Of a stretch of DNA of 64,000 nucleotides, positions 1-64,000 are shown piece by piece. The position numbers were made by a program, and so were the translations under genes. The notes under the pieces were generated by a model that was not told the DNA's origin, did not search any database, and saw only the letters and a list, made by a program, of their open reading frames with translations. The DNA comes from Mycobacterium sp. (GTDB taxonomy: Bacteria; Actinomycetota; Actinomycetes; Mycobacteriales; Mycobacteriaceae): the NCBI GenBank assembly GCA_051006775.1, contig JBPCSX010000148.1. The stretch is one strand, 5' to 3'. How positions within the stretch are numbered: position 1 is the stretch's first letter; the number at the start of each line of letters is the position of its first letter.

Positions 1-1
1 C

Positions 2-547
2 GAACCCGGTGTGCGGACTGGGATTCCGCTGTTGGTCGACAACCCCAAGGAGGTCGGAGCGGACCGGATCGTCAACTGCCTGGCTGCCTACGCGAAGTTC
101 CAGACCGCTGCGATCGTGGTCGACTTCGGCTCCTCCATCTGCGTGGACGTGGTCTCGGCCAAGGGTGAGTTCCTCGGCGGTGCGATCGCACCGGGCGTAC
201 AGGTGTCCTCCGATGCAGCGGCCGCGCGCTCGGCCGCACTGCGGCGGGTCGAACTGACGCGGCCCCGCTCGGTCATCGGGAAAAACACCGTCGAGTGCAT
301 GCAGTCCGGCGCGGTCTTCGGCTTCGCCGGCCTGGTGGACGGCCTGGTGTCGCGGATCCGAGCCGACGTCGACGGGTTCGCCGGCGATGACGTCACGGTG
401 GTCGCAACCGGCCACACCGCACCCCTGCTACTCCCCGATCTCACCGGTGTCCACCACTACGACAAGCACCTCACCCTCGACGGGCTGCGGCTGGTCTACG
501 AGCGCAATCGGGACGGTCAGCGCGGCCGCCTCAAGCCCGCTCGCTGA
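2..547 (+). CDS. coaX: Type III pantothenate kinase, 5'-truncated by window edge
   Basis: Motifs [26 protein letters not shown]. Upstream of lysS as in the Rv3600c region. Confidence 0.93.
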
Positions 548-556
548 GCCGCCGTT

Positions 557-562
557 TAAGCT
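557..562 (+). promoter_or_regulatory. Putative SigA -10 (TAAGCT) 8 nt before lysS GTG, leaderless layout
   Basis: TANNNT hexamer at leaderless spacing from GTG 571. Confidence 0.5.
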
Positions 563-570
563 GGCACGCC

Positions 571-2109
571 GTGAGTGATGCGGACCGACCGGACACCGGT
601 CAACGGGAGATCGACCCTGACGGTGCCGACCTGCCCGAGCAGTTCCGCATCCGGCAGGCCAAGCGCGAGCGACTCCTCGAGGAAGGCCACCAGCCGTACC
701 CGGTGACCGTGGCGCGCACCCACTCCCTGGCCGACATCCGCACCGCACATCATGACCTGCCTGCCGATACCAGCACCGGCGAGATCGTCGGCGTCACCGG
801 ACGGGTGGTTTTCGCCCGCAACTCCGGCAAGCTCTGCTTCGCCACCCTGCAGGAGGGCGACGGCTCCCAGTTGCAGGCCATGATCAGCCTGGCCGGCGTC
901 GGGCAGGAATCGCTGGACGCCTGGAAATCCGCCGTGGACCTCGGTGACATCGTCTTCGTGCGCGGAGAGGTGATCAGCTCCCGGCGTGGCGAGCTGTCCG
1001 TACTGGCCGACTCCTGGCAGATGGCGGCCAAGGCCCTGCGACCCCTGCCGGTGGCGCACAAGGAGATGAACGAGGAATCCCGGGTCCGCCAGCGCTACGT
1101 CGACCTGATCGTGCGGCCGCAGGCACGCGCGGTTGCCCGCCAGCGGATCGCCGTCGTGCGCGCGGTGCGCAACGGACTGGAACGGCGTGGGTTTCTCGAG
1201 GTCGAGACCCCGATGCTGCAGACCCTCGCCGGCGGGGCTGCTGCGCGGCCGTTTGTGACGCATTCCAACGCCCTCGATGCCGACCTTTACCTGCGGATCG
1301 CCCCCGAATTATTTCTCAAGCGCTGTGTTGTCGGCGGACTGGAGAAGGTTTTCGAGCTCAATCGCAATTTCCGTAACGAAGGCGCCGATTCAACACACTC
1401 CCCCGAATTCGCAATGCTCGAGACCTATCAGGCCTGGGGAACTTATGACGATTCGGCGCTGATGATCCGCGAACTCGTCCAGGAGGTGGCCGATGAAGCC
1501 ATCGGCACCCGGCAGGTTCCATTGGCGGACGGCACCGTTTATGACCTCGACGGCCAATGGCAGTCCCTGCAAATGTATCCCTCGCTGTCGGAGGCGCTCG
1601 GCGAGGAGATCACCCCGGAAACTCCGCTGGAGTATTTACTCGCCACTGCCGACCGTCTCGAACTGGAGATTCCCAGAGACCGCGGATACGGCCACGGGAA
1701 ACTGATCGAAGAACTCTGGGAGCACACGGTCGGCGACGCATTGTCCGCTCCGACCTTCGTGAAGGATTTCCCGGTCGAGACGACTCCGTTGACCCGCGAG
1801 CACCGCAGCATTCCCGGTGTGACCGAAAAATGGGACCTTTACGTTCGCGGTTTCGAGTTGGCCACCGGATATTCCGAGCTCGTCGATCCGATCATCCAGC
1901 GGGAGCGGTTCGAGGCCCAGGCCCGCGCCGCCGCCGCCGGAGACGACGAGGCAATGGCACTTGACGAGGACTTTCTGGCCGCAATGGAATACGGAATGCC
2001 GCCGACAACGGGAACCGGAATGGGACTGGACCGGTTACTCATGGCCCTGACGGGCCTGTCGATTCGCGAGACGGTTTTGTTCCCAATTGTTAAGCGCTCC
2101 GTGAACTGA
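571..2109 (+). CDS. lysS: Lysyl-tRNA synthetase (class II)
   Basis: OB-fold GKLCFATL, motif 2 FRNEG..HSPEF, motif 3 GMGLDRL. Confidence 0.98.
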
Positions 2110-2212
2110 ACTGCGCAGATTCCATTGACGTTGTAATTTCAGCATCGGTTATGGCACATTAGTTGAAGTAGAAATTGTGCCGTTAGGCGCTAACCGGACA
2201 AACCGAGGAATC

Positions 2213-2557
2213 ATGGCCAAAAAAGTAACCGTCACACTCGTCGACGATTTCGACGGTGAGGGACCCGCCGACGAAACTGTCGAATTCTCGATTGACGGTG
2301 TCAGTTACGAGATCGACCTTTCGGCCCGGAACGCCAAAAAAATCCGTGAGGATTTTAAGCAGTGGATCGACGCCGGTCGCCGGGTCGGCGGTCGTCGCCG
2401 CGGCCGTCCGGGTGGTTCGCCGGGCCGCGGACGGGCCTCGATCGACCGGGAACAGAGCGCGGCCATCCGGGAATGGGCCCGACGCAACGGCCACAAGGTG
2501 TCCACCCGCGGTCGTATTCCGGCCGAGATCATCGAGGCATTCCACGCCGCCGGCTGA
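2213..2557 (+). CDS. lsr2: Nucleoid-associated protein Lsr2
   Basis: [12 protein letters not shown] start, YEIDLS, RGRIP AT-hook. ATG 2213 follows RBS GAGGA. Confidence 0.98.
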
Positions 2558-2577
2558 TCTGCGGCTCCCGGCGCGGT

Positions 2578-2592
2578 TTCGCTCCACGCGAA
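2578..2592. promoter_or_regulatory. Putative ClgR operator TTCGC-N5-GCGAA upstream of clpC1
   Basis: Palindrome TTCGCTCCACGCGAA matches the actinobacterial ClgR motif (CGC-N5-GCG). Confidence 0.6.
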
Positions 2593-2607
2593 GTTGCTGG
2601 TCGGCCG

Positions 2608-2634
2608 GGAAATGTTTTCGCCTCGTCGGCGTTG
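2608..2634 (+). promoter_or_regulatory. Putative ECF (SigH/SigE-type) promoter of clpC1
   Basis: GGAAA-N18-GTTG. Confidence 0.55.
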
Positions 2635-2769
2635 GACTGCTGTATCCACCCCGTGGGGACGGGTACCTGAGCAGGGGAGAACACTCCCCCGCTCCCGCCC
2701 CACTAGAGTGGGCTAACAGGTGCGCGCTGCCCATCGCGGCACCCAGGTGACGGAAGCAGGTAACCACCG

Positions 2770-5289
<2,520 letters not shown>

Positions 5290-5302
5290 CACGAAAACGG
5301 TT

Positions 5303-5340
5303 GCGGGCGGTCACTTTCGGGTGGCCGCCCGCTTTCGTTT
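5303..5340. terminator. Intrinsic terminator hairpin between convergent clpC1 and lpqF
   Basis: GCGGGCGGTCAC-tttcgg-GTGGCCGCCCGC followed by TTTCGTTT. A-rich on the other side. Confidence 0.85.
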
Positions 5341-5353
5341 CTAGCGTCGGCGA

Positions 5354-6715
5354 TCAGCGATAGTTCGGCAGGAGTCCGAAAACCTGCTTGATGATGGTCA
5401 TGACCCATCCGCCGGCGCTCGGGCTGTGATAGCGCGGCCAGTTCAGTTGGAAGCTGACCACCCATGCCTGACCGGTGCGGTCCACGGCATACCAGCTGAA
5501 GGTCAGGTCACCGGGCAGGTTGCCCGCCTTGGCGCCGATGTAGGGCCACTCGGTGCGGTCTAGATCGATACCGGGGATCTCGGACATGATGGCCCTTACC
5601 GGCGCTGCCGGGCCGACGGCATTGTGCTGAAGGGCCGCGTGGACCCGGCAGATGTCCTCCGCGCTGCCGTACCACTCGGTGCCGTAGGCCGAACCGGGGG
5701 AGTGGGTGCGCTGCGGATCGGGTTCGTAGGGACGCACACTGGCTTCCTGCAATAGGGCGACGCGAGTCGCCGGGTCGGCGGTCTTCCATTGGGTGCGCAG
5801 GTCCGGGTTACCCCAACCGAGAGAGAAGATCTCCCGCATGGTGGGAAACGGCGTCATGCTCGCCGGATCGTGATGGCCGGCGGCGACAAGCGCCTGCTCG
5901 ACGGCGCGGGTGCCGACCCGGTCGATCAGCAGATCAGTGGCCATGTTGTCACTGGTGGCGATCATCTTGCCGGCCGCCTGACGCACGGTGATGCGCGATC
6001 CCGGCGGCAGCTTGTCGAATCCGGAGGAGCCCAGTTTCTTGGCCTCGCTGGTGATCGTCAACAGGTCGTCCCAGCGCACCGTCCCCGCGAGGACAGCCCG
6101 TTCAACGGCGAACAGAACGTAGGTCTTGAATATCGACGCTAACGGCAAAGACTCGGAAGTGTTTGTGCCCGCGATCTTTTCGCAACGACCGCCGTTCACC
6201 TTCGACACCATGTAGGAGTATCTGGCGCCGGTCTTGCCGAGCGCGGTGTCGACATCCTGCCACGAATTGATCTTGGGTTTCTGGGTGGTGACCACCAGCC
6301 GACTGACCCAGGTCTGGTCGTTAGTACGTAGGTCGATGTCCTGGCGGGCCCCGAACGAGCTGACCACATGAAGCCGTGCCCAGCCGGCGCCGACCTCGGA
6401 CCCGGTGAGCGTGTAGGGCCGGTCCCACCACAGTGAATCCATGGTCGTGGTGATCGGCTCGATCATGTCCGGAGCGGCCAGCGTGGCGATGCTCTGCGTT
6501 CCGATCGGCCATTCCGAGTTCAGCATGTCCATCACCTGCTGAGCACGCACGCCCTGCGGGGTGTTGGTTTCGATTCGCACGCCGGAGTTCGCAGCCGGGG
6601 CGCTGGGCTGAGCGCAGCTGGTCGTGAGGCTGATCGCTGAGGCGACTGCGATCGCGAGAGTCACCGTGCGGCGGAACCGCCCGGGGGAGTTATCCCTCGG
6701 AGTTGGAGCGGGCAA
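5354..6715 (-). CDS. lpqF: Serine hydrolase (beta-lactamase-like) lipoprotein LpqF; start uncertain (TTG 6715 or GTG 6664)
   Basis: Signal peptide ending TSC, SIFK (SxxK), SDN, KAG motifs. Syntenic with Rv3593. Confidence 0.85.
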   Translation of the reverse strand: MPAPTPRDNSPGRFRRTVTLAIAVASAISLTTSCAQPSAPAANSGVRIETNTPQGVRAQQVMDMLNSEWPIGTQSIATLAAPDMIEPITTTMDSLWWDRPYTLTGSEVGAGWARLHVVSSFGARQDIDLRTNDQTWVSRLVVTTQKPKINSWQDVDTALGKTGARYSYMVSKVNGGRCEKIAGTNTSESLPLASIFKTYVLFAVERAVLAGTVRWDDLLTITSEAKKLGSSGFDKLPPGSRITVRQAAGKMIATSDNMATDLLIDRVGTRAVEQALVAAGHHDPASMTPFPTMREIFSLGWGNPDLRTQWKTADPATRVALLQEASVRPYEPDPQRTHSPGSAYGTEWYGSAEDICRVHAALQHNAVGPAAPVRAIMSEIPGIDLDRTEWPYIGAKAGNLPGDLTFSWYAVDRTGQAWVVSFQLNWPRYHSPSAGGWVMTIIKQVFGLLPNYR

Positions 6716-7007
6716 CGTCGAGCACGACCTCGAACTCGAGCAGCTGGGAGCCGGTGGACACCGGGTTGGCGCGCTCACCGGCGTGGGCTGCGATGGCAGG
6801 TCCGCTCGCCCAGGCCTGGAAAGCCTCCTCGGACTCCCATTGCGTCACCACGAAGTAGCGGTTGTCACCCTTGACCGGCCGCAGCAGCTGGAACCCCAGG
6901 AACCCGGGCTGGTTATCAACCGCGTGGGCCCGGTTGCCGAACCGTTTCTCCAGCTCGGGGCCCGCACCGGGAGGTACCTCGATTGCGTTGATCTTCACCA
7001 CGGTCAT
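6690..7007 (-). CDS. mhuD: Mycobilin-forming heme oxygenase MhuD
   Basis: VVKINAIEVP, AFQAW, AAHAG. Leaderless -10 TAACCT at 7014-7019. Confidence 0.95.
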   Translation of the reverse strand: MTVVKINAIEVPPGAGPELEKRFGNRAHAVDNQPGFLGFQLLRPVKGDNRYFVVTQWESEEAFQAWASGPAIAAHAGERANPVSTGSQLLEFEVVLDVARSNSEG

Positions 7008-7035
7008 GGGGTCAGGTTACCGGCAAGATGGAGCG

Positions 7036-7797
7036 GTGAACTCCGTACCGCTGAGCTACCGCGGCGGGACAGGTCGCCCGATGGTCTTGGTGCACGGGCT
7101 GATGGGCCGCGGCAGCACCTGGTCGCGCCAGGTGCCCTGGCTGACCCGATTCGGGGCTGTCCACACCTACGACGCACCGGGGCACCGGGGTCGCGATGAC
7201 GACCCGGGGGAGATCAGCACCGAACGGTTCGTCGATGAGCTCGGCGACGCGTTGGAGACACTGGGACAACCGGCGGTGCTGATCGGCCACTCGATGGGGG
7301 CGTTGCACTCCTGGTGCCTGGCGGCCCAGCGTCCCGAACTGGTTTCGGCACTGGTGGTCGAGGACATGGCCCCGGACTTCGTCGGCCGGACAGTCGGGGC
7401 CTGGGAGCCCTGGCTGCATGCGCTGCCGGTCGAATTCGACTCTGCCGCAGCAGTTGTCGCTGAGTTCGGACCTGTTGCGGGCCGGTACTTCCTGGAGTCA
7501 TTCGACCGCACCGAAACCGGGTGGCGCCTGCACGGCAGACCCGAGCACTGGATCGCGATCGCGGGGGAGTGGGGCACTCGGGACTACTGGACACAGTGGC
7601 GGTCGGTGCAAGCACCGGTGCTGCTGATCGAGGCAGGGGATACCGTCGTGCCCCCGGGACAGATGGTGCGGATGCGCGAGTCAGCCGGCGGACCTGCAAC
7701 TTATTTTCGGGTGGACGGCGCCGGACATCTGATCCACGACGACGCCCCGGAGCGCTACCGCGAGATTGTCGAAGCATTCCTCGCCGGCCTGCCCTAG
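7036..7797 (+). CDS. Alpha/beta hydrolase (Rv3591c-like)
   Basis: HGLMG oxyanion loop, GHSMG nucleophile elbow, GAGH. Confidence 0.9.
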   Translation: MNSVPLSYRGGTGRPMVLVHGLMGRGSTWSRQVPWLTRFGAVHTYDAPGHRGRDDDPGEISTERFVDELGDALETLGQPAVLIGHSMGALHSWCLAAQRPELVSALVVEDMAPDFVGRTVGAWEPWLHALPVEFDSAAAVVAEFGPVAGRYFLESFDRTETGWRLHGRPEHWIAIAGEWGTRDYWTQWRSVQAPVLLIEAGDTVVPPGQMVRMRESAGGPATYFRVDGAGHLIHDDAPERYREIVEAFLAGLP

Positions 7798-7816
7798 CAC
7801 CGTCCACGGGATGGTG

Positions 7817-7892
7817 GCCCGCATCGTCGCCTTCGCCACCCAACCACTCGGCTCCTCCCCGGGCGCTACACGCCCGCATCGTCGCCTTCGCC
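7817..7892. repeat. 21-bp exact direct repeat at 55-bp period, MIRU-like
   Basis: GCCCGCATCGTCGCCTTCGCC at 7817-7837 and 7872-7892. Confidence 0.85.
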
Positions 7893-8753
7893 CGCCAGCG
7901 CGAACCGGCCGTCGGCCGTCTGCTCCACCAGTCCGTCGACCAGCAGTGAGTCCAGCGCTCGGTCGCGCTGGGCCGTGTCGCTCAGCCAGACCACGTCTAG
8001 CTCTGCCCGCTGCACCGGACCGGTGCCTGCTCGCAGCACATCGAGCAGCCGTCCGCGCACCTGGCGGTCGGTACCGGCGTAGGTCTGGGCGGGCTTACGG
8101 GGTCCTTCACCGGGCGGATAGCCGGCGGACCGCCAGGCGCACACGGTCAGCGGGCACACCCCGCACCTGGGAGTTCGCGCCGTACACACAGTCGCGCCCA
8201 GCTCCATCAGCGCAGCCGAAAAAACCGCCGCCACTTGACCTTCCGGCAGCAAGGCGGCGACGTCGGCGTGGTCGCGCACCGCCGACGGCGACCCCGCGTC
8301 GGCCCGGCCGTGCAGGGCGCGGGCGACCACGCGCCGAACGTTGATATCCACCACCGGGACGCGCTTTCCATAGGCGAAACAGGCCACCGCCCGCGCGGTG
8401 TACTCGCCAACGCCGGGGAGGGTCAGCAGTGTCTCGACATCGTCAGGCACTAGGTCACCGTGGTCGGCGGCGATCACCGTGGCACATTCGTGCAGGCGTT
8501 TGGCCCGGCGCGGATACCCGAGCTTGCCCCAGGCCCGCAGCAACTCCGCGGCCCCGGCGTCAGCGGTCACCGATGGGGTCGGCCACCGCGTGACCCAGTC
8601 CACCCAGATCGGCGCCACTCGGGCAACCGGGGTCTGCTGAAGCATGAATTCGCTGACCAGAATCTGCCAGGCGGTCACCCCGGGCGCGCGCCAGGGTAGA
8701 TGACGTCGAGCCTTGCCGTACCAGTCGACGAGTTCGGCCGTCGGGATGCTCAT
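7866..8753 (-). CDS. mutY: A/G-specific adenine glycosylase MutY
   Basis: ILVSEFMLQQT, LPGVGEYTA HhH motif, C-X6-C-X2-C-X4-C Fe-S loop. Confidence 0.96.
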   Translation of the reverse strand: MSIPTAELVDWYGKARRHLPWRAPGVTAWQILVSEFMLQQTPVARVAPIWVDWVTRWPTPSVTADAGAAELLRAWGKLGYPRRAKRLHECATVIAADHGDLVPDDVETLLTLPGVGEYTARAVACFAYGKRVPVVDINVRRVVARALHGRADAGSPSAVRDHADVAALLPEGQVAAVFSAALMELGATVCTARTPRCGVCPLTVCAWRSAGYPPGEGPRKPAQTYAGTDRQVRGRLLDVLRAGTGPVQRAELDVVWLSDTAQRDRALDSLLVDGLVEQTADGRFALAGEGDDAGV

Positions 8754-8790
8754 GACCGAGGAACTCCGGCGGGCGTGCACAATACGGAGC

Positions 8791-9465
8791 ATGTCGAGGA
8801 CCAGTCCTGCAGCAGCGTGGAAGGCACTCAAGGAGGGTAACGAGCGATTCGTCGCCGGCCGCCCTGAGCATCCCAGCCAGAGCATCGAGCATCGGGCCGG
8901 GCTGGCCATCGCCCAGCGCCCGACCGCGGTGGTGTTCGGTTGTGCCGACAGCCGGGTGGCCGCCGAGATCATTTTCGACCAGGGGCTGGGCGATATGTTC
9001 GTCGTGCGCACCGCCGGTCACACCCTCGACTCCGCGGTACTGGGCTCCATCGAGTATGCGGTCACCGCGCTGCAAGTTCCCCTGGTCGTGGTTCTAGGCC
9101 ACGACAGCTGCGGGGCAGTGCAGGCCACTCTCGACGCACTGGACCAGGGCCAGGTGCCGGGTGGGTTCGTCCGCGACGTGGTGGAGCGCGTCATGCCGTC
9201 CGTCATCCTTGGCCGGCTCGAGGGCCTGACCCGGGTCGACGAGTTCGAAGCGCGCCATGTCATCGAGACCGGCTCCCAATTGCTGAGCCGCTCGACGGCG
9301 ATCAGCAACCAAGTCGACGGCGGTGAACTGGCGATCGTCGGGATCACCTACCGGTTGGCCGATGGTCAGATCAGGCTTCGCGAACACCTCGGTGACATCG
9401 GGGAGGATCCCGACGAAAACCCCGACGAATGGGGTAGCGACCACCACGCGGCCGACGCCGGGTAG
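8791..9465 (+). CDS. canB: Beta-class carbonic anhydrase (Rv3588c), short acidic C-terminal tail
   Basis: GCADSR and GHDSCGAV zinc motifs. Confidence 0.95.
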   Translation: MSRTSPAAAWKALKEGNERFVAGRPEHPSQSIEHRAGLAIAQRPTAVVFGCADSRVAAEIIFDQGLGDMFVVRTAGHTLDSAVLGSIEYAVTALQVPLVVVLGHDSCGAVQATLDALDQGQVPGGFVRDVVERVMPSVILGRLEGLTRVDEFEARHVIETGSQLLSRSTAISNQVDGGELAIVGITYRLADGQIRLREHLGDIGEDPDENPDEWGSDHHAADAG

Positions 9466-9543
9466 TCCGGCCTGTCGCAGCATCGGGGCGACACGCCGAC
9501 TCGGGTCGAACGGCTGGCAGTGACCTGGGCTTACGGTGAGAAC

Positions 9544-10308
9544 GTGCTGGATCTTGAACCGCAGGGACCGCTGCCGCCGCAGATCTATTGGCGCCGCAGA
9601 GCTCTGGCGTTGGGCATCGCGCTCCTGGTGATCGCCCTTCTGGTCGGCGGCGCGATCGCACTGTTCGGCGGATCGGGTTCCAAGAACACCGCCAAGACGG
9701 AGACCTCACAGACTCCTCAGCCGCAGAACAAGACTCCCGTTGTTCCGCCTGCGGAATCCAGCCCGGAGCCGACGCCGACTCCGACCGCGGCGGTGGAACC
9801 GCCGCCGGTGCTGCAGCCCGGTGATGACTGCCCGGATTCCACGCTCGCGGTGAAGGGCGTCACCAACGCACCCCAGTACGTGATCGGCGATCAGCCGAAG
9901 ATCACCATGATCGTCACCAATATCGGCCTCGTCGCCTGCAAGCGTGATGTGGGCGCCGCGGTGCTCGCCGCCTACGTCTACTCCCTGGACAACAATCGAC
10001 TGTGGTCCAACCTTGACTGTGCGCCCTCCAATGAGACTCTGGTAAAGACTTTCAATCCCGGAGAGCAGGTGACCACCGAGGTGACCTGGACGGGTATGGG
10101 TTCGGCGCCACAGTGCCCGCTGCCTCGCGAGCCGATCGGTACCGGCACCTATAACTTGGTCGTGCAACTCGGCAATCTGCGCTCTGCCGCAGTGCCTTTC
10201 GCGCTCGCCGACGCGCCGCCACCCGCTCCTGACGTACCCGCTGAAGGCGTACCAGCACAGGCACCCGTGGGTGACCAGCCGGTGCCTGCACCTGCACCGG
10301 GCGGCTAA
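9544..10308 (+). CDS. Conserved membrane-anchored Pro-rich protein (Rv3587c-like)
   Basis: LDLEPQGPLP..IYWRRR start, one TM helix, Cys-containing exported domain. Confidence 0.85.
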   Translation: MLDLEPQGPLPPQIYWRRRALALGIALLVIALLVGGAIALFGGSGSKNTAKTETSQTPQPQNKTPVVPPAESSPEPTPTPTAAVEPPPVLQPGDDCPDSTLAVKGVTNAPQYVIGDQPKITMIVTNIGLVACKRDVGAAVLAAYVYSLDNNRLWSNLDCAPSNETLVKTFNPGEQVTTEVTWTGMGSAPQCPLPREPIGTGTYNLVVQLGNLRSAAVPFALADAPPPAPDVPAEGVPAQAPVGDQPVPAPAPGG

Positions 10309-10312
10309 CCCG

Positions 10313-11422
10313 TCACAGCAGCCGGTCGGCGATCGTCGATTCAGCAAGCTGCGACAGACCTTCACGGACGTGCCGCGCCCACATTGCGCCGATACCGTCT
10401 ACCGACTGTAGGTCGGCGGCGCTGGCAGCCAGCAATCCCTGCAGCGAGCCGAACCGGTGGACCAGCAGATCGACGTGAGCGAACTGCAAGCGCGGTATTC
10501 CGGCCATGGCGCGGTATCCCCGTGAGCTGAGCGCGGAATCCTGCGCCTCCGCTGTCGACGGATAACCGAAAACCCTTGACAGCGCCGGCAAGTCAAGCAG
10601 TTCAGTATCCGAGAGTGCATCGAGCTCGGTCAGGGTTGCTGAGATCTGCGCCCTCGAGGGTGGGTCGGGATTCGCGTGGTAGTCGCGCACTATCAGCTCA
10701 CGGGCAATATCGTTTCCGCCGAGCAACTCCTCGAGCTGCAGCCGCAACTGTCGGCCGTCAGAACCCAATTCCAATGCGTCATAGTCGATTTCGATACCAA
10801 TCCGTCGAACCATTTCCAGCCGCTGGACCACGGTCATGACATCTCGCAAGGTGACGAAGTCCTCGATTTCCGCGGTGGACAACTGGCGCGAAACCTCGTC
10901 AAGCCGGGTCTTATAGCGCTCCAGCGTCGCGACGGCCTGATTGGCGCGGGAAAGGATGGTCGCCGAGTCTGCCACGACGTGCCGTTCGCCGCCGACGTAG
11001 ACGGTGACCAGGTTCATCGACTGGCTCACCGATATCACCGGACACCCGGTCTGGATGGCGGCGCGCTCCGCTGAGCGATGCCGGGTTCCGGACTCGTCGG
11101 TGGAAATCGTCGGATCAGGCACCAGTTGGACATTGGCCCGCACGATCCGGCTGCCATCCGACGAGAGCACGACCGCACCGTCCATCTTCGAGAGCTCGCG
11201 CAACCGGGTCGGCGCGAAACTCACGTCCAGGGCGAAGCCACCGTCGCAGATCGCTTCGACGCGCTCGTCGTCCCCCAGAACGATCAGCGCGCCGGTTCTG
11301 CCCCGCAGGATGCGTTCAAGTCCGTCGCGCAGCGAAGTCCCGGGCGCCAGCCGGGCGATCGCGTCACGCAGCGGGGTATCGGACTGCGGTGCCGAGCCGT
11401 TCGAACGGTTCACGGTGCTCAC
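10313..11422 (-). CDS. disA: DNA integrity scanning diadenylate cyclase DisA
   Basis: DGA and GTRHR DAC motifs, C-terminal HhH. Stop/start overlap with radA. Confidence 0.97.
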
Positions 11423-12870
11423 AGGACGTCATTGTCCCCCCAATCCGATTCGCCGTCGGCACGGCGCCCGCGGGCGGGTGGCGGCACAACCCGCAGCTTG
11501 GATTCGGTGAGGTCGACCATCATGCGCAAAGCGGCTCCGATCGTGGCTGCCTCCAGGGTCCGCAGACCCTTGGGCGGTGGACCGGAGCCCGCGGGCACCA
11601 GTGCCGTGGTGAAGCCCAGGCGGGCTGCCTCGGCAAGCCTGCGGTCCATTCCGGTCACCCGGCGCAGATCCCCCGCCAGGCCCACCTCACCGACCACCAC
11701 CAGGGTGGCCGGCAATGCACTCCCGATGAATGCCGATGCCAGCGCCATTGCCACCGCGAGATCGCAGGACGGGTCCGTCAGACGCATTCCGCCGACGGTC
11801 GACAGGAAAACATCCATCGCACCGATCGGGACGCCGGCGCGGTTCTCCAGAACCGCGTTGATCATCGCGACGCGCGACTGGTCGATGCCGCTGACCGCGG
11901 CGCGCCGGGGTGCAGCCGGGTTGGCAGGCTTGGCGAGCAAGGCCTGGATCTCCCCGATCAACGGCCGCTGACCGTCCAGCGTTACCGTGACGGCGGTGCC
12001 GGCAACAGGTTCGGGGCGTTCGTCCAGGAACAGCCCTGACGGGTCCGAGACACACTGGATACCGTTGTCCTGCAACATGAAACAGCCGACTTCGTCAGCC
12101 GCCCCAAATCTGTTCTTAACCCCGCGGACCATCCGGATAGCGGTGCTGCGGTCGCCCTCGAAGTGCAGCACAACATCGACCATGTGCTCAAGGGACCGGG
12201 GACCGGCGATTGCCCCGTCCTTGGTGACGTGGCCGACCAGAACTATCGCCACACCGCTGGACTTGGCGGCAGCGGTCAGCGCGGCGGTGACGGCTCGCAC
12301 CTGGGTCACTCCGCCCACTACGCCGTCGACGTCCGCAGCGGTCATGGTCTGCACTGAGTCGACGATCACAAGACTGGGGCTGACTTCGTCGATATGGCCC
12401 AGGACGGTGGCCACATCGGATTCCGCGGTCAGATACACCTCGTCGTGATTGCAACCGGTCCGACCGGCGCGCATGCGAATCTGGCCGGCCGACTCTTCTC
12501 CCGATACGTACAGGGCGCGGCGACCCGACAATGCCCACTGGTTGGCGACCTCGAGCAGCAGGGTGGACTTACCAACACCGGGATCCCCGGCGAGCAGGGT
12601 GACCGAGCCCGGCACCACGCCACCGCCGAGGACCCGGTCGAGTTCACTGACTCCGGTGGGGAAGTGCCGGGTGTGCTCGGGATCGATCGAACTGATCGGA
12701 ACGGCAGGCGAAGACGGTGCGACGGCGCGTTGCTGGGCGCCGCCCACCGAGGCCGATGCTGTTATCTCCTCGACGGTGCCCCAGGTGCCGCACTCCGAGC
12801 ATCGCCCGAGCCACTTTCCGGTGACGTGCCGGCACTCCGAGCATCGGAACTGCGAACGCGCCTTGACCAC
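11419..12870 (-). CDS. radA: DNA repair protein RadA/Sms
   Basis: C4 zinc finger, [13 protein letters not shown] motif. Confidence 0.98.
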
Positions 12871-12877
12871 GCCGCCG

Positions 12878-12899
12878 ACGCTAGCCGGTGGGTGCGACA
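12878..12899 (-). promoter_or_regulatory. PafBC-type (RecA-independent) DNA-damage promoter of radA, leaderless
   Basis: Minus strand TGTCGC-N10-TAGCGT-N7-GTG. Known consensus is TGTCGG-N10-TANNNT. Confidence 0.7.
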
Positions 12900-12948
12900 G
12901 TTTCGCGCATCCAGCATCGCCGTGTGTCAGGCGGGTGGATGTTTTCTG

Positions 12949-13470
12949 CTAGCCGGTCATCTCCGGCGCCGAGATCGGCACGGACACGGTCGTCGAACCG
13001 GCCTTCTCGAAATTGAACGTGAACTTGTAACCCAAGCCGTTGGTGATCGGCTGGGTGAGGGTCACAGTTGCCGACGGCGGAACAGCCGCGTCGGCCAGCG
13101 CCTCGGTCTGAGCGCCGGCCGGGCCGACGATCAATGCGCCGTTGGCCGGGATCGTGCCGTCACCGGTCAGCGCCACCGTGCCGACGTCGGAGGTGATGCT
13201 GACCAACGTGTCGCCGATGTCGGGGGAGTCGTTGGCCGCCACGAACAGCAGCGGCACGATGCGCCCCGGCTGCAGGAAATCACCGGACTGGGCGGCCTGC
13301 AGATGCACGTTGCGCAGTGCGATGTTCTTGACGTTGACGGAGTTACCGTTGACCGCCGCCTGCTGGTCGGCGGACTGGGAGATCTGGCCCGCACTACAAC
13401 CGGTGAGGATCACGCCACAGGCGGCCAACCCGGCCGTCGCGGCGAAGACGCGGTTCTTGAAGCGGGTCAC
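12949..13470 (-). CDS. lpqE: Lipoprotein LpqE
   Basis: Lipobox LTGC, GQISQ, LRNVHL. Syntenic with Rv3584. Confidence 0.9.
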   Translation of the reverse strand: MTRFKNRVFAATAGLAACGVILTGCSAGQISQSADQQAAVNGNSVNVKNIALRNVHLQAAQSGDFLQPGRIVPLLFVAANDSPDIGDTLVSITSDVGTVALTGDGTIPANGALIVGPAGAQTEALADAAVPPSATVTLTQPITNGLGYKFTFNFEKAGSTTVSVPISAPEMTG

Positions 13471-13561
13471 GGCAGCCTCCTGCTGGGCCTTGCGGTCGGC
13501 ATGCTGACGGCCGCCACGGTTTCAACTATGCAGAGTAGTAGGTTGCGGGGTCCTGCGGTAG

Positions 13562-14227
<666 letters not shown>

Positions 14228-14253
14228 CTGCCCTCCCACTGACGGGGCATTAA

Positions 14254-14910
14254 ATGGCGCACACGGTCGCGATAGTTACGGCGGCCGGCTCTGGTGAACG
14301 GCTGGGCGCCGGTGTACCGAAGGCATTCGTGGATCTCGACGGAAGCACCATGCTTGAGCATGCCGTTGGTGGCCTGCTGGCCTCTGGTGTCATCGATACC
14401 GTGGTAGTCGCCGTTCCGGAGAGCCTCGTCGCGGAAACCACCGCGCTGCTCGCCGGGCGCGCGACTGTGGTCGCCGGTGGTGCGGAGCGGCCGGACAGCG
14501 TCCGGTTGGCGCTGCAGGCCGTCGATGAGGCGGATTTCGTCCTCGTCCACGACGCCGCACGCCCGCTGACACCGTGCGATCAGATACAACGCGTGGTCAC
14601 CGCCCTCATCGAGGGGGTGCGCGCGGTAATCCCGGTGTTGCCCGTCGCCGACACCATCAAGGCTGTCGACGCCAACGGCGCGGTACTCGGCACACCCGAG
14701 CGGGCCGGTCTGCGGGCGGTGCAGACTCCGCAGGGATTCGAGACCGCACTGCTGCGCCGCGCCTACCAGCAGTCCGCATCGGTCACCGACGACGCCTCGC
14801 TGGTGGAGAACCTCGGCGTGCCGGTGCACACCGTCGCCGGTGACCCGCTGGCGTTCAAGGTCACCACCCCCCTGGATCTGCGCCTGGCCAGGGCGGTGCT
14901 CAGCTCATGA
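14254..14910 (+). CDS. ispD: MEP cytidylyltransferase
   Basis: [21 protein letters not shown]. Confidence 0.97.
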
Positions 14911-15386
14911 CGGTGCCCCGGGTCGGTGTCGGCACCGACGTACACCCGATCGAAGGCGGCCGGCCGTGCTGGCTGCTGGGTCTGCTCTTCGAGGGGGCTG
15001 ACGGCTGCTCCGGCCATTCCGATGGTGATGTTGCGGTACACGCGCTGTGCGATGCGCTGCTCTCTGCCGCCGGCCTCGGTGATATCGGATCGGTGTTCGG
15101 TGTCGACCAACCGCAGTGGCGCGGTGTGACCGGCGCCGCGATGCTCACCCACGTCCGGGATCTCCTGACGCAGGCCGGCTTCACGATCGGGAACGCCGCG
15201 GTTCAGGTGATCGCCAACCGCCCCAAGGTCGGCCCGCGACGCGACGAAGCCCAGCGGGTGCTCGCCGATCTGCTCGGCGCCCCGGTATCGGTATCGGCCA
15301 CCACCACCGACGGGCTGGGATTGACCGGTCGCGGCGAGGGGGTGGCCGCCGTCGCCACCGCCTTGATCGTCCCGAATTCCCGGTAA
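14907..15386 (+). CDS. ispF: MEcPP synthase
   Basis: [28 protein letters not shown]. Confidence 0.97.
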
Positions 15387-15397
15387 GCTGCCACGTC

Positions 15398-16822
15398 GTG
15401 ACCACCGGAGCCACCGGCCTTCGTTTGCACGACACCTACACCGGTGCCGTGCGCGAGCTGGTGCCGCTGCGCGCCGGGCAGGTGTCGATCTATCTGTGCG
15501 GCGCCACGGTGCAGAGCCAGCCCCATATCGGGCACGTTCGCAGCGGCGTCGCCTTCGATGTCCTGCGCCGCTGGCTGATGGCTAAGGGATACGACGTGGC
15601 GTTCATCCGCAACGTCACCGATATCGATGACAAGATCCTGACCAAGGCCGCTGAAGCCGGCCGACCGTGGTGGGAGTGGGCCGCCACACACGAACGGGCC
15701 TTCTCGGCCGCCTATGACGCCCTCGGCGTACTGCCGCCGTCGGCCGAGCCCCGCGCGACCGGACACATCACCCAGATCGTCGAACTCATCGAGCGGCTGA
15801 TCGACAGCGGCCATGCCTACCCCTCGGTTCGGGACGGCGACGGCGACGTCTACTTCAACGTGCTGAGTTTTCCCGACTACGGGAAACTCTCCGGGCACCG
15901 GATCGACGATGTCCACCAGGGCGAGGGAGCGGGCACCGGAAAGCGCGACCCACGTGATTTCACCCTGTGGAAGGGCGCCAAACCCGGGGAGCCGTCGTGG
16001 CCGACTCCGTGGGGCCGCGGCCGGCCCGGCTGGCATTCGGAATGCGTGGCCATGGCTCACGAGTACCTCGGCCCGGCTTTCGACATCCATTGCGGCGGAA
16101 TGGATCTGGTCTTCCCCCACCACGAGAACGAGATCGCCCAGGCGCAAGCCGCCGGCGATGGCTTCGCCCAGTTCTGGCTGCACAACGGCTGGGTCACCAT
16201 GGGCGGGGAGAAGATGAGTAAGTCGCTGGGCAACGTGCTGTCGATTCCGGCCGTACTGCAACGGGTCCGGCCCGCTGAACTTCGCTACTACCTGGGCAGC
16301 GCCCACTACCGGTCGATGCTCGAGTTCACCGAGACCGCACTGCAGGACGCCGCCAAGGCATACACCGGCATCGAGGAGTTCCTACACCGGGTCCGGACCC
16401 GGGTTGGCGCAGTGACACCTACGACATGGACCGCGAAGTTCGCCGCCGCCCTCGATGACGACCTCGCAGTTCCCGCCGCACTGGCGGAGGTGCATGCCGC
16501 CCGGGCCGACGGCAACCGGGCGCTGGAAGCCGGTGACCACGAGACTGCGCTGGCAAAAGCCGGCGAAATCCGCTCCATGATGGGCATTCTCGGATGCGAC
16601 CCGCTCGATGAACGCTGGGAGACCCGCGATGAGACGGCGGCCGCCCTGGCCGCCGTCGACGTGCTGGTCCGTGCCGAACTTCACCGCCGCGACGATGCCC
16701 GTCGCGATCGCGATTGGTCGCAGGCCGACGAGATCCGCGATCGACTCAAAAACGCCGGTATCGATGTGACCGATACCTCCGACGGACCGCAATGGGCACT
16801 ACTTGGACAGGACGTGACCTAG
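15398..16822 (+). CDS. cysS: Cysteinyl-tRNA synthetase
   Basis: HIGH and KMSKS motifs, PGWHSEC, FPHHENE. Confidence 0.98.
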
Positions 16823-17758
16823 ATGGCCGGAAACTCGAAGCGCCGCGGGGCGATCCGCAAGGAAGGCACCAAAAAGGGTCCGACCATCGGCTCCGGTGGT
16901 GTGCGCCGGCGCGGGCTCGAGGGCCGGGGCGCGACCCCGCCCGCACATAAACGCACCGGACATCCCGCGGCCCGGCGGGCTGCCATGCAGGCCCGCAGGG
17001 CATCGTCGAAACCGGTCGACGAGACCGAGACGGTGCTCGGCCGCAACCCGGTACTGGAGTGCCTGCGGGCCGATGCTCCCGCCACCGCGCTGTACGTGGT
17101 GCTGGGCACCGAGGCCGACGAGCGGCTGACCGAGTCGGTCACCCTTGCCGCCGATCGGGGTATCCCGATCCTCGAGGTACCGCGCACCGACCTTGACCGG
17201 ATGAGCTCTAACGGCCTGCACCAGGGGATCGCCCTTCAGGTGCCGCCGTACGCCTATGCGCATCCCGACGATCTGCTGGCATCGGCGACAACCGATGTGC
17301 AACCCCCGCTGCTGGTGGCCCTGGACAACATCACCGATCCGCGCAACCTGGGCGCGATCATCCGGTCGGTCGCGGCCTTCGCCGGCCACGGCGTTCTCAT
17401 CCCGCAGCGCCGGTCGGCATCGGTGACCGCGGTCGCATGGCGCACCAGTGCCGGCGCGGCCGCACGGGTTCCGGTCGCCCGGGCCACAAATCTCAACCGG
17501 ACGCTGAAGGAGTGGTCCGACGCCGGCGTGCTGATCGTCGGTCTGGACGCCGGGGGAGACACCGCAATCGACGAGTTCGACGGGTCCGGGCCGGTATGCG
17601 TTGTGGTCGGCTCAGAGGGTAAGGGCCTGTCCCGGCTGGTGCGGGAGAACTGCGATCAGGTGGTCTCGATACCGATGGCCGGGCCGACGGAGTCACTCAA
17701 TGCATCCGTCGCTGCCGGAGTGCTGCTCGCCGAAATCGCCCGCCAGCGTAGGCACTAG
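16823..17758 (+). CDS. rlmB: 23S rRNA Gm2251 2'-O-methyltransferase (TrmH/SpoU family)
   Basis: [26 protein letters not shown]. Confidence 0.93.
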
Positions 17759-17796
17759 GACCGGATGCTCCGGTTGGGTCGAGCCCGGGTATCACC

Positions 17797-18717
17797 TCAC
17801 GCCCAGGGGTCGGCCCGGTGCCAGAGCTGCGGCAAATGCAACGCCACACCGTCGCGCTCTGCGCATGCTCCCAACACCCGCATGGTGACGTCGAGATCGT
17901 CTCCGGCATACGGTAACGCGCGCAGCGGCTCGGTCAGTGGACGGAAGAAGTCGTCCCAGTGGATCAGCACCACCGTTCGGGCTCCGAGTGTTCGGACGGT
18001 CTCGTCCCAGTACCGCTGGATGTAGCTCACCGGCTGTACCCCGAGCTGTCCGACTCCGAGGTAGGCGACCTCGGACCGCCGGCCCTCCAAGGCGCCGCGG
18101 CGGAACCCGGCGCTACCCTGGATCAGCAGCCGCCGCCCGGTCGGCCGGTGATGGATCAGGGTGGACCAGGCTTCACCGCATCGATAGGCGGCAGTCTTGA
18201 CCGGCGGCACCACCGGCTCGGTGATCGAGCCGGGAAAACGATCCGGGGGGCAGTGCTCCGATTCGATCAGGGTGACACCGAAGTCGCCGAAATCCATCCG
18301 GTCGCCGGGCTCGGCCACCATGATCCTGCTGTCCGGAAGCCCCTGTCCCCGAGCGACATTGGCCGCCGACTCACCACCAACGACGACCGCGCCGGTTCGT
18401 TCGGCCACCACCGCGCTGTCCATCACATGGTCGAAGTGGGTGTGCACCGGTAGCACGGCAACCACCCGGTCGATCCCGGCCCGGCGCAATGCGTCGTCGA
18501 TTCGCGGCAGCGAGGGCCTGATCCTGCCGAGCCCGACCTCTAGCAGTCCGGGCCGGGAGAAGAAGCCGTCGGTGAGCAGTGCGGTGGTGCCGTCCCGCAC
18601 CAGCACAGTGGAAACTCCGAGCCACATCACCGTCAGGGCGGAATCGGGGGAGGCCGACGGCACATCGAACCGCTCTCGGTACCCGCCGATATCAGGCCGG
18701 CCGAGCTTGAGGCGCAT
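17797..18717 (-). CDS. Metallo-beta-lactamase-fold hydrolase (Rv3577-like)
   Basis: HTHFDH motif, LTDGFFSRP, IHWDDF. Confidence 0.88.
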   Translation of the reverse strand: MRLKLGRPDIGGYRERFDVPSASPDSALTVMWLGVSTVLVRDGTTALLTDGFFSRPGLLEVGLGRIRPSLPRIDDALRRAGIDRVVAVLPVHTHFDHVMDSAVVAERTGAVVVGGESAANVARGQGLPDSRIMVAEPGDRMDFGDFGVTLIESEHCPPDRFPGSITEPVVPPVKTAAYRCGEAWSTLIHHRPTGRRLLIQGSAGFRRGALEGRRSEVAYLGVGQLGVQPVSYIQRYWDETVRTLGARTVVLIHWDDFFRPLTEPLRALPYAGDDLDVTMRVLGACAERDGVALHLPQLWHRADPWA

Positions 18718-19475
18718 CAGGCGAACGCTGCCAGACTGATCCCGCCGGCGCGCAGCCGGTCGGCCACGGTTGTTGCGATCTGCACCGCACCCGGTGAATC
18801 CCCATGAACACAAACCGATTCCGCCTGAATGCCGATTACCGACCCGTCCACGGCGGTGACCTGTCCGGCGGTCACCATCGTGAACACCCGCTCGGCGATC
18901 TCATCCGGGTCGTGCAGCACCGCTCCTTCTTCCCGGCGTGACAGCAGTTGGCCGTCGGGGCGGTAGGCACGATCGGCGAACGCCTCGGCAACCGTGCGCA
19001 ACCCCAACCTTCCCGCCTCCTCGAAGAACGCCGAACCGGCAAGTCCGAGCACCGGCAGTCCGGGGTCGACGGAATGCACGGCATGTGCGACGGCCGACGC
19101 CTGATCGCGGTCTTTCGCAATCGTGTTGTACAGCGCGCCATGTGGTTTGACATAGCCGAGCATGGAGCCTGCGGCACGGGCCAGCGCCTGCAACGCGCCG
19201 ATCTGATAGATCACGTCGGCGGCGAGCTCATCGGGATCGACGTCAATCCGACGACGACCGAATCCGGCCAGGTCGAAGTATCCCACCTGTGCACCGATCC
19301 GCACTCCACGCTCCGCAGCGGCCCGGCAGGTGCGGACAAGTCCTACCGGATTTCCGGCGTGGAAGCCGCAGGCCAGGTTCGCGCTCGTGACGATATCGAG
19401 CATGGCGGCGTCATCACCGAGTTCCCACACCCCGTACCCCTCGGCGAGATCGGCATTGAGGTCGACGGACGGCAT
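18717..19475 (-). CDS. pxpA: 5-oxoprolinase subunit A (LamB/YcsF family)
   Basis: DLNADLAEG, ACGFHAG, VKPHGALYN, CVHGD. Leaderless -10 TAGGCT at 19483-19488. Confidence 0.93.
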   Translation of the reverse strand: MPSVDLNADLAEGYGVWELGDDAAMLDIVTSANLACGFHAGNPVGLVRTCRAAAERGVRIGAQVGYFDLAGFGRRRIDVDPDELAADVIYQIGALQALARAAGSMLGYVKPHGALYNTIAKDRDQASAVAHAVHSVDPGLPVLGLAGSAFFEEAGRLGLRTVAEAFADRAYRPDGQLLSRREEGAVLHDPDEIAERVFTMVTAGQVTAVDGSVIGIQAESVCVHGDSPGAVQIATTVADRLRAGGISLAAFA

Positions 19476-19493
19476 GGGGGTAAGCCTAGGCCG

Positions 19494-20360
19494 CTACGCC
19501 GCCGCGGGGTCATGGTGACGACGGCCCACCGCCCAGCACACCAGGTAGATCACGAACGAGATGGTGGTGACGAACACCGACACCGGCACCCCGGGTGCCA
19601 GCGAGAGCACCAGGCCACCAACCGCCGCGATTTCGGCGAACACGACCGACGCGGCGATGGCCGCGCCCGGCGAGGTGAAGATCCGTGCTGCGGCAGCAGC
19701 CGGGGTGATGAGCAGCGACATGACGAGCAGGGCGCCGACGATCTGCACACCCTGGGCGGCGACTACCCCGACCAGTGCGGCGAACACGATGCCCAGTGCT
19801 CGGACCGGCACCCCGCGGGCCGCGGCGACTTCGGGATCGGCGGTGGCGAACAGCAACGGCCGGAAGCTGATCACCAGCACCACCACCACCAGGACCGTGA
19901 CCGCGCTGAGTAATGCCAAGCCGCTGTAGCCGACCCCGACGATCTGTCCGGTCAGCAAGGCGAAGCTGGTCCCCGCGCGGCCGGGATAGAGGTGGATGAA
20001 CAGCACCGCAAGTCCGAGCCCGAACGCCATCACCACCCCGATGGCTGAGTCGCGTTCGCGTGCCCGCTGGCCGAGGAAGCCGAAAAGTATTGCCGCCAAG
20101 GCACTCCCGACGAGAGCGCCGAGGCCCACGTTGAGGCCCACCAGCAGTGCGAACGCCGCACCGGTCAGGGACAGTTCGCTGGAACCGTGGACCGCGAAGG
20201 ACATCTGCCGCATGACGATGAAGGGTCCGATCAAACCTGCCACCAGCGCCAGCAGTGCCGCGGCGATCAGTGCCTGCTGAACGAAGTCGCGGCTGAGCAG
20301 ATCGGCCGTGACGTCAAATGCGAGCAGGTTGTCCAACAGATGACCCAGCTTGTCACTCAT
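19494..20360 (-). CDS. znuB: Zn/Mn ABC transporter permease (ZnuB-like)
   Basis: Multi-TM ABC-3 permease, FAVHGSSEL, GALLVMSLLITPAAAA. Confidence 0.88.
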   Translation of the reverse strand: MSDKLGHLLDNLLAFDVTADLLSRDFVQQALIAAALLALVAGLIGPFIVMRQMSFAVHGSSELSLTGAAFALLVGLNVGLGALVGSALAAILFGFLGQRARERDSAIGVVMAFGLGLAVLFIHLYPGRAGTSFALLTGQIVGVGYSGLALLSAVTVLVVVVLVISFRPLLFATADPEVAAARGVPVRALGIVFAALVGVVAAQGVQIVGALLVMSLLITPAAAAARIFTSPGAAIAASVVFAEIAAVGGLVLSLAPGVPVSVFVTTISFVIYLVCWAVGRRHHDPAAA

Positions 20361-21165
20361 GGGTGTGCCCATGGGTATGGCCGGAGTGGTCGAGGTGCTC
20401 GCCGACGACGACGTAGCGGTCACCAACCTGTACGACTTGAATGTCGGCCTGATAGAGCTCTGAGAGGGTCTGCGAGGTCATCACCTCTGCGACGGTTCCG
20501 ATGCGAAAGCGGCCACCCACCAGGTAGAGCACCCGATCGACATAGGGCAGCACCGGGTTGACTTCGTGGGTCACGAACATCACCGCGGTGCCGGCGCGGC
20601 GGCGGCGGTCGATCAGCTCGGCGACCAGTCGTGCGTTGGCGGGGTCCAGGTTCAGCAGAGGCTCGTCGCACAGCAGCAGGACGGGATCGCTGGCGAGTGC
20701 CTGGGCGATCCGCACCCGCTGCAGCTCTCCGCCGGACATCACTCCGACCGGAACCGGCCCGAGTGCGAGGGCGTGCACCTGGGCCAGGGCCCGGTCGACT
20801 GACTCGCGGCGGGCCTTTCGGTCAGCTGAGCGCAGCGAGGCCACACCCCAGCGGTGGCCGTCGACGCCGAGCCGGACCAGATCGCGGCCCCGCAGGGTCA
20901 GGCCGCGATCGACGGACCGATGCTGGGGCACGTAGCCGATCAGATCGCTGCCCTGCTGTACCGGACGACCGTCGATCAATGCGGTACCGGCGCTCAGTGG
21001 TAGCTGTCCGAGGAGCACCTTGAACAACGAGGTCTTGCCCGTCCCGTTCGGGCCGAGGATGGCGATGAACTCGCCGGCCGACACGGCCAGGTCCAGGTGA
21101 TCCCAGAGCACCCGGTCGCCGAATGCAAGCCTTGCACCGGACAGTGCGACAACCTCAGCGGACAC
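20353..21165 (-). CDS. znuC: Zn/Mn ABC transporter ATPase (ZnuC-like) with His-rich tail
   Basis: GPNGTGKT, MSGGE, LLCDEP, tail HLDHSGHTHGHTHE. Confidence 0.88.
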   Translation of the reverse strand: MSAEVVALSGARLAFGDRVLWDHLDLAVSAGEFIAILGPNGTGKTSLFKVLLGQLPLSAGTALIDGRPVQQGSDLIGYVPQHRSVDRGLTLRGRDLVRLGVDGHRWGVASLRSADRKARRESVDRALAQVHALALGPVPVGVMSGGELQRVRIAQALASDPVLLLCDEPLLNLDPANARLVAELIDRRRRAGTAVMFVTHEVNPVLPYVDRVLYLVGGRFRIGTVAEVMTSQTLSELYQADIQVVQVGDRYVVVGEHLDHSGHTHGHTHE

Positions 21166-21174
21166 GATTACCGA

Positions 21175-22110
21175 TTATGGATTCTGTCGCAGAGCTGCGG
21201 CCAGGCGGTCAACAGTGTCGGACTGCCAGGTCAGGTAGTCAACGCCGGCCGGCAACGTCTCGGTGACCTGAACCACCGGGATGCCTGCGCTGTCCGCGGC
21301 TGCGCGGATCTTCTTGGTGACCTCCGTCGCGGTCTGGTCGTTGTACAGCAGCACCGCGACTTGGCGCGTGGTGATCAGGTCCAGCATCGCCGCCACGTCG
21401 ACCGGAGCCGGATCCGTGTCCTGCTCGACGGAACCGATGAACCCGGCAGGGGTCATGTCCGTCAGGCCGGCAGCGCGCAGCAGGTAGTGCGCAACCGGCT
21501 CGGTGGCCACCACGGCGGTACCCGGGCGATCGGCGCCCACGGCGCGTTCCTTCTGCAGAATTGCGTCGGCAGTGCGTCCGAAATCCTCTGCGCGGGTGCG
21601 GTATTCGGATGATTTCGCGGGGTTGGCCTCGGCTAGGCGGTCGGCGACCTGATTGGCCACCGCCTTGGCGGTGTTGAGTTCGTAGAAGACATGCTCGTTT
21701 GCCGGAGCGGGTTCCCCGACGGCGGCCGCGTCAAGGAGCGTGTACGCGTCGACGGTGGAGATAGACGGGTGATTCTCCAACACCGTGTCGACCCAGGTGT
21801 CGTAGCCGCCACCGTTGTAGACCACCACTGATGCATCGGTGATTGCCGCAGCATCGGCGGGGCTGGCCTCGAAGGAATGGGGATCGGCTGAGCGGCTGGT
21901 GATGATGGCCGCGACATTGGCGTCGTTACCGGCGACCGATTCGGCGACACTGCCCCATACGTCGGTGGAGGCAACCACCGCCGGCATGTTCGTGGCGGCA
22001 TCTTTCGGCTCGGTCTGTCGACCTCCGCCGCACGCGGTCAGTCCGGCCACCGCGAGCACCGCCAACCCGGCTCGGATGACGCGCGGGACTGGCGAAGCTG
22101 ATCCGCCCAC
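21175..22110 (-). CDS. znuA: Zn/Mn ABC substrate-binding lipoprotein (ZnuA-like); minus strand, track label + is wrong
   Basis: GTG is the reverse complement of CAC 22108-22110 and TAA of TTA 21175-21177. Lipobox LTAC, DPHSFE, NEHVFY. Confidence 0.9.
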   Translation of the reverse strand: MGGSASPVPRVIRAGLAVLAVAGLTACGGGRQTEPKDAATNMPAVVASTDVWGSVAESVAGNDANVAAIITSRSADPHSFEASPADAAAITDASVVVYNGGGYDTWVDTVLENHPSISTVDAYTLLDAAAVGEPAPANEHVFYELNTAKAVANQVADRLAEANPAKSSEYRTRAEDFGRTADAILQKERAVGADRPGTAVVATEPVAHYLLRAAGLTDMTPAGFIGSVEQDTDPAPVDVAAMLDLITTRQVAVLLYNDQTATEVTKKIRAAADSAGIPVVQVTETLPAGVDYLTWQSDTVDRLAAALRQNP

Positions 22111-22123
22111 CGCAAACCTCCCA

Positions 22124-22147
22124 TGAAAACGACAATCGTTTTCAATA
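22124..22147. promoter_or_regulatory. Probable Zur operator upstream of the metal ABC operon
   Basis: Inverted repeat TGAAAACGA-caa-TCGTTTTCA. Minus strand reads TATTGAAAACGATTGTC, like mycobacterial Zur boxes. Confidence 0.75.
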
Positions 22148-22226
22148 AGGCTACAACAGGCCGGTCGCGAGGACGGCCCGGACCGCGGATCGCTCTCCGG
22201 TACCCGAGTACCCGGTACCGAAGTAC

Positions 22227-22862
22227 TTAAGCGCTCTCCTCGTCTCCGATCAGCAGCCGGACGGTCAGATCCAGGCGCTTGCTGACATCACTGGCCGAAG
22301 CCCGGCGGGTCAGCCAGGCCAACAGATTGGACAGCCACACATCGGAGATCACCCGGGCTATGTGGTACTGATCCTCGGTCGGCTCGTCGCTCATCGCGCG
22401 GGCGAACATGCTGTCGATGATCTTCTCGACGTGATCCACCTCGCCGGCCGCCGAAGCATCGGCGAAGACATAGGCCCGGGCCATCGCCTCGGTCAGCAGG
22501 GGGTTGCGCTGCATCGCCCGGTTGAGCTTGCCGACCATGAAATTGAGCCGCTGGTAGGGGCTGCCGGTGAGGACGGTTGAGCGGTCGGTTTTGGCGTCGA
22601 TCCGCTCGAACTCCCTGGCCAGCGCCGAGACGAGCAGGTGCACCTTGGACGGGAAGTAGCGATACAGGGTGCCGACGGCGACATCGGCCCGATCGGCCAC
22701 CGCCCGCATCTGGACCGCCTCATAGCCACCTTTGGACGCGATTGCCAGGGTGGCGTCGAGGATGCGCTTACGGCGCTCCCGCTGAGCCTCGGAGCCGAGT
22801 TCGGACTCCGGAAGCACCGATACCGGCAGCACATCGCGTGGCTGCGACCCAGGCGACGACAT
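22227..22862 (-). CDS. kstR: TetR-family cholesterol regulon repressor KstR
   Basis: SEAQRERRKRILDATLAIASKGGYEAVQMRAVA. Divergent from fadE34. Confidence 0.97.
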   Translation of the reverse strand: MSSPGSQPRDVLPVSVLPESELGSEAQRERRKRILDATLAIASKGGYEAVQMRAVADRADVAVGTLYRYFPSKVHLLVSALAREFERIDAKTDRSTVLTGSPYQRLNFMVGKLNRAMQRNPLLTEAMARAYVFADASAAGEVDHVEKIIDSMFARAMSDEPTEDQYHIARVISDVWLSNLLAWLTRRASASDVSKRLDLTVRLLIGDEESA

Positions 22863-23004
22863 TGCTGTCACGACTCCTTCTCGGCGTAGCGGCAGGGCAA
22901 AACGATACGCATCACGCTCGGTCGCGGCACCTCGTCCGGGCACCCGGTGCAGCCGCTGCGCTGCGGTGATGCCCGTCGACTTGACGCTTCCTCACTGGCA
23001 CTAT

Positions 23005-23018
23005 TAGAACACGTTCTA
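23005..23018. promoter_or_regulatory. KstR operator
   Basis: TAGAACACGTTCTA matches TnnAACnnGTTnnA exactly. Confidence 0.93.
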
Positions 23019-23068
23019 GTGATCCGTCGCTGTCAACGGGATCGCTTCACCGACCTGAGGAGCCGACG

Positions 23069-25174
23069 GTGTCCGCCACCATCACAGACGAACAGTCCGC
23101 CGCTCGCGATCTTGTGCAGAGCTGGGCCGCCGGCGCCGGCGCGCCCGGCGCGGTGCGCGATGTCGAACTCGGCGCTCCTGACGCCTGGCAGCCGCTGTAC
23201 CGCGGACTGGCCGAGCTCGGCCTGTTCGGCATGGCCGTCGCCGAGGAGTCCGGCGGCGCCGGCGGGACGGTCGCTGACCTGTGCGCGGTGGTCGAGGAGG
23301 CAGCCCGGGCACTGATCCCGGGGCCGGTCGCCGGAACGGCACTGGCCACCCTGGTCATCACCGATCCGGCAGTTCTGCAAGATCTTTCGACCGGCCAGGC
23401 CAGCGCCGGCTTCGCCGTGGAGTCCGAGCTTCGCGAAGAATCCGGCCGGGTGTCCGGGTCGGCGGAGTTCGTACTCGGCGGCCAGAGTTCCGGTGTGCTG
23501 TTGCTGCCGGTGGGTGACCACGTCGTCATGGTCGACGCCGGCGCCGACGGCGTCACGGTCGAGCAGCACGAGGCCACCGACTTCTCCCGCCCACTTGCGC
23601 GGGTCATCCTGAATTCGGTGCCGGCTACCCGACTTGAGGTGTCACGGTCCCGGTACACCGACCTGGCCGCGACCGTGCTGGCCGCCGAGGCGGCCGGCGT
23701 CGCCCGGTGGGCCCTGGACACCGCCGCGGAGTACGCCAAGGTCCGCGAGCAGTTCGGCAAGCCGATCGGCAGCTTCCAGGCCGTCAAGCACATGTGCGCG
23801 GAGATGCTGCTGCGCTCCCAGCAGTTTGCCGTCGCCGCAGCGGACGCGGCAACCGCAGCGTCCGACGCCGATGACAGCCAGTTGTCCATCGCCGCGGCCG
23901 TCGCCGCGGGGATCGGTATCGAGGCGGCCCGCGCCAACGCCAAAGACTGCATCCAGGTACTCGGCGGGATCGGCATCACCTGGGAGCACGACGCGCATCT
24001 GTATCTGCGCCGCGCACTGGCGATCGGGCAGTTCCTCGGCGGTCGCGACCACTGGCTACGGCGGGTCACCGAGTTGACCCTCGACGGGGTGCGCCGCCAG
24101 TTGCACATCGACCTGGACTCCGTCGCCGATCTACAGCCCGAGATCGCCGCCGCGGTCGCCGAGGTGGCCGCTCTTCCAGTCGAGAAGCGTCAGCGGGCAC
24201 TGGCCGACGCCGGCCTGCAGGCACCGCACTGGCCGAAGCCCTATGGTCGTGCGGCGTCTCCGGCCGAGCAGTTGCTCATCGACCAGGAACTCGGCCGCGC
24301 CGGCGTCCAGCGCCCGGATCTCGTCATCGGATGGTGGGCGGTGCCGACGATCCTCGAGGGTGGCACGCCTGCGCAGATCGACCGCTTCGTGCCGCCCACC
24401 CTGCGCGGCGAACTGATCTGGTGCCAGTTGTTCAGCGAGCCGGGAGCGGGATCGGATCTGGCCGCGCTGCGCACCAAGGCCGTTCGCGCCGAAGGGGGTT
24501 GGAAACTCACCGGTCAGAAGGTGTGGACCTCTGCGGCACATAAGGCCGACTGGGGCGTCTGTCTGGCACGCACTGATTCGGATGCGCCCAAACATAAGGG
24601 CATCACCTACTTCCTGGTCGATATGCGCTCTCCCGGCATGGTGATCCGGCCGCTGCGGGAAATCACCGGCGACGAGCTTTTCAACGAGGTTTTCTTCGAC
24701 GAGGTGTTCGTCCCCGACGAGATGGTGGTGGGCCAGATCAACGACGGCTGGCGGCTGGCACGCACCACACTGGCCAGTGAGCGGGTCGCCATGGCACACG
24801 GCACATCACTGGGCAACCCGATGGAGGAGATGCTGAGGGTTCTGCGCGAGGAGGGCATCGATTCCGCGCTGGCCGCCGAACTCGGGGATCTGTTGCTCGC
24901 CGCGCAAATCGGCTCGCTGCTGGATCACCGCATCGCCCAGCTCGCTGTCGCCGGGCAGGACACCAGCGCCGAAGCCAGTGTGCGCAAGCTGATCGGGGTG
25001 CGCTACCGGCAGAGCCTCGAGGAGTTCCGGATGGACCATTCCGCCGGCGGCGGCCTGGTCGACAACCGCGCGGTGCAGAGTTTCTTGAACACCCGGTGTC
25101 TGTCGATCGCCGGCGGCACAGAGCAGATCCTGCTGACGATGGCCGGCGAGCGGTTACTCGGACTGCCGCGCTGA
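23069..25174 (+). CDS. fadE34: Two-domain steroid side-chain acyl-CoA dehydrogenase FadE34 (ChsE3)
   Basis: Two fused ACAD modules: REQFGKPIGSFQAVKH, LFSEPGAGSDL, IAGGTEQI. Confidence 0.95.
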   Translation: MSATITDEQSAARDLVQSWAAGAGAPGAVRDVELGAPDAWQPLYRGLAELGLFGMAVAEESGGAGGTVADLCAVVEEAARALIPGPVAGTALATLVITDPAVLQDLSTGQASAGFAVESELREESGRVSGSAEFVLGGQSSGVLLLPVGDHVVMVDAGADGVTVEQHEATDFSRPLARVILNSVPATRLEVSRSRYTDLAATVLAAEAAGVARWALDTAAEYAKVREQFGKPIGSFQAVKHMCAEMLLRSQQFAVAAADAATAASDADDSQLSIAAAVAAGIGIEAARANAKDCIQVLGGIGITWEHDAHLYLRRALAIGQFLGGRDHWLRRVTELTLDGVRRQLHIDLDSVADLQPEIAAAVAEVAALPVEKRQRALADAGLQAPHWPKPYGRAASPAEQLLIDQELGRAGVQRPDLVIGWWAVPTILEGGTPAQIDRFVPPTLRGELIWCQLFSEPGAGSDLAALRTKAVRAEGGWKLTGQKVWTSAAHKADWGVCLARTDSDAPKHKGITYFLVDMRSPGMVIRPLREITGDELFNEVFFDEVFVPDEMVVGQINDGWRLARTTLASERVAMAHGTSLGNPMEEMLRVLREEGIDSALAAELGDLLLAAQIGSLLDHRIAQLAVAGQDTSAEASVRKLIGVRYRQSLEEFRMDHSAGGGLVDNRAVQSFLNTRCLSIAGGTEQILLTMAGERLLGLPR

Positions 25175-25212
25175 CCGCCGCCGCAGGCGTGACGGCAACT
25201 TCACAGTGGGGC

Positions 25213-25240
25213 CCGAGCGTGAAAATAATTTCACGCTCGG
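25213..25240. terminator. REP-like hairpin, likely bidirectional terminator between convergent genes
   Basis: CCGAGCGTGAAA-ataa-TTTCACGCTCGG, perfect 12-bp stem. Confidence 0.75.
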
Positions 25241-25247
25241 CGCTCGA

Positions 25248-25541
25248 CTAATCGTCGTAGGTCACCTCGACGTCGTCGGAAATCGGATGGGCCTGGCACG
25301 CCAGGATCAGCCCCTCGGCGAGGTCGTCGGGTTCAAGCACGTCGTTGGCCTCCATCTCGACCTCACCGCTGACCTTTGTCACGGTGCAGGCCCCGCAGTG
25401 GCCCTCCCGGCAGGAGAACGGCGCCTCGATTCCCCTGTCCAGGAGTACGTCGAGAAGTTTCTCGCCGCGCGGCCACGACACCGTGTGGGTCTGCCCGTCG
25501 AGGTGGACGATGACGGTGGCCGGATCGCCGGTGGAAGCCAT
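25248..25541 (-). CDS. Stand-alone 2Fe-2S ferredoxin equal to the C-terminal domain of KshB
   Basis: APFSCREGHCGAC...GLILACQ, VEVTYD end. Occupies the kshB (Rv3571) position. FAD/NAD domains are absent. Confidence 0.88.
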   Translation of the reverse strand: MASTGDPATVIVHLDGQTHTVSWPRGEKLLDVLLDRGIEAPFSCREGHCGACTVTKVSGEVEMEANDVLEPDDLAEGLILACQAHPISDDVEVTYDD

Positions 25542-25566
25542 GGGCCGAACCACTCCCTTCCAGAAC

Positions 25567-25580
25567 TAGAACACGTTACA
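25567..25580. promoter_or_regulatory. KstR operator
   Basis: TAGAACACGTTACA matches TnnAACnnGTTnnA. Confidence 0.9.
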
Positions 25581-25634
25581 GAAATGACAAATTGGTGAAC
25601 TACCAGCTACGCAAACGTCCTGCTCGACACAAAT

Positions 25635-25648
25635 CGTAACGTGTTCTA
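25635..25648. promoter_or_regulatory. KstR operator with one mismatch
   Basis: CGTAACGTGTTCTA, 36 bp upstream of hsaA ATG. Confidence 0.75.
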
Positions 25649-25684
25649 GTCTGAGGGTCAGAACTGCTCTTCTGGGAGGCATCA

Positions 25685-28654
<2,970 letters not shown>

Positions 28655-28659
28655 CCGCC

Positions 28660-29226
28660 ATGTCGGCTGAACCGATCGATCCTCGCGCGTTCCGTCAGGT
28701 ACTCGGCCAGTTCTGCACCGGGATCACCATCATCACCACCATGCATGAGGGCGAGCCCAACGGTTTTGCCTGCCAGTCCTTCGCTGCACTGTCACTGGAC
28801 CCGCCACTGGTGCTGTTCTGCCCGACCAAGATGTCGAGGTCATGGCAGGCGATCGAGGCCAGCGGGCACTTCTGTGTGAACATCCTGACCGAGGCGCAGC
28901 GCGAGGTGTGCGCCCGGTTCGGGTCGAGGGAACCTGACAAGTTCTCCGGGATCGACTGGCATGAAAGCGGTTTGGGCTCCCCGGTACTGGACGGCTCACT
29001 GGCTCATATCGACTGCACGGTGGCGTCGGTGCATGACGGCGGTGATCACTTCGTGGTGTTCGGCGCCGTGCAGTCGCTATCCGAGGTGCCCAGCGTGAAA
29101 CCCCGACCACTGCTGTTCTATCGCGGTGAGTACACCGGAATCGAGCCGGACAAGAACACTCCGGCGCAGTGGCGTGATGACCTCGAGTCATTCCTGACCA
29201 CCTCCGGCCCGGATACCTGGCTCTAG
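28660..29226 (+). CDS. hsaB: Flavin reductase component of HsaAB
   Basis: IDPRAFRQVLGQFCTG, GGDHFVV, conserved DTWL end. Confidence 0.96.
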   Translation: MSAEPIDPRAFRQVLGQFCTGITIITTMHEGEPNGFACQSFAALSLDPPLVLFCPTKMSRSWQAIEASGHFCVNILTEAQREVCARFGSREPDKFSGIDWHESGLGSPVLDGSLAHIDCTVASVHDGGDHFVVFGAVQSLSEVPSVKPRPLLFYRGEYTGIEPDKNTPAQWRDDLESFLTTSGPDTWL

Positions 29227-32200
29227 TCGGGCATACCGACCAGCACACCCTCTATCGCACCGTCGGTGCCCACCAGCAGTCCCCGGCCAGGTGGCAGCTG
29301 TGCGGCGCTGGTCCGGCCGAACACCTTCACCGCCACGGGATCGTTATCCATAAACAGCGTCGGAGTCCGGGCGCCGGTGAGCTTCTGGAGGAATGGGTTC
29401 ATCGCCGATACGCCAGCCCAGTTTCCGGGCAGCCGGGCGGCGATCACGTGCAGACCGATCTCCCGGCCCCGTTCGATGAGGTTCCACAGCGGGGCCGTGG
29501 CGGCCTGCTGCCCGATTGCGCCGCCGGCGCGAAGTTCCTGCTCGTCGTCGATGAGTACGAAGTGGTGCGGACCTTCCCAGGATCTCCGGCCGAGGAGCTC
29601 AGCCTGTGTCAGGCCCGGTGGTGGCAGGCGACCGGCCATGATGTCGGCGAGTTCTGCGAGCGCGCTGTCGATGTCGACAGCGGTATATGCGTAGGCCCGG
29701 ACAGCGGGCCCCGCGATCCGGCCAATCAGTGTGGTCTTCGGATCGATGATTGTGATCTGAGCCTGCTCGGGCGACAGCCCGGCTGCGATCGCCTGGCCGA
29801 TGGCGGCCAGCGCGCTGGTCTTGCCGCAGCCCTGCCGGCCCATCACGAGCAGATGCGGCAGTTGGCCGGCCGGCAACGCAACGGGTTGTAGTGCGCTCTC
29901 CCCCAGCGCGAACGGAATATCAAACTCGTCCGCGGCCGTACTTCGGTGGGCAGCGAGGATGTCGCGCAATGGAATCCGCCGGGGCAGCCGCGCCAGCGTC
30001 TCCACCTTGCCCATTCCGGTGAGTCCGGTGATGGCAGCGCCGATCTCCCGGGTGGGAATGGCCTCGCCATCGTTTCCACGGAGTTCGGGAAGCCCGATGA
30101 GCAGTTCATGGCCGGTTCTGGTGACGCCGAATCCGGGCCGGTCCACGGTGTTGCGAGCGGCGCGGCGGTGCTCCATCCCGGTGCCCATCGCAGTCTCGTC
30201 CGGATTGCTCAGTCGCAGCTGAATTCTGGCGTTGGCGACGTTCAGTAAGGCCTGCTTCTGCCCTACCAACCAACCGCTTGCGCTGGTGATGATGTGGACC
30301 CCATAGGAAAGCCCCTGTCGCGCAATAGCTATCACCCGGTCTCCGGCGCCGGCATCCTTCTCGTAGAGATCTGCGAAGTTGTCGATGACGAGAAACACGT
30401 CGCCGAACTTGTCTCCCAGATCGGTGTCATGACTTCGCAGTGCCCCAAATCTGCGCTCCCGGAACTCTGCGATGTCTATCTGGAATTGCTTGAATGCAGC
30501 CTCCCTGGCGCGGATCACCCCCTCAACCGTCGCCAGGGTTCGCGACACTCCCTCGGCGTCGGTGACACTGACGACTCCGGCCACATGAGGTATCGCCTCG
30601 ATCGGATATAGCGCCGCTCCGACGCAAAAGAACGTCAGCCTTTCCGGCCGGTACATCAGCGCACCCGCGGTGATCAAGGACATGAGGGTCGTTGACTTCC
30701 CGCGCTGCGCGGTGGCGACGACGATGACATTGTCCATCTCGGCATCGATGACGTGCACCCGTTGGGCGTGGTCCTCGGGAAAGTCCTCCATGCCCACCGG
30801 AAAGACCAGGCCGGGATTGTCGCCATAATCAGCCCACCATGGCTTACCGCGAAAGCGTTCCACGAGTGCGTCGGTGGGCTCGCTGACCTCCAGGGGCGGT
30901 AGCCAGATGCGGTGCGGCGGTCGGGCGGGATGCGCGGCGAGTGATTCACGGATGACGTCGAGGAGCTTCATCTTCTTGAATCCGTCTTGGTGATAGAGGT
31001 ATCTGTCTGGCTCGTCCGGCTGGTCGGCGGCCGCAAGTGCACGGTTGTCCTCAGCACTGAGAGGCTGGTACTCCAAGTTCAGTGATCGAGGCTGGGTGAA
31101 GGAGACCGAGACCGCGGTGTCCGGTTTGGGGAGCTTCGGGACGACGAAGGGTGCTGAGACGTAGAAGCAGCGGAACTGCTCAAGTTCGCGAGGACCGACC
31201 TTGAGAAGTGCGTAGCCATTCTCCTTCGACGGCAGGTGCAGTGCGGCATCGCTACCGATGAGGTCTCGGGAATCCTCGGCCGTCTCAGCCCGTAGCGCGA
31301 CCCGGAAGGCAATGTTGCTCTTGGCCTTGCTCAACGAGGACAGATCCAGGCGCTGTCCCCCGAGGGTGAAGAAGACATTGCAGCCGCGTCCCTCCTGCCC
31401 GATGTGTATGACGAGATCGATCCAGTCCGGATGGTGATGGAAGAGTTCGAGGTATTCATCGATGATCACCAGCAGGATCGGTACCGGCTCGAGGTCACGG
31501 CCGGCCAGCCGCATCTCCTCGTATTCGTTGGCGTCCCTGGCCCCGGCGTCCTTGAAAAGGCGGTAGCGGCGGGCCAGCTCGCCGTCTATCGCTTTGCGCA
31601 TCCTCTCAGCAAGGTGTCGCTCATCGCTGCCGAGATTAGACAGCGAACCCACCACATGCGGCAATCCTTCGAGGTCCTGGGCAGCTGACTCAAACTTCAT
31701 ATCGACGAAGATGACGATGAAGGTCTCCGGTGAATGTGTCAGTGCGATCCCGTTGCACAACGACAGGAAATATTCGGACTTTCCCGAGCCTGAAGTGCCG
31801 ACGACCACCGAGTGGAAGCCATAACCGCCGAAGTCCTTCGCCCGCAGAATGACATGCTGGAGATCACCACCGGGGCGAACACCGACAGGAATCATCGCCC
31901 AGCGCGCATCTCCTCGGCCTCGGCTCTCCGCCCATAACCGGTCCATATCAAGGTTCCTGGGGTCGCTGATACCCAAGGCTCGCAACAGTTCCCCGCCCCC
32001 GCCGTCAGTCTCGGGGAGTTCGGCAGCGATAGCCGGCGACCAACGCGCCATCGTCCGCCCGTAGCGACCGGCCGTGCTCTCGGGGAGCAGATCAGCGACG
32101 GCATAGAAGGATCCGCGATGGGTCAGGCGGCCCTCCCGGAGTTCGAAGCTCTGCTCGTCGCGGCCGAATCCGACGCCGGTTCCGGTCCGTGCGGCAAGTC

Positions 32201-33302
32201 GTAGCACGGTTATCCCGGCCATCCCCTTCTGGCCGGTGACGGCTTCCCACTGCTCCGGTGTGCCGGTGCCGTCATCGACGATTACCCAATGCGGTCCCAG
32301 TCCTGGCGGACCGGCGGCGTTCGTCGGCGACAGCGCCGCGATCGGGCCGGCCCCGACGGGTGGGGTCCATGGACCGCGCCCCTTGCGGTGTAGTTCGGCA
32401 TCGAGTACCTCCTCGAGCTCGGTCGGTGAGGCAAACACCAGCCGCCGCGGCCCGCAGGCATCGACCATGTCGTCGTGTTGGTTATGCGGTAGCCACACCA
32501 GCCACGACCACTGTTCTGGATGCCGGGTCACCACCAGCAGCTTCACATCAGCGGGACTGTGGTGGACTGCCACCGAGCACAGCAGTGAGCGCGTCAGTGC
32601 CCGCAGTTGCGTCACATCGTCACTGATGAAGCTGAATCCAGGTTGCGAACACAGACTCAGCACTTTCGGAATGCCGCGAATCCTGCTCTGTTCCAGCATG
32701 AAATCGCGCAGCGCCCGACCGGTAACCGGCTCGAGTTCTTCGCCGACCGGGACGTCGGGCCACTGCAGTGATACACCGGAGTCCGCGGTCGACTGAACGC
32801 CGGTGCCGAGTCGCACATCGAGGAAGTCCGGATCGGCCGGCCGCCGCTCCCACATCCGCGGTCCGCCGATCACATGAGCGAGCTGCTGCGGATCGCCGTG
32901 CACGAAGGTCTGGCTGCTGCGCTGTTGGTGGGCAGCCCGCTGAATCTCTGCGCGGTCCTCGTCGAGCCGACGTAGGTAGGTCCTGCGCTGCTTCTCCTGT
33001 TCACCCCAGGTGATCCGGCGGGTGCGACCGAGCCGGCCACTGAACATCAACGAGCCGAACCCGACGAGTCCGATCAACGGAAACAGTCCGGACTGCAGGG
33101 ATCGCACTCCGGACGTGTACATCACCAGGATCGTGCCCAGAATTCCCACCAGGAGGGCCGGGGCAGCGATCATCAGCAGGAGGTTGCGCGGCTCGCGCTC
33201 CGGCAGAGCAAGTGGTGCTGGGACGGCAACGCGGAGCGGCGAAACCATCGGGACGGGTGCCCGAACGCCCCGGACGAACCCTTTCTTCGTCATCTCAGCC
33301 AT
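29223..33302 (-). CDS. eccC: Type VII secretion FtsK/SpoIIIE ATPase EccC, unsplit, ESX-2-like
   Basis: 1359 aa. Two N-terminal TM helices, GGPRMWER, GTSGSGKS plus IIDE, AQRGKS, GRQGCGKT, LPPGRGLL. Recalled closeness to EccC2 (LPEREPRN, LEPVTG.ALRDF). Confidence 0.92.
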   Translation of the reverse strand: MAEMTKKGFVRGVRAPVPMVSPLRVAVPAPLALPEREPRNLLLMIAAPALLVGILGTILVMYTSGVRSLQSGLFPLIGLVGFGSLMFSGRLGRTRRITWGEQEKQRRTYLRRLDEDRAEIQRAAHQQRSSQTFVHGDPQQLAHVIGGPRMWERRPADPDFLDVRLGTGVQSTADSGVSLQWPDVPVGEELEPVTGRALRDFMLEQSRIRGIPKVLSLCSQPGFSFISDDVTQLRALTRSLLCSVAVHHSPADVKLLVVTRHPEQWSWLVWLPHNQHDDMVDACGPRRLVFASPTELEEVLDAELHRKGRGPWTPPVGAGPIAALSPTNAAGPPGLGPHWVIVDDGTGTPEQWEAVTGQKGMAGITVLRLAARTGTGVGFGRDEQSFELREGRLTHRGSFYAVADLLPESTAGRYGRTMARWSPAIAAELPETDGGGGELLRALGISDPRNLDMDRLWAESRGRGDARWAMIPVGVRPGGDLQHVILRAKDFGGYGFHSVVVGTSGSGKSEYFLSLCNGIALTHSPETFIVIFVDMKFESAAQDLEGLPHVVGSLSNLGSDERHLAERMRKAIDGELARRYRLFKDAGARDANEYEEMRLAGRDLEPVPILLVIIDEYLELFHHHPDWIDLVIHIGQEGRGCNVFFTLGGQRLDLSSLSKAKSNIAFRVALRAETAEDSRDLIGSDAALHLPSKENGYALLKVGPRELEQFRCFYVSAPFVVPKLPKPDTAVSVSFTQPRSLNLEYQPLSAEDNRALAAADQPDEPDRYLYHQDGFKKMKLLDVIRESLAAHPARPPHRIWLPPLEVSEPTDALVERFRGKPWWADYGDNPGLVFPVGMEDFPEDHAQRVHVIDAEMDNVIVVATAQRGKSTTLMSLITAGALMYRPERLTFFCVGAALYPIEAIPHVAGVVSVTDAEGVSRTLATVEGVIRAREAAFKQFQIDIAEFRERRFGALRSHDTDLGDKFGDVFLVIDNFADLYEKDAGAGDRVIAIARQGLSYGVHIITSASGWLVGQKQALLNVANARIQLRLSNPDETAMGTGMEHRRAARNTVDRPGFGVTRTGHELLIGLPELRGNDGEAIPTREIGAAITGLTGMGKVETLARLPRRIPLRDILAAHRSTAADEFDIPFALGESALQPVALPAGQLPHLLVMGRQGCGKTSALAAIGQAIAAGLSPEQAQITIIDPKTTLIGRIAGPAVRAYAYTAVDIDSALAELADIMAGRLPPPGLTQAELLGRRSWEGPHHFVLIDDEQELRAGGAIGQQAATAPLWNLIERGREIGLHVIAARLPGNWAGVSAMNPFLQKLTGARTPTLFMDNDPVAVKVFGRTSAAQLPPGRGLLVGTDGAIEGVLVGMPD

Positions 33303-34800
33303 CCCCGCCGGCCATCGGCGACATATCGTTACTGGTGATCCCTCGCCCCGACCCCAGCGGCGTTATCGAGTCACGGGACACCAGGGCATCGGACCGGGTG
33401 ATCGCCGGCCCGGCCGCGAAGGTACGCAGGAGCGGCCATGGCGCCTGGGCGGCGCGATCGGGATCTATTGCCAACGCGCTCAACGTCTCTCGGTCTCTTT
33501 CGATCCCATACCGGACGCCCTGCGGCGACACCCAGAAGAGGCTCTCGCGGGTGTCACCGACGAGGCCGCCACCTGTCGATGCGACGAAGTTGGCCGCGCC
33601 CGGGATCATCAGGGTGTGCTGCGCTTCCGTCGAGTCCGGACCGCGGCTGTCGCGCACCAGGCTGACGATGCGGTCATCCAGGGATTGCGGTGTCGGCAGG
33701 CCACGTCCGGAGAAGATCGACACCGCCGCCTGCCGGTCGGTACCGCGTTTGGTCCAACTCACGCAGGTGACCGGGTTGGCAACGGTGTCGATGAAACTCA
33801 GCCGCCCGGTGGGATAGAAGTCCACCTCAAGACCATCGATCTCGGGAATGTGGACCAGGGTGTCCGGTGCGATCAGTTGCGGCTGGGTCACGCCGTGGCT
33901 GTCGGCGGCGCGCAAGAGGTCGGCAACGAATGCGGTGATCTTCTGAACCCCGTTGGCCAGGAGCACATAGAACCCGTTGACCGTTCCGGCGGCGTCGCGG
34001 GTCTGGAGGACACGGCCGACGACCGAACCTGGAAGTAGCCGCGACGGGCTACCCGCCCCCGCAACCGTGGGAACGACCAGGGGTTCAGTCGCGGGCATCG
34101 CATCGAAGAGCGCATTGGAGATGGCAACGGGGTGGACTGCCGCGGTGTCGAGCCCGAGGTTGAAGGTGACCGCTCGGTCCCCTGGGTCGATCCGGGCCCT
34201 TCTGCCGTTCCAGATCAGGTAGGTGGCGTCGTCATGGGTGGCAAGCACGGCCTGGTTCTCCGTCATCACCTGGGCTCGACCCGCACCGGTGAGCTGTCCG
34301 GCGATCGCGGTGACCGTCGGCGCCGCATTGCCGCCGTAGGCAGACGCGGTGTCACAGACCGCCCAGGCCGAGACCGGGTCACCGGACACTGGAAGTTCTC
34401 CCGGGAGTCCCGGGATGCCGATCAACGGTCCGGTGGGGTACTTGTCGATCTCCGACGCCGTCACCCAGGTCGGTGCAGCTGGGCTTCCGGTGGCCAACCG
34501 GGCCGAGGTGAGGTTGAGCGCCGGGTGCAACCGTCCGTCGACTTTCGCATACAGCGCGCCGGTGGAGCGGTTTCCGATTATCGGAGACTGCCCGGCCAGG
34601 CCGGCCGGCTTCATCACCTGCAGCAGGGCCATCCATCCACAGACCAGGGCGACGAACACTGCGGAGAGGGCGAGCGCGGCCTGCTGTTTGCGGTCGTCAT
34701 GTTTCATCCGCACCGAGAACCGGGTGATGGCGGCCCGCAGGCGGCGGTTGTAAAACAGGTGACCCGAGTTTTGGTCCCGGTTTGACAGATTCAGTGGCAC
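33295..34800 (-). CDS. eccB: Type VII secretion membrane component EccB, ESX-2-like
   Basis: PLNLSNRDQNSGHLFYNRRLRAA...MKHDDRKQ resembles the EccB2 N-terminus. One TM, PALNLTSARL, conserved Cys pair, GVRYGI. Confidence 0.92.
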   Translation of the reverse strand: MPLNLSNRDQNSGHLFYNRRLRAAITRFSVRMKHDDRKQQAALALSAVFVALVCGWMALLQVMKPAGLAGQSPIIGNRSTGALYAKVDGRLHPALNLTSARLATGSPAAPTWVTASEIDKYPTGPLIGIPGLPGELPVSGDPVSAWAVCDTASAYGGNAAPTVTAIAGQLTGAGRAQVMTENQAVLATHDDATYLIWNGRRARIDPGDRAVTFNLGLDTAAVHPVAISNALFDAMPATEPLVVPTVAGAGSPSRLLPGSVVGRVLQTRDAAGTVNGFYVLLANGVQKITAFVADLLRAADSHGVTQPQLIAPDTLVHIPEIDGLEVDFYPTGRLSFIDTVANPVTCVSWTKRGTDRQAAVSIFSGRGLPTPQSLDDRIVSLVRDSRGPDSTEAQHTLMIPGAANFVASTGGGLVGDTRESLFWVSPQGVRYGIERDRETLSALAIDPDRAAQAPWPLLRTFAAGPAITRSDALVSRDSITPLGSGRGITSNDMSPMAGGDG

Positions 34801-34813
34801 GACCGCCCCCGGA

Positions 34814-35131
34814 TCATTGAAGACCCTCGCCGTAGCGGGCCTCATGGTCACACAGCGCCTCATCCCGGAGCGCCGCGAACGCGGTGTTGAGCCGTTCCGC
34901 CAGTTCGGTGTGGCTGTAGATCACCATCGCATCGGGGTGCAGGGTCAGCTCGATGAGTTTGCCGTCGGCGTTCGCGACCGCGTGAATATCGCCCATATCC
35001 ACGCTGTAGGTGACGGCTTCAGCCGCTGCCAGATCGGCCTCCCAGCGATCTGTCAAAGCGGTGAGATCGCGTAGGACGGCGTCGACTGTCGCCCTGTCGC
35101 TAAGTCCGTAATCCCCCGTTGACCCCTCCAT
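34814..35131 (-). CDS. Rv0030/DUF2710-like small ESX-associated protein; minus strand, track label + is wrong
   Basis: LSDRATVDAVLRDL...VTYSVDMGDIHAVANADGKLIELTLHP...ARYGEGLQ recalled as close to Rv0030. TGA is the reverse complement of TCA 34814-34816. Confidence 0.78.
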   Translation of the reverse strand: MEGSTGDYGLSDRATVDAVLRDLTALTDRWEADLAAAEAVTYSVDMGDIHAVANADGKLIELTLHPDAMVIYSHTELAERLNTAFAALRDEALCDHEARYGEGLQ

Positions 35132-35137
35132 CGGCAC

Positions 35138-35166
35138 AGTATTTCGGCGGGTTTGAACTGCGTCAA
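35138..35166 (-). promoter_or_regulatory. Putative SigA promoter for the DUF2710-eccB-eccC unit, leaderless
   Basis: TTGACG-N17-AATACT-N6-ATG. The -10 lacks its first T. Confidence 0.45.
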
Positions 35167-35451
35167 TTCACTTTTTGAAACTTGTTGACAATGAATAGAG
35201 GCTGATTCTCAGCAATATCTCAGGTAACATCCGTCACCCCGGAATCGGCGCGCAAGAACCGCGGACTGTCAGGCATTTCACCCTCTCCGGCTGGGCGATC
35301 CGGCGACACCGCCCTCACACGAAAACATTTGCTGGAGGGACCTCTCCAGGGGAGGGTCGCGGGCTCACTACGCTGAAGCCGACCGAGTAACAGGAGGCCG
35401 CCTTGAGCGGTAACGGCGTCCGGAATGACCGCGCCCACGGGCGCCCCACAA

Positions 35452-35495
35452 AACACTGAGGTCACGACCTCTTTCGAGTTCGTGACCTCAGTGTT
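35452..35495 (-). terminator. Long hairpin terminator downstream of tRNA-Leu
   Basis: Perfect 16-bp arms AACACTGAGGTCACGA / TCGTGACCTCAGTGTT. U-rich exit on the minus strand. Confidence 0.85.
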
Positions 35496-35512
35496 CGCAG
35501 CTCATAGAACTG

Positions 35513-35595
35513 TGGGCGAAGGGGGACTTGAACCCCCACGTCCCGAAGGACACTGGCACCTGAAGCCAGCGCGTCTGCCATTCCGCCACTCGCCC
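35513..35595 (-). tRNA. leuT: tRNA-Leu(CAG), 83 nt, CCA not encoded
   Basis: GGGCGAGTGGCGGAATGGCAGACGCG...CTGGC-TTCAGGT-GCCAG, long variable arm, GTTCAAGTC. Confidence 0.97.
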
Positions 35596-35768
35596 GAAAC
35601 AACCGGGGGAGCGTATCACGATCGAAGGCTCGCCCTGCAACCACGGTAGTGACTGCTGACCTGCGGCGATACGATTCTCAGGGTTCTCCTGCCGCCAGTC
35701 TGCACAGCCCGGCCGATACCATGAGCACTGGCGGTCGACCGCCCTGAACCGGAGGTGGATGCGCGTCG

Positions 35769-37172
35769 ATGAGTAACCAGAAGGGGCTGGTTCAGCGCAT
35801 CGAACGCATGCTGGAGGACGGCGTGGGGGATGCGTTCGCCCGAGTATTCGGCGGATCGGTGGTCCCGCAGGAACTGGAAGCCCTGCTGCGCCGGGAGGCC
35901 TCCGACGGCGTCCGGGCGTTGGCGGGCGGACGGTCTTTGGTTCCCAACGAATACGTCATTACCCTCAGTGTGTCCGACTTCCAGAAGTTGAGCGCGGATC
36001 GCGATCTCACCACCGAGGCCTTCGCCAAACACCTGGAGGAATACCTTCAGGAGCAGGGGTGGCAAACGTATGGTGAGGTGGTCGTCCGTCTCGACCGGTC
36101 GGAGAGCCTGCACACCGGCCAGTACCGGGCCCGCGCGGTCGTCAACCCCGACGTGGCCGCCCGCCATGACCCCCGCCTGTCCGCCCCGGCACCCAGACCA
36201 GCAGAATCGAACCATGCGTACACCGCAGAACCAGGAGCACCAGCGATGACCGACAATCCTTACGGCCAGGGCCAGGGGCGTCCCGGCGACGAGTATTACG
36301 ACGAGCAGCGCTACCCGCAGGATGAGCCGCGTCCGGCCGCACCCGAGCAGCCGCGTGCCCCCTACCATCCGGAACAGGGCTACCCGCCCAACTACGAGCA
36401 GGGCTATCCGCCCCGCCCGGCCTACCCGGATCAGGGCGGTTACTACCCGCCCGGATACGAGCAGCGGCCCCCGGCCCCCGGCTATGGCGCCCCCGGCTAT
36501 GGCGCCCCCGGCTACGACCAGGGCTACCGCCAGGCGCCCCCGCCCGGTTACGGCCAGCCGCAGTACGGACCGCCCCCCGGCTACGGGCCGCCGGCCGGAG
36601 ACTATGACTACAACCAGGGGCGCCCGACTCCCCGCTACGACGAGCCCGGCTACGGGCGGCCCGAGTCCCGTCCGGCCTATCCCGACCAGGGCTATCAACA
36701 GCCCGGTTACGGTCGCCCGGAGTACGGGCAGCCCGAGTACGGCCGCTATGACCAGGGCGGCTACCCGCCGCCCCCGGCCGCTGAATACGACTACGGACAA
36801 CCGGGCGGCGGACAACAGGGTGGCGGCCAGCAGGCCGGCTACGCCGGGTACCCCCCGCCGGCCGGCCCGGGTGAGTACGCCGCCGCCCAGGCGGTGACGC
36901 TGCAGCTCGACGACGGCAGCGGGCGCACCTACCAGCTCCGTGAGGGTGCCAATGTGATCGGTCGCGGCCAGGACGCCCAGTTCCGGCTGCCCGACACCGG
37001 GGTGTCGCGCCGGCATCTGGAGATCCGCTGGGACGGTGCTGTCGCGCTGTTGTCGGACCTGAACTCCACCAACGGCACCACCGTTAACAACGCTCCGGTC
37101 CAGGAGTGGCAGCTCGCCGACGGCGACGTCATCCGGGTCGGCCACTCCGAGATCATCGTCCGCGTTCACTGA
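35769..37172 (+). CDS. fhaA: FHA-domain protein FhaA (DUF3662, PGY-rich linker, FHA)
   Basis: VVPQELE, long Y/G/P/Q repeats, IGRGQD...GVSRRH...STNGT. Confidence 0.96.
   Translation: MSNQKGLVQRIERMLEDGVGDAFARVFGGSVVPQELEALLRREASDGVRALAGGRSLVPNEYVITLSVSDFQKLSADRDLTTEAFAKHLEEYLQEQGWQTYGEVVVRLDRSESLHTGQYRARAVVNPDVAARHDPRLSAPAPRPAESNHAYTAEPGAPAMTDNPYGQGQGRPGDEYYDEQRYPQDEPRPAAPEQPRAPYHPEQGYPPNYEQGYPPRPAYPDQGGYYPPGYEQRPPAPGYGAPGYGAPGYDQGYRQAPPPGYGQPQYGPPPGYGPPAGDYDYNQGRPTPRYDEPGYGRPESRPAYPDQGYQQPGYGRPEYGQPEYGRYDQGGYPPPPAAEYDYGQPGGGQQGGGQQAGYAGYPPPAGPGEYAAAQAVTLQLDDGSGRTYQLREGANVIGRGQDAQFRLPDTGVSRRHLEIRWDGAVALLSDLNSTNGTTVNNAPVQEWQLADGDVIRVGHSEIIVRVH
36480..36515 (+). repeat. 15-bp coding tandem repeat (GYGAP) in the FhaA linker
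   Basis: GGCTATGGCGCCCCC x2 plus GGCTAC. Confidence 0.8.
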
Positions 37173-37301
37173 GGTCGGCACCCCAAGGTGGCTTCGGCCT
37201 CGCATCCTGCGGCGTCCAAGTATTCTGTGACGTTGCCGGAGTCGGCCCGGTTTTTCCGTCGTCGCCGAGGCTGAGATCACGGCACAAGGACGGAGGGCCG
37301 C

Positions 37302-37769
37302 ATGCAGGGACTGGTACTGCAGCTGACCCGTGCCGGTTTCCTGCTGCTGCTGTGGCTGTTCATTTTCTCGGTGTTGCGCATCCTGCGGACCGATATCTAC
37401 GCACCGTCGGGTTCGGTGATGGTGCGGCGAGGCCTGACGTTGCGCGGACCGCGGGCCACCGCCGGGCAGGCTCGGACCGCGGCTCGCTATCTGGTGGTCA
37501 CCGAGGGTGCGCTCGCCGGAACGCGGATCACCCTGGGCTCCCAGCCGGTGCTGATCGGCCGCGCCGATGACTCCACCCTTGTCCTCACCGACGACTACGC
37601 CTCGACCCGGCACGCTCGCCTGGCTCAGCGTGGTCCGGATTGGTACGTCGAGGATCTCGGCTCCACTAACGGCACCTACCTCGATCGGTCGAAGGTGACA
37701 ACCGCAGTGCGGGTTCCGCTCGGTACGCCGGTGCACGTCGGCAAGACCGTGATCGAGTTGCGCCCGTGA
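37302..37769 (+). CDS. fhaB: Membrane FHA protein FhaB/FipA
   Basis: MQGLVLQLTR TM start, IGRADDS, ASTRHA, GSTNGT. Confidence 0.96.
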   Translation: MQGLVLQLTRAGFLLLLWLFIFSVLRILRTDIYAPSGSVMVRRGLTLRGPRATAGQARTAARYLVVTEGALAGTRITLGSQPVLIGRADDSTLVLTDDYASTRHARLAQRGPDWYVEDLGSTNGTYLDRSKVTTAVRVPLGTPVHVGKTVIELRP

Positions 37770-39178
37770 CCCTGGCCCTTCGCTACGCCGCCCGCAGCGA
37801 CCGCGGACTGGTGCGCGCCAACAACGAGGACTCGGTCTACGCCGGAGCCCGCCTACTTGCGCTCGCCGACGGTATGGGAGGGCACGCCGCTGGTGAAGTC
37901 GCCTCCCAACTGGTAATCGCCGCGCTGGCGCATCTCGACGATGACGAACCGGGCGGCGATCTGCTCAGCAAGCTGGAATCCGCTGTGCACCAGGGGAACT
38001 CGGATATCGCCGACCAGGTGGAGTTGCACGCCGAACTGGAGGGTATGGGGACCACCCTCACCGCCATCCTGTTTGCCGGCGACCGGCTCGGACTGGTCCA
38101 TATCGGCGACTCCCGCGGTTACCTACTGCGCGACGGGGAGCTGACCCAGATCACCAAGGACGACACCTTCGTACAGACCCTCGTGGACGAGGGCCGGATC
38201 ACCGCGGAGGAGGCGCACAGCCATCCGCAGCGATCGCTGATCATGCGGGCGCTGACCGGACACGAGGTAGAGCCGACGCTGATCATGCGCGAGGCGCGGA
38301 TCGGCGACCGTTACCTGCTGTGCTCCGACGGTCTGTCCGATCCGGTCAGTCACGAGACCATCCTTGAGGCCCTGAAGGTCGGCGACGCGACCGAAAGCGC
38401 AGACCGGCTGATCGAACTCGCTCTGCGCGGCGGCGGCCCCGACAACGTCACCGTGGTGGTGGCCGACGTTGTCGACCACGACTTCGCCGGACAGACGCAA
38501 CCGATTCTGGCCGGGGCGGTCTCCGGCGAGGACGATGACGTCAAGCCGCCGAACACCTCTGCCGGACGGGCCTCGGCCATCGCGCCGCGCCAGCCGGCCG
38601 CGAAAAAGCTTGTGCTGGAACCGCAACCGCCGGCCCCGAGATCGCGTCGTCCCTTGTTCATCGCAGCACTTCTGGTCGCGATCGCCCTGCTCAGCGCCGT
38701 AGGGATCGGCTACAGGACGATTCAGGGTAATTACTACGTCACTGCGTACAACGACTCGGTTGCGATCATGCGCGGCATTCAGGGCTCGTTCCTCAGCGTT
38801 CCGCTGCAGAAACCGTTCCTGCTGGGCTGCCTCAGCGATCGCAACGTGTTGTCCCAGATCAGTCCGGATCAGGCCGACTCGCAACGGGACTGCAAACTGT
38901 TCGCCGTTGGAGACCTCAGACCGTCAGAGCGCGCCCAGGTGACGGCGGGCCTGCCGGCCGGCACCCTGGACAGCGCGATCCACCAGCTCAACGAGTTGTC
39001 CCACGGCTCACTACTTCCGATCTGTCCACCCCCGCAGGCGGCGAAACCAACGCCGGCCCCGACCGCCAAACCGACCACCGCGCCCAAGAGTGGCCCGACC
39101 ACGTCGGCTCCGCCGACAAGCGCGAGTCTTCCTGCCCCGCAACAAAAACCCGGTGTCGACTGTCGGGCGGCAACATGA
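37766..39178 (+). CDS. pstP: PP2C-family Ser/Thr phosphatase
   Basis: RANNED, ADGMGGH, CSDGL, GGPDNVT, then a TM helix. Confidence 0.97.
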   Translation: MTLALRYAARSDRGLVRANNEDSVYAGARLLALADGMGGHAAGEVASQLVIAALAHLDDDEPGGDLLSKLESAVHQGNSDIADQVELHAELEGMGTTLTAILFAGDRLGLVHIGDSRGYLLRDGELTQITKDDTFVQTLVDEGRITAEEAHSHPQRSLIMRALTGHEVEPTLIMREARIGDRYLLCSDGLSDPVSHETILEALKVGDATESADRLIELALRGGGPDNVTVVVADVVDHDFAGQTQPILAGAVSGEDDDVKPPNTSAGRASAIAPRQPAAKKLVLEPQPPAPRSRRPLFIAALLVAIALLSAVGIGYRTIQGNYYVTAYNDSVAIMRGIQGSFLSVPLQKPFLLGCLSDRNVLSQISPDQADSQRDCKLFAVGDLRPSERAQVTAGLPAGTLDSAIHQLNELSHGSLLPICPPPQAAKPTPAPTAKPTTAPKSGPTTSAPPTSASLPAPQQKPGVDCRAAT

Positions 39179-40581
39179 CCGCTTCGACAACAGCCCCGCA
39201 ATCTCCGATCACCCTGACGCAGACGCTGCCGACCCGGCGCAATTCCGAGCTCGGTCTGCTCTGTTTCGCCACCCTGATCACCGGTATCGCGTGGCTGATC
39301 GTGGAGGCTAATCAGGAACAGGGGCTCTCCTGGGACCTGCTGAGCTACACCTTCGTATTCCTCACCCTGTTCGTCTGCGCCCATCTGGCGATCCGGCGCT
39401 TCGCGCCCTACGCCGATCCGCTGCTGCTTCCGGTGGTCGCACTGCTGAACGGTCTTGGGCTTGTCCTCATCCACCGTCTCGATCTGGTGCCCGGCACACC
39501 TGGCGATGGCCCCGGCGCCGAGCAGCAGATGCTGTGGACGATGGTCGGCGTCGCGGGCTTCACAGCGACCGTGGTGTTCCTCACCGATCATCGGATGCTG
39601 GCGCGCTACGACTACACCTGCGGCGTTGCCGGCCTGGTGTTGCTGGCCATCCCGGCACTGCTGCCGACGAGCCTGTCGGAGACAAACGGTGCCAAGATCT
39701 GGATCAGGTTGCCGGGCTTCAGCATCCAGCCGGCCGAGTTCTCCAAGATTCTGCTGCTGATCTTCTTTGCGGGCGTACTGGTCGCCAAGCGGAACCTCTT
39801 CACCTCGGTGGGCACCCACTTCCTGGGCATGGACCTGCCCCGGCCCCGTGACCTCGCCCCGCTGCTGGCGGCGTGGATCGCTTCGGTTGCGGTGATGGTG
39901 TTCGAGAAGGACCTCGGAACCTCACTACTTCTGTACGCGTCATTCCTGGTGATGGTTTACGTCGCCACCGAGCGGATCAGCTGGGTGGTGATCGGGCTGA
40001 CACTCTTCGGTGCGGGAAGCCTGGTGGCGTACCACATTTTCGGCCACGTCCGCGGTCGGGTGCAGACCTGGCTGGATCCGTTCGCCGATCCTGAGGGCTC
40101 CGGCTACCAGATGGTGCAGTCGAAGTTCAGCTTCGCCACCGGCGGGGTGTTCGGAACTGGACTGGGCAATGGGCAGCCGGGAACCGTTCCGGCGGCGTCC
40201 ACCGACTTCATCACCGCGGCCGTCGGTGAGGAACTCGGCCTGGTCGGCCTGGCCGGGGTCCTGATGCTCTACACCATCGTGATCATCCGCGGGCTGCGCA
40301 CCGCGATCGCGGTGCGCGACAGCTTCGGCAAGCTGCTGGCTGCCGGGCTGGCCAGCACCCTGGCCATTCAGCTGTTCATCGTCGTCGGCGGGGTCACCGG
40401 GCTGATCCCCCTGACCGGACTGACCACCCCATGGATGTCCTACGGGGGTTCCTCGCTGGTGGCCAATTACCTACTGCTGGCCATCCTGATCCGGATCAGC
40501 AATGCGGCGCGGCGGCCCATTCACACCAATCAGCACACCCCGATCGCAGCCGCTCACACCGAAGTGTTGCGTCGCGTATGA
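39175..40581 (+). CDS. rodA: SEDS peptidoglycan polymerase RodA
   Basis: SIQPAEFSK, EKDLG, TDFI, GEELG, PLTGLTTPWMSYGGSS. Confidence 0.96.
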   Translation: MTASTTAPQSPITLTQTLPTRRNSELGLLCFATLITGIAWLIVEANQEQGLSWDLLSYTFVFLTLFVCAHLAIRRFAPYADPLLLPVVALLNGLGLVLIHRLDLVPGTPGDGPGAEQQMLWTMVGVAGFTATVVFLTDHRMLARYDYTCGVAGLVLLAIPALLPTSLSETNGAKIWIRLPGFSIQPAEFSKILLLIFFAGVLVAKRNLFTSVGTHFLGMDLPRPRDLAPLLAAWIASVAVMVFEKDLGTSLLLYASFLVMVYVATERISWVVIGLTLFGAGSLVAYHIFGHVRGRVQTWLDPFADPEGSGYQMVQSKFSFATGGVFGTGLGNGQPGTVPAASTDFITAAVGEELGLVGLAGVLMLYTIVIIRGLRTAIAVRDSFGKLLAAGLASTLAIQLFIVVGGVTGLIPLTGLTTPWMSYGGSSLVANYLLLAILIRISNAARRPIHTNQHTPIAAAHTEVLRRV

Positions 40582-42056
40582 ACACTTCATTGCGTCGGAT
40601 CGCTCTGATGGTCATGGCCCTGGTCGTGCTGCTGCTCGCCAATGCGACGGTGACGCAGGTCTTCCGGGCGGACGCGCTGCGTTCCGATCCGCGCAATCAG
40701 CGCGTACTGCTCGACGAGTACTCCCGTCAGCGCGGCCAGATCACAGCCAGCGGCCAACTGCTGGCGTATTCGCTGTCGACAAACGGTCGCTACCGGTTCC
40801 TTCGGGTCTACCCCGAACCGGCGGCGTACGCGCCGGTGACCGGTTTCTACTCGCTGCGCTTCTCCAGTACCGGCTTGGAGCGTTCCGAGGATCCCGTGCT
40901 CAACGGCTCAGATGAGCGGTTGTTCGGCCGACGGCTGGCCGATTTCTTCACCGGCCGCGATCCCCGCGGCGGAAACGTCGGCACCACGATCGTCCCGCGG
41001 GTGCAGCAGGCCGCCTGGAATGCCATGCGGGGCGGCTGCAACGGCGGACCCTGTAAAGGATCGGTCGTCGCCCTGGACCCCGCCACCGGGAAGATCCTGG
41101 CGATGATCTCCGCACCGTCATATGACCCCAACCTGCTCGCCAGTCATGACATCGAGGCACAGGGCGCGGCCTGGGCGCAATTGCGCGACGACCCCAACTC
41201 GCCATTGACCAACCGCGCCATCACCGAGCGGTACCCGCCGGGGTCCACGTTCAAGGTCGTCACCACCGCAGCTGCCCTACAGGCCGGCATCACCGATGCG
41301 GAACCATTGACCGCAGCGCCACAGATACCGCTGCCCGACAGTACGGCGACGCTGGAGAACTACGGCGGTACGCCGTGCGGCGACGCTCCCACCGCCCCCT
41401 TGCGGGAGGCGTTCGCGCGCTCCTGCAATACCGCGTTCGTACAGCTGGGCATCCGCATCGGCGGTGATGCGATACGGACCACGGCCGACGCCTTCGGGTT
41501 CGACACCGCTCCGGCGCCCATTCCGTTGCAGGTGGCCGAGTCAACCGTGGGAACGATGTCCGATGCCGCCGCCGTGGGGATGTCGAGCATGGGGCAGAAA
41601 GACGTCGCAGTGACACCGCTGCAGAACGCGATGGTGGCTGCCGCGGTCGCCAATGGCGGTGTCCTGATGCAGCCGTATCTGGTCGATCGGCTGGAAGGGC
41701 CGGACCTTTCCGACATCAGCACGACCGCGCCGACCGAGTTGCGTCGCGCGGTTTCCGCGCAGGTCGCGGCTAAGCTAACGGATTTGATGATCGGCGCCGA
41801 AAAATTCACCCAGCAGACGGGGGCGATCCCCGGCGTGCAGATCGCGTCCAAGACCGGCACAGCCGAACACGGCACCGATCCGCGCAACACTCCGCCGCAC
41901 GCCTGGTACATCGCGTTCGCGCCGGCGCAGAACCCCAAGGTCGCTGTCGCGGTCCTGATCGAGAACGGTGGCGACCGGTTGGCCGCCACCGGCGGCGCAC
42001 TGGCCGCCCCGATCGGCCGAGCGACCATGGCAGCGGTATTGCAGGGGGCGTCGTGA
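40578..42056 (+). CDS. pbpA: Class B penicillin-binding protein A
   Basis: STFK (SxxK), SCN, KTG. Confidence 0.96.
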
Positions 42057-42091
42057 GCAGCCCCGGGCGCGCGAAGCGAGGCGAACAATGA
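42053..42091 (+). CDS. 12-codon bridging mini-ORF ([12 protein letters not shown])
   Basis: GTG overlaps the pbpA TGA (GTGA). Its TGA overlaps the pknA ATG (ATGA). Confidence 0.45.
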
Positions 42092-43356
42092 GCCCCCGCG
42101 TCGGAGTGATGCTGTCTGGGCGCTACCGGCTGCAGCGTCTCATCGCGACCGGCGGTATGGGACAGGTCTGGGAGGCCGTCGACAGCCGGCTCGGCCGCCG
42201 CGTTGCGGTCAAGGTGCTCAAGCAGGAGTTCTCCTCCGACCCGGAGTTCCTGGAGCGGTTCCGGGCCGAGGCCCGCACTGTCGCGATGCTCAACCATCCC
42301 GGTATCGCAGCGGTGCACGACTACGGCGAGACCGATATGGACGGCGAGGGCCGCACCGCGTATCTGGTGATGGAACTGGTCAACGGCGAACCGCTGAACG
42401 CCGTGATCCGGCGCACCGGCAGGTTGTCACTGCGTCATGCCCTGGACATGCTCGAACAGACCGGCCGCGCGCTGCAGGTTGCCCACGCCGCCGGCCTGGT
42501 ACACCGCGACGTCAAGCCCGGCAACATCCTGATCACCCCGACGGGCCAGGTGAAGCTCACGGATTTCGGTATCGCCAAAGCGGTCGACGCCGCCCCCGTC
42601 ACCCAGACCGGAATGGTGATGGGGACGGCGCAATACATCGCGCCCGAGCAGGCGCTCGGCGAGGATGCCAGCGCGGCCAGCGATGTGTATTCACTGGGAG
42701 TTGTTGGCTACGAAGCTGTTTCGGGCAAGCGGCCGTTCATCGGCGATGGTGCCCTGACGGTAGCGATGAAGCACATCAAGGAGACGCCCGCACCGCTGCC
42801 CGCCGATCTGCCGCCCAATGTTCGGGAGCTCATCGAGATCACGCTGGTGAAGAATCCGGGCGTCCGGTACCGCAATGGCGGACAGTTCGCCGATGCGGTC
42901 GCCGCGGTGCGGGCCGGTCGCCGGCCACCGCGACCGAACTCCGCACCCACCATCAAGGCCAGCCCCGCGGCCATACCGGGACAGCGCGCCGCGGTGGAGG
43001 CCGCCCGCGCCGCCAACACCACCCGGCCGCGGGTCCCGGTTACTCGCAGTGCCCCGCCGCCGGCCCGGCGGACATTCTCCTCGGGGCAGCGCGCACTGCT
43101 GTGGGCTGCCGGAGTGCTCGGCGCGCTGGCCATCATCAGCGCGATCCTGATCGTTTTGGCCGACCGCGACAAGCGCAACAGCACCCCGATTCAGCAGACC
43201 GAAACCGAGACCGTCACACCGGATGCCCCGGGCGGTCCACCGGTCGCCCCGTCCGGATGGACATCTGATCCATACGACCCGGGCGTCACGATCAGACTGA
43301 TCCGATTCGATGCCACGGCGGCCACCCCCACAGCAGCAGCCGAGTCGACGCCATGA
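42088..43356 (+). CDS. pknA: Ser/Thr protein kinase A
   Basis: [21 protein letters not shown] and short extracellular tail. Confidence 0.97.
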
Positions 43357-45224
43357 CGACCCCGCACCACATCTCCGACCGCTACGAGCTGGGGGAGATC
43401 CTCGGCTTCGGCGGTATGTCGGAAGTGCACCTGGGCCGCGATCTGCGTCTGCACCGTGACGTCGCGGTGAAAGTGTTGCGCGCAGATCTGGCCCGCGATC
43501 CGAGTTTCTATCTCCGATTCCGCCGCGAGGCGCAGAACGCCGCGGCGCTCAATCACCCGGCGATCGTCGCGGTCTACGACACCGGTGAAGCCGAGACACC
43601 GGCCGGGCCGCTGCCCTACATCGTGATGGAGTACGTCGACGGTGTGACACTGCGCGACATCGTCCACACCGACGGGCCGATGCCGCCGCGGCGCGCGCTG
43701 GAGGTGATTGCCGATGCATGTCAGGCGCTGAACTTCAGCCACCAGCACGGGATCATCCACCGCGATGTGAAGCCGGCCAACATCATGATCTCCCACGCCG
43801 GTGCGGTGAAGGTGATGGACTTCGGTATCGCCCGCGCCATCGCCGACAGCGGCAACAGCGTCACCCAGACCGCGGCGGTGATCGGCACGGCGCAGTATCT
43901 CTCCCCGGAGCAGGCCCGCGGCGAACGGGTCGACGCCCGCTCCGACGTGTATTCCCTGGGGTGCGTTCTCTACGAGATCCTCACCGGTGAACCGCCTTTC
44001 GTAGGCGACTCCCCGGTGGCGGTGGCATACCAGCACGTGCGGGAGGATCCGTTCCCGCCGTCGATGAAGCGGGCCGGAATCTCCCCGGAACTCGATGCGG
44101 TAGTGCTCAAGGCTCTGGCCAAGAACCCCGACAACCGTTACCAGAGTGCAGCCGAAATGCGCGCCGACTTGGTTCGGGTGCACAGTGGTGAAAAGCCCGA
44201 CGCACCCAAGGTGCTTACCTCCGCAGATCGCTCGATGATGATGGCCTCGAGGTCCGGGCCGCGGACCGACCCGGGCCGGATGTTCGCCGGCGCCTACGGC
44301 TACGCCCGCTCCGGACGCGGCGGCCCGCTCGGCCGGTGGCTGATCGCCGCGGCGGTCCTGTCCATCCTGACCGTGGTGATCACCCTGGCGATCAATATGG
44401 CCGGAGGCAATCCACGCGCGGTCCAGGTCCCCGACCTACGCGGTCAACTGTCCGCCGACGCGATCGCGACCCTGCAGAACAAGGGCTTCAAGACGCGCAC
44501 TCAGCAGAAGCCCGACAACACCGTGCCGCCGGACCAGGTCATCAACACCGAACCCGGGGCCACCTCCACCATCGCCGCCGGTGATGAGGTCACCGTAAAC
44601 GTGTCCACCGGACCCGAGCAGCGTGAGGTGCCCGACGTCGCGACACTGAGCTACGCGGACGCGGTCAAAAAGCTGACCGAGGCAGGGTTCGGCAAGTTCA
44701 AGCAGGCCGATGGGCCCTCCACGCCGGAGCAGAAGGGGAAGGTTCTCGGCACCGTCCCGCCGGCCAATCAGACCTCGGCGATCACCAATGAGATCACCAT
44801 CCTGGTCGGCAGTGGTCCCGCCGCCCGCGAGGTTCCCGACGTCACCGGGCAGACCGTCGACCTTGCGACCAAGAACCTCAACACCGTCGGATTCCAGACC
44901 GTTCTCACCGCACCGGTGGACAGCCCCGAGCCAGCCGGGCTGGTCATCGGTCTTGATCCGGCCATCGGCTCCTCGGCTCCGGTCGACTCCTCGATCACCC
45001 TGCAAATCTCCAGGGGCAACCAGTTCGTGATGCCTAACCTGGTCGGGCAGTTCTGGACCGAGGCTGAGCCCGCTCTGCGGGCGTTGGGCTGGACCGGCAT
45101 TCTGGTGAAAGGTCCCGACGTGCCCAACAGCGGTCAGCGGGCCAACGCGGTGGTGGCCCAGATCCCGGCGGCCGGCGCCGGAGCGGGCTTCGCCAGTTCG
45201 ATCACGCTCGCGTTTGCGTCGTAG
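43353..45224 (+). CDS. pknB: Ser/Thr protein kinase B with PASTA domains
   Basis: [25 protein letters not shown], four PASTA repeats. Confidence 0.98.
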
Positions 45225-45900
45225 CCGCTGCCGCCGGACCACCGAGTGCATGGCGCACCGTGTCGGCGACCTCCTGCTCGAGCCGACGGACTAATACCTC
45301 ATCCGGGGCGCCACCGCAGTAGCCCAGCCAGTTGGCCAGCATCCGGTGGCCGCCCTCGGTGAGAATGGATTCGGGGTGGAACTGAACACCGTGGATGGGC
45401 AGTTCGACGTGCCGGACGGCCATGATCACCCCTCCCTCGGTGTGCGCGGTGACCTCCAGCTCAGCCGGGACCGTCTCCGGAAGGATCGTCAGGGAGTGGT
45501 AGCGGGTGGCTGTGAAAGGATTCGGAAGTCCTTGCAGCACACCGCTATTGGTGTGAAAAACCTGGCTGGTCTTTCCGTGCAGCAGTTCTGGGGCACGGTC
45601 GACGGTGCCCCCGAACGCAACTCCGATCGCTTGGTGGCCCAGGCACACGCCGAGAAGCGGGGTCCCGGCAGCCGCGCATGCACCGACCAGTCCGATCGAG
45701 GCCCCAGCTCGCTCCGGAGTGCCGGGTCCGGGGCTCAGCAGGACTCCGTCGAATTCGGCGGCCGCCGCTGCGATAGCGGAATCGCCGGTCAGTCGGGCGT
45801 CGTCGTTACGCCAGACCTGCGCGTCCACACCCAGCTGACCCAGATACTGGACCAGGTTGAACACGAAGCTGTCGTAGTTGTCGACGACCAAGACCTGCAC
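45202..45900 (-). CDS. trpG: Anthranilate/aminodeoxychorismate synthase glutamine amidotransferase
   Basis: VVDNYDSF, SPGPG, GVCLGHQ, QFHPES. Leaderless -10 TAGCCT at 45908-45913. Confidence 0.95.
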   Translation of the reverse strand: MQVLVVDNYDSFVFNLVQYLGQLGVDAQVWRNDDARLTGDSAIAAAAAEFDGVLLSPGPGTPERAGASIGLVGACAAAGTPLLGVCLGHQAIGVAFGGTVDRAPELLHGKTSQVFHTNSGVLQGLPNPFTATRYHSLTILPETVPAELEVTAHTEGGVIMAVRHVELPIHGVQFHPESILTEGGHRMLANWLGYCGGAPDEVLVRRLEQEVADTVRHALGGPAAAATTQTRA

Positions 45901-45935
45901 CCCTGACAGGCTACCGGGGGTGACCTGGGCCCGGT

Positions 45936-46724
45936 TCAGTAGCCGACCGGGCCGGACGGCTGGGCGTAGCGCATCCGCATCGGGCCGGACGAACCGACCA
46001 CCGTGGCGTCGGTCAGCGGTTGCTCGGTGTAGCCCAGGCCGAACCGGATCACGTACTGCTTGTAGAGCCGGATCAGGCGGGCCTCGCCCAACGCTGCCCG
46101 CATGGCAGCGGTGTCCCCGATTGCGGTGATGGTGTACGGCGGGATGTAGGTGCGACCGTTGAGCAGCAGCGTGTTGCCGACGCACCGTGGCGCGGAGGTG
46201 GCGACGATCCGCTGGTCTTGCATCTGGATCGCCTCGGCGCCGCTGCTCCACAGTGCGTTGAGGACCGCGTCGATGTCCTGCTGATGAACCACCAGGTCGT
46301 CAGGGGCGGCGTCGCGGGGGAAGAGCCCGTCCGCGTCGCGCTGGGCGTCGGTGAGGGTGACCACGAGCCCGGGTCCGCGCATCGGGTCGAGCCCGGCCTC
46401 CTCGGCCAGCGCCGCCGACCTGGTCCCGATAGCCGCCAGGGCGGTGCCCGCCGAGGCGCCGTGGGTCGAGTCGATCTGCGCGACGAGAGCATCCCGCTGG
46501 GCGGACAGGCGATCCACCGTGGCCTGTGTGCCGCGCACCAGGTCGACCAGGCGGGGGGAGTCGCTGCCGCGGAGCTCCCGTCCGGCCGACACCAGGTGGG
46601 TGGTGGCCAGTAGCAGGCCCGCCAGCAGGCAGACCGCCGGCACGGCGAAACGCCACCGGGACCGGCCGGGGGTGTCCGCGGTTGTTTCGTCGCACGGTCG
46701 CTGAGTTAGTCTCGTAAGTCTCAT
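45936..46724 (-). CDS. DUF881 membrane protein (Rv0012-like)
   Basis: [34 protein letters not shown]. Confidence 0.9.
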
Positions 46725-46772
46725 AGTCCTATCGGCACCATCGTCGCACCGACTCCGTCGGGGGAGGTAGCC

Positions 46773-47054
46773 ATGCCCAAGTCCAAGGTTCGCAAGAAGA
46801 ACGACTTCACCGTCAAATCGGTCAGCCGCACGCCGGTGAAGGTTAAAGCCGGCCCGTCCAGTGTGTGGTTCGTCGCGTTCTTCATCGGATTGATGCTGAT
46901 CGGTCTGGTGTGGTTGCTGGTGTTCCAGCTTGCCGCGTCCGGTTACGACACCCCGGATGCGCTGCAGTGGATGAGCGACCTGGGTCCGTGGAATTACGCC
47001 ATTGCTTTCGGCTTCATGATCACGGGTCTGCTGCTCACGATGCGCTGGCGATGA
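46773..47054 (+). CDS. crgA: Cell division protein CrgA
   Basis: [12 protein letters not shown], two TM helices, MRWR end. Confidence 0.97.
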
Positions 47055-47075
47055 CAGCAATAACAACCGTGTGAT

Positions 47076-47107
47076 TCATCCCCACTGTGGATAACGTCTG
47101 TGGATAA
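47076..47107. promoter_or_regulatory. DnaA-box cluster outside oriC
   Basis: Perfect TGTGGATAA at 47086-47094 and 47099-47107. Degenerate TCATCCCCA at 47076-47084. Confidence 0.88.
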
Positions 47108-47109
47108 CC

Positions 47110-47520
47110 TTGGATAGCCGTGCCTGGGCTCCCCGGGTTGCTGCCGTTCTGGCCACCGGTGCAGCCGGAATCCTGATGGCGGTAGGCGCCGCAGTCGTGG
47201 CCGACGACGCGCCTGGGCGCCTGCTCGGCGGCATCGCCGCCGTCGGCCTCCTGGTGTTCGCCGCCGGTTCCTGGCGGGCCCGCCCACGGCTGGCGCTGAC
47301 CGGAGAGGGTTTGGTCTACCGCGGCTGGTTGCGCACCCGGACGCTGGCCCGCGCCGACATCGATTCGATCCGTATCACCGAATTCCGCCGGATCGGGCGC
47401 AAGGTGCGGTTGCTGGAGATCGACAGCGGCGACAACCTGATAGTGCTCACCCGCTGGGATCTGGGAACCGACCCGCTGAACGTGCTCGACGACCTCACCG
47501 CCGCCGGCTGGGCCGGCTAA
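47110..47520 (+). CDS. Membrane PH-domain protein (Rv0010c-like)
   Basis: WAPR, two TM helices, RARPRL, LLEID, RWDLGTDP. Confidence 0.88.
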   Translation: MDSRAWAPRVAAVLATGAAGILMAVGAAVVADDAPGRLLGGIAAVGLLVFAAGSWRARPRLALTGEGLVYRGWLRTRTLARADIDSIRITEFRRIGRKVRLLEIDSGDNLIVLTRWDLGTDPLNVLDDLTAAGWAG

Positions 47521-47547
47521 ACAGCAGGAGCCGGCTGGGCCGGCTAA
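47503..47547 (+). repeat. 18-bp exact direct repeat duplicating the gene 3' end
   Basis: GCCGGCTGGGCCGGCTAA at 47503-47520 and 47530-47547. Confidence 0.85.
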
Positions 47548-47570
47548 TCAACCGGCGCCGGGTGACACTC

Positions 47571-48101
47571 TCAGGAGATGGTGATCGACTCGATCACAAC
47601 GTCCTCGGACGGACGGTCTCCACGATCGGTTGCGGTACCGGCGATCACATCGACCACCTTCTGCGACTCCTCGTCGAGAACCTCGCCGAAGATGGTGTGC
47701 TTGCGGTTCAGGTGCGGGGTGGGACCGACGGTGATGAAGAACTGCGAACCGTTGGTGCCCGGTCCGGCGTTGGCCATCGCAAGCAGGTAGGGCCGATCGA
47801 ACTGCAACTCGCCGTGGAACTCGTCGGCGAACCGGTAGCCCGGGCCGCCGCGCCCGGTGCCGGTCGGGTCACCACCCTGGATCATGAAGCCATCGATGAC
47901 GCGGTGAAAGATCGAGCCGTCGTAAAACGGTCCGGAGCTGCCTCCGGTGGCGTTCTGCTCGGAGTAATCCTTGGTGCCCTGTGCCAGGCCGACGAAGTTG
48001 GCGACGGTCTTGGGGGCGTGGTTGCCGAACAGGGCGATCTTGATGTCACCGCGGTTGGTGTGCATGGTCGCTGTCGCGGTCGGGATGGGGCTCGTGGTCA
48101 C
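47571..48101 (-). CDS. ppiA: Cyclophilin peptidyl-prolyl isomerase A
   Basis: [32 protein letters not shown]. Confidence 0.97.
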
Positions 48102-48189
48102 CGGATCAGTGTGCCACTCGCACTCTGCGGTGCCCCTATCAGGGTGCGCCAGCGAGACCGTCGCACGCGTGACGGCCCTGAAAGTTCTG

Positions 48190-48262
48190 TGGAGCCTAGG
48201 AGATTCGAACTCCTGACATCTGCCTTGCAAAGGCAGCGCTCTACCAACTGAGCTAAGGCCCC
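48190..48262 (-). tRNA. alaT: tRNA-Ala(TGC)
   Basis: GGGGCCTTAGCTCAGTTGGTAGAGCG-CTGCCT-TTGCA-AGGCAG...GTTCGAATC. Confidence 0.97.
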
Positions 48263-48274
48263 TCGTCGACCTGA

Positions 48275-48382
48275 TCAGCCGAGGCTGTGCCACACCTCAC
48301 CGTGCCGGCGAGTACGCAGCGTCACCGCGACCAGCACCAGCACCGCCAGCGTCACGACCGTATTTCGCGTTGACCAGGTCAT
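48275..48382 (-). CDS. 35-aa single-TM small protein between the two tRNAs (below ORF-track cutoff)
   Basis: [35 protein letters not shown]. Hydrophobic stretch followed by a basic patch. Confidence 0.6.
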
Positions 48383-48384
48383 CG

Positions 48385-48458
48385 TGGGCCTAGGAGGACT
48401 CGAACCTCCGACCTCTTCGTTATCAGCGAAGCGCTCTAACCACCTGAGCTATAGGCCC
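48385..48458 (-). tRNA. ileT: tRNA-Ile(GAT)
   Basis: GGGCCTATAGCTCAGGTGGTTAGAGCG-CTTCG-CTGATAA-CGAAG...GTTCGAGTC. Confidence 0.97.
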
Positions 48459-48533
48459 GTAATCGCACGCGAAGGTTACCGCACCGGCACCCACGTGCCC
48501 AAACCGCCGAGGGCCGCAGGCGCCGGCGAGAAG

Positions 48534-49328
48534 TCAGTCCAAATCGGCGAGGGTCACCTCGACACCACCGACGATATCGGTGCTGAGGTTGTAGATGTAG
48601 GCGCCGACGGTGGCCATCGCCGTCAGCAGCACGATATTGACCAGGCCGATCAAGGCGGCGCCGCCGAAGATCGAGCCGGCCGAGACCAAGTCGCTTCCGC
48701 CGCCGCTGCCGCTGGTGAGAAGATCACCGACGTTGCTGTTGAGCATGCTCCACACGCCCATCGCCCCGAGCACCAGGTAGAGAAACGCCACGGCGATCAT
48801 CCACACGAAGAAGAGCGCCACGTTCAGCAGTGCCGATACTTTCAGCGCGCTCCACGGGTCGATATAGCGAATCTGCATGGTCGCTCGTAACCCGTTACCG
48901 GCGGCGCGGCTGCCGGCAAGCTGGAACCGATTCGCCAGCGATACCGTGGGCCGCGACGCGGGGGCCGGTTCCGCGGCCGGCATACGCGGGGCCGGAGGTT
49001 TGGCCACCCCGCCGGAGAGGTTCGGCAACTCGCTGGGGTAGGCCTCCATCGAGTTGACTTCGGTGCGTTCGGCCCGCGACTCGGCTCGCACCTGCTCGGG
49101 GTCCGGTCGCTGCGGGATCCCACCCATTGCGGACAGATCCGGAGCCGCCACCCCGGTGACGTACCGGCTGGCGCGCATACTGGCGCCCTGGGGCGGCGGG
49201 CCGGCCTGGGGCGCCTGCCGGGAAGGCGTGGACTCGCCGCGACGGGTGGCGTTCTGCCACGGCGGCGGCTCAGTCGTTGCGTCGCCGTCCACCGGGCGAG
49301 AGCCTGGCTCGTTGGGTGAACCCACCAC
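48534..49328 (-). CDS. DUF3566 membrane protein (Rv0007-like)
   Basis: Disordered N-terminus, IRYIDPWSALKVS, IYNL..D.VGGVEVTLAD. Confidence 0.9.
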   Translation of the reverse strand: MVGSPNEPGSRPVDGDATTEPPPWQNATRRGESTPSRQAPQAGPPPQGASMRASRYVTGVAAPDLSAMGGIPQRPDPEQVRAESRAERTEVNSMEAYPSELPNLSGGVAKPPAPRMPAAEPAPASRPTVSLANRFQLAGSRAAGNGLRATMQIRYIDPWSALKVSALLNVALFFVWMIAVAFLYLVLGAMGVWSMLNSNVGDLLTSGSGGGSDLVSAGSIFGGAALIGLVNIVLLTAMATVGAYIYNLSTDIVGGVEVTLADLD

Positions 49329-49353
49329 TTCTCCTCACCTGTGCCGCGCGGCC

Positions 49354-51876
49354 TTACGTCGCGTCGGCGTCCTCTCCGGCCTCGTCCTCGCCCTGCTCTT
49401 CGGAGCCCTGCTCCTCAGCATTGCGGGCAATGGCTATCAGTGTGTCGCCCTCGCCCAGGTTCATCAAGCGAACGCCCTTGGTTTGGCGCCCCGCCTTGCG
49501 GACCTGCCGTGCCGCAGTACGAATCACTCCTCCGCCGGAGGTGATGGCGTACAGCTCGCTGTCGTCATCGACCACCAGCGCGCCCACCAGACTGCCACGG
49601 CGGGCGTCGTACTGGATGGTCAGGATGCCTTTACCGCCGCGGCCCTGCGGGCTGTACTCCTCGATCGCGGTGCGCTTGGAGAAGCCGCCGGCGGTGGCGA
49701 CCAGCAGATAGGTTCCCTCACGGACCACGTTCAACGACAACAGCTCATCGTCGGCGTTGAATCGCATGCCCTGCACACCGGACGTTGCCCGGCCCATCGG
49801 GCGCAGCGCCTCATCGGTGGCGGAGAACCTGATCGACTGGCCCTTCGCGCTCACCAGCAGCAGGTCCTCCTCGGCGGAGCACAGCACCGCACCCACCAGC
49901 TCGTCGCCGTCGCGCAGATTGACCGCCACGATGCCGCCCGAGCGGTTGGAGTCGAAGTCGGTCAGCTTGGACTTCTTCACCAGGCCGTTGCGGGTGGCAA
50001 GCACCAGATACGGGGCATCCTCGTAGGTCTTGATCTGGATGACCTGCGCGATGCGCTCGTCGGGCTGGAATGCCAGCAGGTTGGCCACGTGCTGCCCGCG
50101 GGCCGCCCGCAGCGACTCCGGCAGCTCATAGGCCTTCGCCCGGTAGACCCGGCCCTGCGTGGTGAAGAACAGGATCCAATCGTGGGTGGAGCAGACAAAG
50201 AAGTGCCGCACGATGTCGTCCTGCTTGAGCGCGGCGCCCTGCACGCCCTTGCCGCCGCGCTTCTGGCTGCGGTACAGGTCGGTCTTGGTCCGCTTGGCGT
50301 AGCCGGTCTCGGTGATCGTCACGACCACCTCTTCACGGGCGATGAGGTCTTCGTCCGACACCTCGCCCTCGGCGCCGACTATGCGGGTGCGCCGATCGTC
50401 ACCGTGCTTCTCGACGATCTCAGCGAGCTCGTCGCGCACGATGCCGCGCTGGCGCTCCGGCTTGGCCAGAATGTCCTCGAGGTCGGCGATCTCGGTCTCG
50501 ATCTCGGCCAGTTGGTCGACGATCTTCTGCCGCTCCAGGGCAGCCAGCCGGCGCAGCTGCATGTCGAGGATGGCCTGGGCCTGGATATCGTCGATATCGA
50601 GTAGTTCGATCAGGCCGGTCCTGGCGACGTCGACGGTCTCCGACGCGCGGATCAACGCGATCACCGCGTCGAGGGCGTCAAGTGCCTTGACCAGACCGCG
50701 CAGGATGTGGGCCCGTTCGTTGGCCTTGCGCAGCCGGTAGGTGGTCCGCCGCACGATCACGTCGAGCTGGTGCGCCACGTAGTAGCGGATCATCTGGTCC
50801 AGCCGCAGGGTGCGCGGCACACCGTCAACGATCGAAAGCATGTTGCAGCCGAAGCTGGTCTGCAGCTGGGTGTGCTTGTAGAGGTTGTTCAGCACCACCT
50901 TGGCGACGGCATCGCGTTTGATCTCCACGACGATGCGCAGGCCCACCCGGTCGCTGGACTGGTCCTCGATGTTGGAGATTCCGGCAAGCTTGCCTTCGCG
51001 CACCTGATCGGCGATCGAGGTGATGAAGTTGTCGTGGTTGACCTGGTAGGGCAACTCGGTGATGACGATGCCGGTTCGCCCGCGGGAGTCCTCTTCGATC
51101 TCCACCACACCGCGCATCCGGACCGAGCCTCGGCCGGTTGTGTAGGCGTCGATGACACCGGAGGTGCCGACGATCAAACCGGAGGTCGGGAAGTCCGGCC
51201 CCTTGATCCGTTCGATCATCGCCGCGAGTGTGGTTTCCTCATCGGCCTCGTGGTTCTCCAGGCACCAGTAGACGGCGTCGGCGAGTTCGCGGAGATTGTG
51301 CGGCGGGATGTTGGTGGCCATGCCGACGGCGATACCACCGGAGCCGTTGGCAAGCAGGTTGGGAAAGCGGCTCGGCAGAACCGTCGGCTCCTGCACCCGG
51401 CCGTCGTAGTTGGGAACGAAATCGACTGTCTCCTCGTCGATTTCACGGAGCATATCCATGGCCAGCGGAGTGAGCCGGGCCTCGGTGTACCTCATGGCGG
51501 CCGGCGGGTCGTTACCCGGCGAGCCGAAGTTGCCCTGCCCGTCGACCAACGGGTAGCGCAGCGACCACGGCTGGGCCATCCGGACCAGGGTGTCGTAAAT
51601 CGAGGAGTCGCCGTGCGGGTGATAGTTGCCCATCGTCTCGGCGACCGAGCGCGCCGACTTGGCGTGGCTGCGGTCGGGCCGGAACCCGGAGTCGTACATG
51701 GCGTAGAGCACCCGGCGGTGCACCGGCTTGAGGCCGTCTCGCACTTCGGGCAACGCGCGCCCGACGATGACGCTCATCGCGTAGTCGATGTAGCTGTTCT
51801 GCATCTCCTGCTGGATGTCGACAGGTTCGATCCGGTCGCCAGTGGTCCCGTCGGGCGGCAGGGTGGTGTCAGTCAT
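49354..51876 (-). CDS. gyrA: DNA gyrase subunit A
   Basis: [14 protein letters not shown] catalytic Tyr, QKRGGKG GyrA-box. Confidence 0.99.
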
Positions 51877-51909
51877 CTGATTCAGTCCCTAATCGGCTAA
51901 AAATCGTCG

Positions 51910-54057
<2,148 letters not shown>

Positions 54058-54179
54058 CTATTTGGACCGTGCGCGGAATATCTCGGATCGACTCTCGTCC
54101 GGACGCTTGACACGCCCGGTTTTGGCGTCCTGGTGGCGCTGAGGCTAGGCCAATGTGGTAAGCATTCGGCGGGTCCGGC

Positions 54180-54737
54180 CTATCCGTAGGTGTCGCGCGG
54201 ACCTCTCCCCCGGACATGCAGCGGTCCCTTCCGCCACGACGGCGCCACCGGGCCGGTGATTTTGAGTGCGGTCACCACACCATCGCCCACCGCCGCGGCG
54301 ATCTTGGCTAAGAGTTGCGCCTGAACCATACGAAGTTGGGTCGCCCAGGCCGTGGACTCGGCGGCCACGTGCAAGACACCCTCACGCAGCGAGGTCGGCG
54401 TGGCGTGTTCGGCGATCTGCTCCCCGACCACGCTCGCCCATTCAGCGAAGACGGTGCCCTCGGCAACGCGCCCGGACCAGCCCTGGGTCTTGGCCAACTC
54501 GCGCGAAACCCGCCCGACCGGTTGGGGGTCACGGCTATCGGGACCGGGCCCCGACCAGCGCCGACGGTTGTCCCGCGGGTTGCCGGTGCGCTGCTTCCTC
54601 GGGGAACGGCGACCGTGGCCGACATCTTTACCCTGGCCGCGGGCTGCAGCTCGGGCCTCCTCGAGTGCGCGGCGCACGAGATCCATTCCGGGCACATCTT
54701 TGAGGTGGTCGGGCGGCAGGTCATCGGGTTCGGTCAT
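54180..54737 (-). CDS. DUF721/DciA-like protein (Rv0004-like)
   Basis: [30 protein letters not shown]...RGPRDTYG. Confidence 0.92.
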
Positions 54738-55882
54738 GCGCTCACCTCCGATCCCCGTCCGGACTCATCCTCGCGCATGTGGATCGCGATCCGGGTGGCC
54801 TCCCAGTCGGCCGGAATGTCGTCGCCGACAGCCGCGGTGACCAGGACCTGTTCCGCCGATGCGGCGACCCCGGCCAGCGCGCGGCGCCGGGAGTCGTCGA
54901 GTTCGGCGAACACGTCGTCGAGGATGAGAATCGGCTCGCTGCCCTCAGCGCGCAACAACTCGTAGGCGGCCAGCCTCAGCGCAAGTGCCATCGACCATGA
55001 CTCGCCATGGCTGGCGAACCCTTTCGCCGGTTGGTCCCCGAGCCGCAGTTCCAGATCATCGCGGTGCGGACCGACCAGGCACACCCCCCGCTCGAGTTCA
55101 GCATTGCGCCGGGCGGCCAGGCCCGCCAGCAGCGCGGCCTCGAGATACTCCACATCGGCGGTATCGGATCCTGCTGGGTCGATACTTGGCCGATAGCTGA
55201 TCGCAGCGGGCCGCGATGCGGGCGCGAGTAGCTGGTAGGCCTTCTCCACTTCCGGGCCGAGCTGATTGATCAGTTCGAGTCGGGCGGCCATCAACTGCGC
55301 GCCATGGGCAGCAAGGTGGCCGTCCCACACATCGAGGGTTTCGAGAACCCCGTGATCCCCCCGGAATCGGGCAGCCGAGGCCGACTTCAGCAGAGCCGTG
55401 CGCTGTTTGAGAACCTTGTCGTAGTCAGCGCGTACACCGGCAATTGTCGGCCGTCGCAGGGTCGCCAACTCGTCGAGATAGCGCCGTCGCTCGGCGGGGT
55501 CGCCGCGGACCAGTGCCAGATCCTCGGGCGCGAACAACACCGCGCGCACCGCCCCCAGGACCTCGCGTGTACTGCGTACCGGTGAGCGATTCAGCCGCGC
55601 TTTGTTCGCTCGCCCAGCCGCGATCTCGATATCGACAGCGAGTTCGCGGCCCTCGTTGACCACAATCGCCGAGACGACGGCCCGTTCGGCGCCGGCCCTG
55701 ACCAATGGGGCGTCGGTTCCCACCCGGTGGGAACCGAGGGTCGCGCAGTACCACAGAGCCTCCACGATGTTCGTTTTTCCGAACCCGTTGGGTCCGACGA
55801 ATACCGTGCGGCCCGGGGAGAGCTCGAGATCCAGGGCAGACCAGGACCGGAAGTCGTGCAGAGCAAGGTGTCGGACATACAT
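54734..55882 (-). CDS. recF: DNA replication/repair protein RecF
   Basis: [29 protein letters not shown]. Confidence 0.98.
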
Positions 55883-55923
55883 GGTCGCGGGTGGGCCCTA
55901 TCCGGATAGTGGAACCCTCAAGG

Positions 55924-57117
55924 TCAGCCGGGCAGGCGGACCGGCATCAGCAGGTACACGTAATCGGTGTCCCCGGCTGGGAACGGGCCCACTGATGAGT
56001 CGTCCGGAGCGCTGTCACCAGCGGGCCGCAGCACCGCCGGCTTACTGGCCGTGGTGAATCCGAAGGTCACCCGATCACTGTGCAATGAGCCGAGACCATC
56101 GGTCAGGTAAGTCGGGTTGAAAGCAATGGTCAACGGTTCTCCGACGAAGTCGACCGCGAGATCCTCTTCGGCCAGACCCACGCCGTCAGCACCACCGGCC
56201 GCCAGGTGCAGCACATCGGCGGCGAACTCCATCCGGACTTGGGCACCGCGGTCGGCGACCAGGGCCACTCGTTTGATGGCGTCGGTGAGCTCGGCCACCC
56301 CGACGGTCGCCAGCGCAGTGTGCTCAGTGGGTAGCAGCTGACGAAATTTCGGGAACTCGGTGTCCAGCAGGCGCGTGGTGCTGCGCTTTCCGGCACTGCG
56401 AATTCCGAGGAGACGTTCCTCGCCAACCGACGCGCCGGCGCCCAGCGCGAGGTGGACATCGGAACCAGAAGTCACAGCCTTGGCGGCTTCGGCGAGGGTT
56501 TTCGCCGGGACCAGAACCGCGGCATCGACACCCGGGGAGTTGGTGGACCATGTGAGTTCCCGTACGGCCAGGCGGAACCGGTCGGTTGCTGAGAGGACCA
56601 CCTTGTCACCGGAAATCTCGACCCGGATTCCGGTCAGCATCGGCAGGGTGTCATCTCGACCGGCGGCGACCGCAACCTGTCCCACGGCCTCGGTGAACAG
56701 GTCGGCAGCAACCACGCCGGTCTCCGCCGGGAGCGTCGGAAGAGCCGGGTAGTCCTCGACCGGCATGGCGGGGAGGGAAAATTTTGCACTCCCACAACTC
56801 AGAAGAACACGATTTCCGTCGACGCTGACGTCGACGGGCTTGGCCGGCAAGGCCCGGGTGATATCCGACAAAAGACGCCCGGAGAACAAAACTGTTCCCG
56901 GAGAAGCGATTTCGGCGGGAATGAGCACTTCACTGGACACGTCGTAGTCGAATCCGGCGATTTTCAGACCTTCGTCGGATCCGGTGATCAACACGCCGGC
57001 CAGGACGGGGACGGCCGGCCGGCTGGGAAGACTCCGGGCCACCCAGGCAACCGCATCGGCGAAATCCTCACGGACCAGGCGAAATCTCAAATCGGAGCCC
57101 ACCGTTGTGGTCGCCAC
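55924..57117 (-). CDS. dnaN: DNA polymerase III beta clamp
   Basis: [35 protein letters not shown]. Confidence 0.98.
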
Positions 57118-57147
57118 GTTCAATCGTGTCCCTTCATCACCCGGCAA

Positions 57148-57599
57148 CGCCGCCGTTACCGTGCGGTCCGATGACCAACCGTAAAGCGTCGGTGCCCATC
57201 TTGAACGTTAAATGCCAGGGCTGACAACCCGGACGAAAGCGGCCCCGGAGGGCGGCCGGTGCGAGTTTTCCCCAGGGCCCTTCTTCTAGAAGAAAACCTT
57301 TAAGTAACTGACAGCAATAGTAATAGGTGCTGTGCAAGCTGTGGATTACCGGGTATCGAACCTGATCAGGTGGGGTAGCGGGTTGTGGATGGATTGTGGA
57401 CAGCTGTGGACGCGTCTAGGACTGGCTGTGGAAGGAATTCGGGCCTCCGCAGTTGTTCGGTTCGAACGGCGCGTCTGCTCTGTAGTTCCTAACAAGGTCT
57501 ACACAACCTGATGGTGTGAACACTGATACGGGTGCGGCCAAAGTTTTTTGGTGACGTCTGCAGTTTGCGGCGTCGATTGGCGTTGAGTACCGGCAAATC
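57148..57599. other. Chromosomal replication origin oriC (dnaA-dnaN intergenic)
   Basis: AT-rich element about 57283-57330. DnaA-box-like TGTGGA repeats at 57340, 57384, 57395, 57405, 57427. Expected mycobacterial location. Confidence 0.92.
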
Positions 57600-59081
57600 T
57601 CAGCGCTTGGACCGCTGACGGATCCGCGTGGTGAGTTCCTTCACGTGATCGAAGACCTCGCGGCGGTAAGCCATTTCATTGAGGATCTTCTTCTGGGCGT
57701 ACATGACAGTCGTGTGGTCGCGGCCGAACGCCTGGCCGATCTTCGGAAGTGACAGGTCGGTGAGTTCGCGGCAGAGATACATCGCGATCTGGCGAGATTG
57801 AGCCAACGCACGGGTTTTACCCGGTCCACGCAGTTCCTCGACGGTGGTCTCGAAGTACTCGGCGGTGGCGGCCATGATCATCGCCGAGCTGATCTGTGCA
57901 GTGCCGGCGTCGGCAATCAGGTCCCGCAGCACTATCTCGGCGAGAGCCGTATCGATCGGCGCCCTGTTGAGTGATGCAAACGCGGTTACCCGAATGAGTG
58001 CGCCCTCTAGTTCGCGGATGTTGCGTTCGATGCTGCTGGCGATGAGCTCCAGGACATCGTCGGGTACGTCCAAGCGTTCCATCTGCGCTTTCTTGCGCAG
58101 AATAGCGATCCGGGTTTCCAATTCCGGCGGCTGGACGTCGGTGATCAGACCCCACTCGAACCGGGTTCGGAGCCGGTCCTCGAGGGTGGCCAGTTTCTTG
58201 GGCGGGCGATCGGAGGAGATCACGATCTGCTTGTTGGCGTTGTGGAGGGTGTTGAAGGTGTGGAAGAACTCCTCCTGGATGCCCTCCTTACCCTCGATGA
58301 ACTGGATGTCATCGACTAAAAGCACGTCGATGTCCCGGTAGCTGCGCTTGAACGCCACCCGGCGGTCATCGCGCAGCGAGTTGATGAAGTCGTTGGTGAA
58401 TTCCTCGGTCGAGACGTACTTGACCCGCATTCCGGGAAAAAGCCGCTGGGCGTAGTTACCGGCGGCGTGCAGGAGGTGCGTTTTGCCCAGACCGGACTCA
58501 CCCCAGATGAACAGCGGATTGTACGCACGTGCGGGTGCCTCGGCGATCGCCAGAGCAGCAGCATGGGCGAAGCGGTTCGATGCGCCGATGATGAATGTGT
58601 CAAAGGTGTACCTGCGGTTGAGGCTGGTCTCGGCTTTCTCACCGGAGCCATTGTCCCGCGGCTTTTCGATGAAGTAGCTCGGCCAGGTCTCGTGCGCGCT
58701 GGCCAGCGCTTCACTGTCTTCGTCGACCTCGTCCAGATCAGACTCAACCCCACCGGCCTCGGCGGCACCCGGGGCATCGTCGCCGGACGGTTCGATACGT
58801 ACGCCGAGCTCGACGCGTTGACCCAACCGTCGGCTGAGGGCGTCGACTATCGGTGTTCGGAGGTGGCGCTCGATTTCGTTCTGTACGAATGAACTTGGCA
58901 CCGACAGCAGGGCGAATCCCTCGGCGATGGTCAACGGTCGGACCAGTTTGAGCCAAGCCCGCTGCTGGGGGGTGAGCGGATTGTCGGTGGGGCCGCCGGC
59001 CGCCCCGTCGTGGTCGCCGTTGAGTTCGGCGACCACCGAACCCCAAACGGTGGCGAAATCAGAACCTGGGTCGTCCCCCAA
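57600..59081 (-). CDS. dnaA: Replication initiator DnaA (TTG start)
   Basis: [33 protein letters not shown]. Confidence 0.98.
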
Positions 59082-59134
59082 CAACAGGTCCCCCAGTTCA
59101 AATCTTGGCGTTGAAAAAAGACGGTGTCCCGAAA

Positions 59135-59166
59135 CTGTCCACATAGTTATCCACAGTTGTGTACAG
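59135..59166. promoter_or_regulatory. DnaA boxes upstream of dnaA (autoregulation)
   Basis: CTGTCCACA 59135-59143, TTATCCACA 59147-59155, inverted CTGTACACA 59158-59166. Confidence 0.85.
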
Positions 59167-59512
59167 GTAGGGGTATTCCTTATTCGCAGCGTATCGGCAG
59201 TAAATGTCTGTTGGCTGCGAATCGGACAGGAGGGTCCGGAGTCGTTGCCCTGCCAGAAGCTAACAGGTTTCCAGCCGGGTGCCAACCGGTGAACAATGCC
59301 GCCCGCGCCCGCTCGGACGGCTGACCCGGATAGGGCGGTTTGACCTGCGCAAGTGCGGTCAGTACCCTCGACTCGTCGCCCGAATGTGGTGATACGGCTG
59401 CGACCGGGTCCTCCGGGGCCGCGCCGGTTAGTGCCAAGCTGATCGATAGCGACCACGTTGTCCGAGGAAACGTCCCCGGAGCGCGGCCTGCGAATGACGA
59501 GGAGACATAGCC

Positions 59513-59656
59513 GTGGCCAAGGGCAAGCGGACCTTCCAGCCGAACAACCGTCGGCGGGCCAGGGTGCATGGGTTTCGTCTGCGGATGCGCACTCGCGCCG
59601 GCCGGGCAATCGTCTCGGGTCGTCGGCGCAAGGGCCGTCGCTCGCTGACTGCCTGA
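59513..59656 (+). CDS. rpmH: 50S ribosomal protein L34 (not in ORF track)
   Basis: [47 protein letters not shown]. Confidence 0.98.
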
Positions 59657-59673
59657 CCAACCGGTCGCCCAAC

Positions 59674-60030
59674 GTGCTCCCGGCTCGACACCGGATGACA
59701 CGGTCTGCAGACTTCGGCACCACGGTCAAACGCGGTGTGCGAGCGGCGCAACCGGATCTTGTTGTCCATGCCCATCGCGGTGAAGGAAATCCCCGTGGAC
59801 CTGCGATCGGCTTCGTCGTCAGCAAATCCGTGGGCGGTTCAGTGCAGCGGCATCGGGTCTCCCGGCGCTTGCGGCATCTGGTCGGCAGCATGATTAGCAA
59901 TCTCGAGCCCACCGACCGCATCGTCATCCGCGCGCTACCCGGCAGCCGGACAGCCACGTCAGCGCGGTTGCGGCAGGAACTGGGGGCGGCACTTGACCGG
60001 GCTCAGCAGTTGATGGAGCGGCGCCGGTGA
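59674..60030 (+). CDS. rnpA: RNase P protein component
   Basis: [29 protein letters not shown]. Confidence 0.95.
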
Positions 60031-60311
60031 CGGCCGCCCGAGGTGGGGCGGCACGGCTGGTGATCTCGGGGATCGGGATCTACCGCCACATGATCTCGCC
60101 GCTACGGCCCGCGTCGTGTCGGTTCATGCCGACCTGCAGTCAGTACGCCGTGGATGCGGTGAGCGAGTACGGGGTCGTCCGCGGGGGTTGGCTGGCGATA
60201 CGCCGGCTCCTCCGCTGCGGACCGTGGTGTAGCGGAGGATGGGACCCGATTCCGGAACGGGTGGACGCCGGCGACGGCTCGAGACAGCAGCTCAGGAGCG
60301 CCGATGTTTAA
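60027..60311 (+). CDS. yidD: Membrane protein insertion efficiency factor
   Basis: [25 protein letters not shown]. Confidence 0.94.
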
Positions 60312-61353
60312 CTGGTTCAGCCTCGACTACATCTACTACCCGGTCTCGGGCATCATGTGGCTCTGGTACAAGCTGTTTGCCCTGTTCCTGGGGCCGAGCA
60401 ACTTCTTCGCCTGGGCGCTCTCGGTCATGTTCCTGGTCTTCAGTCTGCGCGCGCTGCTGTACAAACCGTTCGTTCGGCAGATCCGCACCACCCGTCAGAT
60501 GCAGGAGCTGCAGCCACAGATCAAGGCGCTGCAGAAGAAGTACGGCAAGGACCGCCAGCGGATGGCGCTGGAGATGCAGAAGCTCCAACGCGAGCACGGG
60601 TTCAACCCGATCCTCGGTTGCTTGCCGATGCTGGCGCAGATCCCGGTGTTCCTCGGTCTGTACCACGTGCTGGCATCGTTCAACCGGACCCAGAGCGGCT
60701 TCGGTCGGCTCGGTCTGTCCGTCGAGCAGAACCGCTCGCTGGGCAACTACGTGTTCAGCGCATCGGACGTCGGCCACTTCCTCGACGCCCATCTGTTCGG
60801 GGCACCGATCGGCGCATCGATCACCCAGACCGTCGGCCTGGAGGCCTTCACCGTCTTCAGCCGTCCGGCGGTGGCCGCGGTGTCGATCCCGCTGATGCTC
60901 CTCGCTGGTGTCGCGACCTACTTCAACAGCCGCGCCTCGATCGCCCGCCAAAGCGCGGAAGCTGCGGCCAATCCGCAGACGGCGATGATGAACAAGCTTG
61001 CGCTGTATGTGTTTCCGCTGGGCGTCGTCGTCGGTGGCCCGTTCCTGCCGATCGCAATCATCATCTACTGGGTGTCCAACAACATCTGGACCTTCGGCCA
61101 GCAGCACCTCGTCTTCGGCAAGATCGAGAAAGAAGAAGAGGCCAAGAAGGACGACGCGCTCGCGCGGCGATCCGCGAATGCGCCTGCGCCGGGAGCCAAG
61201 CCCACCAAGGCCCGCAAAGGCCCGCAGCCCGCACTCGATGCCGACGGCGACGCGAAGACTGGCACCGCGGCGCCCGAGGAGAGCCAACCGGCCCCCGGTG
61301 CTGAAAACCGCGCCCCGCGCCCAGGCGCGCGGCCCAAAAAACGCAAACGTTGA
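60304..61353 (+). CDS. yidC: Membrane protein insertase
   Basis: [35 protein letters not shown]. Confidence 0.97.
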
Positions 61354-61389
61354 CCGGACGTGGATCCGGACGGAGAGGGAGAGAGTGAC

Positions 61390-63574
<2,185 letters not shown>

Positions 63575-63576
63575 TA

Positions 63577-64000
63577 ATGAGCCAGACATCCAAGCGCAAG
63601 GGCGGCCTCGGCCGCGGCCTCGCATCCCTGATCCCCACCGGACCGTCCGACGGTGGTCCCCGATTGGGACAGGCCGCCGCGGATGTCGTCATCGGCGGCC
63701 CCGGCACCCCATCGGGATCGCCGCGGCCGGCCGAGACGGAAATGGGAGCGGTCTACCGGGAGATCGAGCCCACAGCCATCGAGCCGAACCCGCGCCAGCC
63801 CCGGCAGGTCTTCGACGAGGATGCGCTGGCCGAGCTGGTGCATTCCATCCGCGAGTTCGGCCTGATGCAGCCGATCGTGGTCCGCGAGGTGGGCGGAGCT
63901 GGCGAGGGCCGGTACCAGCTCATCATGGGGGAGCGGCGCTGGCGGGCCGCCCAGCGGGCCGGCCTGACGGCCATCCCGGCTATTGTGCGTGAGACCAGCG
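63577..64000 (+). CDS. parB: Chromosome partitioning protein ParB, 3'-truncated by window edge
   Basis: [29 protein letters not shown]. Confidence 0.97.

Follow-up and report, generated by a model that had tools for sequence, protein, structure and literature searches.

Why should hsaB lie against eccC, a gene of a type VII secretion (ESX) locus, only some 28 kb from the presumed replication origin of a Mycobacterium? The adjacency, which we call J2, is in a draft metagenome-assembled genome (assembly GCA_051006775.1, here G000), and our window is the whole 64,000-nt stretch analysed from its contig JBPCSX010000148.1 (C148). An initial annotation had seen in J2 a break of synteny, due to an inversion within one replichore, a translocation ending at eccC or a misassembly. 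We conclude that J2 is real and derived, not a misassembly, and that it very probably marks where a chromosomal inversion became fixed in a clade of uncultured freshwater mycobacteria with small genomes, one of two inversions that built the present order.

The junction and its surroundings

The features of the window are given in Table 1. Its left part is an inverted Rv3598c-to-Rv3567c-like block with lysS at the far end inside the window. Positions 1-29226 match the minus strand of G021 (5339528-5388514), a genome with the canonical order, and eccC-eccB match its plus strand, the gene order being kept and the orientation reversed. On the right, fhaA-fhaB-pstP is the start of an Rv0020c-to-Rv0014c-like block that is part of the oriC segment. 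The name clpC1 is based on the position beside lysS and on 87-89% DNA identity to relatives. The open frame of dnaA extends to 59957, with the true start at about 59.1 kb.

Table 1. Features of the window and the evidence for each
Feature	Position	Strand	Evidence
lysS	571..2109	+	NF001756, 620 bits; collinear in reverse with G021 5.34-5.39 Mb
Clp/Hsp100 ATPase at clpC1 position	2770..5289	+	ClpB/ClpA-family models, E 1e-239 to 1e-303, every match below the curated cut-off
carD, ispD, ORF containing cysS	13658..16822	+	CarD_C and CarD_TRCF_RID; ispD TIGR00453; cysS TIGR00435
kstR, cholesterol-catabolism repressor	22227..22943	-	NF033703, 324 bits
hsaA	25685-26869	+	NF045629, 668 bits
hsaD	about 26870-27749	+	NF045632, 502 bits
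hsaC	about 27755-28654	+	NF045631, 558 bits
hsaB, last gene of inverted segment	28660..29226	+	NF045630, 317 bits
J2, CTAG interlock of hsaB TAG and eccC TAG (younger-inversion junction)	29223..29226	.	junction sequence
eccC, fused three-ATPase, putatively ESX-2 type, intact, 1359 aa	29223..33302	-	TIGR03924 positions 2-673 of 673; TIGR03925 positions 1-563 of 564
eccB, intact	33295..34863	-	TIGR03919 positions 1-456 of 457, 452 bits
DUF2710 gene, first of eccB-eccC unit, ESX-locus member	34814..35137	-	PF10921, 125 bits; contiguous with eccB in G021 at 5.80 Mb
J1, putative older oriC-spanning inversion breakpoint interval (eccB upstream region / tRNA-Leu)	35174..35449	.	ends and starts of G021 homology
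tRNA-Leu(CAG), conserved neighbour of fhaA	35512..35595	-	ARAGORN
fhaA, fhaB, pstP	35769..39178	+	NF049868 and NF033484; collinear with G021 32.5-36.2 kb
dnaN	55924..57147	-	TIGR00663, 332 bits
dnaA-dnaN gap, putative oriC	57148..57599	.	gene position and GC-skew sign
dnaA	57600..59100	-	TIGR00362, 495 bits, residues 331-779 of 785-aa frame

The mycobacterial oriC lies in the gap between dnaA and dnaN. The GC skew of C148 changes sign at that gap (-0.0135 to the left, +0.0237 to the right), and from gene position and skew sign we infer that oriC is there. A scan for DnaA boxes did not single the gap out: it has one near-consensus box (57395), with a pair upstream of dnaA and another pair at 47086-47107. 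As the positions of dnaN and dnaA are confirmed, J2 is 27.9-28.4 kb from the gap, close to the 28 kb first estimated. Several genes had been described as pointing toward oriC, head-on to the fork, and lysS, the Clp ATPase at the clpC1 position, carD, ispD and cysS are indeed all on the + strand and point to the dnaA-dnaN gap, the putative oriC; ispF, named with ispD in the initial annotation, is not annotated here.

At J2 the window reads ...TGG CTC TAG TCG GGC.... The TAG of hsaB is at 29224-29226 and the stop of eccC is the CTA of the + strand at 29223-29225, so that both stops use the one CTAG with no intergenic DNA, exactly as had been claimed. We scanned 28.4-30.0 kb and found neither an intrinsic terminator nor a sigma-70-like promoter.

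Distribution of the adjacency and the ancestral order

The break of synteny is clear in a wide sample. In 398 of the 400 genomes that we sampled within the genus, the match to a junction-spanning query breaks off at its position 577, window position 29226; these 398 do not have hsaB next to eccC, and the two sides are 410-455 kb apart in non-carrier genomes of the sample. In a separate set, the best 80 HsaB loci, eccC is beside hsaB in only two. The canonical arrangement has aspB and hsaB as convergent neighbours, and is found in G281, G055, G370, G090, G021 and 31 of the best 80 HsaB loci. The eccB-eccC-PE locus is intact in G370 and G021, in a gene order that we take to be that of M. tuberculosis ESX-2.

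It had been allowed that the adjacency might be ancestral across the clade. It is present in two further species-level MAGs, G220 and bin79 (G417), making three species-level genomes, and in one further population, and within the small clade of G000, G220 and bin79 the suggestion holds. For the genus it does not. That this is the ancestral order of the group, with the order of G021 and M. tuberculosis derived, is very improbable in the face of the 398 genomes and the 80 HsaB loci, and of the wide occurrence of both the aspB/hsaB pair and the eccC-PE adjacency, which extends to small-genome relatives including G281 and the 3.26-Mb chromosome OZ248467.1.

Two probable inversions and their reciprocal junctions

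The younger of the two proposed inversions would lie inside one replichore and would have flipped the whole stretch from hsaB to PE. One break would have fallen in the former hsaB-aspB gap and the other in the former eccC-PE gap, each no more than about 12 nt past the stop codon of the gene concerned, hsaB or eccC. The event would have made both J2 and a reciprocal junction of aspB with PE (J2'), cut an ESX-2-type locus into two units, and turned lysS, clpC1, carD, ispD and cysS head-on to the fork. The flipped stretch is 455 kb in G021 and is represented by at least about 290 kb of contigs in G000, its interior beyond the window being inferred from separate contigs.

The reciprocal junction has been found. 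In G000, contig C59 begins 210 nt upstream of PE and its first 91 nt overlap the end of reverse-complemented contig C4, which carries the aspB 3' end, at 91% identity (8 mismatches), the two not being contiguous. At aspB/PE in G220, contigs C251 and C220 have an overlap of exactly 55 nt. In the JGI contig Ga0116182_1003536 aspB and PE are contiguous, and contig C101 of G417 has aspB followed without a break by PE through mycP. It had been suggested that PE, PPE, esx, eccD and mycP genes would be at the reciprocal junction, and they do follow aspB, on C59 in G000 and C101 in G417. The four ancestral flanks, aspB/hsaB and eccC/PE, have been re-paired as hsaB/eccC and aspB/PE, as a reciprocal inversion requires, and of the options first put forward it is the intra-replichore inversion that this upholds.

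The translocation option supposes that a 5.9-kb DUF2710-eccB-eccC cassette was moved, or acquired horizontally, into a site between hsaB and tRNA-Leu, and is now an orphan mini-locus, the rest of the machine having been lost. The cassette does have a non-ancestral junction at either end, and beside it is a tRNA gene, which is a common site of insertion. However, cut-and-paste or acquisition would not re-pair the four flanks reciprocally, with aspB joined to PE and the eccB upstream region joined to the region beyond tRNA-Leu. Nor has the rest been lost: the genome has a single set of the partner genes from PE to eccA, on C59 and C99, which match those downstream of eccC in G021 and G370. The G+C of the cassette is also not distinctly atypical, and we consider such an insertion highly unlikely.

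Against misassembly the evidence comes from outside the draft. The run-level Logan contigs include one of 861 nt from run X2, which covers 28710-29570 with 3 mismatches and no gaps, and one of 706 nt from run X3, of a different study, which covers 28876-29581 at about 93.6% identity without gaps; both bridge J2, and the two studies are independent. G220 spans J2 at 82% identity, and the single 169.7-kb contig of bin79 is collinear with the window over 25248-35242 and again beyond 35507. The G000 draft has low coverage (254 contigs, N50 21.5 kb), the Logan word depth is about 5x and two intact genes that abut exactly may raise suspicion at first, but a chimera of two loci, from one or two organisms, misjoined at a short shared sequence is scarcely credible when another pipeline gives bridging contigs from two samples, one of another study and 6% diverged, when two other species-level MAGs have the same adjacency, and when the predicted aspB/PE junction exists. 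A suspicious junction in a fragmented MAG could thus be resolved from public data alone, the run-level contigs, sister MAGs and reciprocal junction being sufficient.

With regard to mechanism, bacterial inversions are often put down to recombination between copies of IS elements or other repeats. No such repeat was found here: the canonical aspB-hsaB and eccC-PE spacers of G370 have only chance-level matches of up to 13 nt, with no repeat or mobile element. Inverted repeats or a mobile element would be expected of an inversion by homologous recombination, and an inversion as such is not defined by them. Because no repeats were found at the breakpoints, the breaks of the younger inversion suggest illegitimate recombination.

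The CTAG interlock is probably secondary to that inversion. In G220 the same stretch reads TAG, 12 nt, TCA, so that a spacer between the stops is retained; its eccC keeps a TGA stop, followed by 12 nt similar to the canonical sequence downstream of G370 eccC. In bin79 the stops overlap on TTAA. The C-terminus of HsaB, DTWL, is unaltered and is identical in G021 and G220. The remaining spacer would have been lost after the inversion, in the lines of G000 and bin79, when 16 nt were deleted between the short repeats CTCTAGT and CCTCAGT, which left two stop codons on one 4-nt palindrome; slippage is the likely origin. HsaB of G000 is 94% identical to that of G220 and 90% to that of bin79, yet the 16-nt loss is common to G000 and bin79, and either it arose twice or the identity of a single gene misleads. 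Convergent genes with stops overlapping on a 4-nt palindrome (CTAG or TTAA) occur in compact genomes, and hsaB/eccC is of this sort in G000 (CTAG) and bin79 (TTAA), but here the overlap is at a rearrangement junction and appears to have arisen when the 12-nt spacer retained in G220 was lost.

In G021 the breakpoints of the younger inversion map to 5.34 and 5.795 Mb, both to one side of oriC, in agreement with the claim that J2 is not due to a simple origin-symmetric flip, and a second, older inversion is needed to account for the order. This would have covered the oriC segment, from just upstream of DUF2710-eccB to the tRNA-Leu beside fhaA, placing oriC about 21 kb from eccB and making the junction J1 and a reciprocal junction J1'. 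At J1, homology to G021 5794967-5800938 ends at 35174 and homology to G021 32522-36177 begins at 35449; the adjacency is common to G281, G220 and bin79. J1' is on contig C54 of G000, where G021 5.816 to 5.803 Mb (descending) is joined to G021 74.8 to 86 kb (ascending). Contig C4 of G281 carries J1, oriC and J1' at about 242, 263 and 471 kb, so that the older inversion is asymmetric about oriC, with about 21 kb on one side and about 208 kb on the other. Comparison of J1 with J1' in G000 for repeats gave nothing above chance. Calling one inversion older and the other younger presupposes that G281 branches off outside the group of G000, G220 and bin79. We also considered deriving the G000 order from a G281-like order by one more inversion, which fails on logic as it would put aspB beside the G281-type flank and not beside PE.

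GC skew had been proposed as a means to recognise a recent flip. The lysS-hsaB block has a skew of -0.003; a re-equilibrated block should give about -0.013 and a freshly flipped one about +0.03. The pooled skew of the inverted contigs, -0.005, equals that of G021 (-0.005), the signal in the genus being too weak for such a test. A skew near zero in the block neither confirms nor dates the flip. The event is not recent, as dS to G220, which shares the junction, is 0.5-1.0. The head-on block is thus a natural case in which essential genes (lysS, the clpC1-position Clp ATPase, carD, ispD and cysS) have been head-on near the presumed origin for a long time, and it bears on the strength of selection for gene-strand bias in slow-growing bacteria with small populations.

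Among mycobacteria with degenerating or reduced genomes, large fixed inversions have been described both for M. avium subsp. paratuberculosis Type S (PMC10619280) and for M. shottsii (PMC9241763). They are reportedly like the present case in being fixed in a lineage with a shrunken genome and in altering order and orientation with gene content conserved. The present case appears to differ in that one inversion is inside a single replichore with essential genes head-on and the other is very asymmetric across oriC. Our literature searches gave general reports of this kind on mycobacterial inversions, and none of them concerns this lineage or a divided ESX-2 locus. The inversion is an ordinary kind of event, here unusually well documented, and there is no new kind of system.

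The divided locus, probably of ESX-2 type

In M. tuberculosis ESX-2 is Rv3884c-Rv3895c, comprising eccB, a fused eccC, PE, PPE, two esx genes, espG, a ParA-like gene, eccD, mycP, eccE and eccA. The G000 locus is alike in gene set and order, and presumably fits ESX-2 on gene order. It is not one contiguous cluster, being cut between eccC and PE with the halves about 0.3 Mb apart: DUF2710-eccB-eccC is at J2 on C148, and PE-PPE-esx-espG-ParA-eccD-mycP-eccE-eccA is on C59 and C99, with PE, PPE, two WXG100 genes, EspG, a ParA-like ATPase, EccD and MycP on C59. The full set (EccB, EccC, EccD, MycP, EccE, EccA, EspG, a PE/PPE pair and a WXG100 pair) is above NCBIfam/Pfam cut-offs over the three contigs. 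Its EccB is the only one in G000 and this is the only ESX system found in the genome, as against five in M. tuberculosis. The third ATPase domain of EccC gives 227 bits to M. tuberculosis EccC2 (6jd5) and 117 bits to EccC5. Over their full lengths EccC and EccB come nearest to the ESX-5 proteins, ESX-5 being the nearest type with a full-length structure. Exact-protein look-ups for PE, the EsxA-like protein and HsaB gave no other records.

Between G000 and G220, dS is 0.5-1.0 and dN/dS 0.08-0.21 for EccC, EccB, PE, PPE and both Esx proteins (0.10 for eccC and 0.19 for eccB). On these substitution ratios both halves are shown to be under purifying selection, and therefore the inversion is old and the split system is probably still in use. 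The genome has a full ESX-2-type machine, conserved as two loci. A distant locus is not in itself exceptional for a type VII system, espACD being a distant accessory locus for ESX-1. Another is ESX-6 of M. marinum, a partial ESX-1 duplication (PMC13354803). There as here the components of one system are at separate places and must work in trans, but in those cases it is accessory or substrate genes that are separated, and here it is core membrane parts, EccB/EccC from EccD/MycP/EccE.

The boundary between eccC and PE is broken differently in at least three lineages, the aspB/PE junction of G000, G220 and bin79 being one. Tentatively, and with more doubt than confidence, we suggest that it may be a recurrent breakpoint of ESX-2-type loci in genome-reduced freshwater mycobacteria, either tolerated by selection or mechanically fragile, with the two-part system still working as the sole type VII system kept. 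The lake-metagenome contigs L091/L092, in which a C226-like sequence adjoins PE, were considered as the reciprocal junction of the G281 rearrangement, and are not, as their two parts map to different G281 contigs. In G281 itself a TetR gene abuts eccC and PE is on a separate contig, and in L091/L092 and L087 other genes are upstream of PE-PPE-EspG.

The hsaB/eccC boundary

The hsaB and eccC stop codons had been described as interlocked on one CTAG, and direct reading of 29215-29231 (...CCTGGCTCTAGTCGGGC...) confirms this: TAG at 29224-29226 ends the plus frame, TAG seen as CTA at 29223-29225 ends the minus frame, and the two overlap on the palindrome with a spacer of 0. The gene order to the left is that of Rv3598c to Rv3567c in M. 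tuberculosis. Between the boundary and the dnaA-dnaN gap, where GC skew changes sign on the window's contig, lie 28 kb, in agreement with the placing of this block about 28 kb from oriC, and the lysS, clpC1-position, carD, ispD and cysS genes, all left of that gap, do point toward oriC as had been observed. At 47086-47107 (minus strand) a DnaA-box-like TTATCCACA occurs twice, 13 nt apart, in the gap between a frame ending at 47066 and one starting at 47562.

Features of the window and of the two contigs carrying the other ESX half, with dN/dS for the source genome (G000) against the relative G220
Feature	Position	Strand	Match or content	dN/dS
lysS, Clp ATPase (clpC1 position), carD, ispD, cysS, rlmB	left of junction	+		
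mutY, disA, radA, kstR	left of junction	-		
HsaC, HsaD, HsaA	upstream of HsaB		NCBIfam	
HsaB	28660-29226	+	NCBIfam, 317 bits (cut-off 230)	
EccC (fused)	29223-33302	-	EccCa and EccCb models, full-length	0.10
EccB	precedes eccC	-	model match	0.19
DUF2710 gene	34814-35137		precedes eccC with EccB	0.21
tRNA-Leu, fhaA, fhaB, pstP	right of eccB			
dnaN, dnaA	farther right than pstP			
Contig C59	starts 210 nt upstream of PE		PE, PPE, two WXG100, EspG, ParA-like ATPase, EccD, MycP	
Contig C99			MycP end, EccE, EccA	
PE				0.14
PPE				0.17
EsxB-like				0.08
EsxA-like				0.08

Chimera had to be weighed because the window's 97.5-kb contig comes from a 3.52-Mb draft of 254 contigs. We identified the public runs holding the stretch and aligned their run-level Logan contigs on 22-40 kb. 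One run (X2, freshwater sediment) has an 861-nt contig spanning 28710-29570 with three mismatches, and another from a different study (X3, aquaculture sample) a 706-nt contig spanning 28876-29581 with 45 mismatches and no gaps. Among 400 genomes of the genus only G220 matched a junction-spanning query end to end (82% identity); an HsaB scan of species representatives showed that bin79 (G417) also carries the junction, with 25248-35242 and 35507 onward collinear on one 169.7-kb contig. With the junction bridged in separate studies and present in two other genomes, the misassembly that the initial annotation had allowed for is excluded.

Two inversions

In all other sampled genomes homology to the junction query ends at 29226, and the hsaCB and eccC parts are 410-455 kb apart (5.3395 and 5.795 Mb in G021, a complete 6.10-Mb genome). 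Judged by these genomes the adjacency is not ancestral, the other possibility that had been raised. Against G021, window 1-29226 aligns collinearly with the opposite strand of 5339528-5388514, 29236-35174 corresponds to 5794967-5800938 on the same strand, and 35449 onward to 32.5-36.2 kb on the opposite strand. The matches change at 29226 and 35174-35449, and there are therefore two junctions, hsaB/eccC at 29226 and a second, between 35174 and 35449, that joins the eccB upstream region to tRNA-Leu. The left block, 49 kb in G021, has shrunk to 29 kb through several deletions, among them one of about 12 kb at window 528-634 (G021 5375733-5387987, between its matches to 1-528 and 634-5270). We rejected the DUF2710 gene as a survivor of a leuT-linked cluster: in G021 it directly adjoins eccB at 5.80 Mb, a long way from tRNA-Leu, and by that gene order is part of the ESX locus. 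Just past tRNA-Leu toward the second junction there is an inverted repeat, CACTGAGGTCACGA...TCGTGACCTCAGTG (35455-35495), which showed up as a reverse self-match when the region was run in BLAST.

The G021 genes directly downstream of eccC match two small contigs of the source genome, C59 and C99. The first 91 nt of C59 are 91% identical to the end of contig C4 in reverse complement, where the final codons and TGA of an aspB-like aminotransferase lie. C4 corresponds to G021 sequence beyond hsaB, and relatives have aspB and hsaB as convergent neighbours, separated by 0.8-18 kb. The pairs aspB/hsaB and PE/eccC have thus become aspB/PE and hsaB/eccC, the re-pairing that an inversion predicts. It had been suggested that PE, PPE, esx, eccD and mycP might lie at the reciprocal junction, and C59 has all of them, with two WXG100 genes as esx; the original reading, with an inversion among its options, is supported. 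In G220 aspB/PE is given by an exact 55-nt overlap of its contigs C251 and C220, and it is contiguous in G417 (C101) and in JGI contig Ga0116182_1003536, whose junction sequence is 99.7% identical to that of G220. Exactly at aspB/PE (3425-4206) the JGI contig has a 660-nt insert that carries a PIN toxin, gives a weak VapB-like match and is absent from G220. Its presence or absence is probably the cause of the break that four assemblies show 100-270 nt upstream of PE.

The G021 region upstream of eccB carries on in source contig C54, which runs from 5.816 to 5.803 Mb of G021 and then switches to 74.8 to 86 kb, which lies across oriC, past tRNA-Leu. This is the pattern expected if a segment reaching from upstream of eccB across oriC as far as tRNA-Leu had been inverted. 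This inversion looks older than that from hsaB to PE, since another relative, G281, has both its junctions (about 242 and 471 kb, with oriC at about 263 kb, on one 1.1-Mb contig) yet keeps aspB adjoining hsaB. Genes inside an inversion containing oriC stay co-directional with the fork, and those in an intra-replichore inversion do not; because the later inversion lay within one replichore, the genes from lysS to hsaB face oriC. An intra-replichore inversion was among the explanations proposed, with a simple origin-symmetric flip set aside, and this holds with the oriC-spanning inversion added. A pair of inversions fixed in a lineage with a reduced genome is an ordinary, well documented kind of genome change. 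Moderate interest attaches to essential genes near the origin having long tolerated head-on orientation, and to an ESX-2-type system that is split yet conserved and apparently the only type VII system present.

Fine structure of the junction

The HsaB C-terminus (DTWL) is identical in G000, G220 and G021, and the last EccC residue has the same position in these and in G370; neither gene is truncated. G220 reads TAG, TTCCGCGGAGCC, TCA at the junction, its eccC retaining the TGA stop of canonical genomes and 12 nt similar to canonical eccC downstream sequence, while G000 lacks 16 nt bordered by CTCTAGT and CCTCAGT. This loss converted the eccC stop to TAG and created the CTAG, and from this comparison the interlock arose secondarily, at a junction that was already tight. 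The junction of bin79 has the same compact form, as TTAA. We found no terminator at the hsaB/eccC junction. A search at the canonical positions of the two breakpoint pairs turned up neither repeats nor mobile elements, which leads us to propose illegitimate joining. In the younger inversion each break is no more than about 12 nt from a stop codon, a placement that keeps the PE upstream region, presumably its promoter, joined to PE; selection among surviving inversions could be the reason.

Age, ESX type and other lineages

In G021 the counterpart of the inverted interval spans 455 kb, and source contigs mapping within it total about 290 kb, if there was no further rearrangement. For the pair G000 and G220, both carrying the inversion, dS is 0.5-1.0; on this divergence the inversion is old, and the dN/dS values indicate that both ESX halves have been under purifying selection ever since the split. 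HMM search gives one EccB in G000 and in G220; G021 has three EccB genes. In addition, tblastn gives one EccC, one EccD and one MycP in G000 (93.6% complete), and the same searches found no ESX-1, ESX-3 or ESX-4 paralogue there. The third ATPase domain of EccC is nearest M. tuberculosis EccC2, and gene order is likewise compatible with ESX-2. This ESX-2-type system thus seems to be the sole type VII secretion system of G000, which is unusual in a mycobacterium.

Other lineages hint that the eccC-PE boundary has been broken repeatedly. Canonical eccC-PE order is present in seven lake-metagenome contigs, and L108 and L110 also have EccC upstream of PE; in L087, L091 and L092 PE-PPE-EspG clusters lie behind yet other genes. 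In L067-L071, L074, L076-L082, L088, L093, L097 and L099 PE-PPE pairs, with no EspG detected, lie directly behind a region homologous to source C96:6.7-11.8 kb, where G000 has no PE-PPE. In G281 a TetR regulator gene abuts eccC and ends in TAG at the eccC end (L037:18831-19660, equal to its C4 at about 234.8-235.7 kb); the eccC frame seems to continue into it, and the flank is G021 5.656-5.672 Mb, inverted. L091 was rejected as partner of this junction. The G281 eccB (C4:239864-241215) contains a TGA and a broken frame, possibly from decay, possibly from indel errors in long reads. Canonical hsaB/aspB is retained in OZ248467.1, a closed Mycobacteriaceae chromosome of 3,260,318 nt from a lake MAG series, and a good prospective reference for ordering the G000 contigs.

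Follow-up and report, generated by a model that had tools for sequence, protein, structure and literature searches.

Three adjoining genes on the minus strand of a Mycobacterium sp. contig, namely a DUF2710 gene, eccB and eccC, are very probably the first operon of a complete chromosomal ESX-2-type T7SS whose gene cluster has been broken immediately downstream of the eccC stop codon. DUF2710-eccB-eccC, the front unit, would have kept its ancestral position near oriC, next to leuT. The back unit would now be on contigs C4, C59 and C99, where it follows an aminotransferase gene and retains the old eccC-PE intergenic region; its ATPase appears to be EspI/Rv3888c-like, of the ParA type. Since a conserved promoter region precedes each of the two units, their products would be made separately, from two independent transcripts. 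They could then assemble in trans into a membrane EccB-EccC-EccD-EccE machine with MycP, judging by homology to the solved ESX-3 and ESX-5 complexes. The expected substrates of such a machine would be the Esx pair and the PE-PPE pair chaperoned by EspG, and the two units may be co-regulated.

Gene content of the front unit

The genome is a MAG of 3.5 Mb in 254 contigs (93.6% complete). The window is the stretch of 64,000 nucleotides, on contig C148, that was analysed. Its features are as follows.

35512-35595, minus strand: tRNA-Leu(CAG), leuT (ARAGORN)
35138-35166, minus strand: putative front-operon promoter (TTGACG and AATACT spaced by 17 nt), with 6 nt between its end and the ATG at 35131
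34814-35137 (GTG start) or 34814-35131 (ATG start, 105 aa), minus strand: DUF2710 gene (PF10921, E = 2.7e-36, 124.6 bits)
33295-34863, minus strand: eccB, longest ORF 522 aa, membrane component of the T7SS core (TIGR03919, 2.3e-135; PF05108, 2.6e-143)
29223-33302, minus strand: eccC, 1359 aa (TIGR03924, 1.3e-211, and TIGR03925, 7.5e-171, both above cut-off)
29223-29226: rearrangement junction, with the eccC stop (minus strand) and the hsaB stop (plus strand) interlocked on CTAG

The three reading frames are intact over about 5.9 kb, with no internal stops, and ARAGORN matched the tRNA. This agrees with the earlier note, which described an intact, tightly coupled, ESX-2-like minus-strand trio beside tRNA-Leu. 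The 8-bp overlap of eccB and eccC that it gave is exact (33295-33302). Its 13-bp gap between DUF2710 and eccB is obtained if eccB starts at GTG 34800, whereas the longest ORF (ATG 34863) gives a 50-bp overlap. In close relatives the two genes are annotated with a 20-bp overlap. The eccB start is likely to be GTG 34800 or a codon nearby.

The eccC product is a fusion of EccCa and EccCb, a motor ATPase with three FtsK/SpoIIIE domains. The Walker A/B motifs are GTSGSGKS/LLVIIDEY in domain 1 and GRQGCGKT/FVLIDDEQ in domain 3; those of domain 2 are degenerate (ATAQRGKS/VFLVIDNF). Parts of eccC had been thought to be AT-richer than the flanks, and the GC content is indeed 0.59-0.62 at nucleotides 1500-3000 of the gene, which corresponds to the 2nd-5th percentile of the 1-kb windows of the genome. 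All orthologues examined, from split and contiguous loci alike, show this dip in the same position, and it is therefore a property of the gene. For the same reason, the AT-rich patch was ruled out as a mark of recent transfer.

As previously claimed, the rest of the machine is absent locally: eccC is followed by no EccD, MycP, WXG100 or PE/PPE gene. Its downstream neighbours are the convergent hsaB-hsaC-hsaD-hsaA genes instead (HsaB by NF045630, 2.4e-95). The intergenic DNA between eccC and hsaB amounts to zero nucleotides, the stop codons being overlapped.

ESX-2-type loci begin with DUF2710; in 74 of 80 orthologous loci it precedes eccB, either immediately or at a distance of about 1.2 kb. 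The AlphaFold model of the protein (pLDDT 85) has a predicted helix / three-strand / helix (H-EEE-H) topology. The best fold matches in the PDB, led by 3f42, 1ybx, 1j8b, 1pug and 5yrx, are all of the YbaB/EbfC family and all weak (E values of 0.01-0.14, none at or below 0.001; TM scores of 0.4-0.68). A sequence search of the PDB with DUF2710 gave no match.

The back half of the system

The trio had been regarded as an orphan lacking the rest of the secretion machine. This does not hold genome-wide. The other ten genes are found on C4, C59 and C99 in the order PE-PPE-esx-esx-espG-ParA-like ATPase-eccD-mycP-eccE-eccA, and were confirmed by Pfam. EccD and MycP, on C59/C99, scored 304 and 365 bits, both above cut-off, and the PE match scored 23.9 bits (cut-off 22). 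The N-terminal and AAA domains of EccA were found, and the gene is cut by the end of C99. Judging from binning and from the behaviour of relatives, C4, C59 and C99 are probably linked physically to C148.

Family scans of the whole MAG gave one EccB, one EccC, one EccD, one MycP, one EccE and two WXG100 proteins; a second match in the EccC scan, on C37, is FtsK-like. The core genes for EccB, EccC, EccD and MycP are thus intact and each in single copy, and the WXG100 pair, PE-PPE, EspG, EccE and EccA accompany them. A tblastn search of the whole MAG found no paralogue of any of the 13 ESX proteins, and family scan and tblastn found no additional WXG100 or PE/PPE substrate gene in it. The ESX-2 type appears to be the only T7SS found in the MAG; a second ESX locus is possible in the missing 6%.

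The 13 genes do not form one cluster: eccC abuts hsaB, and an aminotransferase gene precedes PE. It may be added that contiguity is a feature of the typical locus and not part of a strict definition of an ESX.

Type of the system and closest known systems

On sequence grounds, the system is classified as ESX-2 type by its gene order, with eccA last, and by its ATPase-3 domain, which is nearest to EccC2. This domain scored 232 bits against M. tuberculosis EccC2 (6jd5), as compared with 122-133 for EccC5, 87 for EccCb1 and 60 for EccC3; the comparison was made with solved structures, and ESX-4, whose EccC4 is without a structure, was excluded by gene content. One database homologue of EccC, at 77% identity, is named EccC2. 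The location of eccA at the downstream end is a trait of ESX-2 and ESX-5 (PMC4779608). The same order with eccA last is found in 28 contiguous orthologous loci.

The ESX-2 order of M. tuberculosis is eccB2-eccC2-PE36-PPE69-esxD-esxC-espG2-Rv3888c-eccD2-mycP2-eccE2-eccA2. Once the halves are joined, the present system has the same gene set in the same order, including the ParA-type ATPase gene between espG and eccD. However, the cluster is in two places here and lies beside leuT, not next to ESX-1. The similarity of its EccC to M. tuberculosis EccC2 is moderate, and the orthologues with 74-90% identity are mainly from environmental or rapid-grower-like mycobacteria. In the literature, ESX-2 is regarded as confined to slow growers and to the M. 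terrae complex. This restriction was not observed: EccC orthologues with 76-79% identity are present in M. litorale, M. komossense (76%), M. palauense and M. aichiense (79%), and the loci of these four species are contiguous.

M. tusciae, which is related to M. komossense and M. aichiense and thus belongs among the rapid growers of the genus, likewise has an ESX-2-like cluster on its chromosome. It has been called ESX-2AN, for ancestral ESX-2 (PMC4791881), and the orthologues in the four species just named fit this concept. The present system may be equivalent to ESX-2AN. In M. decipiens and M. riyadhense, ESX-2 is in two genomic sections, as confirmed by PCR, and has 50-68% identity to M. tuberculosis ESX-2 (PMC11237670, 2024). 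These two systems are of the same divergent ESX-2 grade as the present one, but their hosts, unlike the organism described here, are slow growers that are related to M. tuberculosis and possess all five ESX systems. In the M. avium complex, a "transposition of EccB2 and EccC2" was reported (PMC4791881, 2016); by that description the same two genes are apart from the remaining ESX-2, although the lineage is different. Splitting of ESX-2 has therefore already been published (PMC4791881, PMC11237670), and what is new here is another case in which both junctions, and selection on both halves, are documented. The break falls directly after eccC in the present genome, whereas PE-PPE stays with eccB-eccC in the related clade of M. 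simulans and M. asiaticum.

The earlier note had also considered one half of a plasmid-derived ESX, split by a rearrangement. The split half was borne out; a recent plasmid derivation was not. Among 184 plasmid records the best EccC identity was 46.9% and most were 32-36%, as against 74-90% for chromosomal orthologues. A recent plasmid origin was ruled out, since no plasmid EccC was more than 47% identical. The flanks are housekeeping and steroid-catabolism genes, which does not fit a plasmid-borne ESX (ESX-P2 / P2').

The ancestral site beside leuT

The leuT gene adjoins the fhaA-pknB cluster and is about 22 kb from dnaA; dnaA, dnaN, recF, gyrB and gyrA are located at 49-60 kb of the window. 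In the syntenic relative L156, genes called as FhaA, PP2C, RodA, PBP and kinase lie upstream. In another relative, L118, a contiguous ESX-2-type locus begins at tRNA-Leu(CAG) and carries a whiB/NlpC-P60/DUF4226/EspC-like/DUF5631 arm. No such accessory arm (whiB to DUF5631, SLT genes) is present between leuT and DUF2710 here. leuT marks the ancestral ESX-2 site. The tRNA-Leu gene had been considered as an integration site or scar of an island; this was dropped in favour of ancestral synteny, as the L118 locus is contiguous at tRNA-Leu(CAG).

Split and contiguous loci in relatives

Of 25 relatives whose front half is detached, 22 encode an orthologous, cognate EccD elsewhere in the genome (identity 54-68%). 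A count of ESX systems in relatives from an EccD protein search was dropped, as that search missed known paralogues in M. litorale. The EccD encoded elsewhere is flanked by the ParA-like ATPase in 21 of the 22 genomes, and by EspG and MycP in most. In the closest relative, G041, EccD appears to be in two pieces, owing to a frameshift or an assembly error. Another relative, G011, keeps eccB and only the first 354 residues of eccC. In two relatives both halves are apparently on one long contig, judging from contig numbering, about 63 and about 125 kb apart and inverted.

The break after eccC has 15 distinct junction partners among the relatives. These were grouped by tblastx clustering of the first 1 kb, ORF-based naming being too noisy in high-GC DNA. 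Several of them fall in one subclade whose upstream flank is also that of a contiguous relative. The idea of one ancestral split behind the entire clade was not supported; it is not the whole story, because the contiguous loci of L054 and L057 are nested in the same 23-row EccC clade, and the junction partners differ. Changes between split and joined states number at least three in a 31-row clade and six overall on the EccC tree, which is a quick LG+G4 gene tree and may differ from the species tree.

Probable promoter regions of the two halves

The element at 35138-35166 may well act as a promoter, and the front-operon transcript is probably leaderless, because AATACT ends 6 nt before the ATG. 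Across 16 aligned loci, split and contiguous and from both slow- and rapid-grower relatives, GAATTGAC...(A/C)ATACT and the start codon after it are conserved without exception. The 3.5-Mb genome has a single occurrence of the pattern GAATTGAC-N16-20-TACT. A GTTGCTG-type box (here ATTGCTG) is located about 50 nt further upstream, near 35210. The sequence preceding PE on C59 can be aligned with the spacer between eccC and PE in contiguous relatives, and the match includes a TANNNT box. The (G/T)TTGCTG box is common to both upstream regions; the core elements differ. That each half possesses a conserved promoter region would account for both the tolerance and the recurrence of breaks after eccC.

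Two promoter regions with different core elements might also mean that the halves, although cognate, are functionally uncoupled, and the 15 junction partners after eccC suggest naturally independent units. DUF2710-EccB-EccC would then have acquired separate regulation or an added role since the split, for example altered stoichiometry or timing, or export of substrates encoded elsewhere. This seems very improbable. The shared (G/T)TTGCTG box hints at common control, and the genome has no extra WXG100 or PE/PPE substrates. Furthermore, contiguous loci have the same two promoter regions, so that nothing new need have arisen by the split.

Reality of the split

An artefact of assembly or binning is a shade less probable still; the two halves would then be neighbours in the true chromosome, or C59 and C99 would come from another organism in the sample. 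It is true that the MAG is fragmented. The first 91 bp of C59 overlap the end of C4, which is the aminotransferase gene, and the ends of C59 and C99 overlap as well; both overlaps contain SNPs, which indicates a strain mixture. However, both junctions recur in independent assemblies from other samples. The junction of eccC with hsaB (flavin reductase) is the same in L045, L155 and L156. The junction of the aminotransferase gene with PE is also on an independent JGI contig found in a metagenome scan (L158), where the aminotransferase (89%) is followed by PE-...-eccA. In addition, long contigs of relatives appear to hold both halves far apart, and the GC content of C59 and C99 matches that of the genome. 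The earlier note had foreseen that cognate eccD, mycP and esx genes might prove contiguous in a corrected assembly; these genes are present and truly non-contiguous.

Selection on the two halves

The dN/dS values of the front genes are 0.09-0.25 for DUF2710, 0.15-0.17 for eccB and 0.09-0.11 for eccC. The trio, with 0.09-0.25, can be compared with 0.04-0.16 in neighbouring genes, and all ten back genes have 0.06-0.28. All 13 genes, in both halves, are under purifying selection. The arrangement of eccC with hsaB is conserved between genomes at dS of about 0.5 and about 1.2.

These values contradict the suggestion that the trio is a recent remnant. Decay after loss or relocation of the remaining system would be in keeping with the small genome (3.5 Mb), with the missing accessory arm between leuT and DUF2710 and with the truncated eccC of G011. 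Nevertheless, a remnant is hardly credible: the frames are unbroken, all catalytic motifs are retained, the dN/dS values are similar to those of the neighbours and the arrangement persists to a dS of about 1.2.

Just as far-fetched is the proposal that the trio is a swappable EccB/EccC substrate-recognition module that docks with some other ESX core. The autonomy of the trio, which has a promoter of its own, and the frequency of detached trios speak for it. Against it, family scans and tblastn show no other ESX core in the genome, the sole EccD/MycP/EccE set is the cognate ESX-2-type one, and EccD identity to relatives is alike in split (54-68%) and contiguous (55-65%) genomes.

Biological implications

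The trio, as the first operon of a divided ESX-2-type system, is not a free-standing or borrowed module and ought not to be counted among new minimal T7SSs. The two seemingly separately promoted units suggest a simple reason for a cluster cut after eccC.

The literature describes ESX-3 and ESX-4 as ubiquitous in the genus. It is proposed tentatively, as a possibility rather than a firm view, that the present organism belongs to a genome-reduced, mostly freshwater/wastewater lineage that has a divergent ESX-2 as its only T7SS, with no ESX-3 or ESX-4. In this lineage the eccC/PE boundary would be a recurrent rearrangement point, plausibly between two autonomously promoted units sharing a (G/T)TTGCTG control box. 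If this is true, a housekeeping role in free-living mycobacteria would fall to ESX-2, a system of poorly known function, and its architecture would be modular by nature.

Few mycobacterial secretion systems are as little understood as ESX-2, whose reported roles are limited to toxin trafficking and phagosome permeabilisation in M. tuberculosis (PMC8593097). With its apparent reliance on the ESX-2 type alone, an environmental lineage of this kind would be a harmless model for the role of ESX-2 outside the host.

The DUF2710-eccB-eccC genes and their surroundings

Three ORFs without internal stops are found on the minus strand at 29223-35137 of the window, and their products match the expected families, so that the trio is intact, as the earlier note had claimed.

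Features in the window
29223-35137, minus strand: the trio, consisting of
DUF2710 protein, minus strand, 105-107 aa (PF10921, E 2.7e-36)
EccB, minus strand (TIGR03919, 2.3e-135)
EccC, minus strand, 1359 aa, fused (EccCa and EccCb models both matched above the cut-offs)
375 bp upstream of DUF2710: tRNA-Leu(CAG)
25685-29226, plus strand: hsaA-hsaD-hsaC-hsaB, a complete steroid ring-cleavage cluster (4/4 NCBIfam equivalogs above cut-off), tail-to-tail with eccC
49354-59957, minus strand: gyrA, gyrB (51910-54057), recF, dnaN and dnaA, the replication-origin region

The Walker A and B motifs of EccC are canonical in domain 1, as had been noted, and also in domain 3. Domain 2 is degenerate (ATAQRGKS, VIDNF), which is the usual state of EccC proteins. 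As for the proposed tight coupling, the 8-bp overlap of eccB and eccC stands, and the 13-bp spacing proposed for DUF2710 and eccB holds only with a particular eccB start. The AT-richer part of eccC is a real dip in GC, present in all orthologues examined. The AlphaFold model of the DUF2710 protein (pLDDT 85) consists of a helix, three strands, and a helix; its top PDB fold matches all belong to the YbaB/EbfC family, none significant at 0.001. The protein might plausibly be a small YbaB-like adaptor or nucleoid-type protein.

No ESX gene follows eccC in the window, in agreement with the earlier note; the convergent hsaB, hsaC, hsaD, and hsaA come next, and a single CTAG is common to the stop codons of eccC and hsaB. 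In relatives, the hsa cluster is followed by a ferredoxin gene, a 701-aa FadE gene, and a TetR gene. Past the tRNA gene lies the fhaA-fhaB-pstP-rodA-pbpA-pknA-pknB cluster (named from the annotation of the syntenic relative L156) and, farther out, the gyrA-to-dnaA genes; the trio is therefore about 22 kb from the replication origin. GC is as low as 0.59-0.62 in two parts of the origin region, 52-54 kb and 57-59 kb. The true dnaA start is probably internal to the 785-aa ORF, since the DnaA model covers residues 331-779 only. An in-frame TAG is present in gyrB at 52192-52194, minus strand (...EHEFA*SDRERD...), after which 93 C-terminal residues stay in frame; the GyrB model matched only to position 546/641. 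This TAG may reflect an erroneous MAG consensus or variation between strains, or it may be a genuine nonsense codon, in which case an essential gene is interrupted.

The second half of the system

Family scans covered the whole source MAG (3.52 Mb, 254 contigs, 93.6% complete, 2.2% contaminated).

Matches in the whole-MAG family scans
EccC: 1, in the window (plus an FtsK-like match on contig C37)
EccB: 1, in the window
EccD: 1, on contig C59
Mycosin: 1, divided by the contig end between C59 and C99
EccE: 1, on C99
WXG100: 2, on C59

The gene order on C59 and C99 is PE, PPE, esx, esx, espG, a ParA/MinD-type ATPase gene, eccD, mycP, eccE, and eccA, all confirmed by Pfam. The position of eccA at the downstream end is a trait of ESX-2 gene order (PMC4779608). 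By tblastn, no paralogue of any of the 13 ESX proteins was found in the 93.6%-complete MAG. From the single matches, the ESX-2 order of this back half, and the tblastn result, it follows that the trio is not the orphan first proposed; it forms the front of a T7SS, the only one found in this one MAG. The alternative proposal of one half of a split ESX is essentially the one that holds, with linkage of the contigs given by binning and by relatives.

C59 and C99 overlap with a few SNPs (93% amino-acid identity over the mycP end common to the end of C59 and the start of C99), and C59 begins with 91 bp that overlap the end of contig C4, 91% identical to it. These SNPs at contig-end overlaps indicate strain heterogeneity in the sample, the cause of the assembly breaks within the back half.

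The split between eccC and PE

The split is real. C4 terminates in an aminotransferase gene, not in eccC, and an independently assembled JGI metagenome contig, L158, from a close relative with 93% identity in the ATPase, carries the aminotransferase gene (89%), then PE through eccA. The eccC/hsaB junction recurs in three further independent assemblies, L045, L155, and L156 (EccC 81, 90, and 89% identical, respectively), and in L156 the far side of the trio carries the complete pknA...fhaA flank. In 25 related genomes, eccC is not followed within 10 kb by the core genes of the back half (EspG to EccA); one of them, L064, retains PPE after eccC. Orthologous EccD is encoded elsewhere in 22 of the 25, preceded in 21 of these by the ParA-like ATPase and flanked in most by EspG and MycP. 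In two long-contig MAGs, both halves are apparently on one contig (from contig numbering), inverted relative to each other and separated by about 63 and 125 kb, which is what an inversion would leave.

A contiguous ESX-2-type locus in Mycobacterium sp. SM1 (L118) also starts at tRNA-Leu(CAG); thus, the front half in the window still occupies the ancestral site, and the back half moved away. In SM1 (L118:196-8502), the tRNA gene is followed by whiB, HTH_3, NlpC/P60, two DUF4226, EspC-like, DUF5631/DUF5632, DUF2710, and SLT-like genes, then eccB-eccC-PE. The window has no such accessory arm between leuT and DUF2710: it was lost here, with the exception of DUF2710.

Selection, type, and origin

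Compared with L156, L155, and L045, which share the eccC/hsaB junction, dN/dS was 0.09-0.25 for DUF2710, 0.15-0.17 for eccB, and 0.09-0.11 for eccC, versus 0.04-0.16 for the flanking hsa, fadE, fhaA, and pstP genes (fhaA versus L045 up to 0.21). The ten back-half genes gave 0.06-0.28 against L157 and L158. By these ratios, purifying selection acts on both halves. The low values lead us to reject a relic, and the recent remnant suggested earlier did not survive this comparison with neighbouring genes. The arrangement is old, given a dS of up to about 1.2 in the comparison with L045.

The ATPase-3 domain of EccC, compared with solved structures only, scored 232 bits against M. tuberculosis EccC2 (6jd5), 122-133 against EccC5, 87 against EccCb1, and 60 against EccC3. 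This score, with solved structures as the type-specific anchors, and the gene order place the system in the ESX-2 family. Chromosomal EccC orthologues at 74-90% identity are numerous, with hosts including M. litorale, M. komossense, M. palauense, M. aichiense, M. fragae, M. simulans, M. asiaticum, and M. kubicae. The plasmid derivation proposed for the split ESX finds no support as a recent event, because the closest plasmid EccC (best of 184 plasmid records) is only 46.9% identical.

Recurrence of the split

In a quick EccC gene tree, the window protein belongs to a 23-row clade that is well supported and consists mostly of small genomes derived from metagenomes (18 split, 2 contiguous, 3 without a call). 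At least three changes between split and joined are required in the wider 31-row clade, and at least six on the whole tree. Among 27 split loci, the sequence in the first kilobase beyond eccC is of 15 unrelated classes, and one upstream flank is common to seven loci, including the contiguous L054. The boundary may have been broken many times, or once with repeated reshuffling thereafter; the gene tree favours neither.

In a second break class, eccB-eccC-PE-PPE is apart from esx-esx-espG; in this clade (L063-L111), exemplified by M. simulans (L094), M. asiaticum (L095), and pR1184 (L066), neither espG nor eccD was found within 10 kb. Orthologous eccD in Mycobacterium sp. pR1184 and one Microflora Danica MAG is on another contig, or about 63 kb off and inverted. 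Metagenome loci with esx-esx-espG and without upstream PE/PPE fit the same class. A PE-PPE pair 55-63% identical to that of this genome is present at L107:4325-5715 and L075:61-1609; in L107 it lies about 2.4 kb upstream of DUF2710-eccB-eccC, with unrelated ORFs between. This suggests yet another rearranged layout in one subclade.

Predicted promoter regions and a proposed reason for tolerance of the break

When 16 loci are aligned, the region before DUF2710 reads GAATTGAC, then a 17-nt spacer and (A/C)ATACT, with ATG or GTG 6-7 bases on. This pattern, kept alike in split and contiguous genomes and occurring once in this genome, looks like a strong promoter for a leaderless mRNA. The 110 bp before PE on C59 align with the approximately 120-bp eccC-PE spacer of contiguous relatives; thus, the eccC stop is no more than a few bases from the break, and the back half kept the spacer. 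Conserved boxes in this region (TTTGCTG, TCGACA, CAGCACAC, and a TANNNT element) recur in L158. A (G/T)TTGCTG box is common to both upstream regions and could be the site of a shared regulator. Judging from this conservation, the ESX-2-type cluster would form two transcription units even where contiguous, and breaks at the eccC/PE boundary would then be neutral.

Relation to published systems

Split ESX-2 loci are already known. The M. avium complex is marked by "the transposition of EccB2 and EccC2", and an ancestral ESX-2 was described for M. tusciae, which is related to M. komossense and M. aichiense (Newton-Foot et al., PMC4791881). In M. decipiens and M. riyadhense, ESX-2 is in two genomic sections, as confirmed by PCR, and its similarity to the M. 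tuberculosis system is only 50-68% (Sous et al., PMC11237670). The window case, split like these, is therefore a further example of a type already described. Its contribution lies in the cognate back half located within one genome, in independent assemblies that reproduce both junctions, in selection shown for all 13 genes, and in two conserved, predicted promoter regions.
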